From an uncultured Methanosarcinales archaeon (GTDB taxonomy: Archaea; Nanobdellota; Nanobdellia; Woesearchaeales; GW2011-AR15), in the NCBI GenBank assembly GCA_964441565.1, contig CAYTWW010000010.1, positions 3,637 through 67,636 of the forward strand: 64,000 nucleotides of DNA, read 5' to 3'. Shown here one piece after another: positions 1 through 64,000 of the stretch. The notes below the pieces were generated by a model. That model saw nothing but the letters and a program-made list of their open reading frames with translations. It searched no databases and was not told where the DNA came from. How positions within the stretch are numbered: position 1 is the stretch's first letter; the number at the start of each line of letters is the position of its first letter. The translations under genes were made by a program, and so were the position numbers.

Positions 1-260
1 AAAGTAGAATTGTTGGATAAGCAAAGGATCGAAATCACTTGTGTGTGCACTTGAAGAAGCGAAAGATGTCTAGCGCCTGGTGAAGCTGCTCTGGCATAAG
101 TTTAAACTGATTCTCCTCCGGTCCGACATTGTCTCTGTACTGAGAGTACCAAAATAAGTTCCGGATTTGCAAGCCAGATTTGTGTGATAGCTCTGCTTGA
201 TGAGTCTGGCTTGGGCAGCTACGAATGCGTTTCATTCCCTGAATTGAACATCTAACTACT

Positions 261-458
261 TCAATCCAAGTCAAACACATCCTCGATGTGCTTCTTCTTC
301 AAGGCTCTTGTTATCCTGTGGGCGAGCTCCAGGCTTGGGTTGTAGCGGCCTTGCTCAAGGGAGATTATGGTCTGCCTTGTGACATCCACAAGCGAGGCCA
401 GCTGCTCCTGGGTAAGACCAAGCTTCTTCCTCTCCTCAGTTATGTTTGTCTTCATCAT
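261..458 (-). CDS. XRE-family helix-turn-helix transcriptional regulator (65 aa)
   Basis: Translation [26 protein letters not shown] is a canonical Cro/C1 HTH. Its stop abuts the membrane-protein gene at 458. Confidence 0.8.
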
Positions 459-892
459 TACTCCTTATGCTCAAGGTAGAGGTTGGTCGCGATCTTGACC
501 ACCAGTCCTCCGAAGAGCGCGATCAGGAGGATCGGATCCACTGGGAGGAATCCCACATTGCCTGCCACTGCTGAGCTTGCTGCCTGATATGCGATGCCTA
601 TGGCCATGACTGTGACCATGAACCAGGCGACATTGCGCTCAGCGATAGCCTCATGCCTTGTCTCACGCTCATCCTTCCTGAGCCTGAGCATTATATCTAT
701 AGCATCTATGGCAAAGATTATGCTGTAGATGATCATGAGCATCGTCTTCGCTTCACCTGAGACTGGCAGCACCTGGATGCCCATCATCAAACCGACGAGG
801 ACAGCTATATAGACCCAGCCTTGCCAGGTCCTCGGGGAGAATCCCCATCCTGTGAATTTCCTTCTCTGGAACCATTCTGGTTTTCCTATCAT
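458..892 (-). CDS. small multi-TM membrane protein (DUF2178-like) paired with the HTH regulator
   Basis: Four predicted TM helices. The gene pair with a short XRE regulator immediately downstream is a recurring arrangement. Function unknown. Confidence 0.5.
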
Positions 893-988
893 GATCGTTC
901 ACCTCGCTTCTTTGATAGGAATGTCAAAAATATATTACTATATAAATCTGCCGAAAATGTCACATATTTTTTACAGAACGAGAGGGAC

Positions 989-2389
989 TCATGACTTCCT
1001 GCGTAGCATCAGGAGCTTCATCTCATTCTCAGATGAGGCGTAGCGCACTTCACTGACAATATCATATCTCTCTGATATCCTCTGAAGTATGGCAGGCCCT
1101 TGTCTCGAATAAAGCTGCCGTGACACGATGATGAACGCTTCCTGGCTCTCAAGCTCATCTGCATTCTCCACTGTACCAAGAGGGAACACTCGCTTCTCCC
1201 TTGCGCAGGCATATATGTCCTGTGAGGCGAAGCAGTCAGGCATTAGATAATAGGAAAGTGGGAGGACCTCTGAAGATTCGAGAACACCGATGTCTCTCTC
1301 TCCTCTGTCCTGCAGCCTTGCGGAGACCTCATCCCATCTGTCCTTCTGCGTCCCTACATGCTGTGCGACCAGCGCTGCGATGGACAGGACGAGGAGGAGG
1401 AAGAGCATACGTGGCCTCCTGGCCAGGGGGATCGCTGCTCCAAGTATGAATGGGACTACTGCGAAGAAGGAGTATTTGCCTATGAAAAGAGGGTAGATCA
1501 AGAGCGCGAACAGGAATGGCAATATGATGGCGACCGATATCCATGAGAGTAGCATCTTCGAAGGCCTCTGCCTTGACCATGAGTAGATGTAACCAAGCAG
1601 GAGCAGGATCCCGGGTATAGATATGAGGACCCCTGAAGACAGGTCATAGAGCAGGGTGATCGGCATATGAAGGGCTGGACGGGGGATCCACGTGAATGTT
1701 GCCTGGCTGATTATCGATGGAAGCTGCAGCAGCCATGGGAGGAACAGGATGGACGGCACGGATAGCAAAAGTATCATGCGCGACTTCCTTTCGCGGGAGA
1801 TGCTGCTGAAGATGATATCGATCGATTGAGAGAGGAGGATAAGGATAGAGTACATGTGCGAGTAGAGCATCAGTGCTGAGACCAGGGTGTAGAGAGACGC
1901 ACGGGACAAGGTGCACCTTTCCTTGAGCATGATGTATGATAGGTATGATAAGGCTGACAAGAGGAATACAAGCGAATAGGCCCGCAGCTCCTGCGAGTAG
2001 TACACAAGCATAGGATTGAGCGCAGCCAAGGCAGCTGCTGCTAATCCTGCTTTCTGTCCTCCAAGCCTCTTTGCGAGCAGATAGATGACCGGCAAAAGAG
2101 AGGTCCCTATCAGGACAGGGAGGAGCCTCACAGAAGACAGGCCTGTCCCGAAGAGGCTTGTCCAGATCTTGAGCATGATGTTGAACAGAGGAGGAGTATT
2201 GTCGAGAAGACCTATCACTGCCGGCCATGGCTGGATGCTTGTGTGGAGCGTGAAAGCCTCATCAAGCCAGAGGGGTTCAGATGCATGGCCAAAGAGCCTG
2301 ATGGCCAAGGCTATCATGGTTATCAGGAAAAGGTATCTCATGACAAGATCTTTGGAGCATGAGAATAAAACAGAAGGGTTTTGGTTCAA
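989..2389 (-). CDS. GT39/GT83-type (ArnT/PMT_2-like) integral membrane glycosyltransferase
   Basis: Polytopic protein. The N-terminal region HASEPLWLDEAFTLH...GLSSVRLLPVLIGTSLLPVIYLLAKRLGG resembles dolichyl/undecaprenyl-phosphate-sugar transferases of the ArnT/PMT family. The start may be the internal Met at about 2341. Confidence 0.65.
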   Translation of the reverse strand: MNQNPSVLFSCSKDLVMRYLFLITMIALAIRLFGHASEPLWLDEAFTLHTSIQPWPAVIGLLDNTPPLFNIMLKIWTSLFGTGLSSVRLLPVLIGTSLLPVIYLLAKRLGGQKAGLAAAALAALNPMLVYYSQELRAYSLVFLLSALSYLSYIMLKERCTLSRASLYTLVSALMLYSHMYSILILLSQSIDIIFSSISRERKSRMILLLSVPSILFLPWLLQLPSIISQATFTWIPRPALHMPITLLYDLSSGVLISIPGILLLLGYIYSWSRQRPSKMLLSWISVAIILPFLFALLIYPLFIGKYSFFAVVPFILGAAIPLARRPRMLFLLLVLSIAALVAQHVGTQKDRWDEVSARLQDRGERDIGVLESSEVLPLSYYLMPDCFASQDIYACAREKRVFPLGTVENADELESQEAFIIVSRQLYSRQGPAILQRISERYDIVSEVRYASSENEMKLLMLRRKS

Positions 2390-2392
2390 AAG

Positions 2393-2917
2393 CTAGCTCA
2401 CGATTATCTGACGTGCCTGCGCATCATACTCGATGAGAATCTTCTGCTCTGCGACAATAGGCTGGAGGAACCTTATCTGGTTCTTTGATCCGCAGGATAA
2501 CGCAGATGCATCAGAATCATCGAAGCTGTTCTCGATCAGGTGGCACTGCTCCCTGTCGATGAGCATGCCTGTCAGGTCTGCCTCTGTAAGGGGAGAGAAT
2601 GCTGCTCCGGCAGGGATGATTATCTCGCTGCAGAGGATATCTGCCTCTTTCCTGCCATTCGCAGATTGGGTCCAGCATGCCATGATCATCTTAAGCACTG
2701 TGTCCTCGATATCATGGTCGATGCGCATGGCTTCCATCGTGAAAGCTTCCTGATCGCAGAAATCATCGCGTGTCTCCTGCCAGACCGCAGTCCTAAGCTT
2801 GTAGAGAGTATCGCAATACGTCTTCCTCCCTTGGTCAGTCCTGCCTGCATACAGAGTGAACACAAGGAGGATCGAGGCGATTGTCACAATGATGACGAAG
2901 ATGAGGACGACTGACAT
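2393..2917 (-). CDS. hypothetical N-terminally membrane-anchored protein (start moved to internal Met, 175 aa)
   Basis: The track ORF starts at 3067 and overlaps the upstream gene. The internal Met (MSVVLIFVIIVTIASILLVF) follows a GGTGGGGTG SD-like stretch and removes the overlap. It is the last gene of the co-oriented secretome operon. Confidence 0.5.
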   Translation of the reverse strand: MSVVLIFVIIVTIASILLVFTLYAGRTDQGRKTYCDTLYKLRTAVWQETRDDFCDQEAFTMEAMRIDHDIEDTVLKMIMACWTQSANGRKEADILCSEIIIPAGAAFSPLTEADLTGMLIDREQCHLIENSFDDSDASALSCGSKNQIRFLQPIVAEQKILIEYDAQARQIIVS

Positions 2918-2928
2918 CTCTCCCTGCT

Positions 2929-4356
2929 TCACATCCCGCACCCCACCTTGACTGTCTCTGTCACCATGTCTGTGCAGTCTGGGCAATTGGAGTATGTTAT
3001 AATCTCCTCCTGTCCGTATGGTTTTGTGCTGCATGACCCGCCTGGGTTCGCGCCTCCTCCTCCGCACAGGATGTTGCCATAGGGATCTGCTGAATAGCTG
3101 CAGGTCGAAGGTGAATAATGGTCAGGATAGCAGCACTGCGGGATCGGATAGTCCAGGGCTGTCTTCATCGAGATATGCCCTTTGATCCTGAACAAAAGGT
3201 TCGTGAATCCCTCTTCGTATACAGGTGACTGGTATTTATTATCGACACATTCCAGGGTGTAGATATATTCGATCTGCACATTGGCGGCCTTGCCCAGGGA
3301 TGTCTGGTATGGATCTTCGCCATGGCAGGTGCTTGTGCATGCTCCACATGCTGCCTCGCTCCCCTTGAATTTGCAGTCCGCTGCTCCGGCCGCGATCTGC
3401 TCGCCATCCATGGAATAGCAGTAGGGATCGTCTCTCGGCATGTATCTGCAGGTCTGGTCCTTGCAGCCATACTCGCAGTTCTCAGGGTGTCCGATATAGG
3501 GCTTGTCATCACAGGATTGGTAGTCGACCACTACCGAGCAGTCCACATTGCCGTCGAATCTGGACTCAAGGTTTGCGACAGCTGTGTCAAGGAGTCCTTT
3601 TATCGTCCAGGTGGACTCAGGATTGAATGGCTTTGGGCAGCCTCCGCATTGCGGGCAATCGCATTCCAGCGTAGTTATGACCCATGGTCCGTTGATGTGC
3701 TTGCATGTATTGTCCGGGATGCTGTACTCATCGATCCACTGCTTGATGATCCTCCACATGTACCAGTACCTGACTGGCCAGACCTCAGACACATATGAAT
3801 GCATGAATTCCCTCTCATTTTCCCCTCCTTCTATCACCAATGGGTCCCTGAGATTGGCATTGTCTGACATATAGGAACGCCCCTGCACCAGGTATCGTTC
3901 ATCGAAATCTCCTCCCACCACGCCTGATTCATCGACCAGGATCTCGATCTCTGCGAAGGCTCCTGAATCCCTGACCTTGGCACCTCCGAAGTCATAGTTC
4001 CTTGTCCTGAGGAGATAGCTGTTCGAGAAAGCCCGAGTCGAAGTCATCAGGTAGTTGTATGTGTCCAGGAAACCTGGATCATCAGGGCAGGATGCCACAG
4101 TCCAGTACTCCTTGCCTGCGCCGAATTTGGCGTTCTCGAAATCCGCGCGTGTCGATCCGGTCCTAAGGCTGTGATATGCATATTCTTTCATGACCTCGCT
4201 GTAGCTGGCCAGGCTTTCCTGCTCCTGCTTGTCCTGCTCCTGGGTACCAAGTATGCCTATGTCCTGCTGCAGGGTCACAGTTACCAAGAGTCCGAATAGG
4301 ATAAGCATGAATATCCCCGTCATCAGAGCTGAAGCTTTTTTCATGTCCCCTCGCAA
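2929..4356 (-). CDS. secreted/anchored Cys-rich protein (475 aa), pilin-like N-terminus
   Basis: N-terminus MRGDMKKA|SALMTGIFMLILFGLLVTV (KKA then a hydrophobic stretch). The C-terminal half is very Cys-rich (CDCPQCGGCPKP...CGACTSTCHGEDPY). It overlaps the upstream gene by 16 nt. Confidence 0.6.
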   Translation of the reverse strand: MRGDMKKASALMTGIFMLILFGLLVTVTLQQDIGILGTQEQDKQEQESLASYSEVMKEYAYHSLRTGSTRADFENAKFGAGKEYWTVASCPDDPGFLDTYNYLMTSTRAFSNSYLLRTRNYDFGGAKVRDSGAFAEIEILVDESGVVGGDFDERYLVQGRSYMSDNANLRDPLVIEGGENEREFMHSYVSEVWPVRYWYMWRIIKQWIDEYSIPDNTCKHINGPWVITTLECDCPQCGGCPKPFNPESTWTIKGLLDTAVANLESRFDGNVDCSVVVDYQSCDDKPYIGHPENCEYGCKDQTCRYMPRDDPYCYSMDGEQIAAGAADCKFKGSEAACGACTSTCHGEDPYQTSLGKAANVQIEYIYTLECVDNKYQSPVYEEGFTNLLFRIKGHISMKTALDYPIPQCCYPDHYSPSTCSYSADPYGNILCGGGGANPGGSCSTKPYGQEEIITYSNCPDCTDMVTETVKVGCGM

Positions 4357-6179
4357 TGAGCCCTGAACTTTTCTGCTATGTACTCGCTAATAAATCTATG
4401 CCCCTGCGTATTGAGATGTATGCCATCGTTGGCATAGAGTGACATGCAGCTGCCGTGGTCCTGGATGGCCTTTCGCACATCAATCAGCAGATATCCTTCC
4501 TCCTCTGCGAAATCCCTCTCCATCTGCGCCATCTGCTCATGGGATGGGAAGCTTCCTGAGAATCCGGATGAACTTGTGCAGACAGGGATTGTCGTCAGGA
4601 TGACTGGCTTTATGCCTTCAGCCACCATGTCCTGCGCAAGCCTCCGGTAGCCTTTGTATTCCCCCTCTGACTCGATCTGAGATGTCGCCTGCGCTATCGA
4701 GCCTACATTCATCCCGAACCACATCATGACATAGTCTGGCATCTCAGGCAGGATCGTATCGTAGAATGCCTTGCTTGGCGCAGGGATATCTGTCTCTCCG
4801 CCGCAGCTCGCGAGAGGAGCGCTGTCGATACGCTGGCATGTGTAGCCATAGGGGTCGACATGCCAGATATGGGCAGGCATGAGGGAATCAAGCTCCTCCT
4901 TGAGCGGAGTCCCGGAAAGCTCATGTCCTCTTGTTATGCTGTCTCCGAATAGCGCGATCTCTATGGTGGATCCCTGGCACACGTCCTCTGTGTCGTCCTC
5001 AGTGTCATCCTCAGTGTCGGGAGGGACGTATGCTCCTCCCTCGACGTCTGCGAATCCTCCTGGGCTGTACATGAAATCCGCCCTGCAAAGATATGCCTGC
5101 GTGCAGGGGCAGGGGAAGACCACAGTGAATGTATTCACGTCCGCGTCAGGCAGCTTGTAATCAGGACCGACCAACTGCGATGATGTTATGAGCAAGGTCC
5201 GCTCCGGGGTCAGCGGACCTCCAAGGGTCGCTGATATCTCAGCTATGGCGCTGGCTGCATCGACCAGGCTCACCATCCTCCCTCCTGTCTCCTCTGCCAG
5301 GCGTCTCGCAAGGTCCGGCTGGTACGCGCCTGCCCAGGTTACACCGTCATGGCAGACGCACCATGTCGTCGGTGTGACTGGTTCCATGAAGAACACCTGG
5401 ACACCAGCATCCCTGCATCTCTGGATTGCCTCTTCGACATATCGCTGTGTGATCTCATAATTGATCGAAGGGCACCTGGAATTCGAAACGCACCCTTCGC
5501 CGCCGCAGTTGGCTTCGTCGCTTGATATGAACAAGGCCTTGACCATATCATCGGTCCACGGCTGCACCTCTATCCCTGCATCCGACTTGACAACACGTCC
5601 GCTCTCGCAAAGGTTGCCCATCGCACCTGCCCAGTTCTCGATGTCTGTGGTGCCGCCTTTCGCAGGGTCGCAGCGCATGACATCGGGATATGATGAGGAT
5701 AGCTCGGATGTCAGGATCATCTCAGACTCTTCGCTGATCGCATCCATGATCCTCCTTATGGTTATCATGTCATCAGTCATGGTGCCGCTCGAATCGACGA
5801 TGAATGGGAGGAGAGGGATCTTCTCGAGCTTCACCTTGTATAGAGCCAGACCCCAGTTGTCTCTTCCATATATGATATCCAGCTTGTCCCTTATCTCTGA
5901 GCCTGCGTCGAACGTGATGCCGCTGCCATAGTCGACTGCATCTTGTCCATAGCATATGTATGACCCGAGCACTTCTTCGAAAGGGATGCCCTGGCTTGTC
6001 TGGTATCCGAGCGTGGTCGAGCTTATCCCCATATATTCCCTTATGCCCTCGCCCTGTGATTCTTCAGCCCTGGTCACCGCATCCACCAGTGTTCCCTGCT
6101 TGGAGATGAGCAGGAATGCGACAAGCCCTATCAGGAGGAATGTTATTGAGATCCAGATGTCGGTCTGAGCCTTTCTCAT
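4341..6179 (-). CDS. membrane-anchored vWA-like + SGNH/GDSL hydrolase fusion protein (612 aa)
   Basis: N-terminal TM/pilin-like segment MRKA|QTDIWISITFLLIGLVAFLL. Central vWA-like region. DTEDDTEDDTED acidic repeat. The C-terminus carries GDSITRG (the GDSL block) and DGIHLN (the DGxH block) of the SGNH esterase/lipase fold. Confidence 0.65.
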   Translation of the reverse strand: MRKAQTDIWISITFLLIGLVAFLLISKQGTLVDAVTRAEESQGEGIREYMGISSTTLGYQTSQGIPFEEVLGSYICYGQDAVDYGSGITFDAGSEIRDKLDIIYGRDNWGLALYKVKLEKIPLLPFIVDSSGTMTDDMITIRRIMDAISEESEMILTSELSSSYPDVMRCDPAKGGTTDIENWAGAMGNLCESGRVVKSDAGIEVQPWTDDMVKALFISSDEANCGGEGCVSNSRCPSINYEITQRYVEEAIQRCRDAGVQVFFMEPVTPTTWCVCHDGVTWAGAYQPDLARRLAEETGGRMVSLVDAASAIAEISATLGGPLTPERTLLITSSQLVGPDYKLPDADVNTFTVVFPCPCTQAYLCRADFMYSPGGFADVEGGAYVPPDTEDDTEDDTEDVCQGSTIEIALFGDSITRGHELSGTPLKEELDSLMPAHIWHVDPYGYTCQRIDSAPLASCGGETDIPAPSKAFYDTILPEMPDYVMMWFGMNVGSIAQATSQIESEGEYKGYRRLAQDMVAEGIKPVILTTIPVCTSSSGFSGSFPSHEQMAQMERDFAEEEGYLLIDVRKAIQDHGSCMSLYANDGIHLNTQGHRFISEYIAEKFRAHCEGT

Positions 6180-6868
6180 CTTATCACGACACCGCCTTCA
6201 TATGATATCAGCAGGAGATGATCGCCTTCTTCAAGCGTGAATGGCGAGACTGGACAGCTGAAGGCAGCCTTGAAGCAATCCTGCGATATGCAGAAAAGGT
6301 CACCATCATAGCTTATCGTGCCTGTCAGCAACATATGCTCCTCAAATGATTTCCTGTACCTGCAAGCCCTCTTTATCGTCCCATAGAAATCTATCTCATC
6401 TGAGAAATATGCTGTGAGCTCTGCTGTCACAGGACGGATGTCTGAAGGGCCATTGTAGAGCGAGAGGTGGACAGGGATGCTTATCTGCCTGTCTGATCTC
6501 ACTGGCGCGTGGCCGAATTCCCAGGATGATCCGACCACTTCATGGACATGCACCTTGTACAGGAATCTTTCGCTTGACGCGCACCTGACATCTCCTGGCA
6601 GTCCTGCGTACGCAGACAAGAGCGCAGGTGAGAGCAGGCCCTGGATATTTATCAGGTCAGAGCCGGGTATGTCGGAGCCTGCTGCCAGGCATTTCCCAAA
6701 TAACGTCTCAGATACGCTGTATATCTCTGCATAAGGTGAGAAATGCAGTTCCTGCTCTGCGACTCCTTTCTTATTGGACAGGATCGAAATGAGGAGGATG
6801 AATGTGAATATGACAAGGAATACGGCATAGAGCATGTTGGTTGTGAGGGCCATGGATCTCTTATGCAT
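6176..6868 (-). CDS. hypothetical N-terminally anchored protein (230 aa)
   Basis: MHKRSMALTTNMLYAVFLVIFTFILLISIL TM anchor. It has 4-nt ATGA-type overlaps with both neighbours. Confidence 0.5.
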   Translation of the reverse strand: MHKRSMALTTNMLYAVFLVIFTFILLISILSNKKGVAEQELHFSPYAEIYSVSETLFGKCLAAGSDIPGSDLINIQGLLSPALLSAYAGLPGDVRCASSERFLYKVHVHEVVGSSWEFGHAPVRSDRQISIPVHLSLYNGPSDIRPVTAELTAYFSDEIDFYGTIKRACRYRKSFEEHMLLTGTISYDGDLFCISQDCFKAAFSCPVSPFTLEEGDHLLLISYEGGVVIR

Positions 6869-7745
6869 CTTCTTTCCTCAACCTGGTCATCAGGAAGACC
6901 AGCATCAGCATGCCGACTGTCCCAAGAAGAAGTATCCTGTAGTCCACTCCTCCTGACCTGACAGGCTTATCTTCCTCCTCTTCGATGATAAGGACCTCAG
7001 CGATCTCTTCCCCGCATCTTCCTCCGCTGCAGGTGCAGTCAGTGCACGTGTCTGCCTCATTCCAGCAGTCTGATGGGCAAACCTCTCCCTTCTCGCAGTA
7101 GCCATCGCCGCAGCCTCTGAGGCAGATGCCTATGCAGCATCTGGTACCTGTGTCATCTGCATATTCCCATCTTCCGCTGCATCTCTCACCTGCCTCGCAT
7201 GGAGAACCGCCTACATCTGTGCACTTTGTGAGAGGCAGCCTGCTATCGGCATAGAGGCATGTGCCTTTGCATCCAGCGCAGTCTGCGTCCCTTTCGCTGC
7301 AATCAGGATCGCAGATGCCGTCCTCCACGAAGTCACAGTACGAGTCCTTCGAGCCTGAAGGGCAATCTGTGCAGCTGGCTGAATTCTCCCTGAGAGCGCA
7401 GCTGTCGCATGGCTCGCATATTCCATCGAAGTCGCAGAAAGAGATATTTTCCTCATGGCTGAAAGAAGGGCTGGAGATCATGATGGATGCGACACCTGAA
7501 GGCAGTGCAAGCTTCGTGCCTGTGCCAGCGTACATCATGCCGCGCGCTATCTCTGTCCCTGTCCTGTCCCTGAGAGAATACATGGAATAATCACCGTCTG
7601 GTACTCCTCCATAGAATGCGATCGAATGGAGCGCAGAATCGCTTGTGACAGCAGTTCGTATGTTCCCGTCGTACTTAAGATGGAGGATCGGCTGCGCGGC
7701 AGCAGCAGATATAAGCATGATGAACAGGAGGTATACAGGCTTCAT
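6861..7745 (-). CDS. secreted Cys/Asp-rich repeat protein with C-terminal TM anchor (294 aa)
   Basis: Sec-type signal peptide MKPVYLLFIMLISAAAAQP. Repeated DGICDPDC / DGICEPCDSC Cys-Asp modules. C-terminal TM plus basic tail (LLLGTVGMLMLVFLMTRLRKEDA). Confidence 0.6.
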   Translation of the reverse strand: MKPVYLLFIMLISAAAAQPILHLKYDGNIRTAVTSDSALHSIAFYGGVPDGDYSMYSLRDRTGTEIARGMMYAGTGTKLALPSGVASIMISSPSFSHEENISFCDFDGICEPCDSCALRENSASCTDCPSGSKDSYCDFVEDGICDPDCSERDADCAGCKGTCLYADSRLPLTKCTDVGGSPCEAGERCSGRWEYADDTGTRCCIGICLRGCGDGYCEKGEVCPSDCWNEADTCTDCTCSGGRCGEEIAEVLIIEEEEDKPVRSGGVDYRILLLGTVGMLMLVFLMTRLRKEDA

Positions 7746-10504
7746 CTTATCAGCTCCAACTGCCAGCCATAATGCTGGAGGATCCCATCAAGATAGGTGC
7801 TCTTGTCTATGACAAGATTGCTTCCGTACTCATATTGATCTGTCTCCCCATAGTTCGTGGGCGCAGGGTCGCTTATGATGATCTCATCTTCGCTGTATCC
7901 ATGGATCACGAAATAATGCCCTCCTGAATATGTCCTCCCTGCTGTGTAATCGTTCCACTCCTGCATTATCGAGAGCTGGACAAGCACATTGCCTGAATCT
8001 ATGAGGCGCTTCAGGTTGTTCCAGTTGTATTCCTTGTTGACTGAGCGGGCATCGACCGTGGTCATGTCTTCTGTCGCCGATTCCAGTTCCCACATCGCTG
8101 CTCCGCTTGGTGGATTCCCGACAAAATCCCATATCCTGCCTATGTCTACACTCCTATCCGTGAGGCCTTCGAGTGCCATCTTCAGGGAAGTAGGACCGCA
8201 TGCAGAGCCAGGCATATACGACATTGTGTACTGGCAATAGTAAGGGATCTCGACAAGCACACTGTCCGGAGGACAGCTGGCCCTGCAGCAATTGTCCCCG
8301 CAGACCTGGTCTGGATAATAATCCTGCAGTTTCTGCTTGCCTGCCCCGCAATAGGAGCAAGTCTCACCTGAAGGCTGATGCCGTTCCTCATCTGGGCATA
8401 GCCTCTTCGCCCCCAGATATTTCTGCTGCCAGGACGGCGAGTCGAGCTGTTGGATGTTTATCGGATCCCCGGCATGTATGAACTGGCCACCGCCTATGTA
8501 CATCCCTACATGATTAGGCTTCCTTGTCGTCCATCCTGTATCGAAGAATATCAGATCACCTGGCTTTAGGACATTCATGTTCGGCATGATCGAGCCGACC
8601 TGGTCATGGTCTTTTGTAGGATCATGGTCTACGACCCTCCCATCATCCCTGGCCTGGACTCCGGCTGTCCTGTATGTGAGCTTGAAAGAGTCGTCACCAA
8701 TCTCTTCCGCATAGTGTGCGTATATCCACTTTGTGAAGGCGCCGCAGTCTGTCCCGCATTTGCCTGTCGCCTGCGTCATCGATGCATAGGTTGCGTGAGT
8801 GCAGCCCATGTCTGGATATTCTACGACGACTCCGGGGCAGCTGCCATACGCCGGAGGATCAGATGCCTCATCCCATTCTGCCGAGCCCAGGCAATAAGGA
8901 GAACCCAGCGCCGACTTGGCTATCTCGACAAGCCTGCTCCCGCAAGCTCCTCCATCCTCCAGGTCCTCCGGGCATTCGACTGTGCCTCCAGCCATGGCTG
9001 CGATAAGAGCTGATGTCTTGGCGTTGTCTGACTGGAAGAGCGAAAGGAAATCCTCTGCGATCGGCTTGAAAGCGTCTCCGTAGGAGTCGCCTCCGTTTAT
9101 CCTCTTACCTACTGTCCAGAAATCCCTCGCAGCGCAGAGATCGATAAGCCCTTTGTATTCATAGAATGCTGCGAATATCTTCCCCGCGAGAGCTGGCTCT
9201 AGGGCCTTTGAAGGAGGACAATCCTGGTTGAGGCATTGCCATTGCCCGTTGCAATCGCATTCATCCGGAGATGAAGAAAGACATTCTGCACCGCAGAACC
9301 TCTCATAAGCGTCCTTGTGCGTGATCTGGATGTATCCTCTTCCTTTATAGTCGCATCCTCCCTGGTAGGGGCTGCCTCTGCATGATCCGCCGACTGTGTA
9401 GGTGCATCCTGGGCCCATGCAGTAATCTCCGTATTCCTCGACTGGGAGGAAAGTGCCACCAACTTCCTTTGTGAGGGTTGCCATCACCGCTGCCAAGATC
9501 TCTGGCGTGACAGGGATGCCTTCCTCCCTGAAGCCTGCTCCGATAGATGCGAGCGCATCTGCAAGATTCTGATTCTTCTCTTCTGAATATGTGAAAAGCT
9601 CAGGGAATATGGAAGGTTCGACAGCTGATACAGGGATGCATTCCTCTTCCTCTGCAGAGCATGAGGTGCCGTCCCATCTCTTCCCAAGCGGGCAGCAGTG
9701 CCTGCTCTGGCAGATGAGATCAGATGCGCATTCTGCAGTGCAAATGCATTCTGATGCCTGGGGCAGCTCTGGCGATACTATGCACGATCCATCGCAGCAG
9801 CGCTCTGAGCCAGGGCATGCGCAATCGTCTCCTGTGCCACAGTTCTCAAGGAGGTGAGGTTCGCAGACACCATTCCCTTCATGGCAGTCGATATCATCTA
9901 TGCAGTCGGGGTCGCATATCGCATTCTCCTCGCCGCAATCAGGATCGCATATGCCATCCACATCCAGCCTGTTGTTTTTCAGATCATGGTTGGAGTCAGC
10001 GCAATATGGATTGCAGACTCCTTCGGCTCCCCCGCAGTCTGGATCGCATATGTGCTCGATCACACAGCCAGGATCGCAGGTACCATCGCCTGCCTTGCAA
10101 TCAGCCCGCTGGGCGATCATCACGCTGTTGCTGCTTGAGAATATCCTGATCTTACCTGAATCCTCCATATAGGAATATAGGATGTTGGCATTGGGGTGGA
10201 AGAAGGTCTTTGTGACTGAGATATCCCTCGTCGTCAGATTTAGTGTGAGAGTGCTGCCATTCATCTCCAATGTATATGATTCTGCGAAAGGTACTGTGAT
10301 CGTGTGGACAGCGTCGCTTGGGTATGTGAGGGATTTCTCGACAGCCAGCTTGACCTTGTCAAGAAGATACTCAGCCATCTCAAGCTCGGACTCCCTGCTC
10401 TGCCAGTTATGTATCCCTGAGAGACTTCCGATGACTATGCCTGATACTGCGAGGAGACCTATCAAGAGAACTATGTTAAGAACTGAAGCACCCCTCTTTT
10501 GCAT
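7742..10504 (-). CDS. 920-aa pilin-signal multidomain hydrolase: Cys/Asp repeats + GH19-like lysozyme/chitinase + NlpC/P60 + C39-like peptidase
   Basis: N-terminus MQKRG|ASVLNIVLLIGLLAVSG matches the archaeal class III (prepilin) signal motif. DGICDPDC repeats. ILAAVMATLTKEVGG...GRGYIQITHKDAYERF resembles the GH19 catalytic core. CGTDCGAFTKWIY...HVGMYIGGGQFIHAGDP is the NlpC/P60 Cys-His core. C-terminal YCQY...CGPTSLKMAL is a Peptidase_C39-like motif. Confidence 0.7.
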   Translation of the reverse strand: MQKRGASVLNIVLLIGLLAVSGIVIGSLSGIHNWQSRESELEMAEYLLDKVKLAVEKSLTYPSDAVHTITVPFAESYTLEMNGSTLTLNLTTRDISVTKTFFHPNANILYSYMEDSGKIRIFSSSNSVMIAQRADCKAGDGTCDPGCVIEHICDPDCGGAEGVCNPYCADSNHDLKNNRLDVDGICDPDCGEENAICDPDCIDDIDCHEGNGVCEPHLLENCGTGDDCACPGSERCCDGSCIVSPELPQASECICTAECASDLICQSRHCCPLGKRWDGTSCSAEEEECIPVSAVEPSIFPELFTYSEEKNQNLADALASIGAGFREEGIPVTPEILAAVMATLTKEVGGTFLPVEEYGDYCMGPGCTYTVGGSCRGSPYQGGCDYKGRGYIQITHKDAYERFCGAECLSSSPDECDCNGQWQCLNQDCPPSKALEPALAGKIFAAFYEYKGLIDLCAARDFWTVGKRINGGDSYGDAFKPIAEDFLSLFQSDNAKTSALIAAMAGGTVECPEDLEDGGACGSRLVEIAKSALGSPYCLGSAEWDEASDPPAYGSCPGVVVEYPDMGCTHATYASMTQATGKCGTDCGAFTKWIYAHYAEEIGDDSFKLTYRTAGVQARDDGRVVDHDPTKDHDQVGSIMPNMNVLKPGDLIFFDTGWTTRKPNHVGMYIGGGQFIHAGDPINIQQLDSPSWQQKYLGAKRLCPDEERHQPSGETCSYCGAGKQKLQDYYPDQVCGDNCCRASCPPDSVLVEIPYYCQYTMSYMPGSACGPTSLKMALEGLTDRSVDIGRIWDFVGNPPSGAAMWELESATEDMTTVDARSVNKEYNWNNLKRLIDSGNVLVQLSIMQEWNDYTAGRTYSGGHYFVIHGYSEDEIIISDPAPTNYGETDQYEYGSNLVIDKSTYLDGILQHYGWQLELIR

Positions 10505-10527
10505 CGACTAGAGACTTTGGTTTTGAG

Positions 10528-10538
10528 GTATATAAACC
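10528..10538 (-). promoter_or_regulatory. TATA box (TTTATATAC on the minus strand) about 30 nt upstream of the 920-aa gene start
   Basis: The minus strand reads aaaggTTTATATAcctcaaaacc...ATG. It is the only promoter-like element upstream of the six overlapping genes. Confidence 0.45.
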
Positions 10539-10767
10539 TTTTGGGCGTGGAGACTAAGGAATTGTTGAATGAGATAATTGGGGTGAATAAAGTCTTGCCA
10601 ATGCATTGGAGAGGTCACTCATACAAAACGCAATTCCTTTAAGCAATCTGCCTCCGGTCTGGCGCACATCTCGACTCCTGAGAATCAAAAACGTCCAATA
10701 TAAACAAGGCAGGTGCAGACAATAGCTTCGCTTGCTGACTCTGCCTTGTCCCGCTGCTTGCTCTGTT

Positions 10768-11838
10768 TCACACCTTCTCGCACACTATCACATTACCTTC
10801 GAACCTGAACTTCACTGGGAGGAACTGCTCGATAACGTAGATGTTTGAGCGCACGTGGTCTGTTATCTGTGAGATGCTGACACGGCAATCAGGGAACATG
10901 GCCATGACTGGGAGGATCTGATCTGCCATGTGGCGGTCGACGCATGCGCCGCTGTCTATCTCTTCGAGGAGCTGCTTTGCTGCTTCCTGGCCTACTGCTT
11001 CTGCACGCTTGCCTCTCTCCCCAAGAGAGTCAGCGCCAAGTATCGTCATCTCTTCATCATCTGCGAAGCCTGCCCAGAGGGTGATGCCTGAGCCTGTCGA
11101 CTGCGTGTCGCAGTGCTCGATCCTGATCTTCGCCGGGACGTCAAGTTGGCGAAGAATGAATCTCGCTGCCCTTGCCTGGCGTTCTGCGACCTCTGCTTTC
11201 ATCAGGTCCTTTGATGCGTGCGAGACACCGGATATCTCGACAAGCCTTCCTCTCTTTGTGAAGTCCATCTTCTTCCCTATCTTATCTGTGTCTTCAAAGA
11301 GCTTGTCGAAGGTCTCATAGTCCTTGTGATGGAACTTCGGGCGAAGGCGGAGCTTGACCTTCCCTCCGCCTGCTGGATAATAGCCACGTGCTTCGAGGAA
11401 GAGATCAGATTCGCAGTACCTTTTTGTGAAAGGGAGGAAGACATTCGTGAAATAGTCCATCTGGGGACTCCACTTAGTGTCTGTGCCGCCTCTTCCCTTG
11501 ATAACAACAAGATCACTGCCAAACATGCTCGGGAGGAATATGCTCTGGAACAACAGAGTGAGAGAGCCTGCTGTCTCAACGTCGATATTGAGGTTCTTCA
11601 CCTTCAAGGCCTTTGGGTAGAAATCAAGTGATGTGCTGCCAAGCTCAAGGCCGACAACATCTGCATCGCAGAGCTGGGCGCATGCCTTTCCTCCATAGAG
11701 ATGCTGGTGCTTGAGCCCTGGCTCCTTCCTCCCCTTCCTGATGTCAGTGGCAGTGAATGGCTTGCCTGTGAGGGTCGAGAGCGCGAGCGCTGTGCGGATG
11801 ATCTGTCCTCCTCCCTCCGAGCCATCGACATGGATCAT
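10768..11838 (-). CDS. rtcA: RNA 3'-terminal phosphate cyclase
   Basis: MIHVDGSEGGGQIIRTALALSTLTGKPF is the RtcA N-terminal signature. Length is 356 aa. Confidence 0.85.
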   Translation of the reverse strand: MIHVDGSEGGGQIIRTALALSTLTGKPFTATDIRKGRKEPGLKHQHLYGGKACAQLCDADVVGLELGSTSLDFYPKALKVKNLNIDVETAGSLTLLFQSIFLPSMFGSDLVVIKGRGGTDTKWSPQMDYFTNVFLPFTKRYCESDLFLEARGYYPAGGGKVKLRLRPKFHHKDYETFDKLFEDTDKIGKKMDFTKRGRLVEISGVSHASKDLMKAEVAERQARAARFILRQLDVPAKIRIEHCDTQSTGSGITLWAGFADDEEMTILGADSLGERGKRAEAVGQEAAKQLLEEIDSGACVDRHMADQILPVMAMFPDCRVSISQITDHVRSNIYVIEQFLPVKFRFEGNVIVCEKV

Positions 11839-12232
11839 GGATGGGAAGCAAGGGGATGAGGTATTTATTTGTTGGGGATGGACTAAGAAAATTCAACACA
11901 TCTACTCCCATTCCAGCACATAGTCTCACCGCAGTCACATCTTTCGATATTTACGGTAGGGCAGGCAGTCTTTTTTATAGTCAAAAAGAACTTGCTAATG
12001 AATTCAGTTGCCATGTTCATCAGGTTCAGGTCTCAACAGCAGCACTACAGGCAGGCCGACGGCCTCGTCAAATGACGAGTCCTACTCGACCTTGCGGTCT
12101 CGCCGGCGCCTGTGCTGCTGTTGAACCGTTGCACGACTTCTTTGCTTGAACCGTTTACATGCTCCTCCGCTTTAGTCCTCTGGCTTCAACTCTCCAACAT
12201 CTTTATATCCCTCCAGGTTTTCGTCCTGCATC

Positions 12233-12952
12233 ATGAAGACAGCGCTTCTCATGCATGGATTTCCCAGTCCTCCTCCTGATGACTGTGCGCTGTTCAGTTG
12301 CCTGAAGGAATACGATCTTGTCAGTCCGCCGATGTTCCCTCCGAGCCTCAGGTTCACGCTTGAGAACATGGAGAAGTATGTGCTCGACAAGCTCGCGGGG
12401 AGGAAGCCGGATGTGATCTTCGGGATATCCATGGGCGGGATACTTGCGCCGTACATCGCGAAGCGATTCCCGAGGAGCAGGCTGGTATTGATCGCGACTG
12501 CTCCGACTTTCAAGCCGGCAGGGAGGATGTCTGCTGGCTTCTGGCTTGTGAGGCATGGATTCCTGTTCATCCCCTACCAGGTCTGCAGGCTGGATGAGAA
12601 AGACCTGAAGAGTGTCGTTGTCCGCACAAGTCCGCTGTTCGGCACAAAGGTCAGCAAGGAATATGATTCAGAAGTTGATAGGAACCTGTGCCACATAAAG
12701 AAGTTCTCGTACAGGAAGCTTGATGAGCTTGTGAGATTCATCTCAACTGCTGATTCCTCATCCTGCCTGAGATCGCTTCCAAACAGGTCGCTCATACTCG
12801 CAGGGAAGAGGGATGTGCTGATGCCGGTCCCCCAGGCATCAAAGCTCAAATACCTGCTCAAGAACAGCGAGATAAGGTTCTATGATAGCGAGCACTTCGA
12901 CATACTTACCGAGGAATCAGCGAAGGATGTCAGGGAGTGGATGGGGAGGTAG
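12233..12952 (+). CDS. alpha/beta-hydrolase fold esterase
   Basis: GISMGG nucleophile elbow (GxSxG). Typical length of 239 aa. Confidence 0.6.
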   Translation: MKTALLMHGFPSPPPDDCALFSCLKEYDLVSPPMFPPSLRFTLENMEKYVLDKLAGRKPDVIFGISMGGILAPYIAKRFPRSRLVLIATAPTFKPAGRMSAGFWLVRHGFLFIPYQVCRLDEKDLKSVVVRTSPLFGTKVSKEYDSEVDRNLCHIKKFSYRKLDELVRFISTADSSSCLRSLPNRSLILAGKRDVLMPVPQASKLKYLLKNSEIRFYDSEHFDILTEESAKDVREWMGR

Positions 12953-13463
12953 GGGATTTAGGTTCTTTCACATTCAAAGCGTAGAAGCCCACACAGGGGT
13001 CTGATGCTGTATAAAGATAAAGCTGTGTATCATAATTAAATGGATGTTTCAACAGATCTCCTTTATAGTTTTTTGCGATAATAAATGGTTGGATGTTTAG
13101 ATTTGCTGAGAAGTTTCTTAGATCAATCAGAAATATGCCATTACATTGTTCTTGAAAATATATTCGATAGTGGTCTTCGGAAAGTTCCTTTACTTGAAGA
13201 GGCATAAATGTACCCAAATATTCTATACCCTTAAGTGAAGCCAGAGGAATTCTATTTTCAAAGTAAGAGTATTTTTCTGGGAACGAAATCCTCTTTCCAT
13301 TGATCTTTTGATGAAATTGACCACTTCCATGTCTGGAAAATGCAAGGTTATTTTGTAGAGTTGATAAACAGAAGTATACATCCGAAGAATCGTTAACAAC
13401 AAATTTGAATAGTTTCCAATACTTCTGACCATCAAAACCAATTAATCGAATTATGTGTTTCAT
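12930..13463 (-). CDS. hypothetical protein encoded in an AT-rich island
   Basis: A 177-aa ORF with no recognisable motif. Its DNA is about 33% GC against about 52% for the flanks. Confidence 0.45.
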   Translation of the reverse strand: MKHIIRLIGFDGQKYWKLFKFVVNDSSDVYFCLSTLQNNLAFSRHGSGQFHQKINGKRISFPEKYSYFENRIPLASLKGIEYLGTFMPLQVKELSEDHYRIYFQEQCNGIFLIDLRNFSANLNIQPFIIAKNYKGDLLKHPFNYDTQLYLYTASDPCVGFYALNVKEPKSPTSPSTP

Positions 13464-13517
13464 ATATCTACGCTACCTTTTTGTCATCCTCACAAAAAGG
13501 TAGCACCAAGAAAGAGG

Positions 13518-15407
13518 TCAATAACTCTTAGCCCAGTATGCCCAGTACTTCGCAGCTTTGCCGCACTTCACGCACTTGCCTTCTGCCTTGGGTGCGTCGA
13601 ATGGGATGCATAGGGCTTTCACTCCTACAGTCTCTGCTTTTATCTCTTCTTCGCATGCGCCATCTCCGCAATGCTGCGCGAAGATGAGCTTCTTCTCTGC
13701 TGCTGCGAACTGTTCCCAGGTGTCTGCCTTGACAATGGATTCATCCCTCATCTTCTTTGCTTTCTCGAGGAGGTTCTGCTGGATCGCTTCCAGAAGCGCT
13801 GGGATCTCCTTGCTAAGGGAAGCGAATGGTACAGGAACTTTCTCACCAGTGTCTCTTCTCACAATCATTACCTGGCCTTTCTCCATGTCTTTTGGACCGA
13901 TCTCGATCCTCAGAGGCACACCTTTGAGTTCCCACTCATTGAATTTCCAGCCTGATGAATAATCAAGGCGGTCATCGAGCTTGATGGATATTCCATGGAG
14001 CGAGTCCCTTATCTCCCTTGCTTTGGCGAGGACTGCATCTCTTGTGTTCTCGAAGATTATCGGGACGATGACTGCCTGGATAGGTGCTGCTCTTGGCGGC
14101 ATGATCAATCCTTTATCATCGCCGTGCATGAGGATCATGGCGCCTATTGACCTTGTGCTATAGCCCCATGAGTTCTGGTACGGGTGCTTCTTCTGGCCAT
14201 CCTTGTCCAGGAACGAGATGCCGAAGCTCTTGGCGAAGTTCTGGCCGAGCATGTGGGATGTGCCTCCCTGGAGAGCCTTGCCTTGCGGCAGCATGATCTC
14301 GACAGTGGTCGTGTAATCTGCGCCTGCGAACTTCTCCTTCATCGTCTTTGTGCCTTTGATGACAGGCACAGCGAGAAGCTCTTCATAGCATTCTGCGTAG
14401 TAGCCGAGCATCTCACGGACTTCTGCATCTGCCTCCTCCTTTGTGGAGAAGACTGTGTGACCTTCCTGCCAGAGGAATTCCCTGGTCCTGAGGAATGGGA
14501 CTGCGTACTTGAATTCCCAGCGCACTGCATTGCACCACTGGTTCAGCCTGAGAGGAAGATCGTTATGAGAGCGGATCCATTTGCTGTAGGAATCATACAT
14601 GATGGTCTCAGATGTCGGGCGGACAGCGAGCTTCTCTGTGAGCTTCGTGTCGCCTCCATGAGTCACCCATGCGACTTCTGGGGAGAATCCTGCGACATGC
14701 TCCTTCTCCTTTGTGAGGAGGGATTCTGGGATGAAAATCGGGAAGTATGCGTTCTTGACTCCAGATGCCCTGAATCTTGCGTCGAGGAAATCATGTATCT
14801 TCTCCCAGATAGCGTATGAGTATGGGCGAAAGACTATGCAGCCTGATATCCTTGTGTAGTCTGCGAGCTCTGCCTTCTGGATGACCTGGGTGTACCACTC
14901 GCTCGTGTTCTCTTCCTTTCCTACACTGAGGCCGAGAGTGTTCTTCTTCTGCTCCTTCTTCTCCTCGAAATCAACTATCTCTGGGACTGCGAGACCGACA
15001 AGCTCTTCTGCATCCATCTGGATAGTCTTTGTGAGGGATGCTGAGAAGCATATGCTCTTCTGCTTCAACAGCTGCCTGTCATAGACAAGCTTTCCGCCTG
15101 TGAAGCCGAAAGGAGGGACTGCTCCTGGCTCTGCGCCTGTTACTTTTCGGACTTCATCAAGGGATGCGAGCGAGAGCTTCATGTCGAGGAGCTTCTCAAG
15201 CTTCTGCCTGTTCATGCTCCTGTCGCCAGGACCGACCGCTAGGATGAACTGTCCGTCATCTGACTTGAAGAGCATGGATTTCGCGATCTGCTTCTCGTCG
15301 CAACCGCATTCCTTTGCCTGCTCCTTGCATGTCCTGACTTCTGCATGCTCCATGAGCTTGTATGTCGCCTTGTTATCATCGAGGAAATGTATCATGTCCA
15401 TCTTCAT
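13518..15407 (-). CDS. proS: prolyl-tRNA synthetase, archaeal/eukaryal class II type, with N-terminal YbaK/ProX-like deacylase domain
   Basis: The first ~150 aa resemble YbaK/ProX (ILAVGPGDRSMNRQKLEKLL...GAVPPFGF). The remainder is archaeal-type ProRS. It overlaps proC by 4 nt. Confidence 0.85.
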   Translation of the reverse strand: MKMDMIHFLDDNKATYKLMEHAEVRTCKEQAKECGCDEKQIAKSMLFKSDDGQFILAVGPGDRSMNRQKLEKLLDMKLSLASLDEVRKVTGAEPGAVPPFGFTGGKLVYDRQLLKQKSICFSASLTKTIQMDAEELVGLAVPEIVDFEEKKEQKKNTLGLSVGKEENTSEWYTQVIQKAELADYTRISGCIVFRPYSYAIWEKIHDFLDARFRASGVKNAYFPIFIPESLLTKEKEHVAGFSPEVAWVTHGGDTKLTEKLAVRPTSETIMYDSYSKWIRSHNDLPLRLNQWCNAVRWEFKYAVPFLRTREFLWQEGHTVFSTKEEADAEVREMLGYYAECYEELLAVPVIKGTKTMKEKFAGADYTTTVEIMLPQGKALQGGTSHMLGQNFAKSFGISFLDKDGQKKHPYQNSWGYSTRSIGAMILMHGDDKGLIMPPRAAPIQAVIVPIIFENTRDAVLAKAREIRDSLHGISIKLDDRLDYSSGWKFNEWELKGVPLRIEIGPKDMEKGQVMIVRRDTGEKVPVPFASLSKEIPALLEAIQQNLLEKAKKMRDESIVKADTWEQFAAAEKKLIFAQHCGDGACEEEIKAETVGVKALCIPFDAPKAEGKCVKCGKAAKYWAYWAKSY

Positions 15408-16174
15408 CTACCTAGTTCTTTGCTTCTTTTGACTGCTGCTTCGATAGTATCGTGAATTATGTCTTTGATGTCCGAGGATTCGAGGACTGCCCGGCCTGCG
15501 ACAGTCGTGCCGTTTGGTGAGCTGACCATCTTTATGAGCTCTTCTGGCTGCATGCCTGTATCCTTCAACAGGGCTGCTGTCCCAATGAATGTCTGGATCG
15601 ATAAGCTCAAGGAGACATCTGGGTCAAGCCCCTGAGCGATACCTGCCTGGGCGAAATGCTCGATAAGCCTGGCGACGAAGGCAGGTCCAGAGCCTGAGAC
15701 GCCAGTGACTGCATCCAGCTGGCTCTCGGGAAGCTTGACAAGGAGACCTGCTCTGCCAAGGAGCTTCTCGACAAGAGCTGCGTCCTCCTCAGTCGCCTTT
15801 CTTCCGAAGGAGTAGCCTGCGGCCATCTCTCCGACAAGGCAGGGAGTGTTCGGCATGACTCGCACGACACGCGCCTCTTCCAGCACTGACTCAATCTTAG
15901 TTATCCTGATGCCTGCTGCGATCGAGATGACAAGGGCATGGGTTCCCTCGATCTCATGGAGGACATTCTCGAAATCCTGCGGCTTGACTGCGAGGATGAT
16001 GACATCAGCGCTCTCGCCGATATGCTTCAGGCTGCTTCCCCTGCAGCCGTATCTGTCGATTATCTCCTGCTGCCTCTCCTGCGATTTCTCGCAGACAATC
16101 ACATCTGCCTGGCCTGCGATGGCCTTGAGGAGAGCTTCCCCCATCTTTCCTGCGCCTATGAGTCCGAGTATCAT
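15404..16174 (-). CDS. proC: pyrroline-5-carboxylate reductase
   Basis: MILGLIGAGKMGEAL Rossmann N-terminus. Length 256 aa with ProC-like conservation. Confidence 0.85.
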   Translation of the reverse strand: MILGLIGAGKMGEALLKAIAGQADVIVCEKSQERQQEIIDRYGCRGSSLKHIGESADVIILAVKPQDFENVLHEIEGTHALVISIAAGIRITKIESVLEEARVVRVMPNTPCLVGEMAAGYSFGRKATEEDAALVEKLLGRAGLLVKLPESQLDAVTGVSGSGPAFVARLIEHFAQAGIAQGLDPDVSLSLSIQTFIGTAALLKDTGMQPEELIKMVSSPNGTTVAGRAVLESSDIKDIIHDTIEAAVKRSKELGR

Positions 16175-16363
16175 ATTGAATATGGGACTGCTGGGACTTT
16201 CACGAGTCCTGATCCTCAGGCACTCTTTTGAACCCAGATCTTGGAGTCCCGAACCCCAAGTGATATCCCTCCGGCAGAAGCTGCCTGCTCATGCCGTCCA
16301 AGTTACACTACAGCCCCTTGTCCTATTTGAGAAACAGGGGCATAATAAAAATCTTTGTGGTCA

Positions 16364-17053
16364 TCAGAAAAATGAGCAGGAACTAATGAAGGTTGAGTAC
16401 CCTTCTCTTATCTCTGAAGGCAGCCTGGCTGTCAATATCGATGGGCTCTCTACAGAGAAACCGAATGCCGGCACTGGCAAACCTGCCTGGAGCGCATCTG
16501 AGTGCAGGGAGATGTAGGCGTGCATAGCTTCAAGGATGATCCTTGGCTGGTAGAACATTGGAAGCTCATCAAGCTCAGCCTTAGGGAGGAATGCTGCACT
16601 TGAATGCTCGTTGCATGGCGAGAGGTCTGCGCATCTGGCTACTGCCAGAGCCTGGCATACATGCTTGTCCTGGAGCCCTCCTCCAGGATGTATGTGGTTC
16701 CTGATATGATAACCAGTTGATACATCCCAATATATCTTCATATCAAGCTGTCCTGTCTCTTCGATCGCTTCCCTGTATGCTGCTTCACGAATGCTTTCTG
16801 TCCTCAGTCCGCATGAATCATATGCTAGAGGTCCGCAGAGGAGTTCAATTCCCTGCTTCCTCGCTCTATCTATGAAAGCCATCTCCTCGGCATCCACCCT
16901 GTCCACCAGCCCCTTTGGCCCTATCTCATAGTACCTTCCATTGTCGAAACCGAGGGCCAGGTAGAGAGGTCCATCTCCTGTGAAGCCGACGATAAAAAGA
17001 CCTGAGCTTTTCACGACAGGAGGACTACCTGGGAACACGCAGACATGACGCAT
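16364..17053 (-). CDS. NUDIX hydrolase (start taken at internal Met MRHV)
   Basis: ESIREAAYREAIEETGQ fits the Nudix box GX5EX7REUXEEXGU. Confidence 0.6.
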   Translation of the reverse strand: MRHVCVFPGSPPVVKSSGLFIVGFTGDGPLYLALGFDNGRYYEIGPKGLVDRVDAEEMAFIDRARKQGIELLCGPLAYDSCGLRTESIREAAYREAIEETGQLDMKIYWDVSTGYHIRNHIHPGGGLQDKHVCQALAVARCADLSPCNEHSSAAFLPKAELDELPMFYQPRIILEAMHAYISLHSDALQAGLPVPAFGFSVESPSILTARLPSEIREGYSTFISSCSFF

Positions 17054-17139
17054 CGCAAGCAGGCGAATGGAGATATATTTATGCTTTTCCAGAAAACCAT
17101 TCGGCAAGCTTTTTATTAGGATGAAGATTCCACTCGTCT

Positions 17140-17988
17140 GTGATCGACGAAGAGACTGTCAGGAAGAACCTTGGAAAGACACTGGTCTCGACAGACACAG
17201 GGCTGGGAACGAAGACTGAGACTGAAAGCGAGGATATCTATACCCTCGATGATAAAGTGTTCATCATCTCCACTGACAGGATGGATGGCACATCGGTTCC
17301 CTTCAAAGGCCAGGTGGAATCAAGGCTTGGCGCACTCTGGTTCAGGCTGACGCAGGACATCATCAGGAACTCTTACATAGAGAGTCCGGATCACAATGTG
17401 CTTGTCCTTGGAAGATCAGAGCCTCTTCCATTCAAGGTGAGAGTCGAAGGATATCTCGCAGGAGAGCTTTGGGACAGGTATGGGTCAGGAGACCGAAAGA
17501 TAAGCGGCTACAAGTTCAACCAAGGACTCCTCAAGGACCAGAAGTTGGGGATGCCGATAACTATACTCTCTGCAGAAGGGAAGGACATCACTCCGGAGGA
17601 GGCAATTCAGGCAGGACTGCTTAGTGAGGAAGAATTTTCGCTGATCGATGATGCCTCCATCGCGATATTCAAGCTTGGCAATAAGCTTGTGAGAGAGCAT
17701 GGATTCATCATGCACAAGGCTGAATATCTTTTTGGAAGGAGCAAGAATGGGATCGTCCTTGCTTCGATCGTGCATACTCCCTCTTCGGCAGTCTTCTGGG
17801 ACAAGAAGAAGTTCGATGAGATCGGAGCAGGTACAGATGTGTTCGTCCCGGGGACAGATGAGCAGTCACGCATCATCAATTCAGTCAGATACGCTGAGCT
17901 GTTCGAGAAGCTCACAAACCAGGTGTTCCATCCAGAGACTGTAGATGCGGAACGATTGAAGGAGTCCCTGATCGACTATCATTTCTGA
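17140..17988 (+). CDS. purC: phosphoribosylaminoimidazole-succinocarboxamide (SAICAR) synthase
   Basis: PFKVRVEGYLAGELWDRYG and IVLASIVHTPSSAVFWDK match conserved PurC blocks. Confidence 0.6.
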   Translation: MIDEETVRKNLGKTLVSTDTGLGTKTETESEDIYTLDDKVFIISTDRMDGTSVPFKGQVESRLGALWFRLTQDIIRNSYIESPDHNVLVLGRSEPLPFKVRVEGYLAGELWDRYGSGDRKISGYKFNQGLLKDQKLGMPITILSAEGKDITPEEAIQAGLLSEEEFSLIDDASIAIFKLGNKLVREHGFIMHKAEYLFGRSKNGIVLASIVHTPSSAVFWDKKKFDEIGAGTDVFVPGTDEQSRIINSVRYAELFEKLTNQVFHPETVDAERLKESLIDYHF

Positions 17989-20309
17989 GTGTCATGGAGA
18001 TAGATCCTGAATTCAGTGCCTTTGCCTTTGCTGCTGACAACGTCTATCATGCCATTGTGACCTACAAGGATGTGCTTGACTATGGAAAGACCAAGACCCG
18101 TCCCTTCTGTCTTCTTGGTCAGCCCCTGATCCACCTGATAGAATTTGTTGAACACTTGCGCCTGGCTCTTCCTGGGGATCCCTATCCCATTGTCCTTGAA
18201 GGATATATGGACCGATCCTCGCACCTTGCGGATACTGATCGAGATGATCAAAGGCTTATCGCTACGGTATTTGATGGAGTTGCTTATCAGATTGCGGAAT
18301 ACTTCCTTTATCTTGTCACTGTCAGCCCTTATCCAGATGTCAGAAACGGAGACCTCAAGCATGGCCCCGATAGAGTCCAAGGTCGGCTGGAATTCAGCAA
18401 GCACTTCTGTGACAAGCGGCCTGAACTCTACATGGCTGAATATGAATTCCTTCTTCCCTGCCTCGTATCGTGACACATCAAGAAGGTCGTTTATGAACGT
18501 GTTGAGATGCTCAGCGCTGGTGAGAGCTATGCTGATAGCCTCCTCCTGCTTCTTGTTGATCGGTCCGAGCATGCCGGATCGCAATATCTGATTATAGGAT
18601 TTGATGGTCGTCAGAGGTGTCTTCAGCTCATGGGAGACATTCGACAGGAAATTGTCCTTGACCTCATGGAGGGCGAGGAGCTCCTTGTTTGCCTGCTCAA
18701 GCTTGCGATTCACCTTGAGTATCTGGGCCTCTTTCTTCTGCAGTTCCTTATTCTGCTTCCTGAGTGTCTCCTCTGCTTCCTTGAGCTCGGTTATATCTGT
18801 GAGTATGGTCTGGATGCCGACGAACCTGCCTTCTTTCCTTATAGGCGTGTCCTTATAGGAGAAGACACGATCCCCCCTGGGGGTCTTGAGACGAAGGTTT
18901 CCCTCTGTAGGCTTCCCTCTCCGGTTCAAGCTGTTCTCATCATCCATCTTGGCCATGTCTTCCTTATGCACAAATGATGAGGCTGACCTGCCGATCAGAT
19001 CATCTTTCCTGAGGCCATATCTCATGATCGCATCGTTCACATCGATGATCCGTCCTTCCGGGGATCGTATCAGGATCACTTCGCCTGCATTCCTGAAGAT
19101 GGATTCGTACTTATCCTTGTTCTCCTTGAGGAGCAGCTCCGCCTTCCTGCGTGCGCTTATGTCGAAAGAGATGCACCCCATGTATTCAGGCTTGCCATGT
19201 CCATCCAGGCTGATAGGGTAGACTGTAGAGTAGAGGTCGAAGACCTTCCCTGTACGGAGGTTCTGCAGCTGGTATTCTCCCTGCCAATGCCCATGCTTGA
19301 ACACACTCGTGAAGACCACATCCCTGGTGAAACCCCATAATCGCCGAGGAGTGATGTCCTTGGCATGGCACAGTCTTTTAGTGACTCCAAGCATCCTGCA
19401 TCCCTTGGGATTCATGAACACAATCCTGCCTGTAGGGTCTGCCAGGAACATCACCTCGTTTGAATGCTTAGGGATATGCGCCAATTTCTCAAGCTCAGCA
19501 TGCTCCTCTCTCTGGAGAGTGATATCCCTCAGGCACTCGATCGCTCCATTGATCTTGCCATTCCGGTCATAGAGCAGAGAGGCGATACCCCAGAGATATC
19601 TTTGCGAGCCACGCATCTGCATGCACTTGATGCCTGAGACTGAGTTCCGGGTGAATCTGAGCTGAGCATACTTCTTTAGCGATTCTTTCTTCCTGTTGAA
19701 AAGAAGATCCACAAGCACCGGGACCCTGCGACCATAGAATGGGATGGCATATTGATGATTCCCCTTTCCAAGCATCTGCTTCTTCTTGAAGCCTGTCAAC
19801 TTCTCCATCGCCCTGTTCCAGGCTACAATGCGCCTTTCAGCATCTATCACAAAGACAGGGTCAGGAAGAGATTCGATAATCTCTATCAGGAAACGATGCT
19901 GCTTGTCCAGTTCAGACTGAGCCTCGACTGTCCTTGTGATATCCTTGTCTGTCCCATGATATCCAAGCAGCTCACCGCTGGCAGACAATATCGGGACGCC
20001 GTTTGTGAGAAGACAGACCTTCTTCCCTGCCTTCGAGATGTTCCAGTTGACAATGTCGACTATCTTCGCCTTTCTCTGAAAAAGTCTCTTCACGTTCTTT
20101 CTTATCTTTTCTCTCTCGTCACTGCATATGAAGGCCATCGGCGATCTGCCGATCAATTCTGAAGGTGAATAGCCAAGTATCTTCCGGACTCCGTCGGAAG
20201 CATATGTGTACTTCCCTTTCCGGTCTATCTCCCAGATGAAGTCGCCTGCGCAGAGTGCGATATCCCTCGATCGCTTCTCGCTCTCCTTGGCTGTGAGCTT
20301 TCTCTCCAA
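17979..20309 (-). CDS. multi-PAS sensor histidine kinase
   Basis: Several PAS repeats. H-box HELKTPLTTIKSY. C-terminal HATPase_c (GTGLGLSIVKHIL). Confidence 0.85.
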   Translation of the reverse strand: MERKLTAKESEKRSRDIALCAGDFIWEIDRKGKYTYASDGVRKILGYSPSELIGRSPMAFICSDEREKIRKNVKRLFQRKAKIVDIVNWNISKAGKKVCLLTNGVPILSASGELLGYHGTDKDITRTVEAQSELDKQHRFLIEIIESLPDPVFVIDAERRIVAWNRAMEKLTGFKKKQMLGKGNHQYAIPFYGRRVPVLVDLLFNRKKESLKKYAQLRFTRNSVSGIKCMQMRGSQRYLWGIASLLYDRNGKINGAIECLRDITLQREEHAELEKLAHIPKHSNEVMFLADPTGRIVFMNPKGCRMLGVTKRLCHAKDITPRRLWGFTRDVVFTSVFKHGHWQGEYQLQNLRTGKVFDLYSTVYPISLDGHGKPEYMGCISFDISARRKAELLLKENKDKYESIFRNAGEVILIRSPEGRIIDVNDAIMRYGLRKDDLIGRSASSFVHKEDMAKMDDENSLNRRGKPTEGNLRLKTPRGDRVFSYKDTPIRKEGRFVGIQTILTDITELKEAEETLRKQNKELQKKEAQILKVNRKLEQANKELLALHEVKDNFLSNVSHELKTPLTTIKSYNQILRSGMLGPINKKQEEAISIALTSAEHLNTFINDLLDVSRYEAGKKEFIFSHVEFRPLVTEVLAEFQPTLDSIGAMLEVSVSDIWIRADSDKIKEVFRNLISNSIKYRSDKPLIISISIRKVRGSVHISFKDNGIGIPRKSQAQVFNKFYQVDQGLTKKTEGTGLGLSIVKHILVGHNGMIDVVSSKGKGTEFRIYLHDTQK

Positions 20310-20313
20310 AGTC

Positions 20314-20670
20314 TTAGATAAGCTTCTTCACCTCTTTGACCAGATCCGCCATGTCAAAAGGCTTAGTCATGAACTTGTCGCATTCCTTGAGCTTGGGATT
20401 ATGCCTGATCGCCTCGACCCTGGCGGTCAGGATCATGACTTTCGTCTTGCTAGTGGCTGCATCTGTCTTGAGCATCTGGAGCACCTCTTCGCCCGATACG
20501 CCGGGCATCATGAGATCCAGGATGACGAGGTCGACTTTGGACTTCTTGACAATCTCAGGTACCTTGGAGCCATCTGAGGTCTCCATCGTGTCTATCCCTT
20601 CATGCTCCAGGATCAGCTTGACTGCGTTCGATATCAGCTTAGAATCTTCGACTATCAGGACTTTTGCCAT
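20314..20670 (-). CDS. CheY-like single-domain response regulator
   Basis: KVLIVEDS...DLVILDLMMPGVSGEEVL...KP receiver-domain signature. It is immediately upstream of the kinase. Confidence 0.85.
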   Translation of the reverse strand: MAKVLIVEDSKLISNAVKLILEHEGIDTMETSDGSKVPEIVKKSKVDLVILDLMMPGVSGEEVLQMLKTDAATSKTKVMILTARVEAIRHNPKLKECDKFMTKPFDMADLVKEVKKLI

Positions 20671-20730
20671 ACCAGATGGCCTTCAGACAGCAGGGCTTAT
20701 ATACTTTATGATTCAGGCTCGTCGCTGGAC

Positions 20731-21141
20731 TCACTGAGAACCAAACAATTCCCTTTCCACATGAATCTTCCACTTTCCGCCAACTTTGATCATGTAGGCA
20801 AAATCATCTCTGGGCTCAGCATCGGCGAAGTTGATCCGATACTCGATATATTTCTCATCCTGATCCAGATCCTCGACCGACAGGATCTCAAATGAATCGA
20901 ATTCCTTTCCGAGGGATCCTCTGTTGAATTCTATCTCGACCAGTCTCTTTGCATCCTCGAAAGTGTATCCAGTCTCATCCTCGATCCTTGACTGGCACTG
21001 CTTTTCGCAGTAGGAATGGACAAAGTATTCATCCAGGGAATGTGTCTCATATGCACTTGTCTCAGCGTGCTGGATGACCTGTTCTGCAGACTGGATGCAG
21101 CCAGACAGACAGAGCAACAGGATAAATATGCCAGCTTTCAT
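20731..21141 (-). CDS. putative lipoprotein (136 aa)
   Basis: MKAGIFILLLCLSGC lipobox-like signal. It overlaps the MTHFS gene by 4 nt. Confidence 0.5.
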   Translation of the reverse strand: MKAGIFILLLCLSGCIQSAEQVIQHAETSAYETHSLDEYFVHSYCEKQCQSRIEDETGYTFEDAKRLVEIEFNRGSLGKEFDSFEILSVEDLDQDEKYIEYRINFADAEPRDDFAYMIKVGGKWKIHVERELFGSQ

Positions 21142-21644
21142 GTGAGCTTGATCTCTCCTTTCTCAGTCAGCATGACATCTACTTTCACACCGTGCACTTC
21201 CCTGGGCAGCTCATCGACTACCTGGAAAGAGAACGCCACCCCGATCTTCGGTCTCTTTGTCCGCGACAGGAGATCATCAAAGAAAGGATCGCCGAGACCC
21301 ACACGGTGACCCTTCCTGTCAAAGAACACCCCGGATATGATTGCGATGTCGAACTCCGGCTTCCCCCTCCTGCCGGAGAGTGTCTCAAGATATTTTTCGT
21401 ATTCCTCCAGGGAGCTGACTTCTATGACATCGCCGCCCGGCTGTGGGATGATGGCTGTATGGTCCTGGACAATCTTCCTGACCAGATCGCGCATCTCGAT
21501 CTCTTCATGCGATATGTAGAGGAAGACCCTCCTGCCTTTGAACGCAGGGACCTGCTGCAGATTCTTCCATATACGTGTGCTGTCCGGCTTGCCTGCGAAA
21601 CCTTCCTTGAGCTGCGCGATCTCTCTTCTCAGCTGCTCTTTCAT
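21138..21644 (-). CDS. 5-formyltetrahydrofolate cyclo-ligase
   Basis: Length 168 aa. The C-terminal FDRKGHRVGLGDPFFD corresponds to the G-x-G-(Y/F)-(Y/F)-D block of MTHFS. Confidence 0.7.
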   Translation of the reverse strand: MKEQLRREIAQLKEGFAGKPDSTRIWKNLQQVPAFKGRRVFLYISHEEIEMRDLVRKIVQDHTAIIPQPGGDVIEVSSLEEYEKYLETLSGRRGKPEFDIAIISGVFFDRKGHRVGLGDPFFDDLLSRTKRPKIGVAFSFQVVDELPREVHGVKVDVMLTEKGEIKLT

Positions 21645-21856
21645 TGAGGGAATGATGTTGGAGGAGTATAAATGGATTTCGAAAAGTGGAAAAAATCTCT
21701 AATTGAAAATACTCTAATAGAAGGTGAAGTCACTCTTCTAAGATCTTCAGCATATCATGCGTCCAGCCATCCATGGCGATCCGACGGCCATCTGTCCTGC
21801 TCGCTCTCGCTCGCCGGACGCCTTGGCTGGACTCATTTATCCGGGGAGAACCAATC

Positions 21857-22633
21857 TCAGAAATCCACGAACAGGAGCGGCTTCTCCGAGACCTTGATCT
21901 CGACTACGTCGTCCTCGTTGAACTCATGCTCTTCTGAGACAGAGTCTGCGACCAGAAGCCCGAAAAAGCTCTTTGCCTTCACCCTGACCACAGAGTCGTG
22001 TGCGAGTATCATCTTAGTCATCATTGCAGGCTTATGAAGAGTCCTTGCATATGGCTCGCGTGCAATCAGCTGGAACACATCACCGTACAGCGGGAGGACC
22101 TCTCCTCCTGCTGATTTCGCCCACGCATAAGAGCCTGCAGGGGTGCTCAGGAGGAGTCCTGAGCTTCTCTGGAATTCCTTTTTCCCATCGACTTCCAGCT
22201 CATAGTTGAAGAGTCCATATGGCTTCCTAGGGCCGATGTAGAATTCGTTCAATGCAAGCTCTTCGACAGGAGTACCGTTGATGCTGGCCTCAAGCCTGAG
22301 AAGCTTGCCTACCTTTGACTTCCCTGCCATGAGGAGATCGAACTTCTTCTCGAAGTCCGGGCAGGTAGCCCTTGTGAAGAATCCTTCCTTGTCCTTTGGG
22401 TAGGGATTGACTCCGAACTGCGGGGTCTTATCATTATAGTGCGAGGTTCGCAGGAATGTGCCGTCGCCTCCGAGGGAAAGCACAAGGTCGGCATCAAAAA
22501 GAGAAGAATCAAGCTCAGCCCTGTTATGGACTGAGTAATCGATTTTGTGTTTCCTGAGGGCTACTTCGACCTCAGGGGGGCAATGAGGATTCTCGAAGCT
22601 GCATTCAATTATCAGCGTCTTTCTTACCTTCAT
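21857..22633 (-). CDS. ppnK: NAD kinase (start at internal Met MKVRK)
   Basis: GGDGTFL motif and NAD-kinase architecture. The track ORF extends 15 codons further and would overlap rpoK more. Confidence 0.8.
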
Positions 22634-22865
22634 CTGCCTTCTTCCTCTTCGGTGCCTCAGGCATAGGCCTCTTGACATCGATGGGGATGAGTCCCTGGTC
22701 GAATTCCATCTTGGCTATCTCCAGCGGATCATACCCGATCTTCTCGAGCTCCTCTGTCGAGAGCTTGATGAGGAAAGGAGCGCCTGAGGAGATCTGAAGC
22801 GCCCTGCTTCCAATCATCCTGGCTTTCTCGTATTTTGTGTATTTCTCTTCTTCCATGACCATCAC
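22605..22865 (-). CDS. rpoK: DNA-directed RNA polymerase subunit K (Rpo6)
   Basis: [20 protein letters not shown] is the RpoK/Rpb6 signature. Length 86 aa. Confidence 0.7.
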
Positions 22866-23635
22866 CTGATGCTTTTCCTGATCTCCTTGGCCTTCGCGAG
22901 CGCCAGGTCGATCATGCCGCTTATGTCGTCAAGAGTGAGAGGAAGGTCTCCTCCTTTCTGGAGAGCGCAGATATTTCCGTCCTCCAGTGTCGCGATGGTT
23001 AGCCTCGCGTCCAGGACTGCCTCTTCTTCGCTTGTCGGATCGACTATAAGGTAGTCACCTACCCTTATCACTGTGACAGGTAGCGGATTCTTTGTGATGG
23101 AGAGCTTCTTGTCTGTCATGTGCTTGTAGTCGACCTTGTCTCCCTTGAGCTCAGGGAACCTTGCTCCCTTGAGAGCTGCGAGGGCTGCGATGCCTGACGC
23201 ATCAAGCAGATTTCCTGCGTCGTTGATGCTGCAGACGTCGATATTTATCATCCATACAAGCTCACCGGATTTCACGCACAGCTTCTTTGTGTCGATGACC
23301 TTTGACTCCCTGATCCCCCTGTCTACGACCCTTGCGAGCTCTATCGCCTGGATCTGCGGAGGTCCTAGCTCGAAGTCAGGGGAGCTTATCGCCATAAGCT
23401 CAGCATTGACTGCGATGGTCCCTTCGTCAGGCATGTCAGGATATGGCTTGGACAGCTCGAACTTGACTCCTGCGATGACCTCTGTCTCGCCAAGTCGGAC
23501 CCTGGCAGAGCCTTCAGCATTCTTGATGACGCCTGTCTCGACTGTGAGCTGCCTGAACTCGTCAAGCTTCCTCCCGTCGTACCTTGTGCCTGACTTGAGA
23601 TAGTCCAGGATATGGGCTTTCAATTCCTGATTCAT
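22862..23635 (-). CDS. rrp42: exosome complex component Rrp42
   Basis: RNase PH-like inactive subunit. It has 4-nt overlaps with rrp41 and rpoK. Confidence 0.85.
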
Positions 23636-24342
23636 TTTCTAGCCTCTGGAAGCTCATATTTCTTCTTGATAGCTTCTTTCTGTACTTTGTTTATCTCCTG
23701 GATCGCCTTGTGAGACATCTTCAGTGCCTCAAGGAGCGTATCCTTGGTGATCTGACCATCCATCTGCAGGAGCGTGAATTCTCCTGTGTTAGGGATGACT
23801 GCGACTGGGATGTCTGCGACCTCCCCCTCGAATGCCTCTTCTTCGTAATTGAGGTCGACAAGCACTGTGTCATCGACCTTTCCGACTGAGATCGCTGCGA
23901 CCATGTCTCTCATGGCGATGCCTGCGTCTGCGAGTGCCATGGATGCTGCGCATATGCCTGCGCACCTGGAACCTGCGTCTGTCTGGGACAGCTCGATGAA
24001 CACATCCACGACTGCGTTCGGGAAATCGTCGAGATTGACGACAGGGTTGAGGGCCTTCTCAGTGACGAGCGAGATCTCCTTGCTCCTCCTGCTAGGTCCT
24101 GGCCTTACCCTGTCTCCGCTTCCAGAGAATGGCATCATGTTGTAGTTGCATCTGAGAACTCCCTTCTCAGGGTTCTGGAGGAACTTCGGATACAGATGCC
24201 TTGGTCCGTAGACTGCGGCATATGCCTCTGTGTTCCCTATCTTGAAATATGCAGAGCCTTCAGCTCTCGGGATGACTCCCACTTTTGCTGTGATCGGCCT
24301 GAGCTCATCCACCTTCCTGCCGTCTGTCCTCTTATAACTCAT
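23632..24342 (-). CDS. rrp41: exosome complex exonuclease Rrp41
   Basis: MSYKRTDGRKVDELRPITAKVGVIPRAEGSAYFKIGNTEA is the RNase PH signature. Confidence 0.9.
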   Translation of the reverse strand: MSYKRTDGRKVDELRPITAKVGVIPRAEGSAYFKIGNTEAYAAVYGPRHLYPKFLQNPEKGVLRCNYNMMPFSGSGDRVRPGPSRRSKEISLVTEKALNPVVNLDDFPNAVVDVFIELSQTDAGSRCAGICAASMALADAGIAMRDMVAAISVGKVDDTVLVDLNYEEEAFEGEVADIPVAVIPNTGEFTLLQMDGQITKDTLLEALKMSHKAIQEINKVQKEAIKKKYELPEARK

Positions 24343-25088
24343 CTACCATCACCTTCGATCTCTGGTGCCGTCTCTGGCCCAGCAGGATTTTCTTCAGGGG
24401 CTCCGATGAACTCCTTGATCCTGTCTGTGAGTCCTGAGATATGGCTTTCGCTCTCTATCTTCTTGATGGACTGCACTGCGAGTATCTCGCTCTGAGGCTC
24501 GCCCTTGATCCAGATGACTCCGTTCTGGCCGACGATTATGGCGCAGCCTGTGACGTTCTTGATCATCGTCACCATGGAGCCCTGCTTGCCGATTATCCTT
24601 GGGACCTTGTTAGGGTTGACCTTGATTATCCTCCCTCCTACAAGCTTCCTTAGGCCTGGGCCTTTCATCGTCACATCGACCAGGTTCTGGGTTGTCACGT
24701 TTATTATCTTCGTGACGACATAATCCCCTATGTCGAAATACTTTGTCAGGTCGTCTCCCTTCCTGATGAAGTCTGAGCTTGCGTCCTTTATCGAGAGCAT
24801 CGCGACGTATGCGGAATTCGTGTCCACATTCCACGCCGAAAGATTCACATCTGTGATCTTTCCGATTATCACATCTCCTGTCCTAGGGAGATATCTCCCT
24901 GATAGCGGGACAAGCTTTATGACTTTCCCTTCGAGCCTTACTACTCCCACATTGGAAGCCAGTATCTGCTGGTCTTTCCTGTGGGTACCGATCCCTGGGA
25001 TGTAGCTCATTCCTTCTGCGAGCACCTCTCCCGGGACCACGATATCCTTCTCATTCACACATAATGTTGATTCACTCATTTGATTCAC
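24339..25088 (-). CDS. rrp4: exosome RNA-binding subunit Rrp4 (S1 + KH)
   Basis: S1 and KH domain pattern. It sits in the operonic position upstream of rrp41. Confidence 0.85.
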   Translation of the reverse strand: MNQMSESTLCVNEKDIVVPGEVLAEGMSYIPGIGTHRKDQQILASNVGVVRLEGKVIKLVPLSGRYLPRTGDVIIGKITDVNLSAWNVDTNSAYVAMLSIKDASSDFIRKGDDLTKYFDIGDYVVTKIINVTTQNLVDVTMKGPGLRKLVGGRIIKVNPNKVPRIIGKQGSMVTMIKNVTGCAIIVGQNGVIWIKGEPQSEILAVQSIKKIESESHISGLTDRIKEFIGAPEENPAGPETAPEIEGDGR

Positions 25089-25811
25089 CTATTTCTCACC
25101 TAATATTGTTGTCTCTACTTCCCCATGTGTCAGTCTGTTCAGAGCGTCAAAGAACTCATTCTGCAGCCCAGCTGGTATCTCGACGACGCATGTCCATGAG
25201 CCGTCTGTCCCCCAGCTGTCTGACTTTATCTTGCCCATCCGCTCGACCGCAGCATATGCTTTCGGCGCGAACTGCGAGCCGAACCTGGCCTGGATCTCCT
25301 TTGTTGCGAACCTTATCGGAAGGATCGGCCTGAGCTTGACGACGATGTCGTTGACCTGGCTCTCTGCGTCCTTGATCTCGTCCACGCGGATGCGGGCCTC
25401 TTCGAATGCTGCCTCTATCCTGTTCCTCGGATGAGGGAGATGCGTCCTCGGGTCGATAGCGTTCCTCGCGATGATGTCCACGATGCGCTTCATCTTCTCC
25501 TGGCGCTGCTGCTCCCTGTATTCCTGGGTGAACTGTATCTCTCCCTCTCTCAGGATGATGCCTGCGACGTCTACCTCATTATCTGTGCCGAAGACTGTCT
25601 TCATGACTGCCTCAGATGCTGCGAGGCCTTTCTTTGCGTCAGAGAACACTTTCGTGTATCTGAGGACTTCCCTGAAATCCTTGATCCTTCCTCCCTTGAA
25701 CTCGATGACCTTGTCAGGGTCGATTATGACCTCGAACACTTCGCCGCCCTTCTTGAGGCGTGCAAGGTTGAGCTTGACAGCCTCCTTATCGAAAGTCTTT
25801 GCTGGTTTCAT
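25089..25811 (-). CDS. ribosome maturation protein SBDS/Sdo1
   Basis: KGGEVFEVIIDPDKVIEFKGG N-terminal FYSH-domain signature. It is in the conserved superoperon position. Confidence 0.8.
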   Translation of the reverse strand: MKPAKTFDKEAVKLNLARLKKGGEVFEVIIDPDKVIEFKGGRIKDFREVLRYTKVFSDAKKGLAASEAVMKTVFGTDNEVDVAGIILREGEIQFTQEYREQQRQEKMKRIVDIIARNAIDPRTHLPHPRNRIEAAFEEARIRVDEIKDAESQVNDIVVKLRPILPIRFATKEIQARFGSQFAPKAYAAVERMGKIKSDSWGTDGSWTCVVEIPAGLQNEFFDALNRLTHGEVETTILGEK

Positions 25812-25824
25812 AATCGTAGCATGA

Positions 25825-26550
25825 TCACTTTTTCTTGATTATCTCTGCAATCTTCGCCCTTGTGACCTTTGTATAGACCTTGTCCTTCGTGGTTATGTAG
25901 GCAGCGTCTATCCTCTCTGGCTCGAAGTTCGAGTCGAAGATCTTCTTGAGGGAGTCGATCCCCAGCTTGAGGGCCTCCTCGATAGTTATCGTCTCCTTGT
26001 ACTGCTTGTAGAGGATCTCCTCGATCTCTGTCTCTCCCTCGCCGATGACTGTCGCCTTGTACTGGAAGTAGATGCCTGTAGGATCTGTCTCGAAGAGGAT
26101 CGGCTTGTTGTTCGAGTCCACTCCTGCGATAAGGAGAGAGACGCCGAATGGCCTGAGTCCTCCGCTCTGGGTGCAGATCTGCTTGAGGTCTGCGACGTCC
26201 TTCACAACTGTGATTATGTCGACTGGGCTGTCGTATGTGACCCTGTTCTGCTGCGCTTTCACCTGTGCTCTGTCTATCAGCACCCTGGCATCAGAGAGTA
26301 TCCCTGAGGCAGTCGCCATGATATGCTCATCTATCTGCCAGATCTTCTCTATGGACTCTGAGACGACCAGCTTGTCGACTATCCTCTTGTCAGTCACAAG
26401 GACTACTCCGTCCTTGCATGTGATGCCTATGGCTGTCGAGCCCTGGCGTACGGTCTTCTTGGCATATTCCACCTGAAGAAGCCTGCCGTCAGGCGAAAAC
26501 ATAGTTATTGCGCGGTCATAACCCATCAATTGGTGTGGCATTGGCTGCAT
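25825..26550 (-). CDS. psmA: proteasome alpha subunit
   Basis: YDRAITMFSPDGRLLQVEYA is the alpha-subunit N-terminal signature. Confidence 0.9.
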   Translation of the reverse strand: MQPMPHQLMGYDRAITMFSPDGRLLQVEYAKKTVRQGSTAIGITCKDGVVLVTDKRIVDKLVVSESIEKIWQIDEHIMATASGILSDARVLIDRAQVKAQQNRVTYDSPVDIITVVKDVADLKQICTQSGGLRPFGVSLLIAGVDSNNKPILFETDPTGIYFQYKATVIGEGETEIEEILYKQYKETITIEEALKLGIDSLKKIFDSNFEPERIDAAYITTKDKVYTKVTRAKIAEIIKKK

Positions 26551-26557
26551 TATTCCT

Positions 26558-26908
26558 TCACCTCGGTTCTTTTATCCCCTGCGCCTTGCGGAGGATACCT
26601 GATGCGCCGACAGTCCTTACGACCGCGCGCTGGGTACCTATCCTGGTTATCAAGGCCAGGGATAATCTTAATTTGTCTACATACTTGTGGGAGACTTTGA
26701 CAAGGCCTTTCCTCGTTTGCACGTCATACCTGTCCTTGAGGATGACAAGGCCTGCTTTTCCCAGCTCAAGCTCCCCCAGTGTCCTCTTCGCGCTTTCGCT
26801 TATGCTCGAGAAGACATTCGCCGGCTCCGGCTCCTGGGAAGACATCACCTCGAACATGAGGTATCTCTTCTTCTCTTTTAATGTAGGAAGCAGTGGCTTG
26901 TTTTTCAT
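26558..26908 (-). CDS. RNase P protein component Pop5/Rnp2
   Basis: LLPTLKEKKRYLMFEV resembles the Pop5 N-terminus. It lies directly upstream of psmA as in other archaea. Confidence 0.6.
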   Translation of the reverse strand: MKNKPLLPTLKEKKRYLMFEVMSSQEPEPANVFSSISESAKRTLGELELGKAGLVILKDRYDVQTRKGLVKVSHKYVDKLRLSLALITRIGTQRAVVRTVGASGILRKAQGIKEPR

Positions 26909-27018
26909 TGCCTATCCAAGGAGAAAACAGTATTCAATCCAGTCCTTTCTCATCTCCCGCAGAGGCTAGAATTATAATTGACTTTATAAAGGTTATGCTG
27001 GGATCCCATATCTGCTGT

Positions 27019-27249
27019 TCAGACGTAAATCCTTTCCCTGTAGACTGCCCGCCACATGATGTAGAGTCCGCCTATGATGCTTCCTGCTGCGCAGAGCACT
27101 TCAAGGATCGGGGAAGGTATCTTGATACCCATGATATCCTTGCCGACGAGCTGGACTGATAGGAGCACTCCGGATGCGACAAAAAGCAGGCCTACCAACA
27201 GCTTCGGAGGCCCATGGCTCTCCTCCCTCTTACGGACATGGTGTGTCAT
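27019..27249 (-). CDS. small 2-TM membrane protein (76 aa)
   Basis: Two hydrophobic helices. It overlaps the upstream gene by 4 nt. Confidence 0.35.
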   Translation of the reverse strand: MTHHVRKREESHGPPKLLVGLLFVASGVLLSVQLVGKDIMGIKIPSPILEVLCAAGSIIGGLYIMWRAVYRERIYV

Positions 27250-28709
27250 CGCTTATCAGATGAATTGTTATTCTTTATTATCTTTTTGATTTTTTCCTTC
27301 TCAATACTCGCAGGAGGTATACCAAGGAATCCCGAAAGCTGTGAGATAACCTCGGCTGCTACAACATCTGCCTGCTTCTCTTTATAGATGAAGAATAGCA
27401 GTAGGTCCCTGGACTTGTCCGCCCCTGTCTTCTCGAATACTCTCATCAAGGCGTAAGCTGAGAAACCATAAGAGAGATTGTTTCCTTCCTGGGCGCTTAT
27501 CTCATCGCTTGTGAAGAATCCGTTGGAATCTGTCCTAGATATCACGTTGTCACAGATGAATCTCCCTAGCTTCCAGGTCAAGGGATTGTCTTTTCTGAAG
27601 AATCCTGACAGTCCCCTGATAGTGTACAGGACAGCATACATATTGTTCTTCTGGATATTCCTGTTTGACACACCTTCTATCTTCACTGCCCCTATCCGCT
27701 CATAATTCAGCTTGCTTATCTTGCGTCTCATCAGCTCTTTCCTGATTGTCTCCTTGACAGCTTTAATACCAATATTTCTGGGAACAGTCTCTTCTGCCTT
27801 AAGCAGATTATACCTCAGGTCAAGTGAGCATCCTTGAACAATCAACTGGTTGCTGGTCTTTGGGTTATGCCTTTCAACAAGATTGAGAGAGAAATTCCTC
27901 ATCGTCTTCAAGACAGATGGATTCCTGTTCTCAATTATCTGGATAGGGTCTTCCAATTCATATACATCCCTAAGAAATTCGTTGAATTTTATCTGTTTTA
28001 TATCCTTCGTGGAATCATAGAGCTTCTTGAATATCTCGATGAACTTATAACTGTAATAGACTTCATATACTGCTGTGGGGTACAGCCAGATCTCCCTTGA
28101 CTTCTCGAACTCGACATCGAGGAGCACATCAATGGGAGAGTCCTTATAAAAATCTCTGATCCACCTGTCAATTGGTGTGTTGCCTTCGCTGATGAAGAAT
28201 GCCCGTGCCTTCAGTTTCTTGAGCTCAAGTATCAACTCAGTCTCCCTGGTAGGATATGCAAGGGCATAGTAACAGTGCGGCAGATGATAGTAGATCCGCC
28301 TTTCACACTCAGGGATGGAAGACATCTCCTTGAGGAGTCCCTGTCTCAACCCATAATAGTAATCATCGAACTCCTTCAGGCTCCTTAGAAGTATATTCTT
28401 GACGAATTTAGTATCTGGTTCATCAGGCACTTTGTTCTCAAATGATGAGATGAATCTCTTGATATTCTCTATCCAGGCCTTGTCGATTGAATAAAGATTG
28501 CGATCCTGTCTGATGACATTTTGGCTGAGGAGCTGCTTCACCAGCTTGTGAACACCCTGATAGGTGATGTTCATCGCATACTGCTTCTTCAACAGGAAGT
28601 GGATCTTCTTGGTTGGCAATTCTCCCTCGTGTATCAGCAGATTGATTATCTTATCTTTTGTTGAACCTGTCAAAGGGTTCGTATCCGGGAGCAGAGGCGC
28701 TTCTTGCAT
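27246..28709 (-). CDS. hypothetical 487-aa protein with N-terminal winged-helix, encoded on an AT-rich island
   Basis: N-terminus KDKIINLLIHEGELPTKKIHFLL...GVHKLVKQLL is wHTH-like. The rest is unrecognisable. The DNA is about 35% GC. Confidence 0.5.
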   Translation of the reverse strand: MQEAPLLPDTNPLTGSTKDKIINLLIHEGELPTKKIHFLLKKQYAMNITYQGVHKLVKQLLSQNVIRQDRNLYSIDKAWIENIKRFISSFENKVPDEPDTKFVKNILLRSLKEFDDYYYGLRQGLLKEMSSIPECERRIYYHLPHCYYALAYPTRETELILELKKLKARAFFISEGNTPIDRWIRDFYKDSPIDVLLDVEFEKSREIWLYPTAVYEVYYSYKFIEIFKKLYDSTKDIKQIKFNEFLRDVYELEDPIQIIENRNPSVLKTMRNFSLNLVERHNPKTSNQLIVQGCSLDLRYNLLKAEETVPRNIGIKAVKETIRKELMRRKISKLNYERIGAVKIEGVSNRNIQKNNMYAVLYTIRGLSGFFRKDNPLTWKLGRFICDNVISRTDSNGFFTSDEISAQEGNNLSYGFSAYALMRVFEKTGADKSRDLLLFFIYKEKQADVVAAEVISQLSGFLGIPPASIEKEKIKKIIKNNNSSDKR

Positions 28710-28790
28710 TTGACCCTATTTATTTCATCTAAATTTAAACTTTTTGGTTGCTTGACGTGTAGTAAACTCAAGGGTTTAAAACAATAAAAC

Positions 28791-28805
28791 GATATATATA
28801 TATAG
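28791..28805 (+). promoter_or_regulatory. TATA box upstream of tfe
   Basis: GATATATATATATAGG about 65-80 nt upstream of the tfe ATG. Confidence 0.4.
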
Positions 28806-28869
28806 GCTGCAGACGTAGAAATTTCATTCGGGGGTGTAACAGAGCTGTTACACCAATAAAGGTGCAACC

Positions 28870-29373
28870 ATGAGAATCAAAAGGGATATACTTGAGAAGA
28901 CAGCGACAGAATTTGTTGGAGAAGAGGCTATCCCGCTTATCGAATACCTCCTGGATAAGGAGAACATCTCTGAATTCGTGATCGCACAGAAGACGAAGAC
29001 TGAGATCCATCTTGTCAGGAACATCATGTACAGGCTCAACAACTACAGCCTCGCCACATACATCCGAAAGAAGGACAGGATAAAAGGCTGGTATATCAGC
29101 TACTGGAGCCTTGCTCCGAAGAGGTTCAAGGAGCTCTATAAGGAAGCCCAGCAGAACAAGGTCGTCAAGCTCAAGGAGAAGCTGAAGAAAGAGCAGGAGT
29201 GCAGGGACGGGCTCTTCATATGCCCACAGCTGTGCTCAAGAGTGTCATTCGAGGACGCTATGGAGCTTTCTTTCAAATGCCCTGAGTGCGGAAGGATCCT
29301 GAACCATCAGGACAACACGAGGACCATCGAGCATCTCAAGGAGATGATCGAGAGCGCAGAAGCTTTTGTCTAA
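28870..29373 (+). CDS. tfe: transcription factor E (TFIIE alpha homologue)
   Basis: Winged-helix N-terminus followed by FICPQLCSRVSFEDAMELSFKCPECG zinc ribbon. This closely parallels archaeal TFE. Confidence 0.75.
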   Translation: MRIKRDILEKTATEFVGEEAIPLIEYLLDKENISEFVIAQKTKTEIHLVRNIMYRLNNYSLATYIRKKDRIKGWYISYWSLAPKRFKELYKEAQQNKVVKLKEKLKKEQECRDGLFICPQLCSRVSFEDAMELSFKCPECGRILNHQDNTRTIEHLKEMIESAEAFV

Positions 29374-29876
29374 GGGCAATAAAGCCCGTTCAGCTCTGCA
29401 TAATTTCTTTCTATCATCGGCGGATGCCCGGATATCTTCCTTATCAGCCGACCAGGCCTATCGCTGAAAAGGATGTCGAGGGTCTTTAGCTGCTGCCAGG
29501 TCGCTTTAAGGAGGGAATCCCAATCATCACCGTTAGCAGGGATGCAATCAAGATATTGGGCTGCTTCCCGTATAGATGTGTAGCTTCTGATGATATCCTC
29601 GGCATATCCTGGGGCAGGCATGCCATTGAGAGCATCCCTGAATGTCACATCGAACTTAGTAGCAGCCTGCTTCAAATTGAGCAGGACACCCTCTAAGCCA
29701 GGATCATCAATCTGATAGATCCTGCCATCAAGGAACAAGTCAGCATACCCTATGATATGTCCAGTCAGATCGACAGCATTGATATCATATGATCCACGAG
29801 TTGTCAACTTCCTCTTCAGCCTTTCAGCATGTCCATCCTGGAAGAAAGCTGAGACATTGGCAGCATCAAGCATCAA
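29370..29876 (-). CDS. hypothetical protein (168 aa)
   Basis: ORF with typical codon usage and no recognisable motif. Confidence 0.45.
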   Translation of the reverse strand: MMLDAANVSAFFQDGHAERLKRKLTTRGSYDINAVDLTGHIIGYADLFLDGRIYQIDDPGLEGVLLNLKQAATKFDVTFRDALNGMPAPGYAEDIIRSYTSIREAAQYLDCIPANGDDWDSLLKATWQQLKTLDILFSDRPGRLIRKISGHPPMIERNYAELNGLYCP

Positions 29877-29941
29877 CAGGAGAAGATTTGCAACAAAATA
29901 AAAATTTTTTCAATTTTTCTGGCAAAAAGTGAAACAAACTG

Positions 29942-31273
29942 TCATGAGCGGATAAGCGCAAGCACCTCATCGCGCTTCTGTTCCATCAGGACTTTGGAAT
30001 CTGCTTCTAGATTCAGCCTCAATAGCGGCTCGGTATTGCTCGGACGGACATTGACCCACCAGTCGCTGAAGACGACGCTGACACCGTCAAGACGGATGAT
30101 CTTACCACCTGAGTACTTCTCCTCCAGCTTTTTCATCGCTGCATCCTTATCCTCTACTTTGGAGTTTATCTCTCCGGAAGCGAAGTACTTGTTGAAAGGA
30201 GCGATTATCTGGGAGAGGGACTCTTTCCTCTGAGCCATCTCCTCGAGTATCTTGAGGGTGACGAAGAGAGGACTCTCGAAGAAATTGTTCCCCTTGAAGT
30301 AGAAGTGTCCTGACAGCTCGCCTGCGAAGACAGCATCCTCCTCCCTCATCTGCGCCTTGATGAATGCATGTCCGACCCTGCACATCTTGGCAGTCCCCCC
30401 GTTCTCTTCGACTACCTCCTTGACGACCTTGCTGGACCTCAGGTCATACAAGAATGTCGAGGAAGGCATCTCGGTGAGGAGCCTTCTCGCAACAAGAGCG
30501 GTTATCTTGTCGCAGCTGATCACCTGGGCATGCTCATCCAGGAAGAAGAGCCTGTCTGCATCTCCGTCGAAGGCGATACCCATGTCTGCTCTCTTGAGCT
30601 TGATCATCTTCCTTATGTCCTCAAGAGTCTCCTCCTTCAGAGGATTCGCCTCATGGTTCGGGAAGGTCCCATCCATGTCCTCATACATGTAAGTTACATC
30701 AGCCTTGACATGCTCGAAGAACTTGCGGGCGATGAGAGCACCCATGCCATTTCCTGTATCTACGACAATCCTGTACCTCGGTATCTGGTCGACTGTCCTG
30801 AAGGCGAGGGCATTGAGGATATATTCATCCAGGATGTCTGAGCGCTGCTTTATCTCCCCCTGGCCGGCAGGAGCTGGGAACTCTCCTGAGAGGACCATCT
30901 TCTCAATCTCTTTTATGCCGGTGTCGCCTGAGATAGGGATAGCCTGCTCCCTCACCAGCTTGAACCCATTGTATTCCTTAGGGTTATGGGAGGCTGTGAT
31001 CATGATGCCTGAATCATAGCCGAATTTTGCCACCGTGAAATACATCATGGGAGTAGTTGCAAGCCCTATGGCTATCACATCTGCCCCCTGCTTGAGTATG
31101 CCCTGGATGAGCGATTCCTCCAGCTCATCCGATGACTCGCGCACATCCTTTGCCACGACGACGTTCTTCACTCCGAGGAAGGCGACAAACGCTCTCCCGA
31201 TCTTGAAAGCAAGCTCCTTGTCCAGCTGGTCAGGGTAAGTCCCCCTTATATCATATGCTTTGAATATTGACAT
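29942..31273 (-). CDS. phosphoglucomutase/phosphomannomutase (phosphohexomutase family)
   Basis: MSIFKAYDIRGTYPDQL and TASHNPKEYNGFK are the active-site serine-loop signatures. Confidence 0.85.
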   Translation of the reverse strand: MSIFKAYDIRGTYPDQLDKELAFKIGRAFVAFLGVKNVVVAKDVRESSDELEESLIQGILKQGADVIAIGLATTPMMYFTVAKFGYDSGIMITASHNPKEYNGFKLVREQAIPISGDTGIKEIEKMVLSGEFPAPAGQGEIKQRSDILDEYILNALAFRTVDQIPRYRIVVDTGNGMGALIARKFFEHVKADVTYMYEDMDGTFPNHEANPLKEETLEDIRKMIKLKRADMGIAFDGDADRLFFLDEHAQVISCDKITALVARRLLTEMPSSTFLYDLRSSKVVKEVVEENGGTAKMCRVGHAFIKAQMREEDAVFAGELSGHFYFKGNNFFESPLFVTLKILEEMAQRKESLSQIIAPFNKYFASGEINSKVEDKDAAMKKLEEKYSGGKIIRLDGVSVVFSDWWVNVRPSNTEPLLRLNLEADSKVLMEQKRDEVLALIRS

Positions 31274-31384
31274 AAGTGTTTGCCGGCATGGATAGTATAA
31301 ATAGATTGCGCAAATAAGTGATAAATATGTACATAGTCTCTTAGAAGTGGTAAAGTTTATTAATAATCAGTAAAGCCATCTGAA

Positions 31385-33700
31385 ATGCCAACAAAAGGAG
31401 ACATCTTCGAACCTGCTGGAGAACTATTAGATATCCTCCGTCTGCGTGATCCGGTTGCACTTGAAACCCTGTATCAGAGACTAGGTATTGACCAGGAGAC
31501 CCCTTATGAAGAAGTCGCGACAGCAGTCAAGAAAACACTCATACCCGATGAAAACAGCATCAGATCCAGGAAGGATCTAGAGCAGAAACTGGATGTATTC
31601 ACGGAGATTGAAGCGTTCCTGGCAGTCGGGCTGACCGGAAGGAAAGATGGACTTGATGTCTCCCAGAGAGAAAAGCTTCTCTACATAATCGATGACCTTA
31701 CTGATATGTTGTGTTGGATGAGAGGCGTCAATCCTTCAAGCTGGGAGCAGCAAGGGCTGGAGAGAAGATACCAGGAATTGCGTGGTAAGATGTCGGGTTA
31801 TATCAGCCAGGAAATGAAGGACCTTGAAGGACCATTCTACAGTTCTCCCCTCATTAAGAAGCTGTTGGCTGAAGGAAAACTCAATGATGACACGACTCCG
31901 CTTATGCCTGCTCTCATGAATATGCATATACCTAAATTCACTGGAGCCGGTCTTGAAGCGATCTCCAGATTGGATGAATATGACAGGGAAGCGGCATTCG
32001 CAGCAATGACAGGATTCCAGAATCTGGCACCCTCAAGAGAATCCTGGAGATTCACTGAGCTTCCGATAAACATGTCCGGACCCGTCACTGAGGCAAGAGT
32101 CACTGAAGCGCAGATAGAAAGGGAGGAAATCCAATATATCATCCCTAATACCGTCCTTGAAAGATTAGCATATCTGGGGAATCTCTCGCATGCGGTGAGA
32201 TCTGGTTTGGAACTGAGTGCTGAGGCGAAAGAGCTTGTGGCAAGGATCGGCAAGCGTGAACTGGAGATCCTGGACACAACAATAAATGAACTCAATCTTT
32301 ACATCCATAAAGTCCATGAGATACTTGGAGATTATGGTCGGCTCAGACCATCTGATACCGGAAGGTTCGATCCTAGGGAACTGCAGGGGATCTTTCTTCA
32401 AGACATGGTCGCAGGCATAGACACATCACTCGTCGATCTAAGGAGAGTGGAGCGAGAGGACGAGCTTGCGCGTCTGTATTCTGATCTTTATCGCATGGTA
32501 GGACCTATACAGGAAGTGTATTCAGGCAGCGTCCTAATGCCAAAGTTCATGGCATGGCAACCTAAGGTCAAACAGGGAGAGGATCTCACCCCTGCCGAAG
32601 CTAGGCTTGCAAAAACCAATTACTTCACTCTTGCTTGCGAACAGCTCGGCTTGAGGCCTGAGGATATGGGAGTCTCTGGTCCTGGACTGGAAGAGACACT
32701 CAGAGCAGTGAAGGAGGCGAAGACCGAGCTTGCAAAGGTCGCAGTCATGGAGAGAAAGCAGCTTGTCTTCGATTCTATATACGATAAACTGATGGATGCT
32801 TCGTATGATCCGAAGTCACTAGAAGCTATCGGTCAACTAATCGAACATGATAAGCAGCTCAGTAGCCTGGAAAGCCTTGTCTATTCAACTGGCAGGGAAG
32901 TAGATCTATTCAGAAGCACTCAGGCAAGAGAACGACTGAGAGAGCAAGGTAAAGCTGTAGCAACAGCATACCTTGACGAGATGAGCCAAAGATTTGAGAG
33001 AGGGAACCTCAATGCTTCCCGGGAGCTTATCGATAAGGTGACAAAGGCTGCCGAGTATTCAGGAAGGACTGAGGATTATCAGCTGCTGGAGAGATTGAGG
33101 GAGAGACTTGATGTGATGAACGATGTGCTGAGGAATATGAGGTCCTTTGGCTCCGAAAAAAGTTTTGCCACCCTCAGCTTTCGTAGTGCTCCTGGTTCAT
33201 CCTCACCACCCCTGGGAGAGTATTCCAATCAATTCACACAAGCCATATCTGCCCCAGTGGGCTATGAGCAGTCAGTCGAACCCTCTACAGGAGATTCCTC
33301 AAGGATCAGGGAAGGAGCCAGGCTCAACTACCATGCGACGATATTCGCAGCTGTCCAGATAGCTATAGCAGCTGCTGAAGCATCTGGCAGTACGATCTGG
33401 CTTGATCCCGAGACAAGAAATGCTCAGAGCATGCCCATGGAAGAAGGTGAAGTGAGGGATTGCATCGGTATGCTTTCCTCAGGTCGCGCGTATAATGTAC
33501 GTGGCAGTCCGTTCGCTGGCAACCAAGAATACTGGGAAAAAGGATTAAGATATGATCTGGGCCAATCCATCTATCTCTGTCTGACACAGCTCGGCAGACC
33601 TGGAAGCGGCCTTGCTGAAGATGGGTCCGGAACCAGGACGCTAGTAGTGGTCGCAGAAAGGACACCAAGCGGATATGAACGATTCATATCCTCGAGATGA
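31385..33700 (+). CDS. large hypothetical protein (771 aa)
   Basis: Long uninterrupted ORF, mostly helical. No motif recognised. Confidence 0.55.
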   Translation: MPTKGDIFEPAGELLDILRLRDPVALETLYQRLGIDQETPYEEVATAVKKTLIPDENSIRSRKDLEQKLDVFTEIEAFLAVGLTGRKDGLDVSQREKLLYIIDDLTDMLCWMRGVNPSSWEQQGLERRYQELRGKMSGYISQEMKDLEGPFYSSPLIKKLLAEGKLNDDTTPLMPALMNMHIPKFTGAGLEAISRLDEYDREAAFAAMTGFQNLAPSRESWRFTELPINMSGPVTEARVTEAQIEREEIQYIIPNTVLERLAYLGNLSHAVRSGLELSAEAKELVARIGKRELEILDTTINELNLYIHKVHEILGDYGRLRPSDTGRFDPRELQGIFLQDMVAGIDTSLVDLRRVEREDELARLYSDLYRMVGPIQEVYSGSVLMPKFMAWQPKVKQGEDLTPAEARLAKTNYFTLACEQLGLRPEDMGVSGPGLEETLRAVKEAKTELAKVAVMERKQLVFDSIYDKLMDASYDPKSLEAIGQLIEHDKQLSSLESLVYSTGREVDLFRSTQARERLREQGKAVATAYLDEMSQRFERGNLNASRELIDKVTKAAEYSGRTEDYQLLERLRERLDVMNDVLRNMRSFGSEKSFATLSFRSAPGSSSPPLGEYSNQFTQAISAPVGYEQSVEPSTGDSSRIREGARLNYHATIFAAVQIAIAAAEASGSTIWLDPETRNAQSMPMEEGEVRDCIGMLSSGRAYNVRGSPFAGNQEYWEKGLRYDLGQSIYLCLTQLGRPGSGLAEDGSGTRTLVVVAERTPSGYERFISSR

Positions 33701-34121
33701 CCATGCGCTCCTGTATCTGCATCTCAGATATCATGTTCCTGGCTTTCAGCCTGTCGATGTACCTGTAGAATGTGGCTTTTGAGCACATGTGCTCATTATC
33801 GACGACAATCTCCTTCATCTCAGCCACAGATAAGTTGCTGAAGGAAGCAAGCTCAAGGACCCTGCTGCGTATGATCGCCTTCTTGCTGCGGTTTATCTTC
33901 TTGATCATGCGATCGCTGAAAGTGTCCTTCTTTCCGATAGCCGCGACAGTCTCCATGACAATCTTCTTTATCTGCTCTTCTGTTAGGGCTGCTGCAGGAG
34001 GAGATCTCCTGACCTCCTCAAGCTCTCTGCTTAGGCGGGTGATATCTTCCTTTATCTTCTGGAAGGACTCAATAAGAGCATCTCTGTTGATCTCACCCCC
34101 CGCTGGCATGCTTCTGACCAA
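33684..34121 (-). CDS. putative winged-helix transcriptional regulator (145 aa)
   Basis: C-terminal CSKATFYRYIDRLKARNMI is a recognition-helix-like segment. It is divergent from an intergenic region rich in palindromes. Confidence 0.5.
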   Translation of the reverse strand: MVRSMPAGGEINRDALIESFQKIKEDITRLSRELEEVRRSPPAAALTEEQIKKIVMETVAAIGKKDTFSDRMIKKINRSKKAIIRSRVLELASFSNLSVAEMKEIVVDNEHMCSKATFYRYIDRLKARNMISEMQIQERMVISRI

Positions 34122-34434
34122 ATATCTGAAGCTTTATTAAATTTTCTGAGACACAATTGATACAGTCTCAATTCATAATGATACAAATATGAGACGAGAT
34201 TATACCAGAATTTCCAGTGGAAATAGGGGGGTGTCTCAGTTTTCATTTTTGAGACGATACAAATACAATATGAGACTTGTCTCATACTAAAATGAGCCAG
34301 TATTTGGTGCATGTGGAAAACTCGCTCGATCAACTGGCCAATATGGCAAAGTGCTTCAGGCAAAGGCACAAGACCCCCCTTGTGCCTGGAGCCAATCGAA
34401 AAATTATAAAAAGCGGGGAGAGTTGGGAAAAAAG

Positions 34435-34848
34435 ATGGAAAACTGCATATTCTGTAGGATCGCAAAAGGAGATATTCCTGCGCAAAAAGTATACGAAGAC
34501 AATGAGGTCATGGCGATACTCGACATCTCCCCGACTTCCCCCGGACATACTTTAGTGATACCTAAAAGACACTCTGAAAATCTCACTGAGATGGGGGAAA
34601 GAGACATCCAGTCCGTCTTCACGACAGTGAAGAAGATCGCTCCAGCAATACTTGTTGCCATGGAGGCTGATGGCTTCAATGTGGGCATGAACAACTACCC
34701 TGCAGCAGGCCAGACTGTGATGCACTCGCATGTGCACATCATCCCCAGGAAGGCAGGCGATGGCCTTATCATGTGGCCGCATAGCAAGTATCTAGAGGGA
34801 GAGATAGGAAGGATAGCAGAGAAGATCAGAAGATCTATTGAGAGTTAG
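34435..34848 (+). CDS. HIT-family (histidine triad) protein (start at internal Met MENC)
   Basis: MENCIFCRI...HSHVHIIPR histidine-triad motif. Confidence 0.8.
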   Translation: MENCIFCRIAKGDIPAQKVYEDNEVMAILDISPTSPGHTLVIPKRHSENLTEMGERDIQSVFTTVKKIAPAILVAMEADGFNVGMNNYPAAGQTVMHSHVHIIPRKAGDGLIMWPHSKYLEGEIGRIAEKIRRSIES

Positions 34849-35429
34849 GGTAGAATAGCTCCCTACAATTGCTGTCAGAGGAACTCTGAGAAATCAATAA
34901 GTTCAGCCATGTATCACTCAGTTCTCCTGTGACACTTAGGACTTCGTCCTGGTGCCACTCGATTCTCTCGTGGTTTCCGATCTTACATTTGCAACGGTGC
35001 TCAGGCCATTTCGTCCTGGCATCACTCGAAGTATCTCGTGATTCCTATCTTCGGCGTGAGCAATCTCGCTGATCGGAATTAAGGAACGTCTCTTTGTTTT
35101 TCAGGTCTCCCTTATTAGAAACATATTTTCTAGAAAAGAGATTTTCAGTTAAATGACGAAAGCTTTTCTTTACTCCCATCACCGCACAAACCGCTTGATA
35201 GGGGAGCCTCTCGCACTTCTGTTGCTGGCTTCACAGGAAGGCACTTAGGACTAGCTCCTGGTGCCACTCGCCTCGGGTCTTCTGGGAGAGCCTCGGGCGC
35301 TTTAAAAAATGACTTCAACTCGTACAGGAAATTAAATCAGACCCTGGTGCTTGGATTTACCTGTCTGTAGAACTCAGTGGCATGAATCAGAATAGAATTA
35401 ATGTAGAAAATCACGAAAAGGAAACAGAA

Positions 35430-35495
35430 TTACTTCTGGGCCTTCCTTCTTCTCTTCTCGCGCCTCATCCTCTTACGCTGCCACTTCCAGCGCAT
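35430..35495 (-). CDS. rpl41e: ribosomal protein L41e micro-ORF (21 aa), not in the ORF track
   Basis: Minus-strand ATG...TAA translates to MRWKWQRKRMRREKRRRKAQK. This aligns residue for residue with eukaryotic/archaeal L41e ([25 protein letters not shown]). Confidence 0.55.
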   Translation of the reverse strand: MRWKWQRKRMRREKRRRKAQK

Positions 35496-35592
35496 CTGGC
35501 GCTTCTTCTTCCATCTTCTTGAGCTTCTTTTCAATTTCGTACCTCTTCGGAGACCTTAGGCCTCTTACTTGACCTCCCATTTAAGGACTGAT

Positions 35593-35670
35593 ATGGCTCG
35601 GCCGGGATTACCAAGGAACTATCAGTTCCTGGGTTTCACGAACGCGAGTGAGTGAACGTTCGGATTCCGG
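35593..35670 (-). repeat. tRNA-3'-end-like fragment ending in a 17-nt exact copy of the tRNA-Glu 3' terminus
   Basis: The string atggctcggccgggatt occurs at 35592-35608 and at 35681-35697. The fragment has a T-arm-like hairpin but no matching 5' acceptor strand. Confidence 0.4.
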
Positions 35671-35681
35671 CGAAGTCAAAA

Positions 35682-35787
35682 TGGCTCGGCCGGGATTCGA
35701 ACCCGGGTCTCAGCCTCGAAAGGGCTGAATGATTGATTGTCCACAACACCTCTTTCGAGGAGCTGCTCCGGACTACACCACCGAGCC
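35682..35787 (-). tRNA. tRNA-Glu (anticodon UUC) with a ~30-nt non-canonical intron in the D-loop region
   Basis: Acceptor GGCUCGG/CCGAGCC plus discriminator A. T-arm CCGGG-UUCGAAU-CCCGG. Anticodon arm CAGCC-CUUUCGA-GGCUG. 4-nt variable loop. An extra AGCAGCUCCUCGAAAGAGGUGUUGUGGA(CAAU) is inserted after GUAGUCCGG relative to archaeal tRNA-Glu. No encoded CCA. An oligo-T follows. Confidence 0.6.
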
Positions 35788-35811
35788 AGTCACTTCTTGG
35801 AAACTCGTCCT

Positions 35812-35822
35812 CTTTTTAAAGG
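35812..35822 (-). promoter_or_regulatory. TATA-like box (CTTTAAAAAG on the minus strand) about 28 nt upstream of the tRNA-Glu 5' end
   Basis: The minus strand reads ggaacCTTTAAAAAGaggacgagtttccaagaagtgact|GGCUCGG. Confidence 0.4.
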
Positions 35823-35835
35823 TTCCTACAAAAAA

Positions 35836-36395
35836 TTAGCGTCTGAATGCCTGGGTCAGGAGATCGGATCTCGTCACGACACCCATTGATGATCCCTTGC
35901 CGCGGACAATGATGATCGGATACTGCCTAAGAAGAGCTGCGATAGTCTCAGTATCAGTCTCCGGAGGAATGATAGGAGGAGCTCCTTCCATGACTTCTGA
36001 TACTACCGCATCTTTATCAAGACCCGACATAAGAGATTCCAGGAGGATGCTCTCACTGACATAGCCGAGCACCTTCCCACCTTCAGCAACAGGAAGCTGT
36101 GAGATCCCATGCTTGCGCATCACTTCGATAGCATGTTTTATATCGCTACCTGGACTTATGGTTATCATGTTCTGGTTCATGATATCCCTAGCTTTTATGC
36201 CAGATTTCTGCTCAAGCTGCCTCAATGTAGAGAAAAGTTTCATGGCATTGGTATAGGAAGGATCAAGCTTCCCAGATTCGACCTTAGCGATGAGAGACTG
36301 GGAGACACCGCTCCTCGCCGCCAGGTCAGATTGCGTAAGTCCAAGCTTCTTTCGAAGCAGCTTTATCATCAAGAGGTCATCCATCAAACCAACCA
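35836..36395 (-). CDS. HTH (XRE) + CBS-pair domain regulator (start moved to internal Met MVGLMDD)
   Basis: [29 protein letters not shown] followed by two CBS motifs. The sequence AAAACATATATATT lies 10-20 nt upstream of the chosen ATG. This suggests a TATA box and a leaderless mRNA. Confidence 0.7.
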
Positions 36396-36505
36396 TAGAG
36401 ACTGAATATATATGTTTTACCCTAATTCGGATAAGAATATTTCTATCAACAAGCTTTTTATTGGATCCGCAAGATGGACATCTAAAAACAAAGGAGGCGG
36501 TCAAT
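36396..36505. promoter_or_regulatory. divergent promoter region between the HTH-CBS regulator and metK (TATA on one side, SD AAAGGAGG + TTG start on the other)
   Basis: Seen directly: atatatat adjacent to the regulator ATG. aaaggaggcggtcaaTTG precedes the MetK reading frame. Confidence 0.45.
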
Positions 36506-37693
36506 TTGAGCGTATTTAGGAAAGGAAAAGTGTTTTTCACATCTGAGAGCGTCGGCCCAGGACATCCAGACAAGGTCTGCGACCAGGTCAGCGATGCGAT
36601 ACTTGATGCAATCTACAAGGAAGATCCGAGCGCAAGGGTCGCGATCGAATGCCTGACAAAGACAGGTTCACTGATGGTCGCAGGAGAAGTCACGACTTCG
36701 ACCTATGTCGAGATCCAGGATATCGCGAGGAAGACAATCAGGGATATCGGGTATAGCGACCCCTCCTTCGGATTCGACGGCGATACATGCGGAGTATGGG
36801 TCAATATTTCCAAGCAGAGCCCAGATATCGCCCAGGGGGTGAATGAGTTCGAGAAGCATGAGCAGGGAGCAGGAGATCAGGGCATGATGTTCGGATTTGC
36901 CACAAATGAGACAAAGGAACTGATGCCTCTCCCGATAATCATGGCACACAAGCTTGTCCACAAGATAACTGAGCTCAGGGAAGGAAGAGTGCTGAAATAT
37001 CTAAGGCCTGATTCAAAGTCGCAAGTCACTGTCGAATACCATGATGGCAAGCCGAAGAGGATAGACAATGTCGTAGTCGCTGTGCAGCACAATCCAGATG
37101 TAGAGCTTGATGTCCTCAGACAGGATATCATCAAGCAGGTCATAAGACCTATCTGCGGCGATTGGATAGATGATAAGACCCAATTCTATGTGAATGGCAC
37201 AGGAAGGTTCGTCGTCGGAGGACCAGTGGCTGACGCTGGTGTCACAGGAAGGAAGATCATCGTCGACACATATGGTGGCATGGGAAGGCATGGAGGAGGA
37301 GCCTTCTCTGGAAAAGACCCTTCCAAGGTCGACAGGAGCGGTGCATATTTCGGAAGGTATGTCGCCAAGAACATCGTGGCTGCAGGGCTTGCTGATGTGT
37401 GCGAGGTGCAGGTCTCATACTGCATCGGAGTGGCAAAGCCCATGTCTGTGCTTGTCGAGACATTCGGCACAAGCAAGATTCCTGAGGAGCAGATAGCAAA
37501 GCTTGTCGAGAAGAACTTCGATTTCAGGCCAGCTAGGATCATCGAGCACCTGAAGCTGAGGAGACCTATCTACAAGAAGACTGCTGCCTATGGACACTTC
37601 GGACGTGACGATCCGGATTTCACCTGGGAGTATACTGACAAGGCAGCAGAGCTCAGGAAGCAGGCAGGTCTGCCTGTGAAACTACCGAATTAG
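36506..37693 (+). CDS. metK: S-adenosylmethionine synthetase, bacterial/eukaryal MetK type (TTG start)
   Basis: [26 protein letters not shown] is the MetK N-terminal signature. The ORF-track frame begins 72 codons earlier, but an SD plus TTG gives the canonical N-terminus. Confidence 0.9.
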
Positions 37694-37706
37694 ATCTTTT
37701 TTTTCT

Positions 37707-37961
37707 TTATCCTACTTCTTCGCCGCACTTGTTCTTCTCGCAGTATCTTTCTTTCGCTTCCAGGAAAGGAAGTGGACGCACAATTGTTGTCGAGGAGTCT
37801 CCTTCCTCCAGCTCCTCGACCCTCTTCTCCTGTCTCGCAATCCTTGCTATAGCTTCTTCCTGTTCCCTCGTCAGCTCAGCGTCCTTCCATCGGAAGCTTC
37901 GTTTCCTGGGCATCATACCTGCTGATGAGTTCGGCTGGATTAAAACAGGATGCCTTTCCAC
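37707..37961 (-). CDS. small Glu/Arg-rich hypothetical protein (84 aa)
   Basis: A coiled-coil-like segment REQEEAIARIARQEKRVEELEE. The opposite-strand ORF here is Ser-rich, the usual antisense signature of Glu-rich coding sequence. Confidence 0.3.
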   Translation of the reverse strand: MERHPVLIQPNSSAGMMPRKRSFRWKDAELTREQEEAIARIARQEKRVEELEEGDSSTTIVRPLPFLEAKERYCEKNKCGEEVG

Positions 37962-37989
37962 AATAAGTGCAATCTATAAAACAGCGCCC

Positions 37990-38535
37990 ATGCAAGGTAG
38001 AAAGATGGTGCGCATCACAGCAAGGGAGATCGCAGGCATCCTCCTACTGGGAGTCTTCTACCTGATGAGCAGGAGCTTGTTCCTCTTCTCGGCGCTCACT
38101 GCCGCTTCAGGGATATTCGCATATTACCATTCAAGGTTCAACAGGACCCCTTTCGATTTCAAGCTCGCGCTGCTGTTCGGCCTGTTCATAGCACGCCACT
38201 ACGGCCTGGGATACACAGTGCTGTTCCTCTTTATAAGCGACATTGTTCCTTCGCTCCTGGGCGGAGCATCGATAGGAGGGCCAAGCGTCTTCTTCTGGGC
38301 ATGGTACTTCATCATCAATGCGGTTTCCCTCCTGTTCCCCAATACTTCGCTTGTGCTGCTTGGACCGCTCCTTGTCCTGCTAGAGGCAGTGGGATCTTAT
38401 TTCATAACAGTCATCATCGGAGGGACACCGGGACCGATGGCTATCGCGATAAGCACGGTGACAGTCCTCATCAGGATCGTATACTTCACAACGCTGGGGA
38501 ATCTGCTAGAATTTGTCTTCAGGTTGGCGACGTAG
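37990..38535 (+). CDS. polytopic membrane protein (start at internal Met MQGRKM, 181 aa)
   Basis: Five to six TM helices. The 5' 87 codons of the track ORF are antisense to the small minus ORF and were discarded. Confidence 0.5.
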   Translation: MQGRKMVRITAREIAGILLLGVFYLMSRSLFLFSALTAASGIFAYYHSRFNRTPFDFKLALLFGLFIARHYGLGYTVLFLFISDIVPSLLGGASIGGPSVFFWAWYFIINAVSLLFPNTSLVLLGPLLVLLEAVGSYFITVIIGGTPGPMAIAISTVTVLIRIVYFTTLGNLLEFVFRLAT

Positions 38536-39265
38536 GATCACAGAGCTTGATCTCGATCTCACCGAAGTGCTCCTCCTGCAGGAGGTCTATCTTCCTCTGG
38601 TTATCAAGATGCAGGAGCGGGACGAATGTGTAGACCTTGTCGAGCTTTGACTCGGATGGCAGAAGCGTATTCATCGTCAGCTTGCCGGAGACTTTTTTCT
38701 TGAAGAAGTCGACGACCTGCGAATATATATCTTTTATCACAAGAGACATGTCCCTCCCTTTCTCAGGGATAAGGACTGTCGGGGCATTGTTTACATAGAC
38801 CTTTCTCCTACCTGAGACCTCAAGGGCCTTTTCGAGGGCGTTGACAAGATCGAAGACCGAGACTTTCCTCTTCCTTGGCTGAGGGGTCCTCGGGAAGATC
38901 TGAGGCTTCTCTGAAAGGTTCAGATTCTCATCCAGGGGTTGGTAGTCAAGCATCTCCTCATAGAATTCATCCGGTTCTGCTGAATTCATGCTTGCGATAA
39001 GCGTGTCAAGTCCATTGATATCCTCCTCCATGAGCCTTGTGGACTTCATCTTCAGGAGGATTGCGCTCGCCAGGATGACCTTGCCAGAGATGCGGAGATC
39101 CATCTCCTTCATCATCTTGAGCTTCTGCATGAATTTCTTTGCTATAAGAGCAATGTCTACATCCCAAGGATCCATCTGCTCGCTCTTGACAAGCTCATAA
39201 ATTATCGCCTGCCAGGTTATCTCATCCTTGTTGAACAGCAGGTCGAATATCTGTTGTTGTTCCAT
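38519..39265 (-). CDS. scpA: segregation and condensation protein A (kleisin)
   Basis: IFDLLFNKDEITWQAIIYELVKSEQMDPWDVDIALIAKKFMQ resembles the ScpA N-terminal domain. Length 248 aa. Confidence 0.6.
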   Translation of the reverse strand: MEQQQIFDLLFNKDEITWQAIIYELVKSEQMDPWDVDIALIAKKFMQKLKMMKEMDLRISGKVILASAILLKMKSTRLMEEDINGLDTLIASMNSAEPDEFYEEMLDYQPLDENLNLSEKPQIFPRTPQPRKRKVSVFDLVNALEKALEVSGRRKVYVNNAPTVLIPEKGRDMSLVIKDIYSQVVDFFKKKVSGKLTMNTLLPSESKLDKVYTFVPLLHLDNQRKIDLLQEEHFGEIEIKLCDPTSPT

Positions 39266-39438
39266 TTGTCAGTATATTAAAACGTATACCTGTATATAAA
39301 TATTTTGCTATATTGACGCCAGGGAAAATGTGATCCTCCCTCCCGATAATATCCTTCATTGCTATCATCAGGAATTAATAAAGGTTTTGAATGGGAATCG
39401 AGACCAAGTAGAAATAAAGAAGATAAAATCGGGAAGAG

Positions 39439-40167
39439 CTATCTCTTCCCAAAGTTGAAATGCTGCATCAGATCCACCCTTGGAAGCTCCTGCCTCTGGA
39501 CAGGTTCTGGCTTAGGCGGTTCTGGCGCTGCAACAGGCGCAGGCTTCTCCTCCTCGAGATCAAGGATGAACTCGTCGGTAGGAGCCGCTGGTATAGACTT
39601 CACCTCTTCTTCCCTGGGCGCCTGCTCCTTGTCTAGATAGACGAAATCGATGTCTTTTGTGCTCTCGTTTATGTTCTCTGCACTTGTCGTGGTCTGCTGC
39701 GGCTTGTCTTCATAGACTCGCTCGGCATCGGCATCCATGAGCTCTTTGAGAGAAGTATCGCTATCAAGGTCGATAGTCAGGATTTCCGAGTTCTGCATCA
39801 TAGACTTGTGTTCCCTCTCAATCGCTACTGGCTCCACAACTGGGGCTGCAGGAGCAACAGGTTGGACTACGGTTGGCTGTGCGACCGGCACCTCTGTTGC
39901 TATAGGTTTTCTGTACCCGCTGACAGGGACATAGAAATCCTTCTTTGAAAAATCTGTCTTGGCTATGATGTCATCGATCTCAGCCTTATAGCTCTTCTTC
40001 TCCAGGCCTTTGTCGATCTGATTCCTCCTGGTATCAAAATCAGTCGTGACCTTCTTCTCAGTATGCATGATGCTCTGAGCCATCCTGACTGCTTCGCTGG
40101 CGCTTGCTGCAAGCCCTGACCGTCTTAGTGTGTCTGCTAGGCTGTTCATGTCCTGGTATCCTGCCAT
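39439..40167 (-). CDS. hypothetical Pro/Ala-rich protein (242 aa)
   Basis: PVAPAAPVVEPVA and PAPVAAPEPPKPEPV low-complexity linkers. No enzymatic motif. Confidence 0.45.
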   Translation of the reverse strand: MAGYQDMNSLADTLRRSGLAASASEAVRMAQSIMHTEKKVTTDFDTRRNQIDKGLEKKSYKAEIDDIIAKTDFSKKDFYVPVSGYRKPIATEVPVAQPTVVQPVAPAAPVVEPVAIEREHKSMMQNSEILTIDLDSDTSLKELMDADAERVYEDKPQQTTTSAENINESTKDIDFVYLDKEQAPREEEVKSIPAAPTDEFILDLEEEKPAPVAAPEPPKPEPVQRQELPRVDLMQHFNFGKR

Positions 40168-40293
40168 ATCATATCCTCCAAATACTATGTAAAAAATATA
40201 TCAGTATACTAAATCACACACTGGTATATAAAGATTATGGTTAGATAGGGTCCAGGATTCTAGACACTCTGGACAGTCGGACTACAAGGAACA

Positions 40294-41571
40294 TCAAAAA
40301 GGATCGATCTTGTATTCATACATATCCTGCAGCGACTCGCCGCAATGCATATTATAGATGGCTTTTGCAAGAAGACGCTCTGTCGGCAGCTGCTGGAACC
40401 AGGGGTTCTGGATAAGGAACTCAGCAGAGTGCGGTATTGTGTTCCCTGCGATGACCTTCTCAAGCTTCCCACGTCCTCCGTCATATCTTGAAGAGAAATT
40501 CTTCACCGCATCTCCTGCCAGCTTTGCATGAGGAGCCATGATCATGCCTCCCAACGCACCTTTCTCCATGGCCAGATCAAATATCTTGCAGGCAGTCCCA
40601 CCTGTATCTATCTCATCGTCTATGAGTATGACATAGGCATCCTTGAATTCTCCCAGGAGCATAACATTCTCGATAACATCCTTCTTTGTATAGCTCCGGA
40701 CCTTGTACCCCATACCCATCGTCTTCTGCATGATGTCCGCATATCTCTGGACCAATTTTCCTGCTCCAGGATCTGGCGCGATGAAGACTATATCCTTATG
40801 CTTAGGCATCACATTGTGCTTGATGTAGTCGACAAACTCTGGCAGGAAGTAGATAGCTTCCATCGTCAACCCTCTGGCCATGCCCCGGATCGCACCTGTA
40901 TGCAGGTCCAATGAAAGAGTATCCTCTGCTCCTGCAGAGACAAGCTGGTCAAGGAACAGCCGCGCAGCGATAGGTTCCCTCCCTGTCGGCCTATCGCTCC
41001 TGGCAAACGGGAAGTATGGGAGCACTGCATTGATATGCCCAGCTATGGAATCCTTCAAGGTACGTATCGCCAGGATCGTATTAAGGACTTGATTGGCGAA
41101 AGAGTGATTGGCTGAATCCCTATAGACAGAGATGACGCTCTCTGCTAACTGCTCTTCCAGATTCTCGATATGATGCTCGCTGGCAAAACCGCTGATCAGA
41201 TCTGCAAGTTGGCCCTCAATAGATTCTGAGATGCTTGGATTGTGTATCTGCGCTATCAGGAAAGCATCTTCATACCTTACGCTCTGCTTGAGCCTGAAGG
41301 TCCTCTCAGAATCCTTGAAAAGACGATACTCGAGGTCGCTTGGCCTGATGCCCCCTTCTCGCTGGAACTGGCGCCATAACTCATATTCTTCGCGCTCGTG
41401 CTCATCTAGAATGCCCAAGGCATACTTCATCGTAAGCTTCGCCTTTCCCAATACCCCCGGCGCTAGCTGCTCAATACGCAGATCAGAATAGGCTTTCAGC
41501 TCGCGGCAGATATTCTCTGCATAAGTGACATTCTCAGGTAGACTGAATACTCTGAGCTGGCCTCTCTTCAT
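40294..41571 (-). CDS. prs: ribose-phosphate pyrophosphokinase-like protein with ~100-aa insertion (425 aa)
   Basis: AYVILIDDEIDTGGTACK is the PRPP-binding loop. IVFIAPDPGAGK and SLDLHTG match Prs blocks. The protein is about 110 aa longer than canonical Prs. Confidence 0.6.
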   Translation of the reverse strand: MKRGQLRVFSLPENVTYAENICRELKAYSDLRIEQLAPGVLGKAKLTMKYALGILDEHEREEYELWRQFQREGGIRPSDLEYRLFKDSERTFRLKQSVRYEDAFLIAQIHNPSISESIEGQLADLISGFASEHHIENLEEQLAESVISVYRDSANHSFANQVLNTILAIRTLKDSIAGHINAVLPYFPFARSDRPTGREPIAARLFLDQLVSAGAEDTLSLDLHTGAIRGMARGLTMEAIYFLPEFVDYIKHNVMPKHKDIVFIAPDPGAGKLVQRYADIMQKTMGMGYKVRSYTKKDVIENVMLLGEFKDAYVILIDDEIDTGGTACKIFDLAMEKGALGGMIMAPHAKLAGDAVKNFSSRYDGGRGKLEKVIAGNTIPHSAEFLIQNPWFQQLPTERLLAKAIYNMHCGESLQDMYEYKIDPF

Positions 41572-41858
41572 GCTAGAAACACCCCTGGATGATCCTGGAA
41601 GGATTAATATAAAAATGTTACTATTGGGAAGTGGAATTAGGTATGTAGAAACCCTCAGATCGACATAGTAGGATCACTTGATGTTGTTCTTGGAATCACC
41701 TGCTATGAGAAGCTGAGGTGGGACTAATATGATTATCAGATTAGCCTAAGGGAGGACTCTTTGAGAGAACGCAGACAGGTATACTTTGGTATAAGTCCTG
41801 CACTATTGGGCCTGGGACAACATCGATTTTATAAATTAGAAGTTTTGCCTCAACGATC

Positions 41859-42521
41859 ATGGGAGATCTATATATTGCAGATGGCGGTTCAACTACAGGG
41901 AAGACCAGCACACTTGAATATCTGAGGGATCATCATTGGATCAGCATGGTGCCTGAAGGCTCAAGGGAATTGTGGGGCGAGCCACTGGAAGGAATTCAGC
42001 CAGGCGAATGGGTTCCGAAGCTTGTCAATGCATTCTTTTCTGCCTACGACCCTTCAGCACCCGCTGTTGATAAAGAAGCCTCCAGACTACTGTCTGTATT
42101 CTGGGGCAATTATTTTCTTGCGACAAAGATCAAATATTTTGATTCATTCCAGGCTAGCGGCTCTCCATTTGGCATATCGGACAAGGGCCTTCCTGAGGTT
42201 GCTCTCAACACACCTCAACAGCTAAATCAGGCACAATCATTCAGAGATTTTCCTCTTAGACTTGATGGAGAGATCTTAAAAGAAGCTATGAGCAGGCAGT
42301 ATCCGAGAACAATGTTCTTTTTCGAGATGCTTCCTCTTGAGTACTTTCCCGATGGAAAGTGGCCAAGGCCAGAGATCCCGCGCGACAAAGTAACAGGTTA
42401 TCATGAAGGCATAAGAACTTTCTACCAGCAGCAAGGATATAGATTGATCTCTGTACAGCCAGGCACGCTGGAGGAAAGAGCAGAGTTCATCGTCCAACAG
42501 CTTGACAACTTAAGAGCATAG
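41859..42521 (+). CDS. P-loop NTPase (AAA_28/NadR-kinase-like)
   Basis: ADGGSTTGKTST Walker A at the N-terminus. Its stop is immediately followed by the ATG of the next gene. Confidence 0.55.
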   Translation: MGDLYIADGGSTTGKTSTLEYLRDHHWISMVPEGSRELWGEPLEGIQPGEWVPKLVNAFFSAYDPSAPAVDKEASRLLSVFWGNYFLATKIKYFDSFQASGSPFGISDKGLPEVALNTPQQLNQAQSFRDFPLRLDGEILKEAMSRQYPRTMFFFEMLPLEYFPDGKWPRPEIPRDKVTGYHEGIRTFYQQQGYRLISVQPGTLEERAEFIVQQLDNLRA

Positions 42522-43415
42522 ATGGGAAAAGCATTTGTCTTCCGAGATCCTTCTGTCTCGGATTTCCTACTGCAGTACTATCGTGATGTCAGCGTGAAAT
42601 TCTGTGAGTTCATGAATCTTCCATTCTCGCCTGATGATATCTCGCTTGATCTACCTACAAAGACGCTTACGCTCCATGAAGGCTTCCCTACCGCTGAATA
42701 CCATCATTACGGACCTGATTTCTCACCATTTATCCTGGGACAGCTTGATACACAAGGGATCGAATCGTTGCTTGAAGAAGAGCAGAGGAGACGAGAAGCA
42801 ATAGATATTGTTTCAGGATTTGATAAAGCATATCAGTCCATTACAGACTACAGGGGGTTGTGTCTTGACTTCATGATCCCCCACCAATACCTACGATCCT
42901 TAGCAAAAAGAGTTGCTCCTGCAATAGGTGAAGAAGAATCAGAAGTGCTGAGAGCAATACTTGGTCCTTCTAACGGATTCACGGTCTATGGAAATTATCT
43001 TCAGTCAATGAATCTGCTTGCTCTCAAGCATTCAAAAGGCCACGAAGTGCTTGGAACCTATAGACGGCATGTGCTTCCCTTGATAACAGACGATCTTCAC
43101 TTGGAAGATCCCTCAAAGTATTCGAAGATGGCGATGCAAGAAGAGATTGACAAACATTGCGCAGGTTTGCCTCCTGAGGTAGCGTCATTTAACCTCCGGA
43201 GATGCAGGTACCTTTTCCAACAGAGCGCTAGATCGACTGACCTGATGAAGGAACGTTTGATAGCTGGGATGTCTGGACTGTACTCTCAGGAAGAAACCGG
43301 AAAAGCAGCGGCGATACTGAAATTCACAGGCCAGGCAGTCTCCTTCAATGAGCTTAGCACATTCTACAAGAACAGGCTGGTTTATGAAAAGCTGCGCCAT
43401 ATCGGAATTGTGTGA
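42522..43415 (+). CDS. hypothetical protein co-transcribed with the P-loop NTPase (297 aa)
   Basis: Adjacent TAG-ATG junction. No recognisable motif. Confidence 0.5.
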   Translation: MGKAFVFRDPSVSDFLLQYYRDVSVKFCEFMNLPFSPDDISLDLPTKTLTLHEGFPTAEYHHYGPDFSPFILGQLDTQGIESLLEEEQRRREAIDIVSGFDKAYQSITDYRGLCLDFMIPHQYLRSLAKRVAPAIGEEESEVLRAILGPSNGFTVYGNYLQSMNLLALKHSKGHEVLGTYRRHVLPLITDDLHLEDPSKYSKMAMQEEIDKHCAGLPPEVASFNLRRCRYLFQQSARSTDLMKERLIAGMSGLYSQEETGKAAAILKFTGQAVSFNELSTFYKNRLVYEKLRHIGIV

Positions 43416-43716
43416 CAAGGGCTGGGTTCAGCCATAGTATTATTTCGAAACTTCGGGAATTACAAAAGCTTCAGTCTGGCGATCATTGCAGCCCCTTTAT
43501 GCGGCTTGAAGAATGCAGCATTTACTTCAAATAGCTAGACAACATCAAGAAGTAGTAGCCTGCAGGCCCGAATCACATAGTGCCTTCAAGGCACACTCAC
43601 GGCCTAAGAATACTTGCAGAACCAAATATGATGCATAGCAAATGTCTTTCTTTGTCCTTTCCCCAAAATATTTAATAAACCTCATATACCTATTCTCTCT
43701 TTTGTGAGGGTAAGAA

Positions 43717-46700
43717 ATGCAGAAATACGATCCTAATCAGATAGAGAAGCAGATACTTGAGTTCTGGAACAAGAACAGCATACATGCGAAAGCTCAGGAG
43801 AAGAACTCCGGGAATGAAAGATTCTATTTCCTTGATGGTCCTCCGTATACATCAGGCAAGGTCCATATCGGGACAGCATGGAACAAGAGCCTCAAGGACA
43901 TAGTCCTCAGGTACAAGCGCATGCAGGGCTTCGATGTCTGGGACAGGGCAGGATATGACATGCATGGCCTCCCGACCGAGGGAAGGGTCCAGAAGAAGCT
44001 GGGCATGAAGAGCAAGGAGGAGATCCTCCAGTATGGGATGGACAGGTTCATCAATGACTGCAAAGACTTCGCTGTAGGCAATCTCAAGATGATGAACGAG
44101 GATTTCAAGCGCCTCGGCGTCTGGATGGATTTCGAGAACGCATACCAGACCATCAAGAACGAGTATATCGAAGGGACATGGTGGCTTGTCAAGAAAGCCC
44201 ATGAGAAGGGAAGGCTCTACGAGGGACAGAAGACCATGACCTGGTGCTCGTCATGCCAGACTGCCCTTGCCAAGCACGAGCTTGAATACAAGAATGTCAC
44301 TGACAAATCGATCTTCGTCAAGTTCAAGGTCAAGGGGAAGGAGAATGAATTCCTCGTCATCTGGACAACTACTCCGTGGACAATCCCATTCAACCTGGCT
44401 GTGATGGTGCATCCAGAGCTTGATTACATAAGAGCAAAGGTCGGAGAGGAAGTCTGGATCGTGTCGAAGGTCCTTGCTGGAGGACTCATCTCAGGTGTAG
44501 TCGGCGAGAAGTTCGAGGTGCTCGAAGAGTTCCCTGGCGAGAAGCTTGAGGGAGTGCATTATGAGCACCCGATGGAGGACCTTTTCCATGATGACTATGA
44601 GAAAATCAGGAAGAAGTCGCCAAAGGCGCATTCTGTGATACTTTCAAGCGAGTATGTGGACCTCTCTGCAGGAACAGGCCTTGTGCACTGCGCACCTGGC
44701 TGCGGTCCTGAGGATTACGAGGTGGGACACAGGGAAGGGATAGCTCCTTACAATTCCCTCGATGAATCTGGCGTGTTCCCTTCAGACATACCTGTCTTCG
44801 CATCTAAGAAGGCGAAGAAGGATGACCAGGCTTTCATAGACGAGCTTGAGAAGAGAGGAGCGATCGTCGCCATAACAGAGGTCGAGCACGATTATGCGCA
44901 CTGCTGGAGATGCAAGGAGCCTGTCATCTACAGGACGACGACTCAGTGGTTCTTCAGGATCGAGGACCTTATCCCGAGGATGAGGGAACTCAATGGCGAA
45001 TCATATTGGGTGCCTGACTGGGCTGGCAAGAACCAGTTCGATTCATGGCTAAAGAACCTGAGGGACAATGGCATCACAAGGCAGAGATTCTGGGGAAGCC
45101 CGCTTCCTGTCTGGCAGTGCAGGAAGTGCAAAGAGATAACAGTTGTCGAATCCAGGAAAGAACTCAAGGAACTGGGCGCAAGCCATATCCCAGAGGATAT
45201 ACACAAGCCATGGATCGATGATGTGACGCTTCCTTGCAAGTGCGGAGAGAAGATGGAGAGGATCCCGGACATCATGGATGTATGGATCGATGCAGGAACT
45301 GCATCCTGGTCATGCCTTGACTTCCCTCTGAAAAAGGATTTGTTCGATGCGCTCTATCCAGCTGACTTCATCCTTGAAGGCAAGGACCAGATCAGGGGAT
45401 GGTTCAATCTGCTCTTCGTCGCGAGCATGCTTGCTATGGAGAATATGAGTTTCAAGAAATGCTACATGCATGGCTTCATCAATGATGCCCAAGGGAGGAA
45501 GATGTCAAAATCCCTAGGGAACACCATCTCGCCATACGAGGTCATCGACAAGCTCGGCGCAGATGCGTTCAGGTATTATGCTATCTCTGGCGCAAATCCA
45601 GGACTTGACCTGAATTACAACATGGAAGACTGCGAGCTCAAGAGGAGGAACCTTGAGATCCTATGGAACCTGTTCAAGTTCACGACAGACATGGCCCAGA
45701 CTCTTGGAGTCAATCCAGAGGAACTGCCTGAAAGCATCCTCGACAATGCTCAGGAGGAAGAGAGGTTCATGCTCTCAAAGCTCAACAGCACCATCAAGAA
45801 AGCGACAGAGATGATGGATGCATATTACCTTGAGAAGGTCCCTATCGTCATCGAGGACCTCTTCCTCAGCCTTTCGAGGACATATATCCAGATGGTCAGG
45901 GAAAAGGCATCCTCAGATGATGATGACGAGAAGAAGCTTGTCCTCTATGTGACTTATCATGTGCTTCTTGACACATTGAAGATGTTCTCTATAGTCGCGC
46001 CATTCATCTGCGAAGAGATCTATCTGAGATTGAAGGAGCTTTATGGCCTGAAAGAGGAGTCCATACACCTCAACGCATGGCCAAAATCTGACGACTCGAG
46101 GATCGACACTGAATTGGAAGCCAACATCGAAGTGATGAAGTCTGTTATGCAGGCGATCTACAATGCCCGCGAGAAATCTCAGCTTGGAGCAAGATGGCCT
46201 GTCAAGCTTGTCACTATCGCCTCAAAGGATGAATCCACAAGGAAGTCTGTCAAGGCTCTCGAGGATGCTATCAAGAAACAGGCGAATGTAAAGGAGATCG
46301 TCATAACAGAGGAATTCAAGGATGCTGAGACTAAGGTCAAGGCCAACTTCAAGACAATCGGCCCTGATTTCGGCCAGGACACGCCGAAGGTGATCGCTGC
46401 TCTCGCTGGAGAGAATGATTCATCGATCGTCGAGAGGCTTCAGAAGGGCGGCGGCAAGTTCGACCTCATCGTCTCTGGCAAGAAAGTTGTCGTGAAGGAA
46501 TCGCACCTTGTCCTTGAGAAGATAGTCCCACAGAACCTGGAAGCAAGCCCTTTCAGGACAGGCGAGATCTTCCTTGACAAGGAGAGGAGCAGGGATCTTG
46601 TGGCTGAAGGATTCGCAAGAGAAGTCGTCAGGAGGGTCCAGAGCGCAAGGAAGACAGCGGGACTCACAAAGACCCAGCAGATAGACCTGAATATCCAGGC

Positions 46701-46863
46701 AGGAGATGAATTGAAGGGACATCTGTTGGGGCATGAGGATATGCTCAAGGCGAAGACAGGAGCCAGGAAAGTGAAGATCACGACCGAGGCATCCGCAGGG
46801 ATGAAATACACTGCAGAAGACAATGTCAAGGGCGTGAGGTTCACAATCAGCTTCGACTGGTAA
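43717..46863 (+). CDS. ileS: isoleucyl-tRNA synthetase
   Basis: HIGTAWNKSLKD (HIGH-class motif) and KMSKSLGN. Length 1048 aa with archaeal-type architecture. Confidence 0.95.
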   Translation: MQKYDPNQIEKQILEFWNKNSIHAKAQEKNSGNERFYFLDGPPYTSGKVHIGTAWNKSLKDIVLRYKRMQGFDVWDRAGYDMHGLPTEGRVQKKLGMKSKEEILQYGMDRFINDCKDFAVGNLKMMNEDFKRLGVWMDFENAYQTIKNEYIEGTWWLVKKAHEKGRLYEGQKTMTWCSSCQTALAKHELEYKNVTDKSIFVKFKVKGKENEFLVIWTTTPWTIPFNLAVMVHPELDYIRAKVGEEVWIVSKVLAGGLISGVVGEKFEVLEEFPGEKLEGVHYEHPMEDLFHDDYEKIRKKSPKAHSVILSSEYVDLSAGTGLVHCAPGCGPEDYEVGHREGIAPYNSLDESGVFPSDIPVFASKKAKKDDQAFIDELEKRGAIVAITEVEHDYAHCWRCKEPVIYRTTTQWFFRIEDLIPRMRELNGESYWVPDWAGKNQFDSWLKNLRDNGITRQRFWGSPLPVWQCRKCKEITVVESRKELKELGASHIPEDIHKPWIDDVTLPCKCGEKMERIPDIMDVWIDAGTASWSCLDFPLKKDLFDALYPADFILEGKDQIRGWFNLLFVASMLAMENMSFKKCYMHGFINDAQGRKMSKSLGNTISPYEVIDKLGADAFRYYAISGANPGLDLNYNMEDCELKRRNLEILWNLFKFTTDMAQTLGVNPEELPESILDNAQEEERFMLSKLNSTIKKATEMMDAYYLEKVPIVIEDLFLSLSRTYIQMVREKASSDDDDEKKLVLYVTYHVLLDTLKMFSIVAPFICEEIYLRLKELYGLKEESIHLNAWPKSDDSRIDTELEANIEVMKSVMQAIYNAREKSQLGARWPVKLVTIASKDESTRKSVKALEDAIKKQANVKEIVITEEFKDAETKVKANFKTIGPDFGQDTPKVIAALAGENDSSIVERLQKGGGKFDLIVSGKKVVVKESHLVLEKIVPQNLEASPFRTGEIFLDKERSRDLVAEGFAREVVRRVQSARKTAGLTKTQQIDLNIQAGDELKGHLLGHEDMLKAKTGARKVKITTEASAGMKYTAEDNVKGVRFTISFDW

Positions 46864-46917
46864 TCTTTGTCCATTTTTGTATTCATATTTTTATATAACT
46901 GATTCTCTCGCAGCCAG

Positions 46918-47427
46918 ATGCAAAGGAATGATGCATATACTCTGCTGCTGGCCTTGGTCAAACAGCAGATGGAAGGAGGCAGATATGGATCAGCCATGGA
47001 GTTACTCTCGAAAGGTGATCTTTCATCACATATCGTCAAAGGGGAGTGTACTGCTGGACTTGCTGCAGAAGTAGCGCGCAGTTATGTCCAAGCCATGGAC
47101 ATCGAATACAGGATAAGACCAGAAGAGAGTCTCATCTCAGCTTTCCAAGAGCTGTACATAGACACAGGAGCTGCCAGGCAGATCGCTGCGCAGATGGATT
47201 CCGCAGGGATGGAGCTGGATCATTTGGGAGGACAGATAAAACCAGGAGAATTGGTGGAGGCGTTGGAGCATCAGTTACGCGCTATCGAGATACTGTACAA
47301 GTCTGGTGCTTCATGCGATACAACAGATGCAAAGACTGGCCTAACATGCCTCCTCAATGCATACGCCAGCTATGCAGAGAGCCAGCGACCGAAAAAATTA
47401 AATCTGTTGCACTCGATATTCTCCTAG
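46918..47427 (+). CDS. hypothetical protein (169 aa)
   Basis: ORF directly downstream of ileS with no motif. Confidence 0.4.
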   Translation: MQRNDAYTLLLALVKQQMEGGRYGSAMELLSKGDLSSHIVKGECTAGLAAEVARSYVQAMDIEYRIRPEESLISAFQELYIDTGAARQIAAQMDSAGMELDHLGGQIKPGELVEALEHQLRAIEILYKSGASCDTTDAKTGLTCLLNAYASYAESQRPKKLNLLHSIFS

Positions 47428-47736
47428 ATGGACGAGCGTATGCTTCTCAGGATCGCACTCGTGATAGCAGCCATCGGTCTTGCTGTCCTCATCATCATCG
47501 CCAGGCAGATAGAAGTGAATGACACAACAGTTGAGCGCATCGGCGGCTCAAGCGTACGGCTCAAGGGGAAAGTCGTCTCTGTCTCAGGCAACACGATGAT
47601 CGAGATATCCAGGGAGACGACTGAAAAAGTATTCGCATTCGGCAATGTCTCGGTCGAGAAGGGTTCTGTGGTCGAGATTGTCGGCAGGCTTGATGGGGGG
47701 AGGATCATCGCCGACAAGATTACTGTTCTTGGATAG
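47428..47736 (+). CDS. membrane-anchored OB-fold-like small protein (102 aa)
   Basis: N-terminal TM (LLRIALVIAAIGLAVLIII) followed by a beta-rich domain of ~70 aa (VRLKGKVVSV...VEIVGRLDGG). Confidence 0.45.
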   Translation: MDERMLLRIALVIAAIGLAVLIIIARQIEVNDTTVERIGGSSVRLKGKVVSVSGNTMIEISRETTEKVFAFGNVSVEKGSVVEIVGRLDGGRIIADKITVLG

Positions 47737-48007
47737 CAGTGCTTGGATAAGCTGTCTTGGATAAGCAGAGCCTGATGAAGTCTGAAGTCCGCGAATGAGG
47801 GAACAGTAGCATGGGCGCAGGCGAGCAATAGCGAGTAGGACAGATCGCAGGTCTGGCCGTCTGCCTGCCTATGGTGCTACTGTTCCTACCAGTTCTGATT
47901 TTATCGTGCTTCTTCTTGATTTTTATTTAGCCGATGTCGCTCCTCCTCACCTTATAGCAAACTATTTAAACCCTATTCGTTATTAGTTTCTTAAAAAGGG
48001 GGAGTAG

Positions 48008-50518
48008 ATGAAGAAGCATTACAAGCTGTTTTCGATAATAGAGAAGTTCATCGCCAAGACCGGCGGAACATGGAAACATTCTGAGTATCTTACGCTTATC
48101 GATGAGATCAAGGACAAGGGGATAAAGATCAATGAATCCCAACTCAAGAGATTCCTGGAGAAGGAGCGCGGCAAGCGCATGTCACTTTCTAAGGCGAAGA
48201 CCATCTGCAGGAAATTTGCCAAGGATCACAGAGGAACATGGACAAAAGGAGAGGCTGTGGCACTCTATTCTGATCTCAGGAGCAAGGGATATGCAGGCAC
48301 TACTGCTGACTTCGATAAGCTCCTATCCGCAGAACAGAAGAAGATCAAGAGCAGGAAACTCGATCCCCTCCCGGTCTATGAGCTTGAGAAGGAGCTTGGG
48401 AGGAAAGAGGCATTCCTGGACAAGCTTTCCGGAAACCTCCTCAAGAAAGAAGATATACTTGTCGAAGAGAAGCAGGCGGAGAGGATCACCGAGCATGAGC
48501 TTTCTGAACTGGAGAAGAGGATCGCAAAAGAAAAGCGACATGTCGAAGAGGAACATGATTCCTTGATCGCTCAGAAGGAAGAACTCAGGAAGGAGAAGGA
48601 AGCACTTGAGACCAGGGCCTCAGCGCTCATGGCAAGGGAGAAAGAGCTGAAGGAGAAGATGGCCCTGGCGCAGGAGCATGGGGATCTTGCGCTCCTCAAG
48701 TACAGGAAGATATCTGAGAGGGAGAAAGAACTGAACCAGCATGAGAAGAAGCTTTCGATGCGTGAGGCGGCTCTAGCGAAAAGGTTCAAGCTCCTGATAA
48801 AGGAAAGGCTCCTGCATGAGAAGAAGTGCCAAGAGGCGAAGGCTGTCACAGAAAGAGAGAGCAAGCTTAGCCTGAGAGAAAACGAGATGATCGAGAAAGC
48901 TGCCAAGGCCCAGTCTGAAAGGAAGGCGCTCAGGAGCGAGAAGGCTTCATTCACAAGAATGAGGCAGAAACTGGAAGCTGACGAGCAGAAGCTGAAGATC
49001 GAACGCCAGGATTTCGACAAGATAAAGAAGGAGATAGCAGAGCTTGAGACCAAGATCCTCAAGAAGGAGTTCGAGGTGAACAAGCAGGAGAAAGAGCTCT
49101 CAGGCAGATTCATCGAGCTCAAGGAGCGTGAGAGCAAGCTCAGGCGTGAAGAGCATGATTTCACACGCGTAAGGCATGATACTGAGAAAGAGAGCATGTC
49201 TCTCGACAAGAAGAAGGAGGATCTCAAGCAGGAGATAGGGAAGCTGCATATGCAGATGGTAGCGCTTCAGGATGAGGAGAAGTCGCTTCATAAGATATCT
49301 GCCAGGATCGAGCAGGAGAGGAAGGAACTTAGCAGATCTGAGAAAGATATGGAAGAGAGGAGCGCTGCATTGTCAAGGGCGAGGGAATCTGTCGCCAAGC
49401 TTGAAGATGAACTGGCACTCCGTGAGAAGCAGCTTGAGTTGAGTTCCTCTGCTCTTGAGAAGGAGAAGGAGAAGATACAGCAGCTTGCGAATGAAGCAGA
49501 GAAATCCGCGCTGAGGCAGAAAGAGAAGGAGATCGGACTTAAGTCACAGGCTGAAGAGCTCTCATCATTGAAGAAGGAAGTATTCCAGAAAGAGAAGGAC
49601 CTGGCTTCAAAAGAGCTGTCACTTATAGAGCGAGAGAAGGATATTGAGAAGCTCATAAAGATACTCAAGCAGGAGAAGGAGCTGTCTGGCAAGCAGGAAC
49701 AAGAGCTATCCCACAGGCATCTGCAGCTCGATGAGCAGGAGAAGAAGCTCATCGCCCGGGAACAGGGGATAGACCTCCAGGTGAAGAAACATAATGATGA
49801 CCTGCTCGCGCTCCAGCAAGAGAAGAGCAGGCTGGACTCGAGGGAACTCCAGCTCAACAAGTTCGAGGCAAGGCTCAACAAGAGGGAACAGACCATTGCT
49901 TTGACCGAAGGAGAACTCAAGGACAGACTGAAAGATATAAGGTCCAAGGAATCGCTCCTGGAGAAAGAAGCAAAGAAGCAGCAGGAACTGCTTGAGACTG
50001 TCAAGTCGCGGATATCAGATGCAGAGCGTATCGAACAGGACAACAGGCACCGCGAGAAAGACCTGCAGATCGAGATCGAGAAGCTCTCACAGAAGAAGTT
50101 CGATTATGAGCGTCAGCTTGAGATGGTCCAGCGTGAGCATTCCAAGCTCTTGGCTGAAGGGAAGACATGGGAGAAGAAGACTTCTGATCTCAGGCAAAGC
50201 TATGAGCACCTGCTCCAGAAGGTCCAGGAAGAAGGTCAAAGGCTCTCTCAACTCAATGATGAGATCGAAAAAGCGAAGAAGATCAAATCAACCCATGACC
50301 ATGACATAATGTTGCGCCGGCATGAATTCGATGAACGAGAGCAGGGTCTCAAGAGAGCTGAAGCAGACCTTTATGCCGCAAGGATCCACCTGGACGAGAT
50401 CAAGAATGAGTATGTATCAGAGCTTGCGAGGCTCAAAGAGAGGCACATAGAACTGAAGAAATATGAAGCATCAATCCAGAAACTCGAGCACTTCGCAAAG
50501 AAGGAGCTCACCCACTGA
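48008..50518 (+). CDS. 836-aa protein: ~130-aa globular N-domain + ~700-aa continuous coiled coil
   Basis: KEKELxxKE heptad-like periodicity throughout. No Walker A/B, so it is not SMC/Rad50. Antisense ORFs in this span are Ser/Leu/Phe-rich artefacts. Confidence 0.7.
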   Translation: MKKHYKLFSIIEKFIAKTGGTWKHSEYLTLIDEIKDKGIKINESQLKRFLEKERGKRMSLSKAKTICRKFAKDHRGTWTKGEAVALYSDLRSKGYAGTTADFDKLLSAEQKKIKSRKLDPLPVYELEKELGRKEAFLDKLSGNLLKKEDILVEEKQAERITEHELSELEKRIAKEKRHVEEEHDSLIAQKEELRKEKEALETRASALMAREKELKEKMALAQEHGDLALLKYRKISEREKELNQHEKKLSMREAALAKRFKLLIKERLLHEKKCQEAKAVTERESKLSLRENEMIEKAAKAQSERKALRSEKASFTRMRQKLEADEQKLKIERQDFDKIKKEIAELETKILKKEFEVNKQEKELSGRFIELKERESKLRREEHDFTRVRHDTEKESMSLDKKKEDLKQEIGKLHMQMVALQDEEKSLHKISARIEQERKELSRSEKDMEERSAALSRARESVAKLEDELALREKQLELSSSALEKEKEKIQQLANEAEKSALRQKEKEIGLKSQAEELSSLKKEVFQKEKDLASKELSLIEREKDIEKLIKILKQEKELSGKQEQELSHRHLQLDEQEKKLIAREQGIDLQVKKHNDDLLALQQEKSRLDSRELQLNKFEARLNKREQTIALTEGELKDRLKDIRSKESLLEKEAKKQQELLETVKSRISDAERIEQDNRHREKDLQIEIEKLSQKKFDYERQLEMVQREHSKLLAEGKTWEKKTSDLRQSYEHLLQKVQEEGQRLSQLNDEIEKAKKIKSTHDHDIMLRRHEFDEREQGLKRAEADLYAARIHLDEIKNEYVSELARLKERHIELKKYEASIQKLEHFAKKELTH

Positions 50519-51560
50519 GAAGCTGACGAAAGGCAGGTCAAAGAAGACTGGCCTCCTTCCTGGCTCTATCTTGTATACAGGGGAGAATAAATCAGATGTC
50601 CGTGTGCATCTCATCTCATACTCAGAGCACGATTTCACAGAGATAGATGTATCTATCGACGAAGTGAAGCTGGACAGCGCAAAGATCACCTGGATCAACA
50701 TCGATGGGCTGTCAAATCCAGGTATCATCGAGAAGGCTGGCAAGCTATTCAATCTCCATCCCCTGATTATGGAGGACATAGTCACCGTCGGGCAGAGACC
50801 GAAGATCGAAGATATGGGCGAATATTCCTTCATCGTCCTCAAGATGCTTTATTTCGCCAATGGTGAGAAGAAGGAGCTGGTCTCGGAACAGGTAAGCTTC
50901 ATACTGGGGAGCAACTACCTCATCACATTCCAGGAGAAGGAAGGAGATGTCTTCAATGTGATCCGGGAACGCCTCAGGACAAGCAAAGGCAGGATAAGGA
51001 AGCTGGGAGCTGACTACCTGACATACTCGCTTGTCGATTCTGTCATAGACAATTATTTCAATATACTTGAAAGCATAGGAGAGCGGATTGAAAGCCTTGA
51101 AGATATCATGATCTCAAGCCCAACTGCAGAATCGCTTGTCGAGATGTATGGGCTCAAGCGACAGATCCTCTTCCTGACGCAGAGCGTATGGCCTTTGCGC
51201 GGAGTAGTGAATTCCTTCGGCCATTCACTCCAGAGCGACGCGCTAAGGCTCTACATCAGGGACCTGTATGACCATATAGTCCAGATAATCGATACAGTCG
51301 AAGCCTATAGGTCGATACTCTCAGAGATGGTGGAGATATATCTATCGAGCATCAGCAATAAGCTCAATGAGGTCATGAAGATACTTACCATCATATCGAC
51401 GATCTTCATGCCGCTCGCATTCATCACAGGAGTCTATGGCATGAACTTCAAGCACATGCCATTCCTCGAGAACCAGTATGGCTATCCGCTCATCGTCGGG
51501 CTGATGGCCTTCATATCGATATTGATGCTACTATACTTCAGGCGCAAGAGATGGCTATAA
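50463..51560 (+). CDS. corA: CorA-family Mg2+/Co2+ transporter (start uncertain; alternative GTG at 50604)
   Basis: YGMNF GMN motif followed by two C-terminal TM helices. An ATG at 50463 would overlap the upstream gene by 56 nt. GTG at 50604 is preceded by GGGGAG. Confidence 0.8.
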   Translation: MKHQSRNSSTSQRRSSPTEKLTKGRSKKTGLLPGSILYTGENKSDVRVHLISYSEHDFTEIDVSIDEVKLDSAKITWINIDGLSNPGIIEKAGKLFNLHPLIMEDIVTVGQRPKIEDMGEYSFIVLKMLYFANGEKKELVSEQVSFILGSNYLITFQEKEGDVFNVIRERLRTSKGRIRKLGADYLTYSLVDSVIDNYFNILESIGERIESLEDIMISSPTAESLVEMYGLKRQILFLTQSVWPLRGVVNSFGHSLQSDALRLYIRDLYDHIVQIIDTVEAYRSILSEMVEIYLSSISNKLNEVMKILTIISTIFMPLAFITGVYGMNFKHMPFLENQYGYPLIVGLMAFISILMLLYFRRKRWL

Positions 51561-52195
51561 GCGATGTGCTCGCGGTCTTGCGGCTGGTGTCCAGTCAGGT
51601 GAAAGGTGTGGGAGAAATACCAGGTGTAGTTTGGTGCGGGGTGGGAGCATTGGTGTCAGTCGTGTCCTTCCTCACAGTGTTCATCAGGAGGGTCGAGAAG
51701 CCTTTCCTCTTCATAGTCACACTGATAATTGGGATAGTCATGCTGATCTATGGTATCCTGAAGATCAGGGATATGCGAAAGAAGACAGATGAAGAGCTGG
51801 AGAAGAAGATGAAGGCGAGCAGGATGAGCCAGCTCCAGGACCTTGACATCGGACAGCAATACGCAGGCCAGCAGCCTCATCAGCAACAACATCACGCTCA
51901 CCAGCAACAGCCGATGCATGCCCAGCAGTATCATAGCTCACAACAGTATCAACAGCATCCTCAGCACCAGCAATACCATCCGCACAGCCACCATCCGGCG
52001 CAACAGGTGCACCAGCGGCACCCTCACCAGCACTACCAAGGGCAGCAGCGGGGAGGGCCTTTCGAAAGCTCACTTGGGAGCGAAGCTCCATCATTCCACC
52101 CGGATGTGAGGCAGGCCAGGTACTGCCCTAACTGCGGCTCTGTACTAGCTCCTCACCACCGCTTCTGCGCAAGCTGCGGCGCAAGGTCTCAATAA
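51551..52195 (+). CDS. membrane protein with His/Gln-rich low-complexity region and C-terminal zinc ribbon
   Basis: Two TM helices. A ~75-aa stretch of the form HQQQHHAHQQQPMHAQQYH...HPHQHYQ. C-terminal CPNCG...CASCG. It overlaps the corA stop by 10 nt. Confidence 0.55.
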   Translation: MAISDVLAVLRLVSSQVKGVGEIPGVVWCGVGALVSVVSFLTVFIRRVEKPFLFIVTLIIGIVMLIYGILKIRDMRKKTDEELEKKMKASRMSQLQDLDIGQQYAGQQPHQQQHHAHQQQPMHAQQYHSSQQYQQHPQHQQYHPHSHHPAQQVHQRHPHQHYQGQQRGGPFESSLGSEAPSFHPDVRQARYCPNCGSVLAPHHRFCASCGARSQ

Positions 52196-52225
52196 GTCTT
52201 CATTCTAAGGAAAAATTCTTAATTG

Positions 52226-52344
52226 TTGCCACACTGGCAGCTGTCCAAGGCAGATTATCTCGCATTAATGGCGACTATCCTGCCTTGTTCAACATGATAG
52301 TTTTTGAATACCTCTACAGTTTCCAGTGTCAGGCCGGAGGAAGA
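52226..52344. promoter_or_regulatory. candidate origin-recognition-box-like inverted elements upstream of orc1/cdc6
   Basis: tgCCACACTGGca at 52226-52240 and ttTCCAGTGTCAGGccGGAGG at 52318-52344 lie in inverted orientation around an AT-richer ~80-bp spacer. Further palindromes occur at 52478-52499 and 52515-52544. Confidence 0.35.
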
Positions 52345-52666
52345 TCAGGATAAGGGAGGAACTAGAGCAGCTGTAACAGGAGCTAGATATCTTCTGCTTC
52401 TGTTCTGCGCGTTAAGCCTGTATCTGTTCGTGTTTGTACAGTTCAATTTTTTCTTTCCAAACAAGGCAGCTTGCTATCTTGTTCCTGAATGGGAACAAGT
52501 AAGCACACAATCAGTTTGCTTCGGAGCAGTGTTGCTGAAGCAAGATAATACCGCAGAGTTGCGACTATCATTTGCTCTGGAAATTGGAAAAAGAAAAAAG
52601 GTAAATTTTGGGGAGGGTTGTAAGGTCTAGGACTGGATCCCCAATAAATATAAAAACGCCTGCGGA

Positions 52667-53746
52667 TTGTTATGCTTCATGTCTGTTTTCGATGATATGC
52701 TCAAGTCAGGGGAGTCTGTCTTTCTCGATGAGGTTGCGCTTGATTACAGTTATCTGCCGAAGATGATCCCGTACAGGGAGAACGAGCAGCATCAGATCGC
52801 GCTCGCGATCAAACCGCTCTTCTCAAGGAGGAACGGCAAGAACGTGATGGTCTACGGAACTCCAGGAGTAGGCAAGACTGTCGCTGTCAGGCATGTGCTC
52901 AAGGAGCTTGAAGAGCAGACAGACGATATCATCCCTATCTACATCAACTGCTGGCAGAAGAACACATCCTATAAGATAGCGCTCGAGCTTTGCGAGATCC
53001 TCGGATACAGGTTCACGCACAACAAGAAGACAGAGGACCTTCTCGCTGTCGCAGTCGATATCATAAACAAGAAGTCAGCAGTCTTCTGCCTTGACGAGGT
53101 CGACAAGGCTGAGGAGCTTGATTTCTTATACACGTTCCTGGAATCAGTATTCAGGAAATCCCTCATACTCATCACGAACTACAAGTCATGGGTCGTAGAC
53201 CTTGACGAGAGGATAAGGTCCAGGCTTACTCTTGAGTTCCAGGAGTTCAGGAAATACAATTCGCATGAGATACATGGGATCCTCAAGGAGAGGCTCAAGT
53301 ATGCCTTTGTCAGCGGTGTCTGGGAGACAGATGCTTTCGAGCTTGCGGCTAAGAGAGCATATGAGGCAGGGGATGTGAGGACAGGCCTCTACCTCCTCAG
53401 GGAAGCAGGCAACGCAGCAGAAGATTCTGCGTCGAAGAAGATCACCCAGGAGCATGTGAGCTCAGCGATAGCCAAGCTGTCAGAATTCAATATCAAGAAG
53501 AGCACAGACCTATCTGACGATGAGCGATTCATCCTTGATGTCGTCAAGGAGAACTCAGGCAAGAAGATAGGCGACATGTACATGGCTTTCAAGGCCAAGG
53601 GCGGTGATGCCAGCTACAAGACCTTCCAGCGCAAGATCGAGAAGCTGGGGAGGAATTCGTTCATCCAGCTTGAGAAGACTGCTGGAGGAAAAGAAGGGAA
53701 TACTACCATCATCAGCTATGCCCAAAGGAAGCTCAACGAATACTGA
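52667..53746 (+). CDS. cdc6: Orc1/Cdc6 replication initiator
   Basis: VMVYGTPGVGKT Walker A. Sensor and DEVD Walker B. C-terminal winged helix. Length 359 aa. Confidence 0.85.
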   Translation: MLCFMSVFDDMLKSGESVFLDEVALDYSYLPKMIPYRENEQHQIALAIKPLFSRRNGKNVMVYGTPGVGKTVAVRHVLKELEEQTDDIIPIYINCWQKNTSYKIALELCEILGYRFTHNKKTEDLLAVAVDIINKKSAVFCLDEVDKAEELDFLYTFLESVFRKSLILITNYKSWVVDLDERIRSRLTLEFQEFRKYNSHEIHGILKERLKYAFVSGVWETDAFELAAKRAYEAGDVRTGLYLLREAGNAAEDSASKKITQEHVSSAIAKLSEFNIKKSTDLSDDERFILDVVKENSGKKIGDMYMAFKAKGGDASYKTFQRKIEKLGRNSFIQLEKTAGGKEGNTTIISYAQRKLNEY

Positions 53747-53765
53747 CAAGTTCTTTCTCATTTCT

Positions 53766-55001
53766 TCAGCGTAAGTAATCCCAGAACTTCTCAGTCTCTT
53801 CCATCGGATGGAAATATCCTCCGTAAGCAGGAAGATTTCCCAGCTTCAGAGAGAGGTCAGAAAGCGTCCTCACAGGTTCCTCCCCTCCGATGCCTACCTT
53901 ATAGAATGAATCCTTCCACAGCTGGCTTCCGAAACCATCAATGTTTACTTCCGGGAAATGCTCTTCGAATGCCTCCATCGACCAGTCATAGGATATCCTC
54001 GCATCCTCCAGATAGTCATACAGGGCATCCTTCACGATAAGCTTCTGAGCAGGGGCCAACTTGTAATGGAACAGGAGAGCCTCATATGATACACCTTCTG
54101 CCTGGCTCTCTGTCGAGATCTGCCTGTTGTTTGATTCAGTGGCATAGTCTCTGCCCCAATCATGGTGGAATGATATATCTGCGAGATAGAGCTTCTTGTC
54201 TGTATAGATCCAGGCTGCCATGCTGTCTGGATGGTCCCATGCATTCTCGACATCGTATGCACGTTGCAGGGCGTGTGTCATCTCGTGATAGATCAGCATC
54301 CTCACTGATGCATCCCTCAATATCCTCCTGTCCCTGCTGAGCCCTGCCTTCTCAAGCTTCTCCATCCTGTTGTAGATGTCAAAGGCATAAATATCAAGCC
54401 TGAGTCGTGAATGGACGAGGCGCTCTGCCGGTGTCACTGCTGTGAGAGGCACATCTTCTACATTTACCGCGTGATACTCGATCCTCTCAGGTGGCAGCAC
54501 ATCCTGCAACCTGGCGATATAGCGGTCAGCCACATCTTTTGCCTGGATGAAAGATAAGTATTCCTCATGGGCTGATCTGATGACTTGCTCAACATCATCC
54601 TTCTCATCTATCAACAGGATAGCATAATCGTCAGGAATGATATAATCCTCCTGATAAGCGTTCTCCTGGATGAGCTTCTCCAGATACTCATCATCATAGT
54701 CAGAGGGTGAGATAGGGATCTGAGAGACACCATCCCAATCCTTCCTGATAAGTATCTTCAGCGTCTCCTCAAGGAAATCTACTTCTGGGATGAATGATCT
54801 CTTCGCTTGTTTGAGGACCGCATGTTCATGGTAGAGCTCATCGCTCTCTCCTTCCTCCCAGGAGAGTGCCTCATCATTCTCTGCTATAGGGATGTCTTCC
54901 AGCGAATCATCCATAGGAGAGATATCTACGGGATGATTATCATCTTGCACTGATGTGCATGAAATAAGTAATAGAAGAAAAAATGGGGCTACTTTCCCCA
55001 T
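53766..55001 (-). CDS. lipoprotein with HExxH zinc-metallopeptidase motif (start at internal Met, 412 aa)
   Basis: MGKVAPFFLLLLISC lipobox. RMLIYHEMTHALQ contains HEMTH. The track ORF's extra 147 N-terminal codons overlap the upstream membrane gene in another frame. Confidence 0.6.
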   Translation of the reverse strand: MGKVAPFFLLLLISCTSVQDDNHPVDISPMDDSLEDIPIAENDEALSWEEGESDELYHEHAVLKQAKRSFIPEVDFLEETLKILIRKDWDGVSQIPISPSDYDDEYLEKLIQENAYQEDYIIPDDYAILLIDEKDDVEQVIRSAHEEYLSFIQAKDVADRYIARLQDVLPPERIEYHAVNVEDVPLTAVTPAERLVHSRLRLDIYAFDIYNRMEKLEKAGLSRDRRILRDASVRMLIYHEMTHALQRAYDVENAWDHPDSMAAWIYTDKKLYLADISFHHDWGRDYATESNNRQISTESQAEGVSYEALLFHYKLAPAQKLIVKDALYDYLEDARISYDWSMEAFEEHFPEVNIDGFGSQLWKDSFYKVGIGGEEPVRTLSDLSLKLGNLPAYGGYFHPMEETEKFWDYLR

Positions 55002-55447
55002 GCAAGGATTCCCCACATCACAATGCTCCATATCCCTCCAACAAATGGGATGAGCGTGATGATGGCCCACCAGCCTGGTTTCCCTCTGGCTTCGCAGATC
55101 TTGTATGTCCAGATCACGATGAAGATAGTCAGAGCGATTGTGCCGATGAATCCTATCACTGGGATGAATGCGCTCAGCAATAGGAGCACAGGCCACCAGT
55201 GCATCTTGGCCATCTTGGCCATGAGCACAAGGTTCCCGATAGGCACCCATGCCAGCCATGCAGGCTCGACTTTGAGCCTTTTCGCGACATTCATGAGCGC
55301 AAGCCCCATGAAGATGTACATCGCTATCGCGAATATGAAGAAGAACACAAGGAATCCAGCCATCACAGCCATGATCCCTGCGAATGCTTCTGCTTCTCCC
55401 CCTGTCAAGGGAGGAAATGTATCTGTCTGGAAAAGCAAACATATCAC
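54989..55447 (-). CDS. 4-TM membrane protein (152 aa), co-operonic with the metallopeptidase lipoprotein
   Basis: Four hydrophobic helices. It has an 11-nt overlap (ATGGGGAAAGTAG) with the downstream lipoprotein gene. Confidence 0.5.
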   Translation of the reverse strand: MICLLFQTDTFPPLTGGEAEAFAGIMAVMAGFLVFFFIFAIAMYIFMGLALMNVAKRLKVEPAWLAWVPIGNLVLMAKMAKMHWWPVLLLLSAFIPVIGFIGTIALTIFIVIWTYKICEARGKPGWWAIITLIPFVGGIWSIVMWGILAWGK

Positions 55448-55522
55448 CTCGATTGTCTATATTAGAATGAATCCCGTCAGTAGAGTTAATAAATCTTTCT
55501 TAATAGAGAATATCAAAGAAAA

Positions 55523-56824
55523 TCAAAGGCTCCTGAAATCCTTGCCTGCATATCTGGAAGAGCTTCCCAGCTCTTCCTCTATCCTGAGAAGCTGGTTATA
55601 CTTGGCAAGCCTCTCTGACCTGCAGGGCGCGCCTGTCTTTATCTGCCCAGTCCTGAGGCCGACGACAAGGTCTGCGATGAAGCTGTCCTCAGTCTCGCCG
55701 CTCCTGTGGCTGACCATGACGCTCCAGCCTGCTGCCTGCGCATCCTTGCATGCCTGGATAGACTCTGTTATCGAGCCTATCTGGTTGACCTTGAGGAGGA
55801 GGGAATTGACCGCTTTCTTCTCGATTGCTGTCCTTATCCTCTTGGGATTCGTGACAAGGAGGTCGTCTCCTACTATCTGAGTCTCCTTCCCGACTGCTGA
55901 AGTGAGCTTCGGATATGTCTCCCAGTCATCCTGGTCGAATGGGTCCTCGATCGAGACCAGGCCGTACTCTTTCGCGAACTGCTTGTATAGCTCGATCATC
56001 TCATCGCCGGTCTTCCATAGGGTTGGGTCGCTCTCAGGGTCCTTGAAGTCAAGATCATATTTTCCATCCTTGTAGAACTCAGATGCAGCGACATCCATTC
56101 CGATCCTGACCTTCCCTGTGTAGCCTGCCTTCTCGATAGCTGCTTTGAGCAGCTCCAGTCCTTCCTTATTGTCCTGGATATTCGGCGCGAATCCTCCCTC
56201 GTCGCCGACATTCACAGCATCCTGGCCATACTTCTCTTTTATGACTTTCTTGAGATTATGATATACCTCTGCTCCCATCCTGAGAGCCTCAGAGAAGCAG
56301 CTTGCTCCCACAGGGAGGATCATGAATTCCTGCATCGCGAGCTTGTTGCCTGCATGGCTTCCGCCATTGATGACATTGAATGAAGGCACTGGCAGAACCA
56401 TCTCTTTCACTCCTGCGAGATCTGCGATATGCTTGTATAGAGGGACTTTCTTGGCTGCTGCGCCTGCCCTGCATGCTGCCATCGAGACAGCGAGGATAGC
56501 GTTCGCACCGAGCTTGCTCTTGTTCTCTGTCCCATCCAGGTCCAGCATCTTCCTGTCGATATCAACCTGCCTGGCAGGGTCCATCCCCATGACAGCAGGT
56601 GCGATGAGCTTATTGACATTCTCGACAGCCTTCAGCACGCTCTTCCCCAGATACCTGGACTTGTCTCCATCACGAAGCTCAAGCGCCTCGTGGACTCCGG
56701 TGGATGCGCCGCTTGGGACAGCAGCCCTGAAGACGCCATCTTCTGTGTGCACATCAGCTTCGACAGTCGGGTTGCCCCGGGAATCAAGAATCTCTCTTGC
56801 ATGGACTTTCAGTATCTTTGCCAT
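55523..56824 (-). CDS. eno: enolase (start at Met of [20 protein letters not shown])
   Basis: [18 protein letters not shown] and the active-site blocks. TTTTTATT lies about 25 nt upstream of this ATG, suggesting a TATA box and a leaderless mRNA. Confidence 0.9.
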
Positions 56825-56989
56825 CCCACAAAAGAACGGCAGGTCCAATAAAAATATTGCTATACTTAAGATGAAAGCTTCATTATAGTGAAGATGAAGC
56901 CCTAATATCTTCTTATTAAAGCCAGGTAGTTACCACTATCAAGTAATTTATACTCCAAAATTATTTAAATAAGATATTACTCCTGCTTA

Positions 56990-58003
56990 GTGATAATGGT
57001 TGGGCAATTCGAATTCAAGGAAGCTGAGTCAATATTGGCTGCAGAGGAAGCAAGATTGTATACTGACCTACTTGGTAGAATCAGCGATACTCCGGCCTCT
57101 GAGAAAGCGGGTATTGAGCTGATATGCACAGGAAATGCCGGCGGCGTGGACAATGTCGTCAAGGCAAAGCCTTGCGGTGCCTTCAGAATCCATCACGGCT
57201 CTCACAACATCCAGATTGATCCCGGACAGGGCACCCTTAGGCTGCTGAAAGACCTGGGAATCGATGCTTATTCAACTACTGACATCATAGTGACACATGC
57301 ACATAATGATCATTCCCAGGATCTGGCAGGGTTGGTTGGAGCAGTATCGCAGATAGGCTTGACTCAGAGACCATATCGTATTGTAGTCAATCCGACGCTC
57401 GTCTCCTATGCCAATACTGAACTAGTCAGGCATGGTTTTGTCCTCCCTTCATTCTCATGGCAAGGAGGGCACGTGGATGTCCTATGGCATGAGACTATGG
57501 ACATAACCCGATATGATGGCAAGCAGATCCAGACCGTGCCAGAAACACAGATAGGAGACATGACCATCCATCCTACCAGATGTATCCACGGGGAACCCTA
57601 CACAATCGGACTGATCATTGATTCACCGCTTGGAAGGATCGGTTACACAAGCGATACAGAATACTTTCCAGGTATCGAAAAGCAATTCGAAGGCTGTGAT
57701 GTCCTATGGGCAAACCTGAATACAATCAACCTAGGATCATTCCAGGGTGAGCAGGCAGGACATGTCAGGAATCACCTGGGATATAAAGGCCTTTGCCAGC
57801 TGATCGAAGCGGTCAGGCCAGGCAATGTGTTCGTGTCTCATTTCGGATCACAGATACTCAGCAGGAGAACACAGATAGAAGAGCTCCTGCGTGATAGGTT
57901 CGCGAGCAGCCATATGAATATCTACTGCCCAGACAACGGAGAGGCATTCACATTCGACAGCATGGCAGGCAGGCCGACAGTAAAGAATTATCTAAGCGGA
58001 TGA
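56990..58003 (+). CDS. metallo-beta-lactamase-fold hydrolase
   Basis: VTHAHNDHSQD (the HxHxDH motif). It overlaps the next gene by 4 nt. Confidence 0.7.
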   Translation: MIMVGQFEFKEAESILAAEEARLYTDLLGRISDTPASEKAGIELICTGNAGGVDNVVKAKPCGAFRIHHGSHNIQIDPGQGTLRLLKDLGIDAYSTTDIIVTHAHNDHSQDLAGLVGAVSQIGLTQRPYRIVVNPTLVSYANTELVRHGFVLPSFSWQGGHVDVLWHETMDITRYDGKQIQTVPETQIGDMTIHPTRCIHGEPYTIGLIIDSPLGRIGYTSDTEYFPGIEKQFEGCDVLWANLNTINLGSFQGEQAGHVRNHLGYKGLCQLIEAVRPGNVFVSHFGSQILSRRTQIEELLRDRFASSHMNIYCPDNGEAFTFDSMAGRPTVKNYLSG

Positions 58004-58734
58004 AAGCAGCAATACTTGCAGGTGGAAAGGGTACACGTCTGAGAGAGATAACAAAAGATCAATATCCTAAGCCGATGGTCCCGATAATGCTTTACGGACA
58101 GGAGTATCCTATGCTTGAGTTCATCCTGGAGAACTATGTATCACAGGGGATAAGGGATTTCATCCTTCTCACAGGTTACAAAGGGCAGGTAATCGTAGAC
58201 CACTTCGGTGATGGTTCCAGGTATGGTGTCAATATCTCGTACAGCGATGGAGGGGAGGAGATGAATACTGCCGCAAGGCTCAGGCTTGCATCAGCATCGC
58301 TCTCTGGCGAACCATTCATCGTGAGCTGCGGAGATGTCTACCTTCCTGTAAAGCTTGATGATATGATTGATAGCTTCCCTGGATCTTCCTTGGTCCATCT
58401 AGCCACATATCCTGCACAGCTGGATGATACTATCCCAAATGTCGCGTGGGATGAAGATGGATTCGTGGTTGCGTATTCAAGAGGAGGCATCAGAGGACAA
58501 CGGACAGGTATAGAAGCCGGTGTCCTTATGTTCAAGCCTGAAGCATTGGACAGGATACCGCAAGGAATAGATGCATCGATAACAGAACTACTCTATGGCC
58601 AACTGATCCAGACCAGGCAGATCACATGCCACCCGACCGATGTAAGGTTCTACGATGTGGGGACTCCACAAAGACTGAGCAACTTCAGTGCTTATGCACA
58701 ACAAGAGCATATACGACCGTTGAGCCTGAGATAA
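58000..58734 (+). CDS. sugar-1-phosphate nucleotidyltransferase
   Basis: MKAAILAGGKGTRLREIT is the NTP_transferase signature loop. Confidence 0.75.
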   Translation: MKAAILAGGKGTRLREITKDQYPKPMVPIMLYGQEYPMLEFILENYVSQGIRDFILLTGYKGQVIVDHFGDGSRYGVNISYSDGGEEMNTAARLRLASASLSGEPFIVSCGDVYLPVKLDDMIDSFPGSSLVHLATYPAQLDDTIPNVAWDEDGFVVAYSRGGIRGQRTGIEAGVLMFKPEALDRIPQGIDASITELLYGQLIQTRQITCHPTDVRFYDVGTPQRLSNFSAYAQQEHIRPLSLR

Positions 58735-58735
58735 T

Positions 58736-60607
58736 ATGAAGAAAAGAATTTCAAGGAGGGACTTTCTGAAACTATCTGCATTGGGCCTTGGAAGTCTTGG
58801 CAGTCTTCTTTTGTTTCCCGGCTCTTCGAATGCCCAGAATTCATATCCGACACTCCCTCTTGACTTTGAACCCAGGAGAAGAGCCGGTCATATCAGCAGC
58901 GTGGCTGACGGTCAGAAGTTCTATTCTCATGCCAGCATGGACCTCGACAACATCCTTGTCGACAGACCAGGCCATACTGAGGGAAACCGACTCCTGATCG
59001 TGTATTCCAGGGGAGACCATGATGCTCAGAATGCGGAAGGCTTGGCACGGTTCATGGAATCGCATTTCGGGTTCCGGACAACAATCAAAGAGATGAGCGA
59101 GTATAAGCCCAGGATCGATGAATACATCAATGATGGCATAGTCTATCTGGGCGAAGATTACAATGTTCCTCCCACCCAAGGCTTCCTGGAAGATATCGTC
59201 AACACCACGAAACCAGTATTGTGGACAAACTATCATGGCTGGCTCCTGCCTGAGGACTTCCAGAGCGATAGAGGCATTGATATCCAACCTCTCCACAACC
59301 CGGAATTCTCCATAGCAGACTTCCTTGGGCCAAGAAGACTCTCTTTCACTGACACTGTCCAGATTGACGGAGATGATGTGCTGTATGAGCTTGTCAGGCC
59401 AAGAGATGGTGAACGTGTCCCTGGTGCCGTAAAAGCAGGCAACCTCTGCTATCTGGGCTATTCACCTACATTCAATCCTAAGAACGAGGATTTCCTCCCC
59501 TTCATGGCTGCTCTGCAATCTACTTTTGGAGCAGGGAGGCCTGCGAAGGTGCCTGAGGCATTGACATATGAGCAGAGGTTGGAGCAGGCCAGGAAGGATC
59601 CGCTGAATGGAGGCATCATCGTCCCTCTGTATGTCAGCGATTCCTCCAATGGCAGGATCGGATATGACTCTGATAAGATACATGAGAACCTTATCAGGAT
59701 CAAGGAATCTGGAGCTGACTATGTCTCACTTATCTACATGTTCTACCAGCAGAGGAACGATTCGTCTGAGGTCTTTGCTGATCCGGTGAGGACACCAACG
59801 CTTGAAAGCATCAGGAACTTCATACAGGATGCCCATGATGTCGGGTTAAGAGTGCAGCTGAAGGCCAACCTGAATGTGGTGCCGGAAAACCGTAAAACAG
59901 GAGAGTGGAGCGGGACCATCTACCCAAAGGATCCAGTGAGCTGGTGGGAATCCTACACAAAGATCATCGATCAGCTCGCGACTGTCGCCAGGGAAGAAGA
60001 AGTGGAAGCACTTGGGCTTGGGCTTGAGCTGACAAGGATGGAAGGAATCACAAATTCCTGGTATCCCGAGTATAATTCAGATCCTTGGAATGCTGACCAA
60101 TGGAGGATGCTCATCAAGCGTGTGAAGGAATCAGGATATACGGGTCTCGTAGGTTATCAAGCGAACTTCGATGTGTTCGAGCTGGTGCCTTGGGCCAATG
60201 AGCTTGACCACTATGGAATCGCCGCATATTTCCCTCTGGCAGAGAAGACAGGACAACCTGTCTCGATACTCAGGAAGGGGTGGGAGGAACCGACAAGGAG
60301 GATGAAAGCCTGGGCTCAGGCGAACCCGGATGTCCCATTCGAGATATTCGAGATAGGATATGCAAGCCAGCCAAATGCGAGCGTATACCCATACCAGTGG
60401 AGTCCTTATCTGGACGCCAAATTGGATCTTGAAGAACAAAGAAGGTGCTTCGAGGCACTAAGAGATGCAGTCAGGGATGTGCCAGAGATAAGAGGAGTAT
60501 ATTATTTCGCCAGCCTCCCGAATGAGCCGGATCCGCTTGACAGGCGTTACATCATATTCGGGAAACCTGCTCAGCAGCATATGGAAGAGGTGTTCGATCT
60601 GCGATGA
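58736..60607 (+). CDS. Tat-secreted two-domain protein: N-domain shared with next gene + C-terminal TIM-barrel glycoside-hydrolase-like domain
   Basis: RRDFLKLSALGLGSL twin-arginine signal. The C-terminal region (ESGADYVSLIYMF...GLRVQLKANL...GLGLELTRMEG) has the alternating pattern of GH-like TIM barrels. The N-terminal ~250 aa are paralogous to the N-terminus of 60604..62274. Confidence 0.55.
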   Translation: MKKRISRRDFLKLSALGLGSLGSLLLFPGSSNAQNSYPTLPLDFEPRRRAGHISSVADGQKFYSHASMDLDNILVDRPGHTEGNRLLIVYSRGDHDAQNAEGLARFMESHFGFRTTIKEMSEYKPRIDEYINDGIVYLGEDYNVPPTQGFLEDIVNTTKPVLWTNYHGWLLPEDFQSDRGIDIQPLHNPEFSIADFLGPRRLSFTDTVQIDGDDVLYELVRPRDGERVPGAVKAGNLCYLGYSPTFNPKNEDFLPFMAALQSTFGAGRPAKVPEALTYEQRLEQARKDPLNGGIIVPLYVSDSSNGRIGYDSDKIHENLIRIKESGADYVSLIYMFYQQRNDSSEVFADPVRTPTLESIRNFIQDAHDVGLRVQLKANLNVVPENRKTGEWSGTIYPKDPVSWWESYTKIIDQLATVAREEEVEALGLGLELTRMEGITNSWYPEYNSDPWNADQWRMLIKRVKESGYTGLVGYQANFDVFELVPWANELDHYGIAAYFPLAEKTGQPVSILRKGWEEPTRRMKAWAQANPDVPFEIFEIGYASQPNASVYPYQWSPYLDAKLDLEEQRRCFEALRDAVRDVPEIRGVYYFASLPNEPDPLDRRYIIFGKPAQQHMEEVFDLR

Positions 60608-62274
60608 CACTCAAAGACAGGCTTGAAAAGCTGGACAGCAAGTGGCGACGGACACCAGCAGATGTCGCTGCAGAAAGGCTCCCCGTGCTTGTCGGACTGT
60701 GCTTGGCGGTCTACGGGCTCTATAGATCACTGCAAAGGAATATCGCGGGGGAGATGGTCACAAATGTTCTGAGGGAGTATTCGAGACCTGTGGTATTGGA
60801 TCCTGAGGTATCTGCGAGCATCCCGGGCAACACATACTATGATCCTGGCCTGGAATATGTCATCAAGCATCCTGCTCCCTCCGAAAAGAAAGTAATGGTC
60901 TTATCGACAGGAGGCAGCGAGACGCAGATCAAGGAGAGAATGGCATTAGCTGAGATGATCTCGTCATATTTCGGGACAGATGTATTCCCCATGGATTATC
61001 ATGACCTTGAGCTTGGACAGGTCAATGGAGCAGACATGATAGTGGTGTTGGGGAATGCGGACCCTGAACCCGATGCATCATTGCATAGGCTTATCGAACA
61101 GGCATATACATCAGGGAAGCCAGTCTGCTGGATGGGATTCGGCATTGATAAGCTGCCTGGTGTGGGAAAAGGGAAGGACTTCGGCATAGATGATGTGCCT
61201 GTCATGAAGTATAATGGTGTTGACATACCTCTGGATTTCTCTGGAGCAATACCTGTGGAGATCAAGTCGAGCTTCAGGGTCATGTCCGATTATGAAGTGA
61301 AAGGCATAGGAAGATTCCCTGCTATCTTCAGGGAAGGGCATAACACATATATCAGCTTCAATCCGATGGCAAACCTAAGCTATTCATATGCACAGCCTGC
61401 TCTATTAGACATCCTCTCCTCTGATATCGGTGGGCATGAAACCGCACCAAGAGCCATCATGAGGCTGGAGGATATAAACTCCAGAGTATACGATGGTCGT
61501 GGACTGGCTTTCACAGAGACGGTCGCATACCTTCTCTCAGAGGGCATACCACTCCATCTCGGACTCATACCTCTTTTCAAGGAGAACAACTTCTACCATA
61601 GCATCTGGGATCTCAAGCCTCTTGCTGATGTGCTGGCAGCTTCCCCAGAGTCATTCATGATAGTGCAACATGGTGCACAACATCACAGAGAAGACCCCAG
61701 GAACCGGGATCTAGTCTCCGGAGAGGCCACTGAATTCTTCTTCGATGATGATGAGAAGATGGGCCCGGACAATTCAAGAAGATTTGCCCAACGAAGACTT
61801 GTAGAGGGATACAACATCCTTGCTGAAGGCGGTCTTTTTCCACAGGCATTCGAAGCACCTCATTATGAGATCTCCCCTCTCCAACAGGAAGTAGCTGAGA
61901 CACTCTTCCCTATTATGTCCCACCCATACATGGCAGGTATTAAAGATCCTTTCCTGCATCCGCTACTATTGAACCATGAAGGGACAATATACTGCCCGAA
62001 CGAAGTCGGCTATGTCAGCGGAGATGACCCAAGCTCAGTCGATCGGATGCTCAAGACTGCTGAGGACCTGACACATATCATGCCTGATCCTCTAGTGACT
62101 GTGATGTATCACCCTTTCATGACCAAGAAGGCAGGAAGAGAGAAGGATATTGTCAGAGTCATCGATGGATTCAAGGAAATGGGGTACTCATTCCATCATC
62201 TGATGGACCTCTTGGAGCCTTATCATCCAGGAAATGGCACAGTCATCCCCCAGGCGAAGGAGAGTGTACGTTGA
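60604..62274 (+). CDS. membrane-anchored DUF2334-like putative polysaccharide deacetylase with paralogous N-domain
   Basis: TM anchor LPVLVGLCLAVYGLY. C-terminal RAIMRLEDINSR...IVQHGAQHH...FFFDDDE resembles the DUF2334 / polysaccharide-deacetylase-like family. It overlaps both neighbours by 1-4 nt. Confidence 0.5.
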   Translation: MTLKDRLEKLDSKWRRTPADVAAERLPVLVGLCLAVYGLYRSLQRNIAGEMVTNVLREYSRPVVLDPEVSASIPGNTYYDPGLEYVIKHPAPSEKKVMVLSTGGSETQIKERMALAEMISSYFGTDVFPMDYHDLELGQVNGADMIVVLGNADPEPDASLHRLIEQAYTSGKPVCWMGFGIDKLPGVGKGKDFGIDDVPVMKYNGVDIPLDFSGAIPVEIKSSFRVMSDYEVKGIGRFPAIFREGHNTYISFNPMANLSYSYAQPALLDILSSDIGGHETAPRAIMRLEDINSRVYDGRGLAFTETVAYLLSEGIPLHLGLIPLFKENNFYHSIWDLKPLADVLAASPESFMIVQHGAQHHREDPRNRDLVSGEATEFFFDDDEKMGPDNSRRFAQRRLVEGYNILAEGGLFPQAFEAPHYEISPLQQEVAETLFPIMSHPYMAGIKDPFLHPLLLNHEGTIYCPNEVGYVSGDDPSSVDRMLKTAEDLTHIMPDPLVTVMYHPFMTKKAGREKDIVRVIDGFKEMGYSFHHLMDLLEPYHPGNGTVIPQAKESVR

Positions 62275-64000
62275 TGGATGCCAACACTGCGCTTTATGCG
62301 TGCCTTGTGGGGTGGTTTGCTTATACTTCCACCAATGTATTAGGACAGATATGCAGATTCCAGAACTTCGAAAAAAGGTATGGACATCGTGAGAACATCA
62401 CCTTGAATGATCTCATCACACAGGCAGAGGAATCAGGCGAAGATCTGCCCTCATTCAACATATATGTCCCTGCATTCAAGGAATATGAGGTCATAGAAGA
62501 GACCATCCGAAACCTTGTGAGATCAAATTATCCCAAATCGCATTTCACAGTGAACATCATCTCCTATGCAGATGATCTGGAGCCTTCTCCGCAGGAGAAT
62601 ACGACGAGCGTGGTGAGGAAGACAGCGGAAGAACTCAACTCAGCATACGGGCTTGACATCGTAAGGAGCATAGAGGTGCCTGCAGGCTATGATGGTTTCT
62701 TCCCCGGAAGTCTTGACTCTGAAGAACCACACATCGGAAAACCACGTGGCCTGAACTATGCAATCAGGAAGACGCATGAGAACAATGAACGTGATGAGAG
62801 GATGTTCTTCCTAGGCTCGATGTATCGCTCAGGCGAGATGGCCAGCATCGATGACAAGATAAGCAGGATGTCTGACCGGGTGCAGGGATCCCTGCCGATA
62901 GATGCCTTTGTCCAAGCATATTTCTGTCCAGACTCCCCGCAATATCTAAGCTCGCTGGCTTCAAGCAAGCAGCTTGAAAGACTTGCAGCCCTGGCAAACA
63001 CGATACCTGATGTAAGAAGCCGGGCAGACCTCATAATGTACATCAAGTCCCAAGCTCCCAGGTTCTTCTATGATGCTGAATCAGCAGCGGTACACGTAGT
63101 CCTCAAGAAGATGGAGGGCAAGCAGTTCCTGACGGATGTGATGCTTGATGTGGAGGATATGGATCCTGAGGGCCTCATGAGCTTCTATGAGGATAAGGTG
63201 GGAAGGTTGACCCAGGACCGACCAATACTCTCTGCAAAGTTGGCATCAGCAAAATCAGCAGAGGAGATCTATCAGCTCAGCAAGCAGATCAACTCCAGAT
63301 GGATGATAGTCTATGATGCTGACGCTGATGCTCCAAGGGATGTGATGAGATATCTGGCCGCAAGGATCCTGACTGACCCAGAGGCCTTGGCATTCCAGGG
63401 TCCGGTGGCTCCTGTTGGCAATCTAGATGATGTCACTCATCTGCCAAGGATGGCAGGGTATCAGATGGCATTCTATCATTTCGCATTATATCCTTCCTTG
63501 CTCCTGAACAAGAGGCTTGCGCATCCACTTGCCGGCACGAACTGGTGCCTGAGGATGGAAGGCATTGATGAATATGGGAGGATAAGGACCGGAGGAACAT
63601 ATGATGAAGCAAAAAGGACATTCCTCGCATCTTTCAACCCTCTGTCATTGACAGAAGACCTGGAACTTGGATTGAGGCTATTCGATGATTTCGGCATAAA
63701 TGCAGAATGGCACCCTTATGTAGAGATAGAGCAGGTTCCTCCAGACAGGCAGGCGCTGCTGAAGCAGAGGACAAGATGGGCTGAAGGAACGATTGCGCTA
63801 TTGAAATATATCTGGAACAGCGATATCCCACTTGACCAGAAGCTCTATTATATGGCATATCCTGCTAAAGCTGTCGTCTCAGCTGCAACTCCAGCCGCCT
63901 GCCTGATGTATCTAGGTGCATATGCGGCAGGAATCACTGAACCCCAGATGGTATTCGGAGATATTCCTTTATACATCGCAGCCGCAAACCTATGCACGCC
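62274..64000 (+). CDS. processive family-2 glycosyltransferase (cellulose/PNAG/chitin-synthase-like), partial: runs off the window end
   Basis: Hand translation from ATG 62274. NIYVPAFKEYEV...ISYADD (domain A). IVYDADADAP (DxD). TEDLELGLRL (TED). LKQRTRWAEG (the QxxRW processivity motif, in frame at 63765). Not in the ORF track because no stop is reached. Confidence 0.7.
   Translation, partial: MDANTALYACLVGWFAYTSTNVLGQICRFQNFEKRYGHRENITLNDLITQAEESGEDLPSFNIYVPAFKEYEVIEETIRNLVRSNYPKSHFTVNIISYADDLEPSPQENTTSVVRKTAEELNSAYGLDIVRSIEVPAGYDGFFPGSLDSEEPHIGKPRGLNYAIRKTHENNERDERMFFLGSMYRSGEMASIDDKISRMSDRVQGSLPIDAFVQAYFCPDSPQYLSSLASSKQLERLAALANTIPDVRSRADLIMYIKSQAPRFFYDAESAAVHVVLKKMEGKQFLTDVMLDVEDMDPEGLMSFYEDKVGRLTQDRPILSAKLASAKSAEEIYQLSKQINSRWMIVYDADADAPRDVMRYLAARILTDPEALAFQGPVAPVGNLDDVTHLPRMAGYQMAFYHFALYPSLLLNKRLAHPLAGTNWCLRMEGIDEYGRIRTGGTYDEAKRTFLASFNPLSLTEDLELGLRLFDDFGINAEWHPYVEIEQVPPDRQALLKQRTRWAEGTIALLKYIWNSDIPLDQKLYYMAYPAKAVVSAATPAACLMYLGAYAAGITEPQMVFGDIPLYIAAANLCT

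Follow-up and report, generated by a model that had tools for sequence, protein, structure and literature searches.

Organization of the operon

The window, meaning the whole 64-kb stretch of DNA that was analysed (64,000 nucleotides), lies on a contig that is not an assembly artefact, because it was recovered in the assemblies of three JGI metagenomes. The named matches of its IleRS were all Woesearchaeota, Nanoarchaeota or "archaeon", and judging from these matches the host is a Woesearchaeota (DPANN) archaeon. Six genes, referred to here as P1 to P6, are located between positions 2393 and 10504, all on the minus strand and each overlapping the next, which confirms the six-gene operon described in the initial annotation. 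Overlaps of 4 to 16 nt had been given for it, and overlaps are present at all five junctions, but when read from the DNA they are 4 or 8 nt: 4 nt (ATGA) at P1/P2, P3/P4 and P4/P5, the last with the P5 ATG at 4344; 8 nt at P2/P3; and 4 nt (GTGA) at P5/P6, which requires the GTG at 2932 to be the P6 start. The 16-nt overlap at P4/P5 presumes an upstream TTG at 4356 as the start.

The single TATA box placed near 10530 was located at 10529-10536 (minus strand) as TTTATATA, 24 nt upstream of the P1 ATG and preceded by an A-rich BRE-like stretch, and it is the sole copy of the consensus serving the operon. Its position implies that the operon transcript would be leaderless or have a very short leader. 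This octamer occurs five times in the 64-kb window, where 0.49 copies would be expected, and all five copies are found approximately 20-45 nt upstream of a start codon, with none inside the operon. A gene encoding a GT-C fold glycosyltransferase (PMT_2/Agl23-like; 989-2389, minus strand; Pfam PMT_2, 8.3e-12; TIGR03663, 4.6e-11, below that model's cutoff) follows P6 after a gap of 3 nt, or of 51 nt if an internal ATG is the start. Because of this short gap and the lack of a TATA box in it, the glycosyltransferase is probably the seventh gene of the operon, and it may glycosylate the exported operon proteins. At L009, the closest orthologous locus, the cassette is followed by SRP54 and not by a glycosyltransferase. 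The neighbours of the operon are housekeeping genes, and the G+C content at the operon is 0.52-0.545, compared with approximately 0.49-0.50 in the rest of the window.

Domains of the encoded proteins

The Cys content of the operon proteins ranges from 2.6 to 8.8%, compared with 1.0% for 18 other proteins encoded in the window. The longest product, P1 (920 aa; 7742-10504, minus strand), combines a leader and a pilin-like module, a Cys-rich spacer and three enzyme domains. Residues 1-135 (10100-10504, minus strand), with the leader MQKRG/ASVLN (the slash marking the presumed end of the leader), are a predicted type IV pilin-like module. AlphaFold2 modelled residues 1-140 with a pLDDT of 83.8 as a helix (residues 3-60) and a 7-stranded sheet, a predicted pilin-like fold for which Foldseek returned no significant match in PDB. 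The spacer (residues 136-297; 9614-10099, minus strand) has five copies of CDPxC/CNPYC repeats and is conserved in homologues.

The enzyme domains reported for P1 were largely borne out. The NlpC/P60 (C40) cysteine peptidase (residues 581-701; 8402-8764, minus strand) scored above the curated Pfam cutoff (2e-15), matched cell-wall hydrolases in PDB at 1e-9, and has the catalytic motifs DCGAF (Cys587), NHVGMY (His665) and FIHAG (His677). Likewise, the Peptidase_C39_2-type cysteine peptidase (residues 752-881; 7862-8251, minus strand) was above the Pfam cutoff (1e-11) and has Cys769 (SACGPT), His863 (GGHYFV) and Asp879 (ISDPA). The GH19-like lysozyme/chitinase-type domain (residues 298-507; 8984-9613, minus strand) had no Pfam hit at E <= 0.1, but when a profile of 12 sequences of the domain was run against PDB, it matched GH19 endolysins and chitinases, with 9ms7 as the best match (E 5.7e-6). 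It contains invariant Glu residues (K-E346; E356/E357), the GRGYIQITH motif and the INGG motif. It shares GRGxIQ(L/I)T..NY, INGG and an upstream acidic pair with the phage GH19 endolysins (PDB 9ms7 PWe2, 4ok7) and plant GH19 chitinases (1dxj), but it differs from them in having a Cys-rich insertion, in missing the Pfam Glyco_hydro_19 model at that threshold, and in that the DPANN domain invariably belongs to a larger surface protein.

P4 (612 aa; 4341-6179, minus strand) has the N-terminus MRKA/QTDIW, a small N-terminal module, a vWA-like region and an SGNH esterase. The SGNH/GDSL hydrolase (residues 408-601; 4377-4958, minus strand) agrees with the initial annotation, exceeding the Pfam cutoff for Lipase_GDSL_2 (6.6e-16) and having the catalytic blocks I (FGDSIT), III (FGMNVG) and V (NDGIHL). 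The vWA domain fared less well. The region at residues 119-321 (5217-5825, minus strand) contains FIVDSSGTM, a motif of the MIDAS type, as well as the motif FISSDEAN, and the best PDB matches of its profile are nearly all of the vWA fold, including integrin I/βI domains and the anthrax-receptor vWA, but the best E value was a marginal 0.014 and Pfam VWA had no match in P4. These features weakly suggest a vWA identity.

The remaining proteins are smaller than P4. P2 (294 aa; 6861-7745, minus strand) is the only operon product without a pilin-like N-terminus; it has a Sec-type signal peptide (ending in SAAAA/QP), a Cys-rich region and, at the C-terminus, a transmembrane anchor that has a basic tail, contrary to the claim that every product has an N-terminal anchor. 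It contains 8.8% Cys and shares the CDPDC repeat with P1. P3 (230 aa; 6176-6868, minus strand) begins with the class-III-like MHKRS/MALTT (KKG/S or KKA/S in orthologues); no known domain was found by Pfam search, and its AlphaFold2 model was unusable (pLDDT 36.8). P5 (471 aa; 2929-4344, minus strand; N-terminus MKKA/SALMTG) is Cys-rich (5.3%), is 44% identical to its L009 orthologue, and has no known domain above the cutoff. For P6 (179 aa; 2393-2932, minus strand; N-terminus MKQG/EMSVVLIF), the closest orthologue aligns from exactly the GTG codon at 2932 (MKQGEMSVV), so that the 224-aa ORF from 3067 and the 174-aa product of the gene caller are probably wrong. Its conserved C-terminus, ILIEYDAQARQIIVS, is common to larger P6-like proteins of related loci and bears a looser likeness to small pilin-like proteins there.

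Pilin-like character of the N-termini

Three prepilin-like N-termini had been noticed in the initial annotation; these are indeed class-III-like, but such an N-terminus is carried by five products (P1, P3, P4, P5, and P6). K/R at position -2, G/A at -1 and then about 20 hydrophobic residues are kept in the orthologues of these five proteins from six loci. Two of the five leaders in the operon are imperfect, P3 having Ser at -1 and P6 having Gln at -2, and Ser at +1 in the P3 and P5 families presumably falls outside the FlaFind-type pattern. The -2 and -1 positions matter for the archaeal SPase III (PMC3387779). When ORF starts were searched in six frames of the window, the class-III pattern was found in P1, P4, P5 and only one other ORF, which is small and unannotated (52304, 108 aa). 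The five families resemble one another only in the first 30-40 residues, and stand-alone members of 125-133 aa exist within runs of small pilin-like genes; this behaviour is typical of pilins.

These observations have to be weighed against another explanation, in which the same enzymes act at the cell surface with no filament. The N-terminal segments would then be uncleaved signal anchors of type II membrane proteins, and the operon would simply provide for the joint expression of accessory proteins and ectoenzymes that are tethered to the membrane on Cys-rich stalks. Basic residues followed by a hydrophobic helix, with the positive charges inside, are also the generic look of an ordinary signal anchor, and the imperfect leaders of P3 and P6 and the Foldseek result point the same way. 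Furthermore, none of the six proteins matched a Pfam or NCBIfam pilin model at E <= 0.1, except for a faint match of the P5 N-terminus to pilin_ComGG_2 (minor pilin ComGG; E 0.025, below the cutoff), and the window has no gene for an obvious major pilin. The PibD/FlaK, PilB and PilC genes that the initial annotation had named as a check were not found either: no Peptidase_A24, T2SSE or T2SSF is encoded in the window or in approximately 18 kb of additional contig (~82 kb in total), or up to 10 kb away from seven related loci, so that the accessible flanks have no gene for a prepilin peptidase, ATPase or platform protein. We consider this explanation unlikely, but it deserves the most serious attention among the alternatives.

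Conserved gene order and exchanged cargo

The order P1-P2-P3-P4-P5 is retained in six other DPANN loci (L004, L005, L006, L008, L009, and L014), four of which (L004, L005, L006, and L009) also have P6-like genes, as the proposed comparison of synteny brought out. The chromosomal neighbours of the cassette vary from genome to genome, whereas the internal order is constant. In contrast to the scaffold, the cargo is exchanged, and the enzymes at these loci vary among proteases, M23, SLT and cellulase: P1-type modules of homologues bear papain-like, C25, reprolysin, M23, SLT, M64, GH5, GH39, SGNH, or C39 domains. In the window, L008 and L009 the vWA-type region is part of P4; in L004, L005 and L006 it belongs to the P6-like protein, and in the more distant L014 it is at the P3-like position, with two proteins having Pfam VWA hits.

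This exchange bears on the possibility that the hydrolases are autolysins with which the archaeon reshapes its own envelope as it grows or divides, with no other organism as a target. NlpC/P60 and GH19-type enzymes do act as autolysins in bacteria (LytE, CwlO and MepS are PDB relatives), and the operon lies amid housekeeping genes. However, homologues on the P1 scaffold replace peptidoglycan hydrolases with papain-like, gingipain-like, reprolysin, cellulase, or GH39 domains, and because the cargo varies in this way a general degradative or attack role fits better than the upkeep of one wall polymer. In addition, no murein or pseudomurein synthesis genes were seen in the window, and, according to a survey of archaeal peptidoglycan hydrolases, the wall of the producer itself is not the target of most of them (PMC12352652). 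Such a housekeeping role is improbable. It is still harder to credit a lysis or entry module of an integrated virus or mobile element, since, although phage endolysins are the nearest solved relatives of the GH19-like domain and the G+C content is slightly raised, P5 and the first 300 residues of P1 had no tblastn match in 50,697 phage records, IMG/VR contained nothing related to the P1 module, the vicinity has no gene for an integrase, capsid or terminase, and the chromosomal neighbours differ per genome around the same internal order.

A proposed surface display of lytic enzymes

The reading that we prefer, with a confidence modestly above even, is that the operon encodes modular type IV pilin-like proteins through which a set of lytic enzymes, together with an adhesin, is presented at the cell surface. 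The seven genes would be transcribed from the one TATA promoter, and start/stop-coupled translation would favour a fixed stoichiometry. [quoted passage not shown] The exposed helices could then come together in a short assembly of different subunits (a pilus, a pseudopilus or a tip complex), in the manner of bacterial minor pilins. P1 and P4 would be modular pilins, the former using its Cys-rich spacer to keep three enzymes away from the cell, of which the GH19-like one would cut glycan, the NlpC/P60 endopeptidase would cut stem peptides and the third is a C39-like cysteine peptidase, and the latter bearing a vWA-type adhesion module and an SGNH esterase. P2, Sec-exported, anchored C-terminally and having the same Cys repeats, would be an accessory or base component, and the glycosyltransferase may glycosylate the subunits.

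The substrate is likely to be bacterial peptidoglycan, at the contact with a host or prey bacterium or in wall debris. Chitin is also a possible substrate of GH19 enzymes, and SGNH and C39-like enzymes have broad specificities. The interpretation in the initial annotation holds for the enzyme domains, but the vWA assignment is weak, no pilus machinery genes were found in the ~82 kb of contig or beside the seven related loci, the filament and the attack on a partner cell are inferred, and the rarity was overstated: such cargo had been called unusual for an archaeon, whereas peptidoglycan-degrading genes were already reported in Woesearchaeota/DPANN (PMC9723730). The cassette is a concrete, testable candidate for how tiny symbiotic-type archaea attack or feed on bacteria.

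Comparison with known systems

In minor-pilin tip complexes, GspH-I-J-K serve type II secretion, and FimU/PilVWX act with the vWA-containing PilY1 in type IVa pili. As in these complexes, which are also discussed in PMC8179133, about five distinct pilin-like proteins that are alike only in the N-terminal helix are encoded together, and one large member or partner bears a vWA domain. However, the faint ComGG match of P5 was the only sign of sequence homology, neither a major pilin gene nor machinery genes were found next to the cassette, and here the enzymes are covalently fused to the subunits.

The bacterial modular type IV pilins, such as Streptococcus sanguinis PilB (vWA module) and PilC (lectin module), are thought to sit at the filament tip beside other minor pilins (PMC8179133). 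They are similar to the proteins described here in that a small N-terminal pilin module bears a functional module, including vWA and peptidase modules (PMC8179133), and in that the cargo varies widely among relatives. In contrast, the examples known so far come from bacteria, and what defines them is the IPR012902 N-methylation signature, which has Glu at +5, whereas the leaders in the window are archaeal-type (K/R at -2), no database model exists for the scaffold families, and several scaffolds occur in one fixed cassette with multi-enzyme, peptidoglycan-cutting cargo.

In archaea, class III signals also occur on proteins that are not pilins but rely on the pilus machinery (PMC3387779; bioRxiv 10.64898/2026.04.22.720090). 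Such bindosome-type proteins, which are not filament proteins, have a prepilin-type leader and are encoded apart from the pilus machinery they need, as the products of the operon would be, and the shared principle is an extra function added to a type IV filament machine. The cargo differs, consisting of solute-binding proteins beside ABC transporters in bindosomes and of hydrolases in the window. Neither hydrolase cargo nor a DPANN cassette of this kind is described in those two papers, and the words "hydrolase", "enzyme" and "peptidoglycan" do not occur in the latter.

Archaeal enzymes aimed at bacterial murein, and a suspicion of peptidoglycan degradation by DPANN, have precedents in the secreted hydrolases Woldo and Danwoldo of Halogranum (PMC12352652) and in the GH23 lytic transglycosylases proposed for predatory Woesearchaeota (PMC9723730). 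The searched passages of the former survey make no mention of pilin-type or class III signals, and of the proteins that the survey covers only 32% had a known signal peptide. The Halogranum and GH23 enzymes are single proteins of other catalytic families with Sec or Tat signals or none, whereas the window encodes a pilin-like multi-gene cassette.

Results

The six operon genes, P1 to P6, lie on the minus strand at 7742-10504 (P1, 920 aa), 6861-7745 (P2, 294 aa), 6176-6868 (P3, 230 aa), 4341-6179 (P4, 612 aa), 2929-4344 (P5, 471 aa) and 2393-2932 (P6, 179 aa); the JGI annotation of an identical contig (172 kb), assembled from three metagenomes, has the same genes. When the junctions were read from the DNA, P1 and P2 were found to share an ATGA (4-nt overlap), P2 and P3 to overlap by 8 nt, and P3 and P4 to share an ATGA. 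The P4/P5 junction is also ATGA, provided that P5 starts at the ATG at 4344, which matches the JGI call of 471 aa, and the P5/P6 junction is GTGA, provided that P6 starts at the GTG at 2932. The GTG was taken as the start of P6 because the alignment of its closest orthologue (in L009, a related locus from a Nanoarchaeota MAG; 40% identity, 181 residues) begins exactly at this codon; with this start, P6 regains a basic leader (MKQGEMSVV...).

At 10529-10536 on the minus strand, 24 nt upstream of the P1 ATG, there is a TTTATATA box with an A-rich stretch before it. This octamer occurs five times in the window, compared with 0.49 copies expected, namely at 939-946, 10529-10536, 39293-39300 and 40225-40232 on the minus strand and at 46890-46897 on the plus strand. 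All five copies are found ~20-45 nt upstream of start codons and none inside the operon; judged from this distribution, TTTATATA is a sharply defined putative promoter consensus, whose spacing suggests that the mRNAs of this organism are mostly leaderless or short-leader. The six co-oriented, overlapping genes behind a single TATA box described in the initial annotation are therefore real, as judged by the ORFs, the junctions and the octamer count, and only the starts of P5 and P6 had to be moved. Furthermore, a gene for a GT-C glycosyltransferase (PMT_2, 8.3e-12; Agl23-like) begins 3 nt after P6, or 51 nt after it if an internal ATG is the start, and the next TATA box (939-946) comes after this gene; therefore, the predicted transcription unit probably comprises seven genes, with the glycosyltransferase as the seventh.

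The cysteine content of the six operon proteins is 2.6-8.8%, versus 1.0% in 18 other proteins of the window. A short motif, CDPDC/CDPGC/CNPYC, is repeated in the P1 spacer (9614-10099, minus strand) and is also found in P2 (7260-7410, minus strand) and in homologues in every related locus.

The operon is flanked by housekeeping genes, with the RNA 3'-phosphate cyclase gene upstream and genes for a small membrane protein, an HTH protein and MutS downstream. The window encodes an archaeal exosome (Rrp4/41/42), SBDS, proteasome alpha, Orc1/Cdc6 and an archaeal-type ProRS, and the named relatives of its IleRS among the best 120 hits are all Woesearchaeota, Nanoarchaeota or 'archaeon' (top identity 73%). 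By these marker genes, the host is a Woesearchaeota-type DPANN archaeon. The enzyme cargo had been called unusual for an archaeon, which is overstated for a DPANN host, as murein hydrolases have precedent there: some Woesearchaeota have been suggested from their genomes to degrade murein (PMC9723730).

Class III (prepilin)-like N-termini had been proposed for three of the six products; the pattern is present, and it extends to five leaders, two of which are imperfect in this genome. P1 (MQKRG↓ASVLN, where the arrow marks the predicted cleavage point; KRG↓A), P4 (MRKA↓QTDIW; RKA↓Q) and P5 (MKKA↓SALMT; KKA↓S) have K/R at -2 and G/A at -1, while P6 with its corrected start (MKQG↓EMSVV; KQG↓E) deviates by a Gln at -2 and P3 (MHKRS↓MALTT; KRS↓M) by a Ser at -1. 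The orthologues of P3 and P6 are regular (KRG↓D, KKA↓E, KKG↓S and KKA↓S). In P1 and P3-P6, the 19 residues after the leader have a mean hydropathy of 2.5-3.2. The consensus among orthologues is [KR][KR]G[ADE]T[VL]xN for the P1 family, [KR]K[AG]Q for P4, KK[GA]S for both P3 and P5, and [KR][GA][DEA] for P6, so that K/R at -2 and G/A at -1 are retained in five otherwise unrelated families with overall identities of 20-45%. These two positions have been reported to be important for archaeal class III signal peptidases (PMC3387779). P2 is unlike the others, with a Sec-type signal peptide and, at its C-terminus, a transmembrane anchor, and the proposal that every product carries an N-terminal anchor thus fails for it. 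A six-frame scan of the window for [KR][GA] plus a hydrophobic stretch at ORF starts returned P1, P4, P5 and one small unannotated ORF (52304, 108 aa), and no additional pilin-like genes came to light in the window beyond those of the operon.

The five scaffold families (P1, P3, P4, P5 and P6) are alike only over their first 30-40 residues in hhalign comparisons, and a likeness confined to the N-terminus is typical of pilin sets. A globular domain common to the five was rejected, as the similarity stops there. For residues 1-140 of P1, an AlphaFold2 model built on an 11-sequence alignment (pLDDT 83.8) has a helix at 3-60 followed by seven strands; as modelled, the N-terminal pilin-like part of P1 (residues 1-135, the P1 module) has the 'lollipop' shape of a type IV pilin, that is, a pilin fold. 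The model for P3, for which a word-indexed search retrieved one relative only, reached a pLDDT of 36.8 with that single homologue and yields no fold assignment. Foldseek searches of the PDB with the P1 module returned only insignificant sliding-clamp matches, and the curated pilin and archaellin models of Pfam and NCBIfam gave nothing on P1-P6 at E <= 0.1 except a sub-threshold ComGG match on P5 (E 0.025). The IPR012902 signature is bacterial and not expected in archaea. Among the relatives of the P1 module, one distant stand-alone protein has a match to DUF7266 (3.9e-8), a family of unknown function for which a literature search found no paper.

When 1.84 billion representatives were searched exhaustively with an HMM, the P1 module was found in only 85 proteins, at the N-terminus every time, and the named carriers belong to Nanoarchaeota, Woesearchaeota and Aenigmatarchaeota. 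The family members that were looked up are all annotated as 'hypothetical protein' or by their cargo domain only, and therefore the scaffold has been missed entirely by current annotation. Some members consist of the module alone (125-133 aa), and one such stand-alone gene is the last of seven small genes in a row whose products share a KG↓hydrophobic type of N-terminus. In two related loci (L012:4215-7570 and L014:6990-9972), six or seven small genes (118-226 aa) form a run directly upstream of the modular hydrolase genes, and most of them have KG↓hydrophobic N-termini; they resemble a set of small pilin subunits, which the cassette in the window is without.

Three of the cargo domains that had been named, the NlpC/P60, C39-like and SGNH domains, score above the Pfam curated cut-offs and carry their catalytic motifs. 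NlpC/P60 occupies P1 residues 581-701 (2e-15, 57.1 bits against a cut-off of 23) with DCGAF, HVGMY and FIHAG, and its nearest solved relatives in the PDB are bacterial cell-wall DL-endopeptidases. Peptidase_C39_2 occupies P1 residues 752-881 (1e-11, 46.1 bits against 24) with SACGPT, GGHYFV and ISDPA (Cys/His/Asp); the ABC-transporter-fused, bacteriocin-processing type of C39 was ruled out, as PF03412 scored 16.7, under its cut-off of 22. Lipase_GDSL_2 occupies P4 residues 410-595 (6.6e-16, 59.8 bits against 32.9) with SGNH blocks I, III and V (GDS, GxN and DxxH).

The GH19-like domain (P1 residues 298-507) was borne out by profile comparison, despite Pfam giving nothing, including PF00182 (Glyco_hydro_19), at E <= 0.1. 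This region shares ~50% identity with a domain found repeatedly in proteins of DPANN archaea, beside M23, SLT, amidase_3, C40 and SGNH domains. Searched against the PDB, a profile of 12 sequences matched GH19 endolysins and chitinases (9ms7, 5.7e-6; 8p8e, 9e-5; 4ok7, 5e-3) and also the chitinases 1dxj, 3w3e and 4tx7; the matches are partial and centred on motifs. The GRGYIQITH and INGG motifs align, and domain residues E50, E59 and E60 are invariant in the 12 sequences. We therefore accept the region as 'GH19-like', with a predicted activity.

P4 residues 119-321, which have no Pfam VWA match, are probably a vWA domain, as judged from remote similarity. A profile of five orthologous regions retrieved almost only vWA-fold domains from the PDB (integrin I and βI domains and the anthrax-receptor vWA) at E 0.014-1, the best being only 0.014, and the MIDAS strand (FIVDSSGTM; D-S-S-G-T) and a second Asp motif (SSDE) align in the correct order. 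When compared by hhalign with the Pfam-positive VWA proteins of L014, the region aligned over the MIDAS/first strand only (probability 31%). Neither Pfam nor NCBIfam returned anything for P2, P3, P5, P6 or their orthologues.

In the synteny check proposed in the initial annotation, the order P1-P2-P3-P4-P5 was found to recur in six other loci (L004, L005, L006, L008, L009 and L014, the last more distant), and P6-like genes are found in L004, L005, L006 and L009. The L009 locus has exactly six genes (737, 328, 256, 385, 477 and 181 aa), with 24-48% identity to the window proteins. Among 78 carriers of the P1-type module, 20 Pfam families were found, including papain-like C1, C25, reprolysin-type, M23, SLT, M64, C39_2, NlpC/P60, transglutaminase-like, GH5 cellulase, GH39 and SGNH domains. 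The protein that carries the vWA-type region is P4 in the window and in L008 and L009, the P6-like protein in L004, L005 and L006, and the P3-like protein in L014 (here with a positive Pfam VWA match); similarly, the SGNH domain is on P4 in the window and on the P1 orthologue in L004. As judged by gene order and domain content, the scaffold is constant and the cargo variable across relatives. In L005, the P5 orthologue (13777-15618) has a Pfam Cohesin match and, shortly before the cassette on its upstream side, there is a gene for a Dockerin_1 protein (7730-8320), a hint that additional enzymes might be recruited to the complex in the manner of a cellulosome.

Discussion

The kind of system described here is known, as modular type IV pilins or functionalised type IV filaments; what is new is an unannotated, DPANN-restricted, conserved cassette with swappable enzyme cargo. 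The grafting of modules onto pilins has been described for bacterial modular pilins, including the vWA pilin PilB and peptidase-bearing pilins (PMC8179133), and the DPANN cassette has the same pattern of an N-terminal pilin module joined to an independent functional module. As modular pilins have been defined (Raynaud et al. 2021), P1 joins its module to GH19-like, NlpC/P60 and C39_2 domains, and P4 joins its module to vWA-like and SGNH domains. In the literature searched, we found no description of this grafting pattern in archaea and no described DPANN pilin-hydrolase system. In a 2026 census of archaeal type IV filaments, the proteins noted to have class III signals are substrate-binding proteins, and hydrolases are not mentioned (bioRxiv 10.64898/2026.04.22.720090). 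An earlier census of type IV pili in archaea, from 2016, was unable to assign cognate pilins to nanoarchaeal secretion ATPases (PMC4858521).

On balance, we slightly favor the explanation that the operon encodes pilin-like proteins that are co-assembled on the surface and display lytic enzymes and an adhesin against bacterial peptidoglycan. The operon would yield stoichiometric amounts of five pilin-like proteins and one anchored accessory protein, the leaders would be trimmed by a class III peptidase, and the helices could then co-assemble into a short pilus, pseudopilus or tip complex. Such a complex would hold a GH19-like glycan hydrolase, an NlpC/P60 stem-peptide endopeptidase, a C39-like peptidase, an SGNH esterase and a vWA-type adhesin, kept away from the cell on Cys-rich spacers, and the enzymes would attack the peptidoglycan of bacteria, either at a contact site or in debris. 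This explanation agrees with the genomic suggestion of murein degradation by some Woesearchaeota (PMC9723730) and with the demonstration that archaeal peptidoglycan hydrolases are able to kill bacteria (PMC12352652).

For the surface-filament lytic system first proposed, sequence analysis supports the gene set, the domains and the N-termini, and the assembly machinery is the part that was not found: neither the 64-kb window, nor a further ~18 kb of the contig, nor the sequence within 10 kb of seven related loci contained a gene for a prepilin peptidase (Peptidase_A24), PilB (T2SSE) or PilC (T2SSF). The genes for class III substrates in archaea frequently lie at a distance from those of the machinery (bioRxiv 10.64898/2026.04.22.720090), and therefore the lack of such genes nearby is not decisive. 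Alternatively, the same ectoenzymes may sit on uncleaved signal anchors with no filament formed, a reading that we consider a good deal less probable.

It is also possible, although doubtful, that DPANN archaea have their own unrecognised type-IV-filament-like apparatus, with scaffold families that no database model recognises, a platform candidate of ~700 aa in several relatives, no canonical ATPase gene nearby, and tip or stalk subunits bearing swappable lytic enzymes and a vWA adhesin, used here for the contact-dependent breaching of bacteria. The platform candidate is a conserved polytopic membrane protein of ~700-760 aa, with 8-9 predicted helices and two soluble loops of ~140 residues, that adjoins the pilin-like genes in at least four related loci (L004:6825-9107, minus strand; L005:15702-17867; L006:117-2252; L012:2132-4234; L014:4868-6976) and is absent from the window. 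Its profile matched nothing in the PDB, Pfam or NCBIfam, and we can only speculate from its topology that it might be a divergent PilC/FlaJ-like platform. A 559-aa protein in L006 was rejected as an ATPase candidate, since it is without a Walker A motif.

That the hydrolases are autolysins for the archaeon's own envelope seems improbable, as relatives carry protease and cellulase cargo on the same scaffold. A viral or mobile lysis module is scarcely credible and viral origin was rejected, since neither P5 nor the first 300 residues of P1 had a match in 50,697 phage records, the P1 module had no relative in IMG/VR, and the cassette has chromosomal synteny.

Most DPANN archaea are uncultured, and little is known of how they attach to other cells and exploit them; in the case of Woesearchaeota, it is even debated to which domain the host belongs. 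The cassette is a defined, conserved gene set in which a scaffold for pilin-type display is joined to an adhesin and to enzymes that cut peptidoglycan, and therefore bacterial partners or prey are predicted and the proteins to be expressed and assayed can be named. It also extends to archaea, with enzyme cargo, the 'modular pilin' principle catalogued so far in bacteria, and the scaffold families are candidates for the missing pilins of nanoarchaeal secretion ATPases. If the reading as an unrecognised apparatus were true, the apparatus would be a cross-domain parasitic or predatory organelle, armed against peptidoglycan, in its woesearchaeotal host.

Other features of the window

A Rfam tRNA call at 35682-35750 (minus strand) is just over threshold (30.2 bits versus 29) and may be an atypical or degenerate tRNA; ARAGORN found zero tRNAs in the whole window. 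The S-adenosylmethionine synthetase encoded at 36290-37693 (plus strand) in this archaeal genome is of the bacterial type (MetK N/M/C domains, 1e-41 to 1e-68) and is extended at its N-terminus by ~80 aa. An 836-aa coiled-coil protein (48008-50518, plus strand) is extremely K/E-rich and without a Pfam match; the end of its gene and the start of a gene for a CorA magnesium transporter overlap. The prolyl-tRNA synthetase (13518-15407, minus strand) has a fused N-terminal YbaK/ProX-type editing domain (tRNA_edit), followed by the archaeal-type catalytic core. In addition, a co-directional cluster with overlapping stops extends from 56990 to 64000 and into the continuation of the contig (L011, to 14019); it encodes an MBL-fold hydrolase, a nucleotidyl transferase, GH113, DUF2334 and a 783-aa GT2, and resembles an operon for exopolysaccharide synthesis and modification.

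Follow-up and report, generated by a model that had tools for sequence, protein, structure and literature searches.

The window, that is, the whole stretch of 64,000 nucleotides that was analyzed, contains an open reading frame on the minus strand at 7742..10504 (gene 1; the coordinates include the stop codon), which starts with ATG and encodes a modular protein of 920 amino acids, the length given in the original prediction. That prediction described a secreted archaeal protein in which three hydrolase catalytic domains are fused behind a prepilin-like N-terminus. Our analysis supports this description, and every motif named in it was found in the translation. The same protein, identical and with unchanged neighbors, was present on contigs of three separate JGI metagenome assemblies, so that gene 1 is not an assembly artifact. 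The archaeal origin of its DNA was confirmed by the gene content of the window, which includes exosome subunits, SBDS, the proteasome alpha subunit and TFIIE, and by an isoleucyl-tRNA synthetase (IleRS) whose named relatives are nearly all Woesearchaeota or Nanoarchaeota.

Gene 1 is the leading member of a cassette of six genes on the minus strand. A TATA-box-like element (TTTATATA, 10529..10536, minus strand), read from the sequence, lies 25 nt upstream of the gene 1 ATG; its position suggests that the cassette transcript may be leaderless or have a very short leader, if the element functions as the archaeal promoter consensus would imply. The start of gene 2 (6861..7745) overlaps the gene 1 stop by 4 nt, and its 294-aa product has a Sec-type signal, a cysteine content of 8.8% and a C-terminal transmembrane anchor. 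Class III-like N-termini (arrows mark the predicted cleavage sites) were found in the products of gene 3 (6176..6868; 230 aa; MHKRS↓MALTT...), gene 4 (4341..6179; 612 aa; MRKA↓QTDIW...) and gene 5 (2929..4344; 471 aa; MKKA↓SALM...). The gene 4 protein ends in an SGNH/GDSL hydrolase domain (aa 410-595; Pfam, 6.6e-16), a part missing from its orthologue on contig L004, while the Cys-rich gene 5 protein is the best-conserved member of the cassette (44% identity with the L004 orthologue). Gene 6 (2393..2917), with a GGGAG Shine-Dalgarno-like motif upstream of its ATG, encodes 174 aa with an N-terminal hydrophobic helix, and its orthologues have the leaders KKA↓ or KRG↓. Orthologues of all six genes occur in the same order on five other DPANN contigs (L004, L005, L019, L020 and L021), gene 2 keeping its position in each of them. 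The cassette is adjoined by a gene for a PMT_2-type membrane glycosyltransferase (989..2389, minus strand; Pfam, 8.3e-12), which lies outside the conserved cassette and does not hold this position in L004; going by adjacency only, it may glycosylate the cassette proteins.

The first 133 residues of the gene 1 protein (10106..10504, minus strand) form a putative pilin-like module that contains no cysteine and consists of a helix (residues 3-60) followed by a beta-sheet (66-131). Its N-terminus, MQKRG↓ASVLNIVLLIGLLAVSGIVIG, combines a short basic leader, G/A at position -1 and about 20 hydrophobic residues, which is the archaeal class III pattern, and a [KR]G↓[ADE]T..N motif is kept in 11 orthologues; the prepilin-like signal of the original prediction is thus both of a fitting type and conserved. 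The same succession of a basic leader, a G, A or S residue and about 20 hydrophobic residues characterizes the products of genes 3, 4 and 5 and the orthologues of gene 6. Homologue searches indicated that the module is specific to these archaeal proteins. It is followed by an acidic Cys-rich stalk (aa 136-290; 9635..10099, minus strand) with 27 cysteines in 155 residues and five C-[DN]-P-x-C motifs, a motif type that recurs in gene 2; no Pfam family was found for the stalk.

Neither a pilus ATPase nor a platform protein nor a class III signal peptidase was detected among the scanned open reading frames of the window, and no type IV filament machinery was found within about 10 kb of the five related cassettes. 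These results count against the pilus-based reading given below. In an alternative, the same enzymes would act without any pilus, the N-terminal helix being an uncleaved signal-anchor or a bindosome-like tether to the cell's own membrane and the other cassette products being unrelated membrane-anchored surface proteins. We consider this unlikely and prefer to regard the N-terminus as a type-IV-pilin-like carrier.

The C-terminal part of the protein comprises two cysteine peptidase domains. The first, of the NlpC/P60 type (MEROPS C40; aa 521-705; 8390..8944, minus strand), was recovered with the expected Pfam model PF00877 (aa 581-701, E=2e-15, 57.1 bits against a cutoff of 23, profile positions 10-105 of 105). 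Its PDB matches were cell-wall hydrolases (down to 1.4e-9), with murein endopeptidases including LytE, MepS and CwlO. The motifs TDCGAF (aa 585), NHVGMY (aa 664) and FIHAGD (aa 675) supply the candidate triad C587, H665 and H677, and both histidines align with HVGIY...HAG of LytE and Tn916-type hydrolases; the insert between the cysteine and the first histidine is unusually long (78 residues). A short Cys-rich linker (aa 706-751; 8252..8389, minus strand; 6 Cys in 46 residues) leads to the second domain, a papain-fold cysteine peptidase (aa 752-920; 7745..8251, minus strand) that matched Peptidase_C39_2 (PF13529; aa 752-881, E=1e-11, 46.1 bits against a cutoff of 24, profile positions 2-143 of 143). 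Its motifs are YCQYT (aa 756), ACGPTS (aa 768) and GGHYFVIHGY (aa 861), and the alignment with protein P0002 (QxxxCGPTS...GHVLV...NDP) showed that Q758, C769 (ACGPTS), H863 (GGHYFV) and D879 (ISDP) are shared. By comparison with the Peptidase_C39_2 family, these four are the candidate papain-type catalytic residues. The bacteriocin-processing C39 family (PF03412) was rejected, as it scored 16.7 bits, below its cutoff of 22, and the cassette contains no ABC transporter. The original prediction had also made the C39-like domain a cell-wall hydrolase; the peptidase itself was borne out, but a role at the wall is not a property of the family, and such a role is suggested by its fusion partners and, by analogy, by phage LysA precedents (PMC3314691).

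The central domain (aa 293-512; 8969..9628, minus strand) is a divergent GH19-type glycoside hydrolase of the lysozyme/chitinase fold with two Cys-rich loop insertions. Taken literally, the proposed match to PF00182 failed: this Pfam model detected neither the whole protein nor aa 286-520 alone, even at E<=10. The assignment to GH19 is nonetheless supported by three lines of evidence. (i) A family profile built from 12 sequences (A1) matched GH19-type endolysins and a class II chitinase in the PDB (9ms7, 1.5e-6; 8p8e, 1.1e-4; 4ok7; Endolysin A; 1dxj). In a library of 1.84 billion proteins it gave 728 matches, and nine of ten distant matches sampled from 4e-14 down to the 0.001 cut-off carried PF00182. 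(ii) The AF2 model (pLDDT 79.9, with Cys-rich loops of low confidence) has a GH19-like, alpha-rich, lysozyme-like fold, and its top nine Foldseek matches in the PDB were all GH19 endolysins or chitinases (probability 0.80-1.00, TM only 0.39-0.53), chitinases 3wh1, 1wvu and 4mck among the matches. (iii) The PHROGs endolysin family phrog_181 matched aa 322-474 (6.9e-11).

In GH19 enzymes, the catalytic acid is a glutamate at the end of an xE[TV]GG helix and the base lies about 10 residues downstream, accompanied by Q-x-[ST] and INGG motifs. The corresponding motifs of the gene 1 protein are KEVGG (aa 346), PVEEYG (aa 354), GRGYIQITH (aa 388) and RINGG (aa 468), which provide E347 and E357, as well as Q393/T395 and N470, as candidate catalytic residues, so that such candidates are present in all three enzyme domains. 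E347 pairs with HETGG/TETGH, and E357 with PIEEYG/PIHEYG/PVAENG, in the alignment to PF00182-positive proteins, and the catalytic glutamate motifs are invariant across the 12-sequence family alignment. The predicted activity is cleavage of beta-1,4 GlcNAc/MurNAc bonds, as by a chitinase or a muramidase.

About 64 clusters (50% identity) scored below about 1e-17 in the profile search, before a drop to generic GH19 matches; most of the members that bear names are DPANN, and some lie on contigs titled Methanothrix. The gene 1 domain and these relatives define a clade of GH19 type that escapes detection by Pfam, and domain-based surveys therefore undercount archaeal peptidoglycan hydrolases of this kind. 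All inspected archaeal proteins that carry the domain and have an intact N-terminus possess a Sec or a class III signal. One relative (P0004) has the domain joined to M23 and SLT, and the nearest PF00182-recognizable relatives combine GH19 with LysM (P0065) or with CHAP and SH3 (P0103). In another of these relatives, L018, the N-terminus, judged by eye, resembles a peptidoglycan-binding repeat.

Since the NlpC/P60 region also matched tail-lysin families of PHROGs, and the GC content of the cassette (0.52-0.55) slightly exceeds the window mean (about 0.49-0.50), we considered whether gene 1 might stem from a virus or provirus, as a gene for lysis or for a tail lysin, or have been inserted recently from bacteria, with no cellular archaeal function. 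This is barely credible. The other five cassette proteins showed no PHROGs endolysin or structural matches, the sole other match being that of the gene 4 SGNH domain to tail-fiber families; the flanks are housekeeping genes (RtcA, ProRS, P5C reductase and MutS); the cassette is kept amid cellular genes on the five other DPANN contigs; and, as stated above, the N-terminal module is confined to this set of archaeal proteins. Membership among phage endolysins or tail lysins was thus rejected, gene 1 lying in neither a viral genome nor a provirus.

The enzymes borne by gene 1 orthologues differ: a GH19-like domain with SGNH, C39_2, papain C1, M64 and a weak reprolysin-like match were encountered. 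As the same carrier is joined to other hydrolases in other lineages, the cassette seems to be a general platform for the display of enzymes that degrade envelopes, one that is not peptidoglycan-specific because some orthologues bear general proteases (C1, M64). The conserved six-gene pilin-like cassette with its swappable gene 1 payloads had been left out of the original prediction.

These data led us to the reading, to which we assign a probability of roughly 60%, that the gene 1 product is a cell-wall hydrolase with several enzymes, working outside the cells of a Woesearchaeota-like DPANN archaeon, a tiny organism of symbiotic type, and borne on an N-terminal module that resembles a type IV pilin. 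It is probably a tool to attack or feed on nearby bacteria. The class III signal (MQKRG↓A and the hydrophobic helix) would direct the protein into the membrane, and the leader would be cleaved, probably by a prepilin-type peptidase whose gene lies in another part of the genome. The module of aa 1-133 would then retain the protein at the surface or enter a short pilus-like fiber, probably at its tip, whose other subunits, to judge from synteny and the shared N-termini, may be the pilin-like products of genes 3-6. The stalk, whose anatomy is seen directly, would be disulfide-rich and would space the three enzymes from the cell. There, the GH19 domain would cleave glycan strands, the NlpC/P60 domain stem peptides (typically at the gamma-D-Glu-diamino acid bond) and the C39-like peptidase a further peptide bond. 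We infer these substrates from the enzyme families and from the fusion of the nearest Pfam-recognizable relatives to LysM, SH3, CHAP or PG_binding-like domains. The most likely target would be the peptidoglycan of neighboring bacteria, since the producer is an archaeon without evidence of murein, and its cleavage would breach the wall of a host or prey or free nutrients. What speaks against this reading is the failure to find pilus machinery, the silent PF00182 model together with structural matches at TM values of only about 0.5, the lack of a recognized wall-binding domain, and the general proteases borne by some orthologues.

Instead, the enzymes might attack chitin or, in an archaeal (methanogen) host, pseudomurein or some other part of the envelope. 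Formally, GH19 is a family of chitinases, and chitinases appear in the list of fold matches above, but endolysins, and not plant-type chitinases, give the best matches in sequence and fold. Contigs that have Methanothrix or Methanosarcinales in their titles and bear euryarchaeal housekeeping genes also encode the GH19-like domain, and orthologues with general proteases suggest payloads matched to different envelopes; NlpC/P60 and C39-like enzymes are, moreover, clan CA peptidases, as are the pseudomurein endoisopeptidases. Pseudomurein, however, contains beta-1,3 glycan bonds and L-amino acids and is not cut by lysozyme-type enzymes. With the murein endopeptidases among the NlpC/P60 matches and the wall-related fusion partners of the closest Pfam-positive relatives also pointing away from such targets, we find a non-murein substrate distinctly improbable and retain bacterial peptidoglycan as the favored one.

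A bolder idea, which we put forward tentatively and hold to be doubtful, is that the six genes specify a complex peculiar to DPANN archaea, a "drill head" at the tip of a pilus or on a pseudopilus. The warheads on its gene 1 subunit (GH19-like/NlpC-P60/C39, SGNH, papain C1 or M64) would be interchangeable and matched to the host envelope, and would open the walls of bacterial (or archaeal) hosts for episymbiosis or predation. If true, archaea would possess in it, on a type IV filament, their own equivalent of polymorphic toxins or of the tail lysins of phages.

The locus is a concrete molecular candidate for the attachment of DPANN archaea to other cells and the extraction of resources from them, and it bears on the question of bacterial hosts: a predicted surface-displayed protein with three intact-looking murein-type enzymes, in a cassette found across DPANN lineages with a payload that varies by lineage. 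Should the enzymes prove active, they would offer candidate antibacterial lysins from a source so far untapped. The suggestion that no such archaeal family had been described holds only in part: extracellular peptidoglycan hydrolases have already been published for Woesearchaeota, Pacearchaeota and Nanoarchaeota (PMC8204110, PMC9723730, PMC12352652), and some relatives are already named "C39 family peptidase" or "C40 family peptidase" in NCBI.

Among known systems, mycobacteriophage Lysin A endolysins, which combine an N4/N5 cysteine peptidase, GH19 and a C-terminal domain (Payne & Hatfull 2012, PMC3314691), likewise have several catalytic activities, since a single chain unites a GH19 glycosidase with a cysteine peptidase of the RipA-like (NlpC/P60) or C39-like type. 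The family profile of the central domain matched Endolysin A structures, and the central domain itself matched phrog_181. In contrast, gene 1 is cellular and archaeal, unites both cysteine peptidases with GH19 and has a GH19 domain of a separate clade with Cys-rich loop insertions, missed by PF00182; its export is predicted to proceed through the class III/pilin-like module and Cys-rich stalk instead of a holin pathway. Modular archaeal peptidoglycan hydrolases, which are prominent in Nanoarchaeota and proposed to kill bacteria, as shown for two haloarchaeal enzymes, also carry bacterial-type peptidoglycan-cleaving domains; they were surveyed by the co-occurrence of a Pfam catalytic and a Pfam cell-wall-binding domain (Strock et al. 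2025, PMC12352652). Pfam recognized the NLPC_P60 catalytic domain but no wall-binding domain in the gene 1 protein, and that survey would therefore have missed it; its signal, too, is class III and not Sec or Tat.

In bacteria, modular type IV pilins, such as PilB of Streptococcus sanguinis, join a small N-terminal pilin "carrier" to a functional "effector", in some cases a predicted peptidase module, and are predicted to be displayed at the tip (Raynaud et al. 2021, PMC8179133). They have the IPR012902 motif and loci with pilus machinery, whereas gene 1 has an archaeal-type signal, three enzymes, a long Cys-rich stalk and no machinery nearby, its entry into a filament being predicted. The substrate-binding proteins of bindosomes, which bear an archaeal class III signal and are not filament subunits (Sivabalasarma & Albers 2026, bioRxiv 10.64898/2026.04.22.720090), resemble gene 1 in placing this signal and a hydrophobic N-terminus on an extracellular functional domain, and their genes, too, often lie apart from those of the assembly machinery; what they display are solute-binding proteins that go with ABC transporters, not wall hydrolases, and their genes are not arranged as this six-gene cassette. 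Woesearchaeota and Pacearchaeota also have large extracellular proteins of the murein lytic transglycosylase (SLT/GH23) type (Castelle et al. 2021, PMC8204110; Vigneron et al. 2022, PMC9723730), which share with gene 1 the lineages and the proposed role, to bind or degrade, outside the cell, the walls of bacterial hosts or prey. Gene 1 differs from them by its GH19-like, C40 and C39_2 domains in place of GH23, its pilin-like carrier and its conserved six-gene cassette.

The 920-aa protein that heads the cassette (gene 1; 7742..10504, minus strand, ATG start) is encoded as originally predicted, and every motif quoted from it was recovered: KEVGG (aa 346), PVEEYG (354), GRGYIQITH (388) and RINGG (468) in the central GH19-like domain (aa ~293-512); TDCGAF (585), NHVGMY (664) and FIHAGD (675) in the NlpC/P60 domain; and YCQYT (756), ACGPTS (768) and GGHYFVIHGY (861) in the C39-like domain. 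Since contigs from three separate JGI metagenome assemblies (the longest contig 172 kb) encode an identical protein amid the same neighbours, an assembly artefact is excluded. The window (GC ~0.45-0.55) also encodes the archaeal exosome subunits Rrp41, Rrp42 and Rrp4, SBDS, proteasome alpha and TFIIE-alpha. Its IleRS shares 73% identity with the best non-self match, from an unclassified archaeon MAG, and 65% with the best match named Candidatus Woesearchaeota, while the remaining named relatives are nearly all Woesearchaeota, Nanoarchaeota or Nanoarchaeia. The archaeal informational genes and the IleRS relatives thus indicate that the source organism is a Woesearchaeota-like DPANN archaeon. 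The same informational genes, and a gene order that does not change among the three assemblies, speak against bacterial contamination or a chimeric contig, and both readings were rejected.

Both cysteine peptidase assignments agreed with Pfam, which placed NLPC_P60 at aa 581-701 (E=2e-15; 57.1 bits vs a cutoff of 23) and Peptidase_C39_2 at aa 752-881 (E=1e-11; 46.1 bits vs a cutoff of 24); true C39 (PF03412) stayed under the Pfam threshold in this protein. Among PDB sequences, the murein hydrolases matched by the NlpC/P60 domain were Tn916-type hydrolases, LytE, MepS/Spr and CwlO. Its HVGMYIGGGQFIHAG lines up with their HxGIY...HAG block, and C587, H665 and H677 make up the expected Cys-His-His set, with an unusually long Cys-to-His spacing of 78 residues. 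The C39-like domain holds a papain-type set (Q758, C769, H863 and D879) that is kept in P0002, the protein with the closest C39_2 domain; a phmmer search of the PDB with the C-terminal 210 aa gave no significant C39-like structure.

The original prediction had proposed PF00182 as the check for a GH19 domain, and this literal test fails because that family does not match the central domain even when the latter is searched in isolation at E<=10; indeed, Pfam found nothing in the isolated region. However, the GH19 reading itself was upheld by profile, fold and PHROGs evidence. The domain is a well-conserved module (~50% identity across archaeal proteins) that is partnered elsewhere with SGNH, M23+SLT, Amidase_3, HEAT repeats, FN3 or C40. 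A profile built from 12 such sequences matched the GH19-type endolysins 9ms7 (1.5e-6), 8p8e and 4ok7 in the PDB, as well as mycobacteriophage Endolysin A and a class II chitinase. Against 1.84 billion representative proteins it gave 728 matches at E<=0.001, comprising a tight core of ~64 clusters below ~1e-17 and then a long tail, in which nine of the ten sampled members contain PF00182, several of them fused to LysM or CHAP+SH3. In HMM alignments to these sampled proteins, E347 (KEVGG) aligns with the HETGG-type Glu and E357 (PVEEYG) with the Glu of PIEEYG/PIHEYG, and the GRGYIQITH and INGG blocks are likewise matched; all these residues are invariant in the 12-sequence alignment. For the AlphaFold2 model of the domain (pLDDT 79.9, with low confidence in two Cys-rich loop insertions), the top nine Foldseek hits in the PDB were all GH19 endolysins or chitinases (probability 0.80-1.00, TM ~0.4-0.5), and the domain directly matched the PHROGs endolysin family phrog_181 (6.9e-11). 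We conclude that it belongs to a divergent GH19 clade, nearer to the endolysin/autolysin type than to plant chitinases. All three hydrolase domains of the gene 1 protein contain candidate catalytic residues.

Among one-genome-per-species contigs, those with the GH19-like domain come from Micrarchaeota, Woesearchaeota and Nanoarchaeota; others bear the title Methanothrix or Methanosarcinales, and there the domain resides in secreted proteins (L009, 9926..11086; L015, ~10001..10909; L016, 9002..12583). The two Methanothrix-titled contigs examined, L009 and L015, bear euryarchaeal aCPSF1 (1005 bits), archaeal methionine adenosyltransferase and EndA; because these flanking genes are euryarchaeal housekeeping genes, the clade may extend beyond DPANN. 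A Sec or class III signal is present in all carriers whose N-terminus is intact, which makes the domain consistently extracellular. In three FN3-containing relatives (P0012, P0014 and P0015), split BLAST segments align the first helix of the domain, FPELFTYS..NQNL, after the rest of it, which suggests a circular permutation or a tandem partial duplication. The archaeal-type S-adenosylmethionine synthetase on L015 is unlike that of the window, a bacterial-type MetK (36290..37693, plus strand; PF00438, PF02772 and PF02773) with an N-terminal extension of ~80 aa.

The prepilin-like signal proposed for gene 1 was borne out by its N-terminus, MQKRG|ASVLNIVLLIGLLAVSGIVIG, which follows the archaeal class III pattern of export and anchoring (basic leader, G at -1, hydrophobic stretch). 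The motif [KR]G|[ADE]T..N is nearly invariant (G5, T7 and N10) in 11 orthologues, a degree of conservation that exceeds the needs of a plain anchor. An AlphaFold2 model of aa 1-135 (pLDDT 85.3) shows a helix of 58 residues and, after it, a beta-sheet, which makes a pilin fold plausible, though not proven. The N-terminal 288 aa matched no Pfam family, apart from a sub-threshold hit to DUF7266 (E=0.12); a profile of the N-terminal alignment retrieved nothing from the protein library at E<=0.001, and scanning metagenome contigs with the gene 1 N-terminus revealed no relatives. An acidic stalk of 155 aa, 27 of which are Cys, separates this module from the enzymes and contains five C-[DN]-P-x-C motifs.

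Gene 1, with the TATA-like TTTATATA 25 nt upstream of its ATG, is followed on the minus strand by genes 2-6 (6861-7745, 6176-6868, 4341-6179, 2929-4344 and 2393-2917), several of whose stops and starts overlap or closely abut. Five other contigs (L004, L005, L019, L020 and L021), whose records, if named, are titled Nanoarchaeota or unclassified 'archaeon', preserve the order of the six genes with an orthologue of each. Genes 1, 3, 4 and 5 (and 6 in the orthologues) encode a basic leader, then G/A/S and ~20 hydrophobic residues, while the gene 2 product has a Sec-type signal, a C-terminal anchor and the same Cys motif as the stalk. Gene 1 orthologues have the N-terminal module and stalk in common, but their C-terminal payloads differ: GH19-like plus SGNH in P0001, NlpC-like plus C39_2 in P0002, papain C1 in P0020, M64 in P0022 and P0023, a weak reprolysin-like match in P0018, or nothing recognisable. 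This is a conserved pilin-like cassette of a DPANN archaeon, with payloads swapped on gene 1. The gene 4 product (4341..6179, minus strand), with its class III-like N-terminus, has an extra C-terminal SGNH/GDSL hydrolase domain (aa 410-595, E=6.6e-16) that is missing from the 385-aa orthologue in L004; from family knowledge, we speculate that this domain and that of P0001 could be peptidoglycan O-acetyl esterases sensitising walls to the glycosidase.

In neither the scanned ORFs of the window nor the genes next to the related cassettes, the 711-756-aa neighbouring proteins included, was a type IV filament ATPase, a platform protein or a class III peptidase detected (no hits to T2SSE, T2SSF or Peptidase_A24), and metagenome contigs scanned with the gene 5 alignment yielded no relatives. 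A plain membrane tether without a fibre is a less likely reading, against which stands the conservation of G5, T7 and N10. Next to the cassette, L019 (15702..17867), L020 (117..2252) and L005 (4825..7095, minus strand) encode an almost Cys-free conserved protein of 711-756 aa with no significant Pfam match and no homologue in the window; Cohesin- and Dockerin-domain proteins also adjoin the cassette in L019. Directly downstream in the window, at a position not conserved in L004, is a PMT_2-type membrane glycosyltransferase (989..2389, minus strand) that could glycosylate the pilin-like proteins.

All functional statements on gene 1 and its cassette we infer from these features. The protein would be inserted into the membrane, probably with its leader cleaved, and displayed either at the cell surface or on a short type-IV-like fibre, at whose tip it would sit and which its cassette partners would help to build. 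There, the GH19 domain would cut glycan strands, the NlpC/P60 domain the gamma-D-Glu-diamino-acid bond and the C39-like domain another peptide bond, all in the peptidoglycan of neighbouring bacteria. A non-murein target (pseudomurein, another host envelope or chitin) seems rather improbable; the chitinases among the Foldseek hits are compatible with it, and the murein hydrolases aligned with the NlpC/P60 domain point to peptidoglycan. Viral origin, to which the endolysin family match might speak, is very improbable: the other cassette proteins match no PHROGs endolysin or structural families, only the gene 4 SGNH domain matching tail-fibre families, and housekeeping genes flank the cassette. 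On these two grounds a provirus is unlikely, and the prophage reading was rejected.

Elsewhere in the window, two adjoining genes (58736..62274, plus strand) encode GH113 (beta-mannanase-like) and DUF2334 (polysaccharide deacetylase-like) proteins with large N-terminal extensions, which makes them further candidates for extracellular enzymes that act on polysaccharides. A multi-PAS histidine kinase of 776 aa (17979..20309, minus strand) has a response regulator beside it (seen in L001), signalling equipment that stands out in a reduced DPANN genome. The prolyl-tRNA synthetase (13518..15407, minus strand) belongs to the archaeal/eukaryotic type (ProRS-C_1); a YbaK-like tRNA_edit domain fused at its N-terminus gives it an architecture uncommon for an archaeon. 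A tRNA at 35682..35750 (minus strand) scored 30.2 bits in Rfam (threshold 29) and was absent from the ARAGORN output. An 836-aa K/E-rich protein, apparently coiled-coil by eye and lacking a Pfam match, is encoded at 48008..50518 (plus strand), and its gene accounts for the strong nucleotide skew at 48-50 kb (0.22 for GC, 0.35 for AT).

Overall, the original observation is confirmed and its interpretation, three hydrolase domains behind a prepilin-like N-terminus, is supported with the above qualifications. New here are the pilin-like display, in an archaeon, of an endolysin-type toolkit of three enzymes, a GH19 clade invisible to Pfam, and the conservation of a six-gene cassette whose payloads can be swapped, which together offer a directly testable handle on DPANN-bacteria interactions; the full-text library searched contained no description of the cassette or of an archaeal pilin-borne wall hydrolase. 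Extracellular murein hydrolases have been reported in Woesearchaeota/Pacearchaeota and taken to act on bacteria that serve as hosts or prey (PMC8204110, PMC9723730). Archaeal peptidoglycan hydrolases were surveyed in 2025, with Nanoarchaeota standing out and with two haloarchaeal enzymes shown to kill bacteria; that survey would miss the gene 1 protein because it required a Pfam wall-binding domain (PMC12352652). [quoted passage not shown] In bacteria, pilins composed of 'carrier' and 'effector' modules, some with predicted peptidase modules, are established (PMC8179133); the gene 1 protein differs from them in its archaeal host and in an effector load that amounts to a three-enzyme, endolysin-type toolkit.

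Follow-up and report, generated by a model that had tools for sequence, protein, structure and literature searches.

A tRNA-Glu(UUC) gene whose D-loop holds about 30 additional nucleotides raises the question of whether this insert is an intron, by what motif it could be removed, and what is to be made of a segment within it that is exactly complementary to the anticodon region of the same tRNA. The gene lies in the window (the whole stretch of DNA analysed, 64 kb in length), where direct reading of the minus strand from 35787 to 35682 gives a 106-nt pre-tRNA-Glu(UUC) with contiguous and collinear exons. Its layout, with the insert in parentheses, is GGCUCGG UG GUGU AGUCCGG (AGCAGCUCCUCGAAAGAGGUGUUGUGGACAA) UCAA UCAU U CAGCC CUUUCGA GGCUG AGAC CCGGG UUCGAAU CCCGG CCGAGCC A.

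All elements of a tRNA-Glu(UUC) cloverleaf are present in this sequence: a 7-bp acceptor stem of perfect pairs (GGCUCGG/CCGAGCC, followed by discriminator A), a perfect 5-bp anticodon stem carrying a 7-nt loop (CAGCC-CUUUCGA-GGCUG) in which UUC follows U33, and a perfect 5-bp T stem, also with a 7-nt loop (CCGGG-UUCGAAU-CCCGG). The D-stem is formed by GUGU and UCAU. Both the D-arm (GUGU/AGUCCGG.CAA/UCAU) and the 4-nt variable loop (AGAC) agree with other archaeal tRNA-Glu genes that were retrieved. The gene does not encode CCA. The minimum free energy (MFE) of the 106-mer is -50.5 kcal/mol (z = -4.3), and none of 200 shuffled sequences was as stable. A TATA-like box and a T-run, which may serve as promoter and terminator, flank the gene (Table 1).

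The preliminary description of this locus had proposed ARAGORN as a check, and the outcome is mixed. When RNA positions 21-51 are deleted in silico, the resulting 75-mer is identified as tRNA-Glu(ttc) with a normal cloverleaf and the D-loop AGUCCGGUCAA. The unspliced sequence, in contrast, is not recognized as such: ARAGORN reports zero tRNAs in the whole window, and with its intron option it models the 106-mer as a tRNA-Ala(agc) carrying a 24-nt intron of the 37/38 type. The Rfam tRNA model (RF00005) matches only 35750-35682, with 30.2 bits versus a gathering score of 29. This partial match covers the 3' two thirds of the gene and takes intron sequence as a false acceptor strand. The model has no means of passing over the D-loop insert, and the 5' half is misaligned as a result. 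In tRNAscan-SE 2.0, the search for non-canonical introns is a default in archaeal mode, and its bulge-helix-bulge (BHB) models were trained on introns from Crenarchaeota/Euryarchaeota and Thaumarchaeota (PMC8450103). For annotation, a gene that is missed by default tools means that a MAG of this lineage would seem to lack tRNA-Glu(UUC).

The forced tRNA-Ala(agc) model could be taken to mean that the gene carries a canonical intron at 37/38, and a second copy of its 3' end, truncated to 17 nt and located 88 nt downstream, could be taken as part of a split or permuted tRNA. We give these readings next to no chance of being correct. The CUUUCGA loop is an uninterrupted 7 nt on a perfect 5-bp stem, and the tRNA-Ala model was dropped because it leaves out this perfect Glu anticodon arm. 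Split or permuted arrangements were rejected on several grounds. The two exons are contiguous and collinear on one strand, and the 64-kb window contains the 5' exon only once, without another tRNA-Glu 5' half. The downstream copy has neither a T arm nor a tRNA body, and a permissive Rfam search (E <=10) of 35300-36000 yields no tRNA-like match to it. An integrated element marked by the 17-nt repeat is likewise not supported, as the copies are just 88 nt apart, the window holds no further copy of this repeat, and no integrase domain is found in the annotated neighbour genes. Phage records searched by blastn with the locus as query gave no match.

Table 1. Features of the tRNA-Glu(UUC) locus in window coordinates; all lie on the minus strand, and a slash in the splice-site rows marks a predicted cut.
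Feature	RNA positions	Window positions	Strand	Description and basis
Complete pre-tRNA-Glu(UUC) gene		35682-35787	-	106 nt; direct reading, fold, partial Rfam match, ARAGORN on spliced form
5' exon	1-20	35768-35787	-	Acceptor 5' strand, U8 G9, D-stem GUGU, D-loop AGUCCGG up to conserved G18 G19; BHB rule
Intron	21-51	35737-35767	-	31 nt, AGCAGCUCCUCGAAAGAGGUGUUGUGGACAA; Sprinzl 19/20 = linear 20/21
3' exon	52-106	35682-35736	-	UCAA, D-stem UCAU, anticodon arm, variable loop AGAC, T arm, acceptor 3' strand, discriminator A
Anticodon UUC	68-70	35718-35720	-	Inside the uninterrupted 7-nt loop CUUUCGA
Central helix H, exon strand GUCC	15-18	35770-35773	-	Pairs with 35739-35742; in MFE and centroid structures; pair probability 0.987-0.995
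Central helix H, intron strand GGAC	46-49	35739-35742	-	Fold, pair probability, homologues
5' splice-site bulge GG/A	19-21	35767-35769	-	Predicted cut after G20 (= Sprinzl G19); 3-nt bulge between H and h' in MFE structure
Intron hairpin h'	22-45	35743-35766	-	GCAGC/GUUGU, U·U mismatch, CCUC-GAAA-GAGG; MFE structure
3' splice-site triplet AA/U	50-52	35736-35738	-	Predicted cut before U52 (= Sprinzl U20); no outer exon helix after it
Intron segment CCUCGAAAG	28-36	35752-35760	-	Exact reverse complement of CUUUCGAGG (RNA 66-74, window 35714-35722)
TATA-like box TTTAAAAA		35813-35820	-	Candidate archaeal promoter; centre ~29 nt upstream of tRNA position 1; role suggested by general archaeal promoter layout
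T-run UUUU		35678-35681	-	Candidate archaeal terminator, directly after the discriminator base; role putative

Splice sites were assigned by the rule that cuts fall between bulge nucleotides 2 and 3, with the two sites arranged symmetrically across a 4-bp helix. This rule sets both cuts, after RNA 20 and after RNA 51 (20/21 and 51/52), and thereby delimits an intron of 31 nt at window positions 35767-35737. The predicted spliced junction reads ...AGUCCGG/UCAAUCAU..., in which ...GUAGUCCGG is joined to UCAAUCAUUCAGCC... The intron hairpin h' pairs positions 22-26 with 41-45 and, beyond a U·U mismatch, 28-31 with 36-39 around a GAAA loop, both in the MFE and in the centroid structure.

Measured against a strict hBHBh' motif, the locus has the 4-bp GUCC/GGAC helix, the 5' bulge GGA and h' (5 + 4 bp), and its 3' AAU lies at the right offset, unclosed. 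The outer helices are not both present: h is missing, its length being 0 with an A14·C53 mismatch at the first position, and the same is true of all same-position homologues listed. In the MFE structure, the 3' splice site is placed inside an alternative short helix between U8-U11 and A51-A54. A relaxed HBh' motif has a 4-bp central helix, one 3-nt bulge with a second helix, and the other site in a loop, and all of these are found here, along with an intron position outside 37/38 and an excision that restores the standard length of 75 nt. Because the exon-side outer helix is absent, we classify the motif as relaxed HBh' rather than strict hBHBh'.

Much of the preliminary description is borne out by these results. 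Its identification of a 106-nt tRNA-Glu(UUC) gene with perfect acceptor, T and anticodon arms agrees with direct reading and with the ARAGORN result for the 75-mer. The non-canonical D-loop position that it assigned to the intron is upheld by the 19/20 site, by the 75-nt product and by the same site in the listed homologues, and the BHB-like motif that it expected can indeed be formed, in the relaxed HBh' form, from GUCC/GGAC, the GGA bulge and h'. The intron size of ~30 nt was approximately right, but its delimitation to 28 nt falls 3 nt short at the 3' end and leaves a 78-mer that ARAGORN rejects.

We estimate a probability of roughly 0.9 that this locus is a functional archaeal tRNA-Glu(UUC) gene, with a D-loop split at 19/20 by a 31-nt, protein-spliced relaxed BHB (HBh') intron. 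The predicted fold of the precursor has the same acceptor, anticodon and T arms as the mature tRNA, and the D-loop nucleotides G15-C17a (GUCC) are captured by the GGAC at the 3' end of the intron in the 4-bp helix H, stacked on the intron hairpin. On one side of H, a 3-nt bulge comprising G18, G19 and the first intron A abuts the hairpin, and on its other side the triplet AA/U20 lies in an open loop. If processing follows established archaeal tRNA splicing, EndA would cut after the second nucleotide of each triplet, and an RtcB-type ligase would then join the exons and probably circularize the intron. Removal of the intron in silico yields a standard 75-nt cloverleaf with the D-loop AGUCCGG-UCAA. 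The D-loop/T-loop tertiary contact would be established only after splicing because G18 and G19 flank the 5' cut, and CCA, not being encoded by the gene, would also be added afterwards.

Since no member of this class has the exon-side helix, the host EndA would presumably have to accept relaxed motifs. Enzymes able to cut such motifs are (alpha-beta)2 EndAs with the CSL loop, epsilon2 EndAs and a DPANN type that has the L3 loop. Work by Fujishima in 2011 and by Hirata in 2012 reportedly concerns the epsilon2 EndA of ARMAN. Neither an EndA-like ORF nor a ligase gene was found in the 64-kb window; EndA was looked for by tblastn with an approximate M. jannaschii EndA query combined with a motif regex, which together constitute a weak test.

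A pattern scan of one genome per species (185,579 species), designed to match tRNA-Glu genes with an insert of 11-41 nt between the D-loop GG and the anticodon, yielded at least 120 archaeal loci. Those listed belong to Aenigmarchaeota, Woesearchaeota/Nanoarchaeota, Micrarchaeota, Bathyarchaeia, Nitrososphaeria, Sulfolobales, Thermoproteales, Hadarchaeum and other groups. Splice sites in these homologues were placed by the same offset rule, with a 75-nt product required. Among the matches listed, at least 16 loci carry the intron at offset 0 from G19 (19/20, as in the window), at least 34 at offset +3 (20b/21) and at least 20 at offset +4 (21/22). The 19/20 intron is found in L018, L020, L029, L032, L036, L038, L056, L070, L097, L099, L114 and L115, and also in L030, L043, L060 and L120, where the central helix contains one mismatch. 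Nearly all MAGs that hold these same-position genes (at least 16) bear the label Woesearchaeota, Nanoarchaeota or Nanoarchaeia, and the few odd labels (such as Buchananbacteria, 'bacterium' and Methanosarcinales) are probably binning errors.

All 16 listed same-position loci share the arrangement ...GUAGUCCGG / N-hairpin-GGAY AA / N CAAUCAU or CUAUCAU (L120 has GUAGCCCGG), and the GGN bulge is kept in every one of these homologues. Covariation was evaluated with 15 sequences cut at fixed offsets from both splice sites, where the 3' site is fixed only by the 75-nt product. In h', each of the five pairs adjoining the bulge exhibits compensatory changes on both sides, with 98.7% pairing. Helix H is 96.7% paired and has one two-sided change; with the conserved D-loop as its exon strand, it shows next to no covariation. 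Pairing for the whole structure is 99.1%, compared with 35-50% when the partners are slid by 1-3 columns, and none of 500 shuffles equalled the observed values. Among the homologues, therefore, the motif is conserved in structure and not in sequence.

Judged from these alignments, the intron is a conserved and structurally constrained element of the tRNA-Glu of this clade, and not a random insertion. It is most likely an inherited lineage trait, with a position and geometry common to DPANN genomes of the Woesearchaeota/Nanoarchaeota type and a hairpin sequence that is free to vary. The occurrence of same-position introns in genomes labelled Woesearchaeota/Nanoarchaeota (DPANN) accords with an earlier suggestion that non-canonical introns mark archaeal lineages, and an intron at 19/20, directly after G18 G19, whose relaxed motif has no exon-side helix, serves as such a marker. 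Its recurrence implies that a broad-specificity splicing endonuclease is kept in these small-genome archaea. A full-text literature search gave no account of a 19/20 intron conserved in the tRNA-Glu of Woesearchaeota/Nanoarchaeota, and absence from the texts searched is not proof of novelty.

Non-canonical BHB introns are well documented, and their listed sites include 20/21 and 22/23 in the D-arm (PMC4090602). The intron class is thus already known, and the 19/20 tRNA-Glu gene adds one more case. The closest characterized analogue is the pre-tRNA-Glu(UUC) of Methanopyrus kandleri, which, according to Kaneta et al. (2018, PMC5829648), carries a D-loop intron at 20b/21 of the relaxed HBh' type that was removed in vitro by a crenarchaeal EndA. 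The two introns share the isoacceptor, the D-loop location, protein splicing (predicted from sequence for the window) and the HBh' architecture, in which a central helix is combined with a single proper bulge and an intron helix but no exon-side helix. They differ in that the window intron lies three to four nucleotides further upstream, right after G18 G19, and the window gene lacks a second, canonical intron and belongs to a DPANN host rather than a methanogen.

Non-canonical BHB introns have also been described from Crenarchaeota/Thermoproteales and from the pre-tRNA-Thr(UGU) of Aeropyrum pernix (Sugahara 2008, Hirata 2011; PMC3241643, PMC4090602). Like these crenarchaeal introns, the one in the window is short, lies outside 37/38, and is defined by a transplantable BHB or relaxed BHB motif; it would likewise require an EndA of broad specificity. 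Unlike them, it comes from a DPANN lineage, is the single intron of its gene, and has a stably inherited position, in contrast with a burst of multiple transposed introns. Kaneta et al. (2018, PMC5829648) also report that tRNA genes are more often disrupted in DPANN lineages whose EndAs have an extra (L3) loop, and the finding of an intron with a relaxed motif in a DPANN genome fits this association.

The 9-nt match between CCUCGAAAG in the intron and CUUUCGAGG in the anticodon arm is part of a more extensive likeness. Read as antisense, the intron core (RNA 23-41) nearly copies the complete 17-nt anticodon arm, with 15 matches out of 17 and one 2-nt gap (CAGCUCCUCGAAAGAGGUG aligned with CAG--CCUCGAAAGGGCUG), and the antisense part of the intron hairpin is CCUCGAAAGAGG. 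Complementarity to the Glu anticodon loop CUUUCG is built into any hairpin with a cGAAAg tetraloop, and some of the match is cheaply obtained in this manner. When the intron interior was shuffled, a 9-mer complementary to the arm arose with P ~6e-4, and the score of the full-arm alignment had P ~2e-4.

The preliminary description had proposed that pairing between these two segments presents the cleavage sites to the endonuclease. The exactness of the match and its low chance probability are in keeping with this proposal, as is the fact that the BHB of canonical 37/38 introns is built by pairing of intron nucleotides with the anticodon loop. The window intron resembles such introns in holding a stretch complementary to the anticodon loop, but this stretch is away from the splice sites and outside the BHB, and the intron itself lies 40 nt upstream of the anticodon loop. 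The intron-anticodon helix sits 7 and 15 nt from the two splice sites and adjoins neither. Its predicted probability is ~0.004, compared with ~0.99 for GUCC/GGAC, and forcing it to form yields -46.1 instead of -50.5 kcal/mol, a cost of 4.4 kcal/mol, with the T arm broken. Moreover, the longest complement between intron and anticodon arm is 5 nt or less in the 119 listed loci, including the 16 same-position loci, which keep H and h'; a 9-nt complement is found in the window alone. Because the helix is remote from the splice sites, improbable and absent from homologues, the complementarity does not define those sites, and we consider a role in presenting them exceedingly improbable. Thus the exact 9-nt complementarity noted earlier stands, but the use made of it as the frame of the cleavage sites does not. 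On the loci compared, this complementarity is a peculiarity of the one lineage.

The antisense likeness to the 17-nt arm (P ~2e-4) could also be read as the trace of an inverted duplication of the anticodon arm, or a comparable D-loop insertion, that inactivated the tRNA-Glu gene and left a pseudogene. The truncated 3'-end copy downstream suggests local rearrangement, and the gene is missed by standard finders. However, a conserved intron class in at least 16 other genomes has its introns at this very nucleotide, and the insert agrees with that class in the offsets of bulge, helix and hairpin. The stems are all perfect once the insert is removed, the promoter-like box and the T-run are in place, and the window holds no second 5' half of a tRNA-Glu. 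We therefore regard inactivation as very improbable and retain the reading of a functional, intron-containing gene.

For such a functional gene, the antisense core could be a neutral footprint, produced for example by templated strand-switching from one hairpin to another 20 nt away, which if true would be one route by which the hairpins of BHB introns are replaced. It is unlikely that the core is functional in its own right, in the sense that the intron pairs with the anticodon arm of tRNA-Glu, either while still part of the precursor or once excised, probably as a circle. If real, such base-pairing could lock the precursor into a non-decoding form, protect the anticodon loop against nuclease attack, or act by titrating the mature tRNA. 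The tRNA-Trp intron of Haloferax, which guides 2'-O-methylation in the anticodon arm as a box C/D RNA, is similar in being antisense to the anticodon arm of its own tRNA. A guide of this kind was rejected for the window intron, which has neither a C box (RUGAUGA) nor a D box (CUGA) and, at 31 nt, is far too short for a C/D RNP. The likeness to its own anticodon arm is the sole unexplained element of this locus, which otherwise leaves the understanding of tRNA splicing unchanged.

The window is part of the 172-kb JGI metagenome contig Ga0255811_10958028, and the source samples bear the identifiers JGI 3300023207, 3300021561, 3300020812 and 3300020813 and SRR8165485. Its genes include those for TFIIE-alpha, RNase P Rpp14, proteasome alpha, SBDS and the exosome proteins Rrp4, Rrp41 and Rrp42, a set that identifies the host as an archaeon. 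The SAM synthetase is of the bacterial/eukaryotic MetK type and has 59.7% identity to one from an Aenigmarchaeota MAG. Directly upstream of the tRNA gene is an HTH-CBS protein that has no relative above ~52% identity beyond its own 90%-identity cluster. Its named homologues, of which the nearest have ~50% identity, come from Nanoarchaeota, Woesearchaeota and Aenigmatarchaeota. The contigs of the ~50% homologues keep the MetK/HTH-CBS pair, with no adjacent tRNA-Glu. These affinities, which are not a phylogeny, point to a DPANN host from the Woesearchaeota/Nanoarchaeota radiation that has no close relatives among sequenced genomes.

A metagenome scan with the window's own D-arm and anticodon-arm sequence gave no matches, and a second scan (GTAGTCCGG...GGAYAATCAATCAT) gave one contig (L130), which holds a different, multiply interrupted tRNA-Glu that is not a close relative. 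A diverged close relative of the locus was found neither in these two scans nor on the contigs of the HTH-CBS homologues. A gene of the HIT family is located near tRNA-Glu both here and in the Woesearchaeota MAG with locus L056, with 45.8% identity between the two. The locus is identical (100%) in four other metagenome contigs, which were found via members of the HTH-CBS 90% cluster.

Archaea very commonly carry tRNA-Glu genes with an insert in the region of the D-arm; at least 120 such loci (L002-L121) are found on genome contigs. Among the matches listed, the preferred intron positions are 20b/21 (at least 34 loci), 21/22 (at least 20 loci) and 19/20 (at least 16 loci), and each of these positions appears to be largely clade-specific.

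Some archaeal intron-containing tRNA-Glu genes reside on contigs labelled as CPR bacteria or Methanosarcinales. The intron is located at 19/20 in a Buchananbacteria MAG (L099), a MAG labelled 'bacterium' (L120) and two 'Methanosarcinales' MAGs (L030 and L115), one nucleotide downstream of 19/20 in another 'Methanosarcinales' MAG (L035), and at other D-loop positions in a Parcubacteria MAG (L100) and a further 'Methanosarcinales' MAG (L113). Wrong binning or labelling is the probable cause, above all for the CPR-labelled contigs. HIT-family genes lie no more than ~1 kb from tRNA-Glu in both the window and the Woesearchaeota MAG locus L056, and share 45.8% identity. This weak synteny backs the taxonomic placement.

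The tRNA-Glu(UUC) gene of metagenome contig L130 carries a D-loop intron at 19/20, as in the window, together with a long canonical intron at 37/38, and there appears to be a further interruption in its T-loop, following GGGUUCAAA. The D-loop and 37/38 introns both contain the 17-nt stretch CAATGGTCTTGTCCATT, which suggests that an intron was duplicated or transposed inside this one gene.

In the window, the 3' end of tRNA-Glu recurs as a 17-nt direct repeat, without an attached tRNA body, 88 nt downstream of the gene. The 97 nucleotides from the tRNA end to 8 nt past the repeat (35681-35585) fold into a three-way junction with a predicted energy of -31.4 kcal/mol (z -3.2), and the repeat region yields no Rfam match. 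Comparable 3'-end duplicates occur, among the matches listed, at 7 of 120 other tRNA-Glu loci. The repeat may be what an ancient integration or rearrangement event left behind; no integrase domain is found among the annotated neighbour genes. The small ORF that follows is annotated as a gene in public contigs L001, L127 and L128, where its Pfam record holds no match.

Features in the window and in two comparison loci
Feature	Locus	Coordinates	Strand	Remark
17-nt direct repeat of tRNA-Glu 3' end	window	35593-35609	minus	AAUCCCGGCCGAGCCAU; repeats 35681-35697
35-codon ORF	window	35485-35592	minus	MGGQVRGLRSPKRYEIEKKLKKMEEEAPDALEVAA; starts directly after repeated tRNA 3' end
HTH_3 + CBS pair transcription regulator gene	window	35836-36369	minus	
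MetK gene	window	about 36500-37693	plus	bacterial-type S-adenosylmethionine synthetase
HIT-family hydrolase gene	window	34351-34848	plus	
HIT-family hydrolase gene	L056	4965-5411		Woesearchaeota MAG
tRNA-Glu(UUC) gene	L130	1749-1945		JGI contig Ga0209777_10029016

The MetK gene of the window adjoins the HTH-CBS regulator gene, and the two are transcribed in opposite directions. Their counterparts are likewise adjacent in contigs L122 and L123, and are separated by ~3 kb or less in L124. Given that CBS domains bind adenosyl ligands, the HTH-CBS protein appears to be a regulator of metK that senses SAM.
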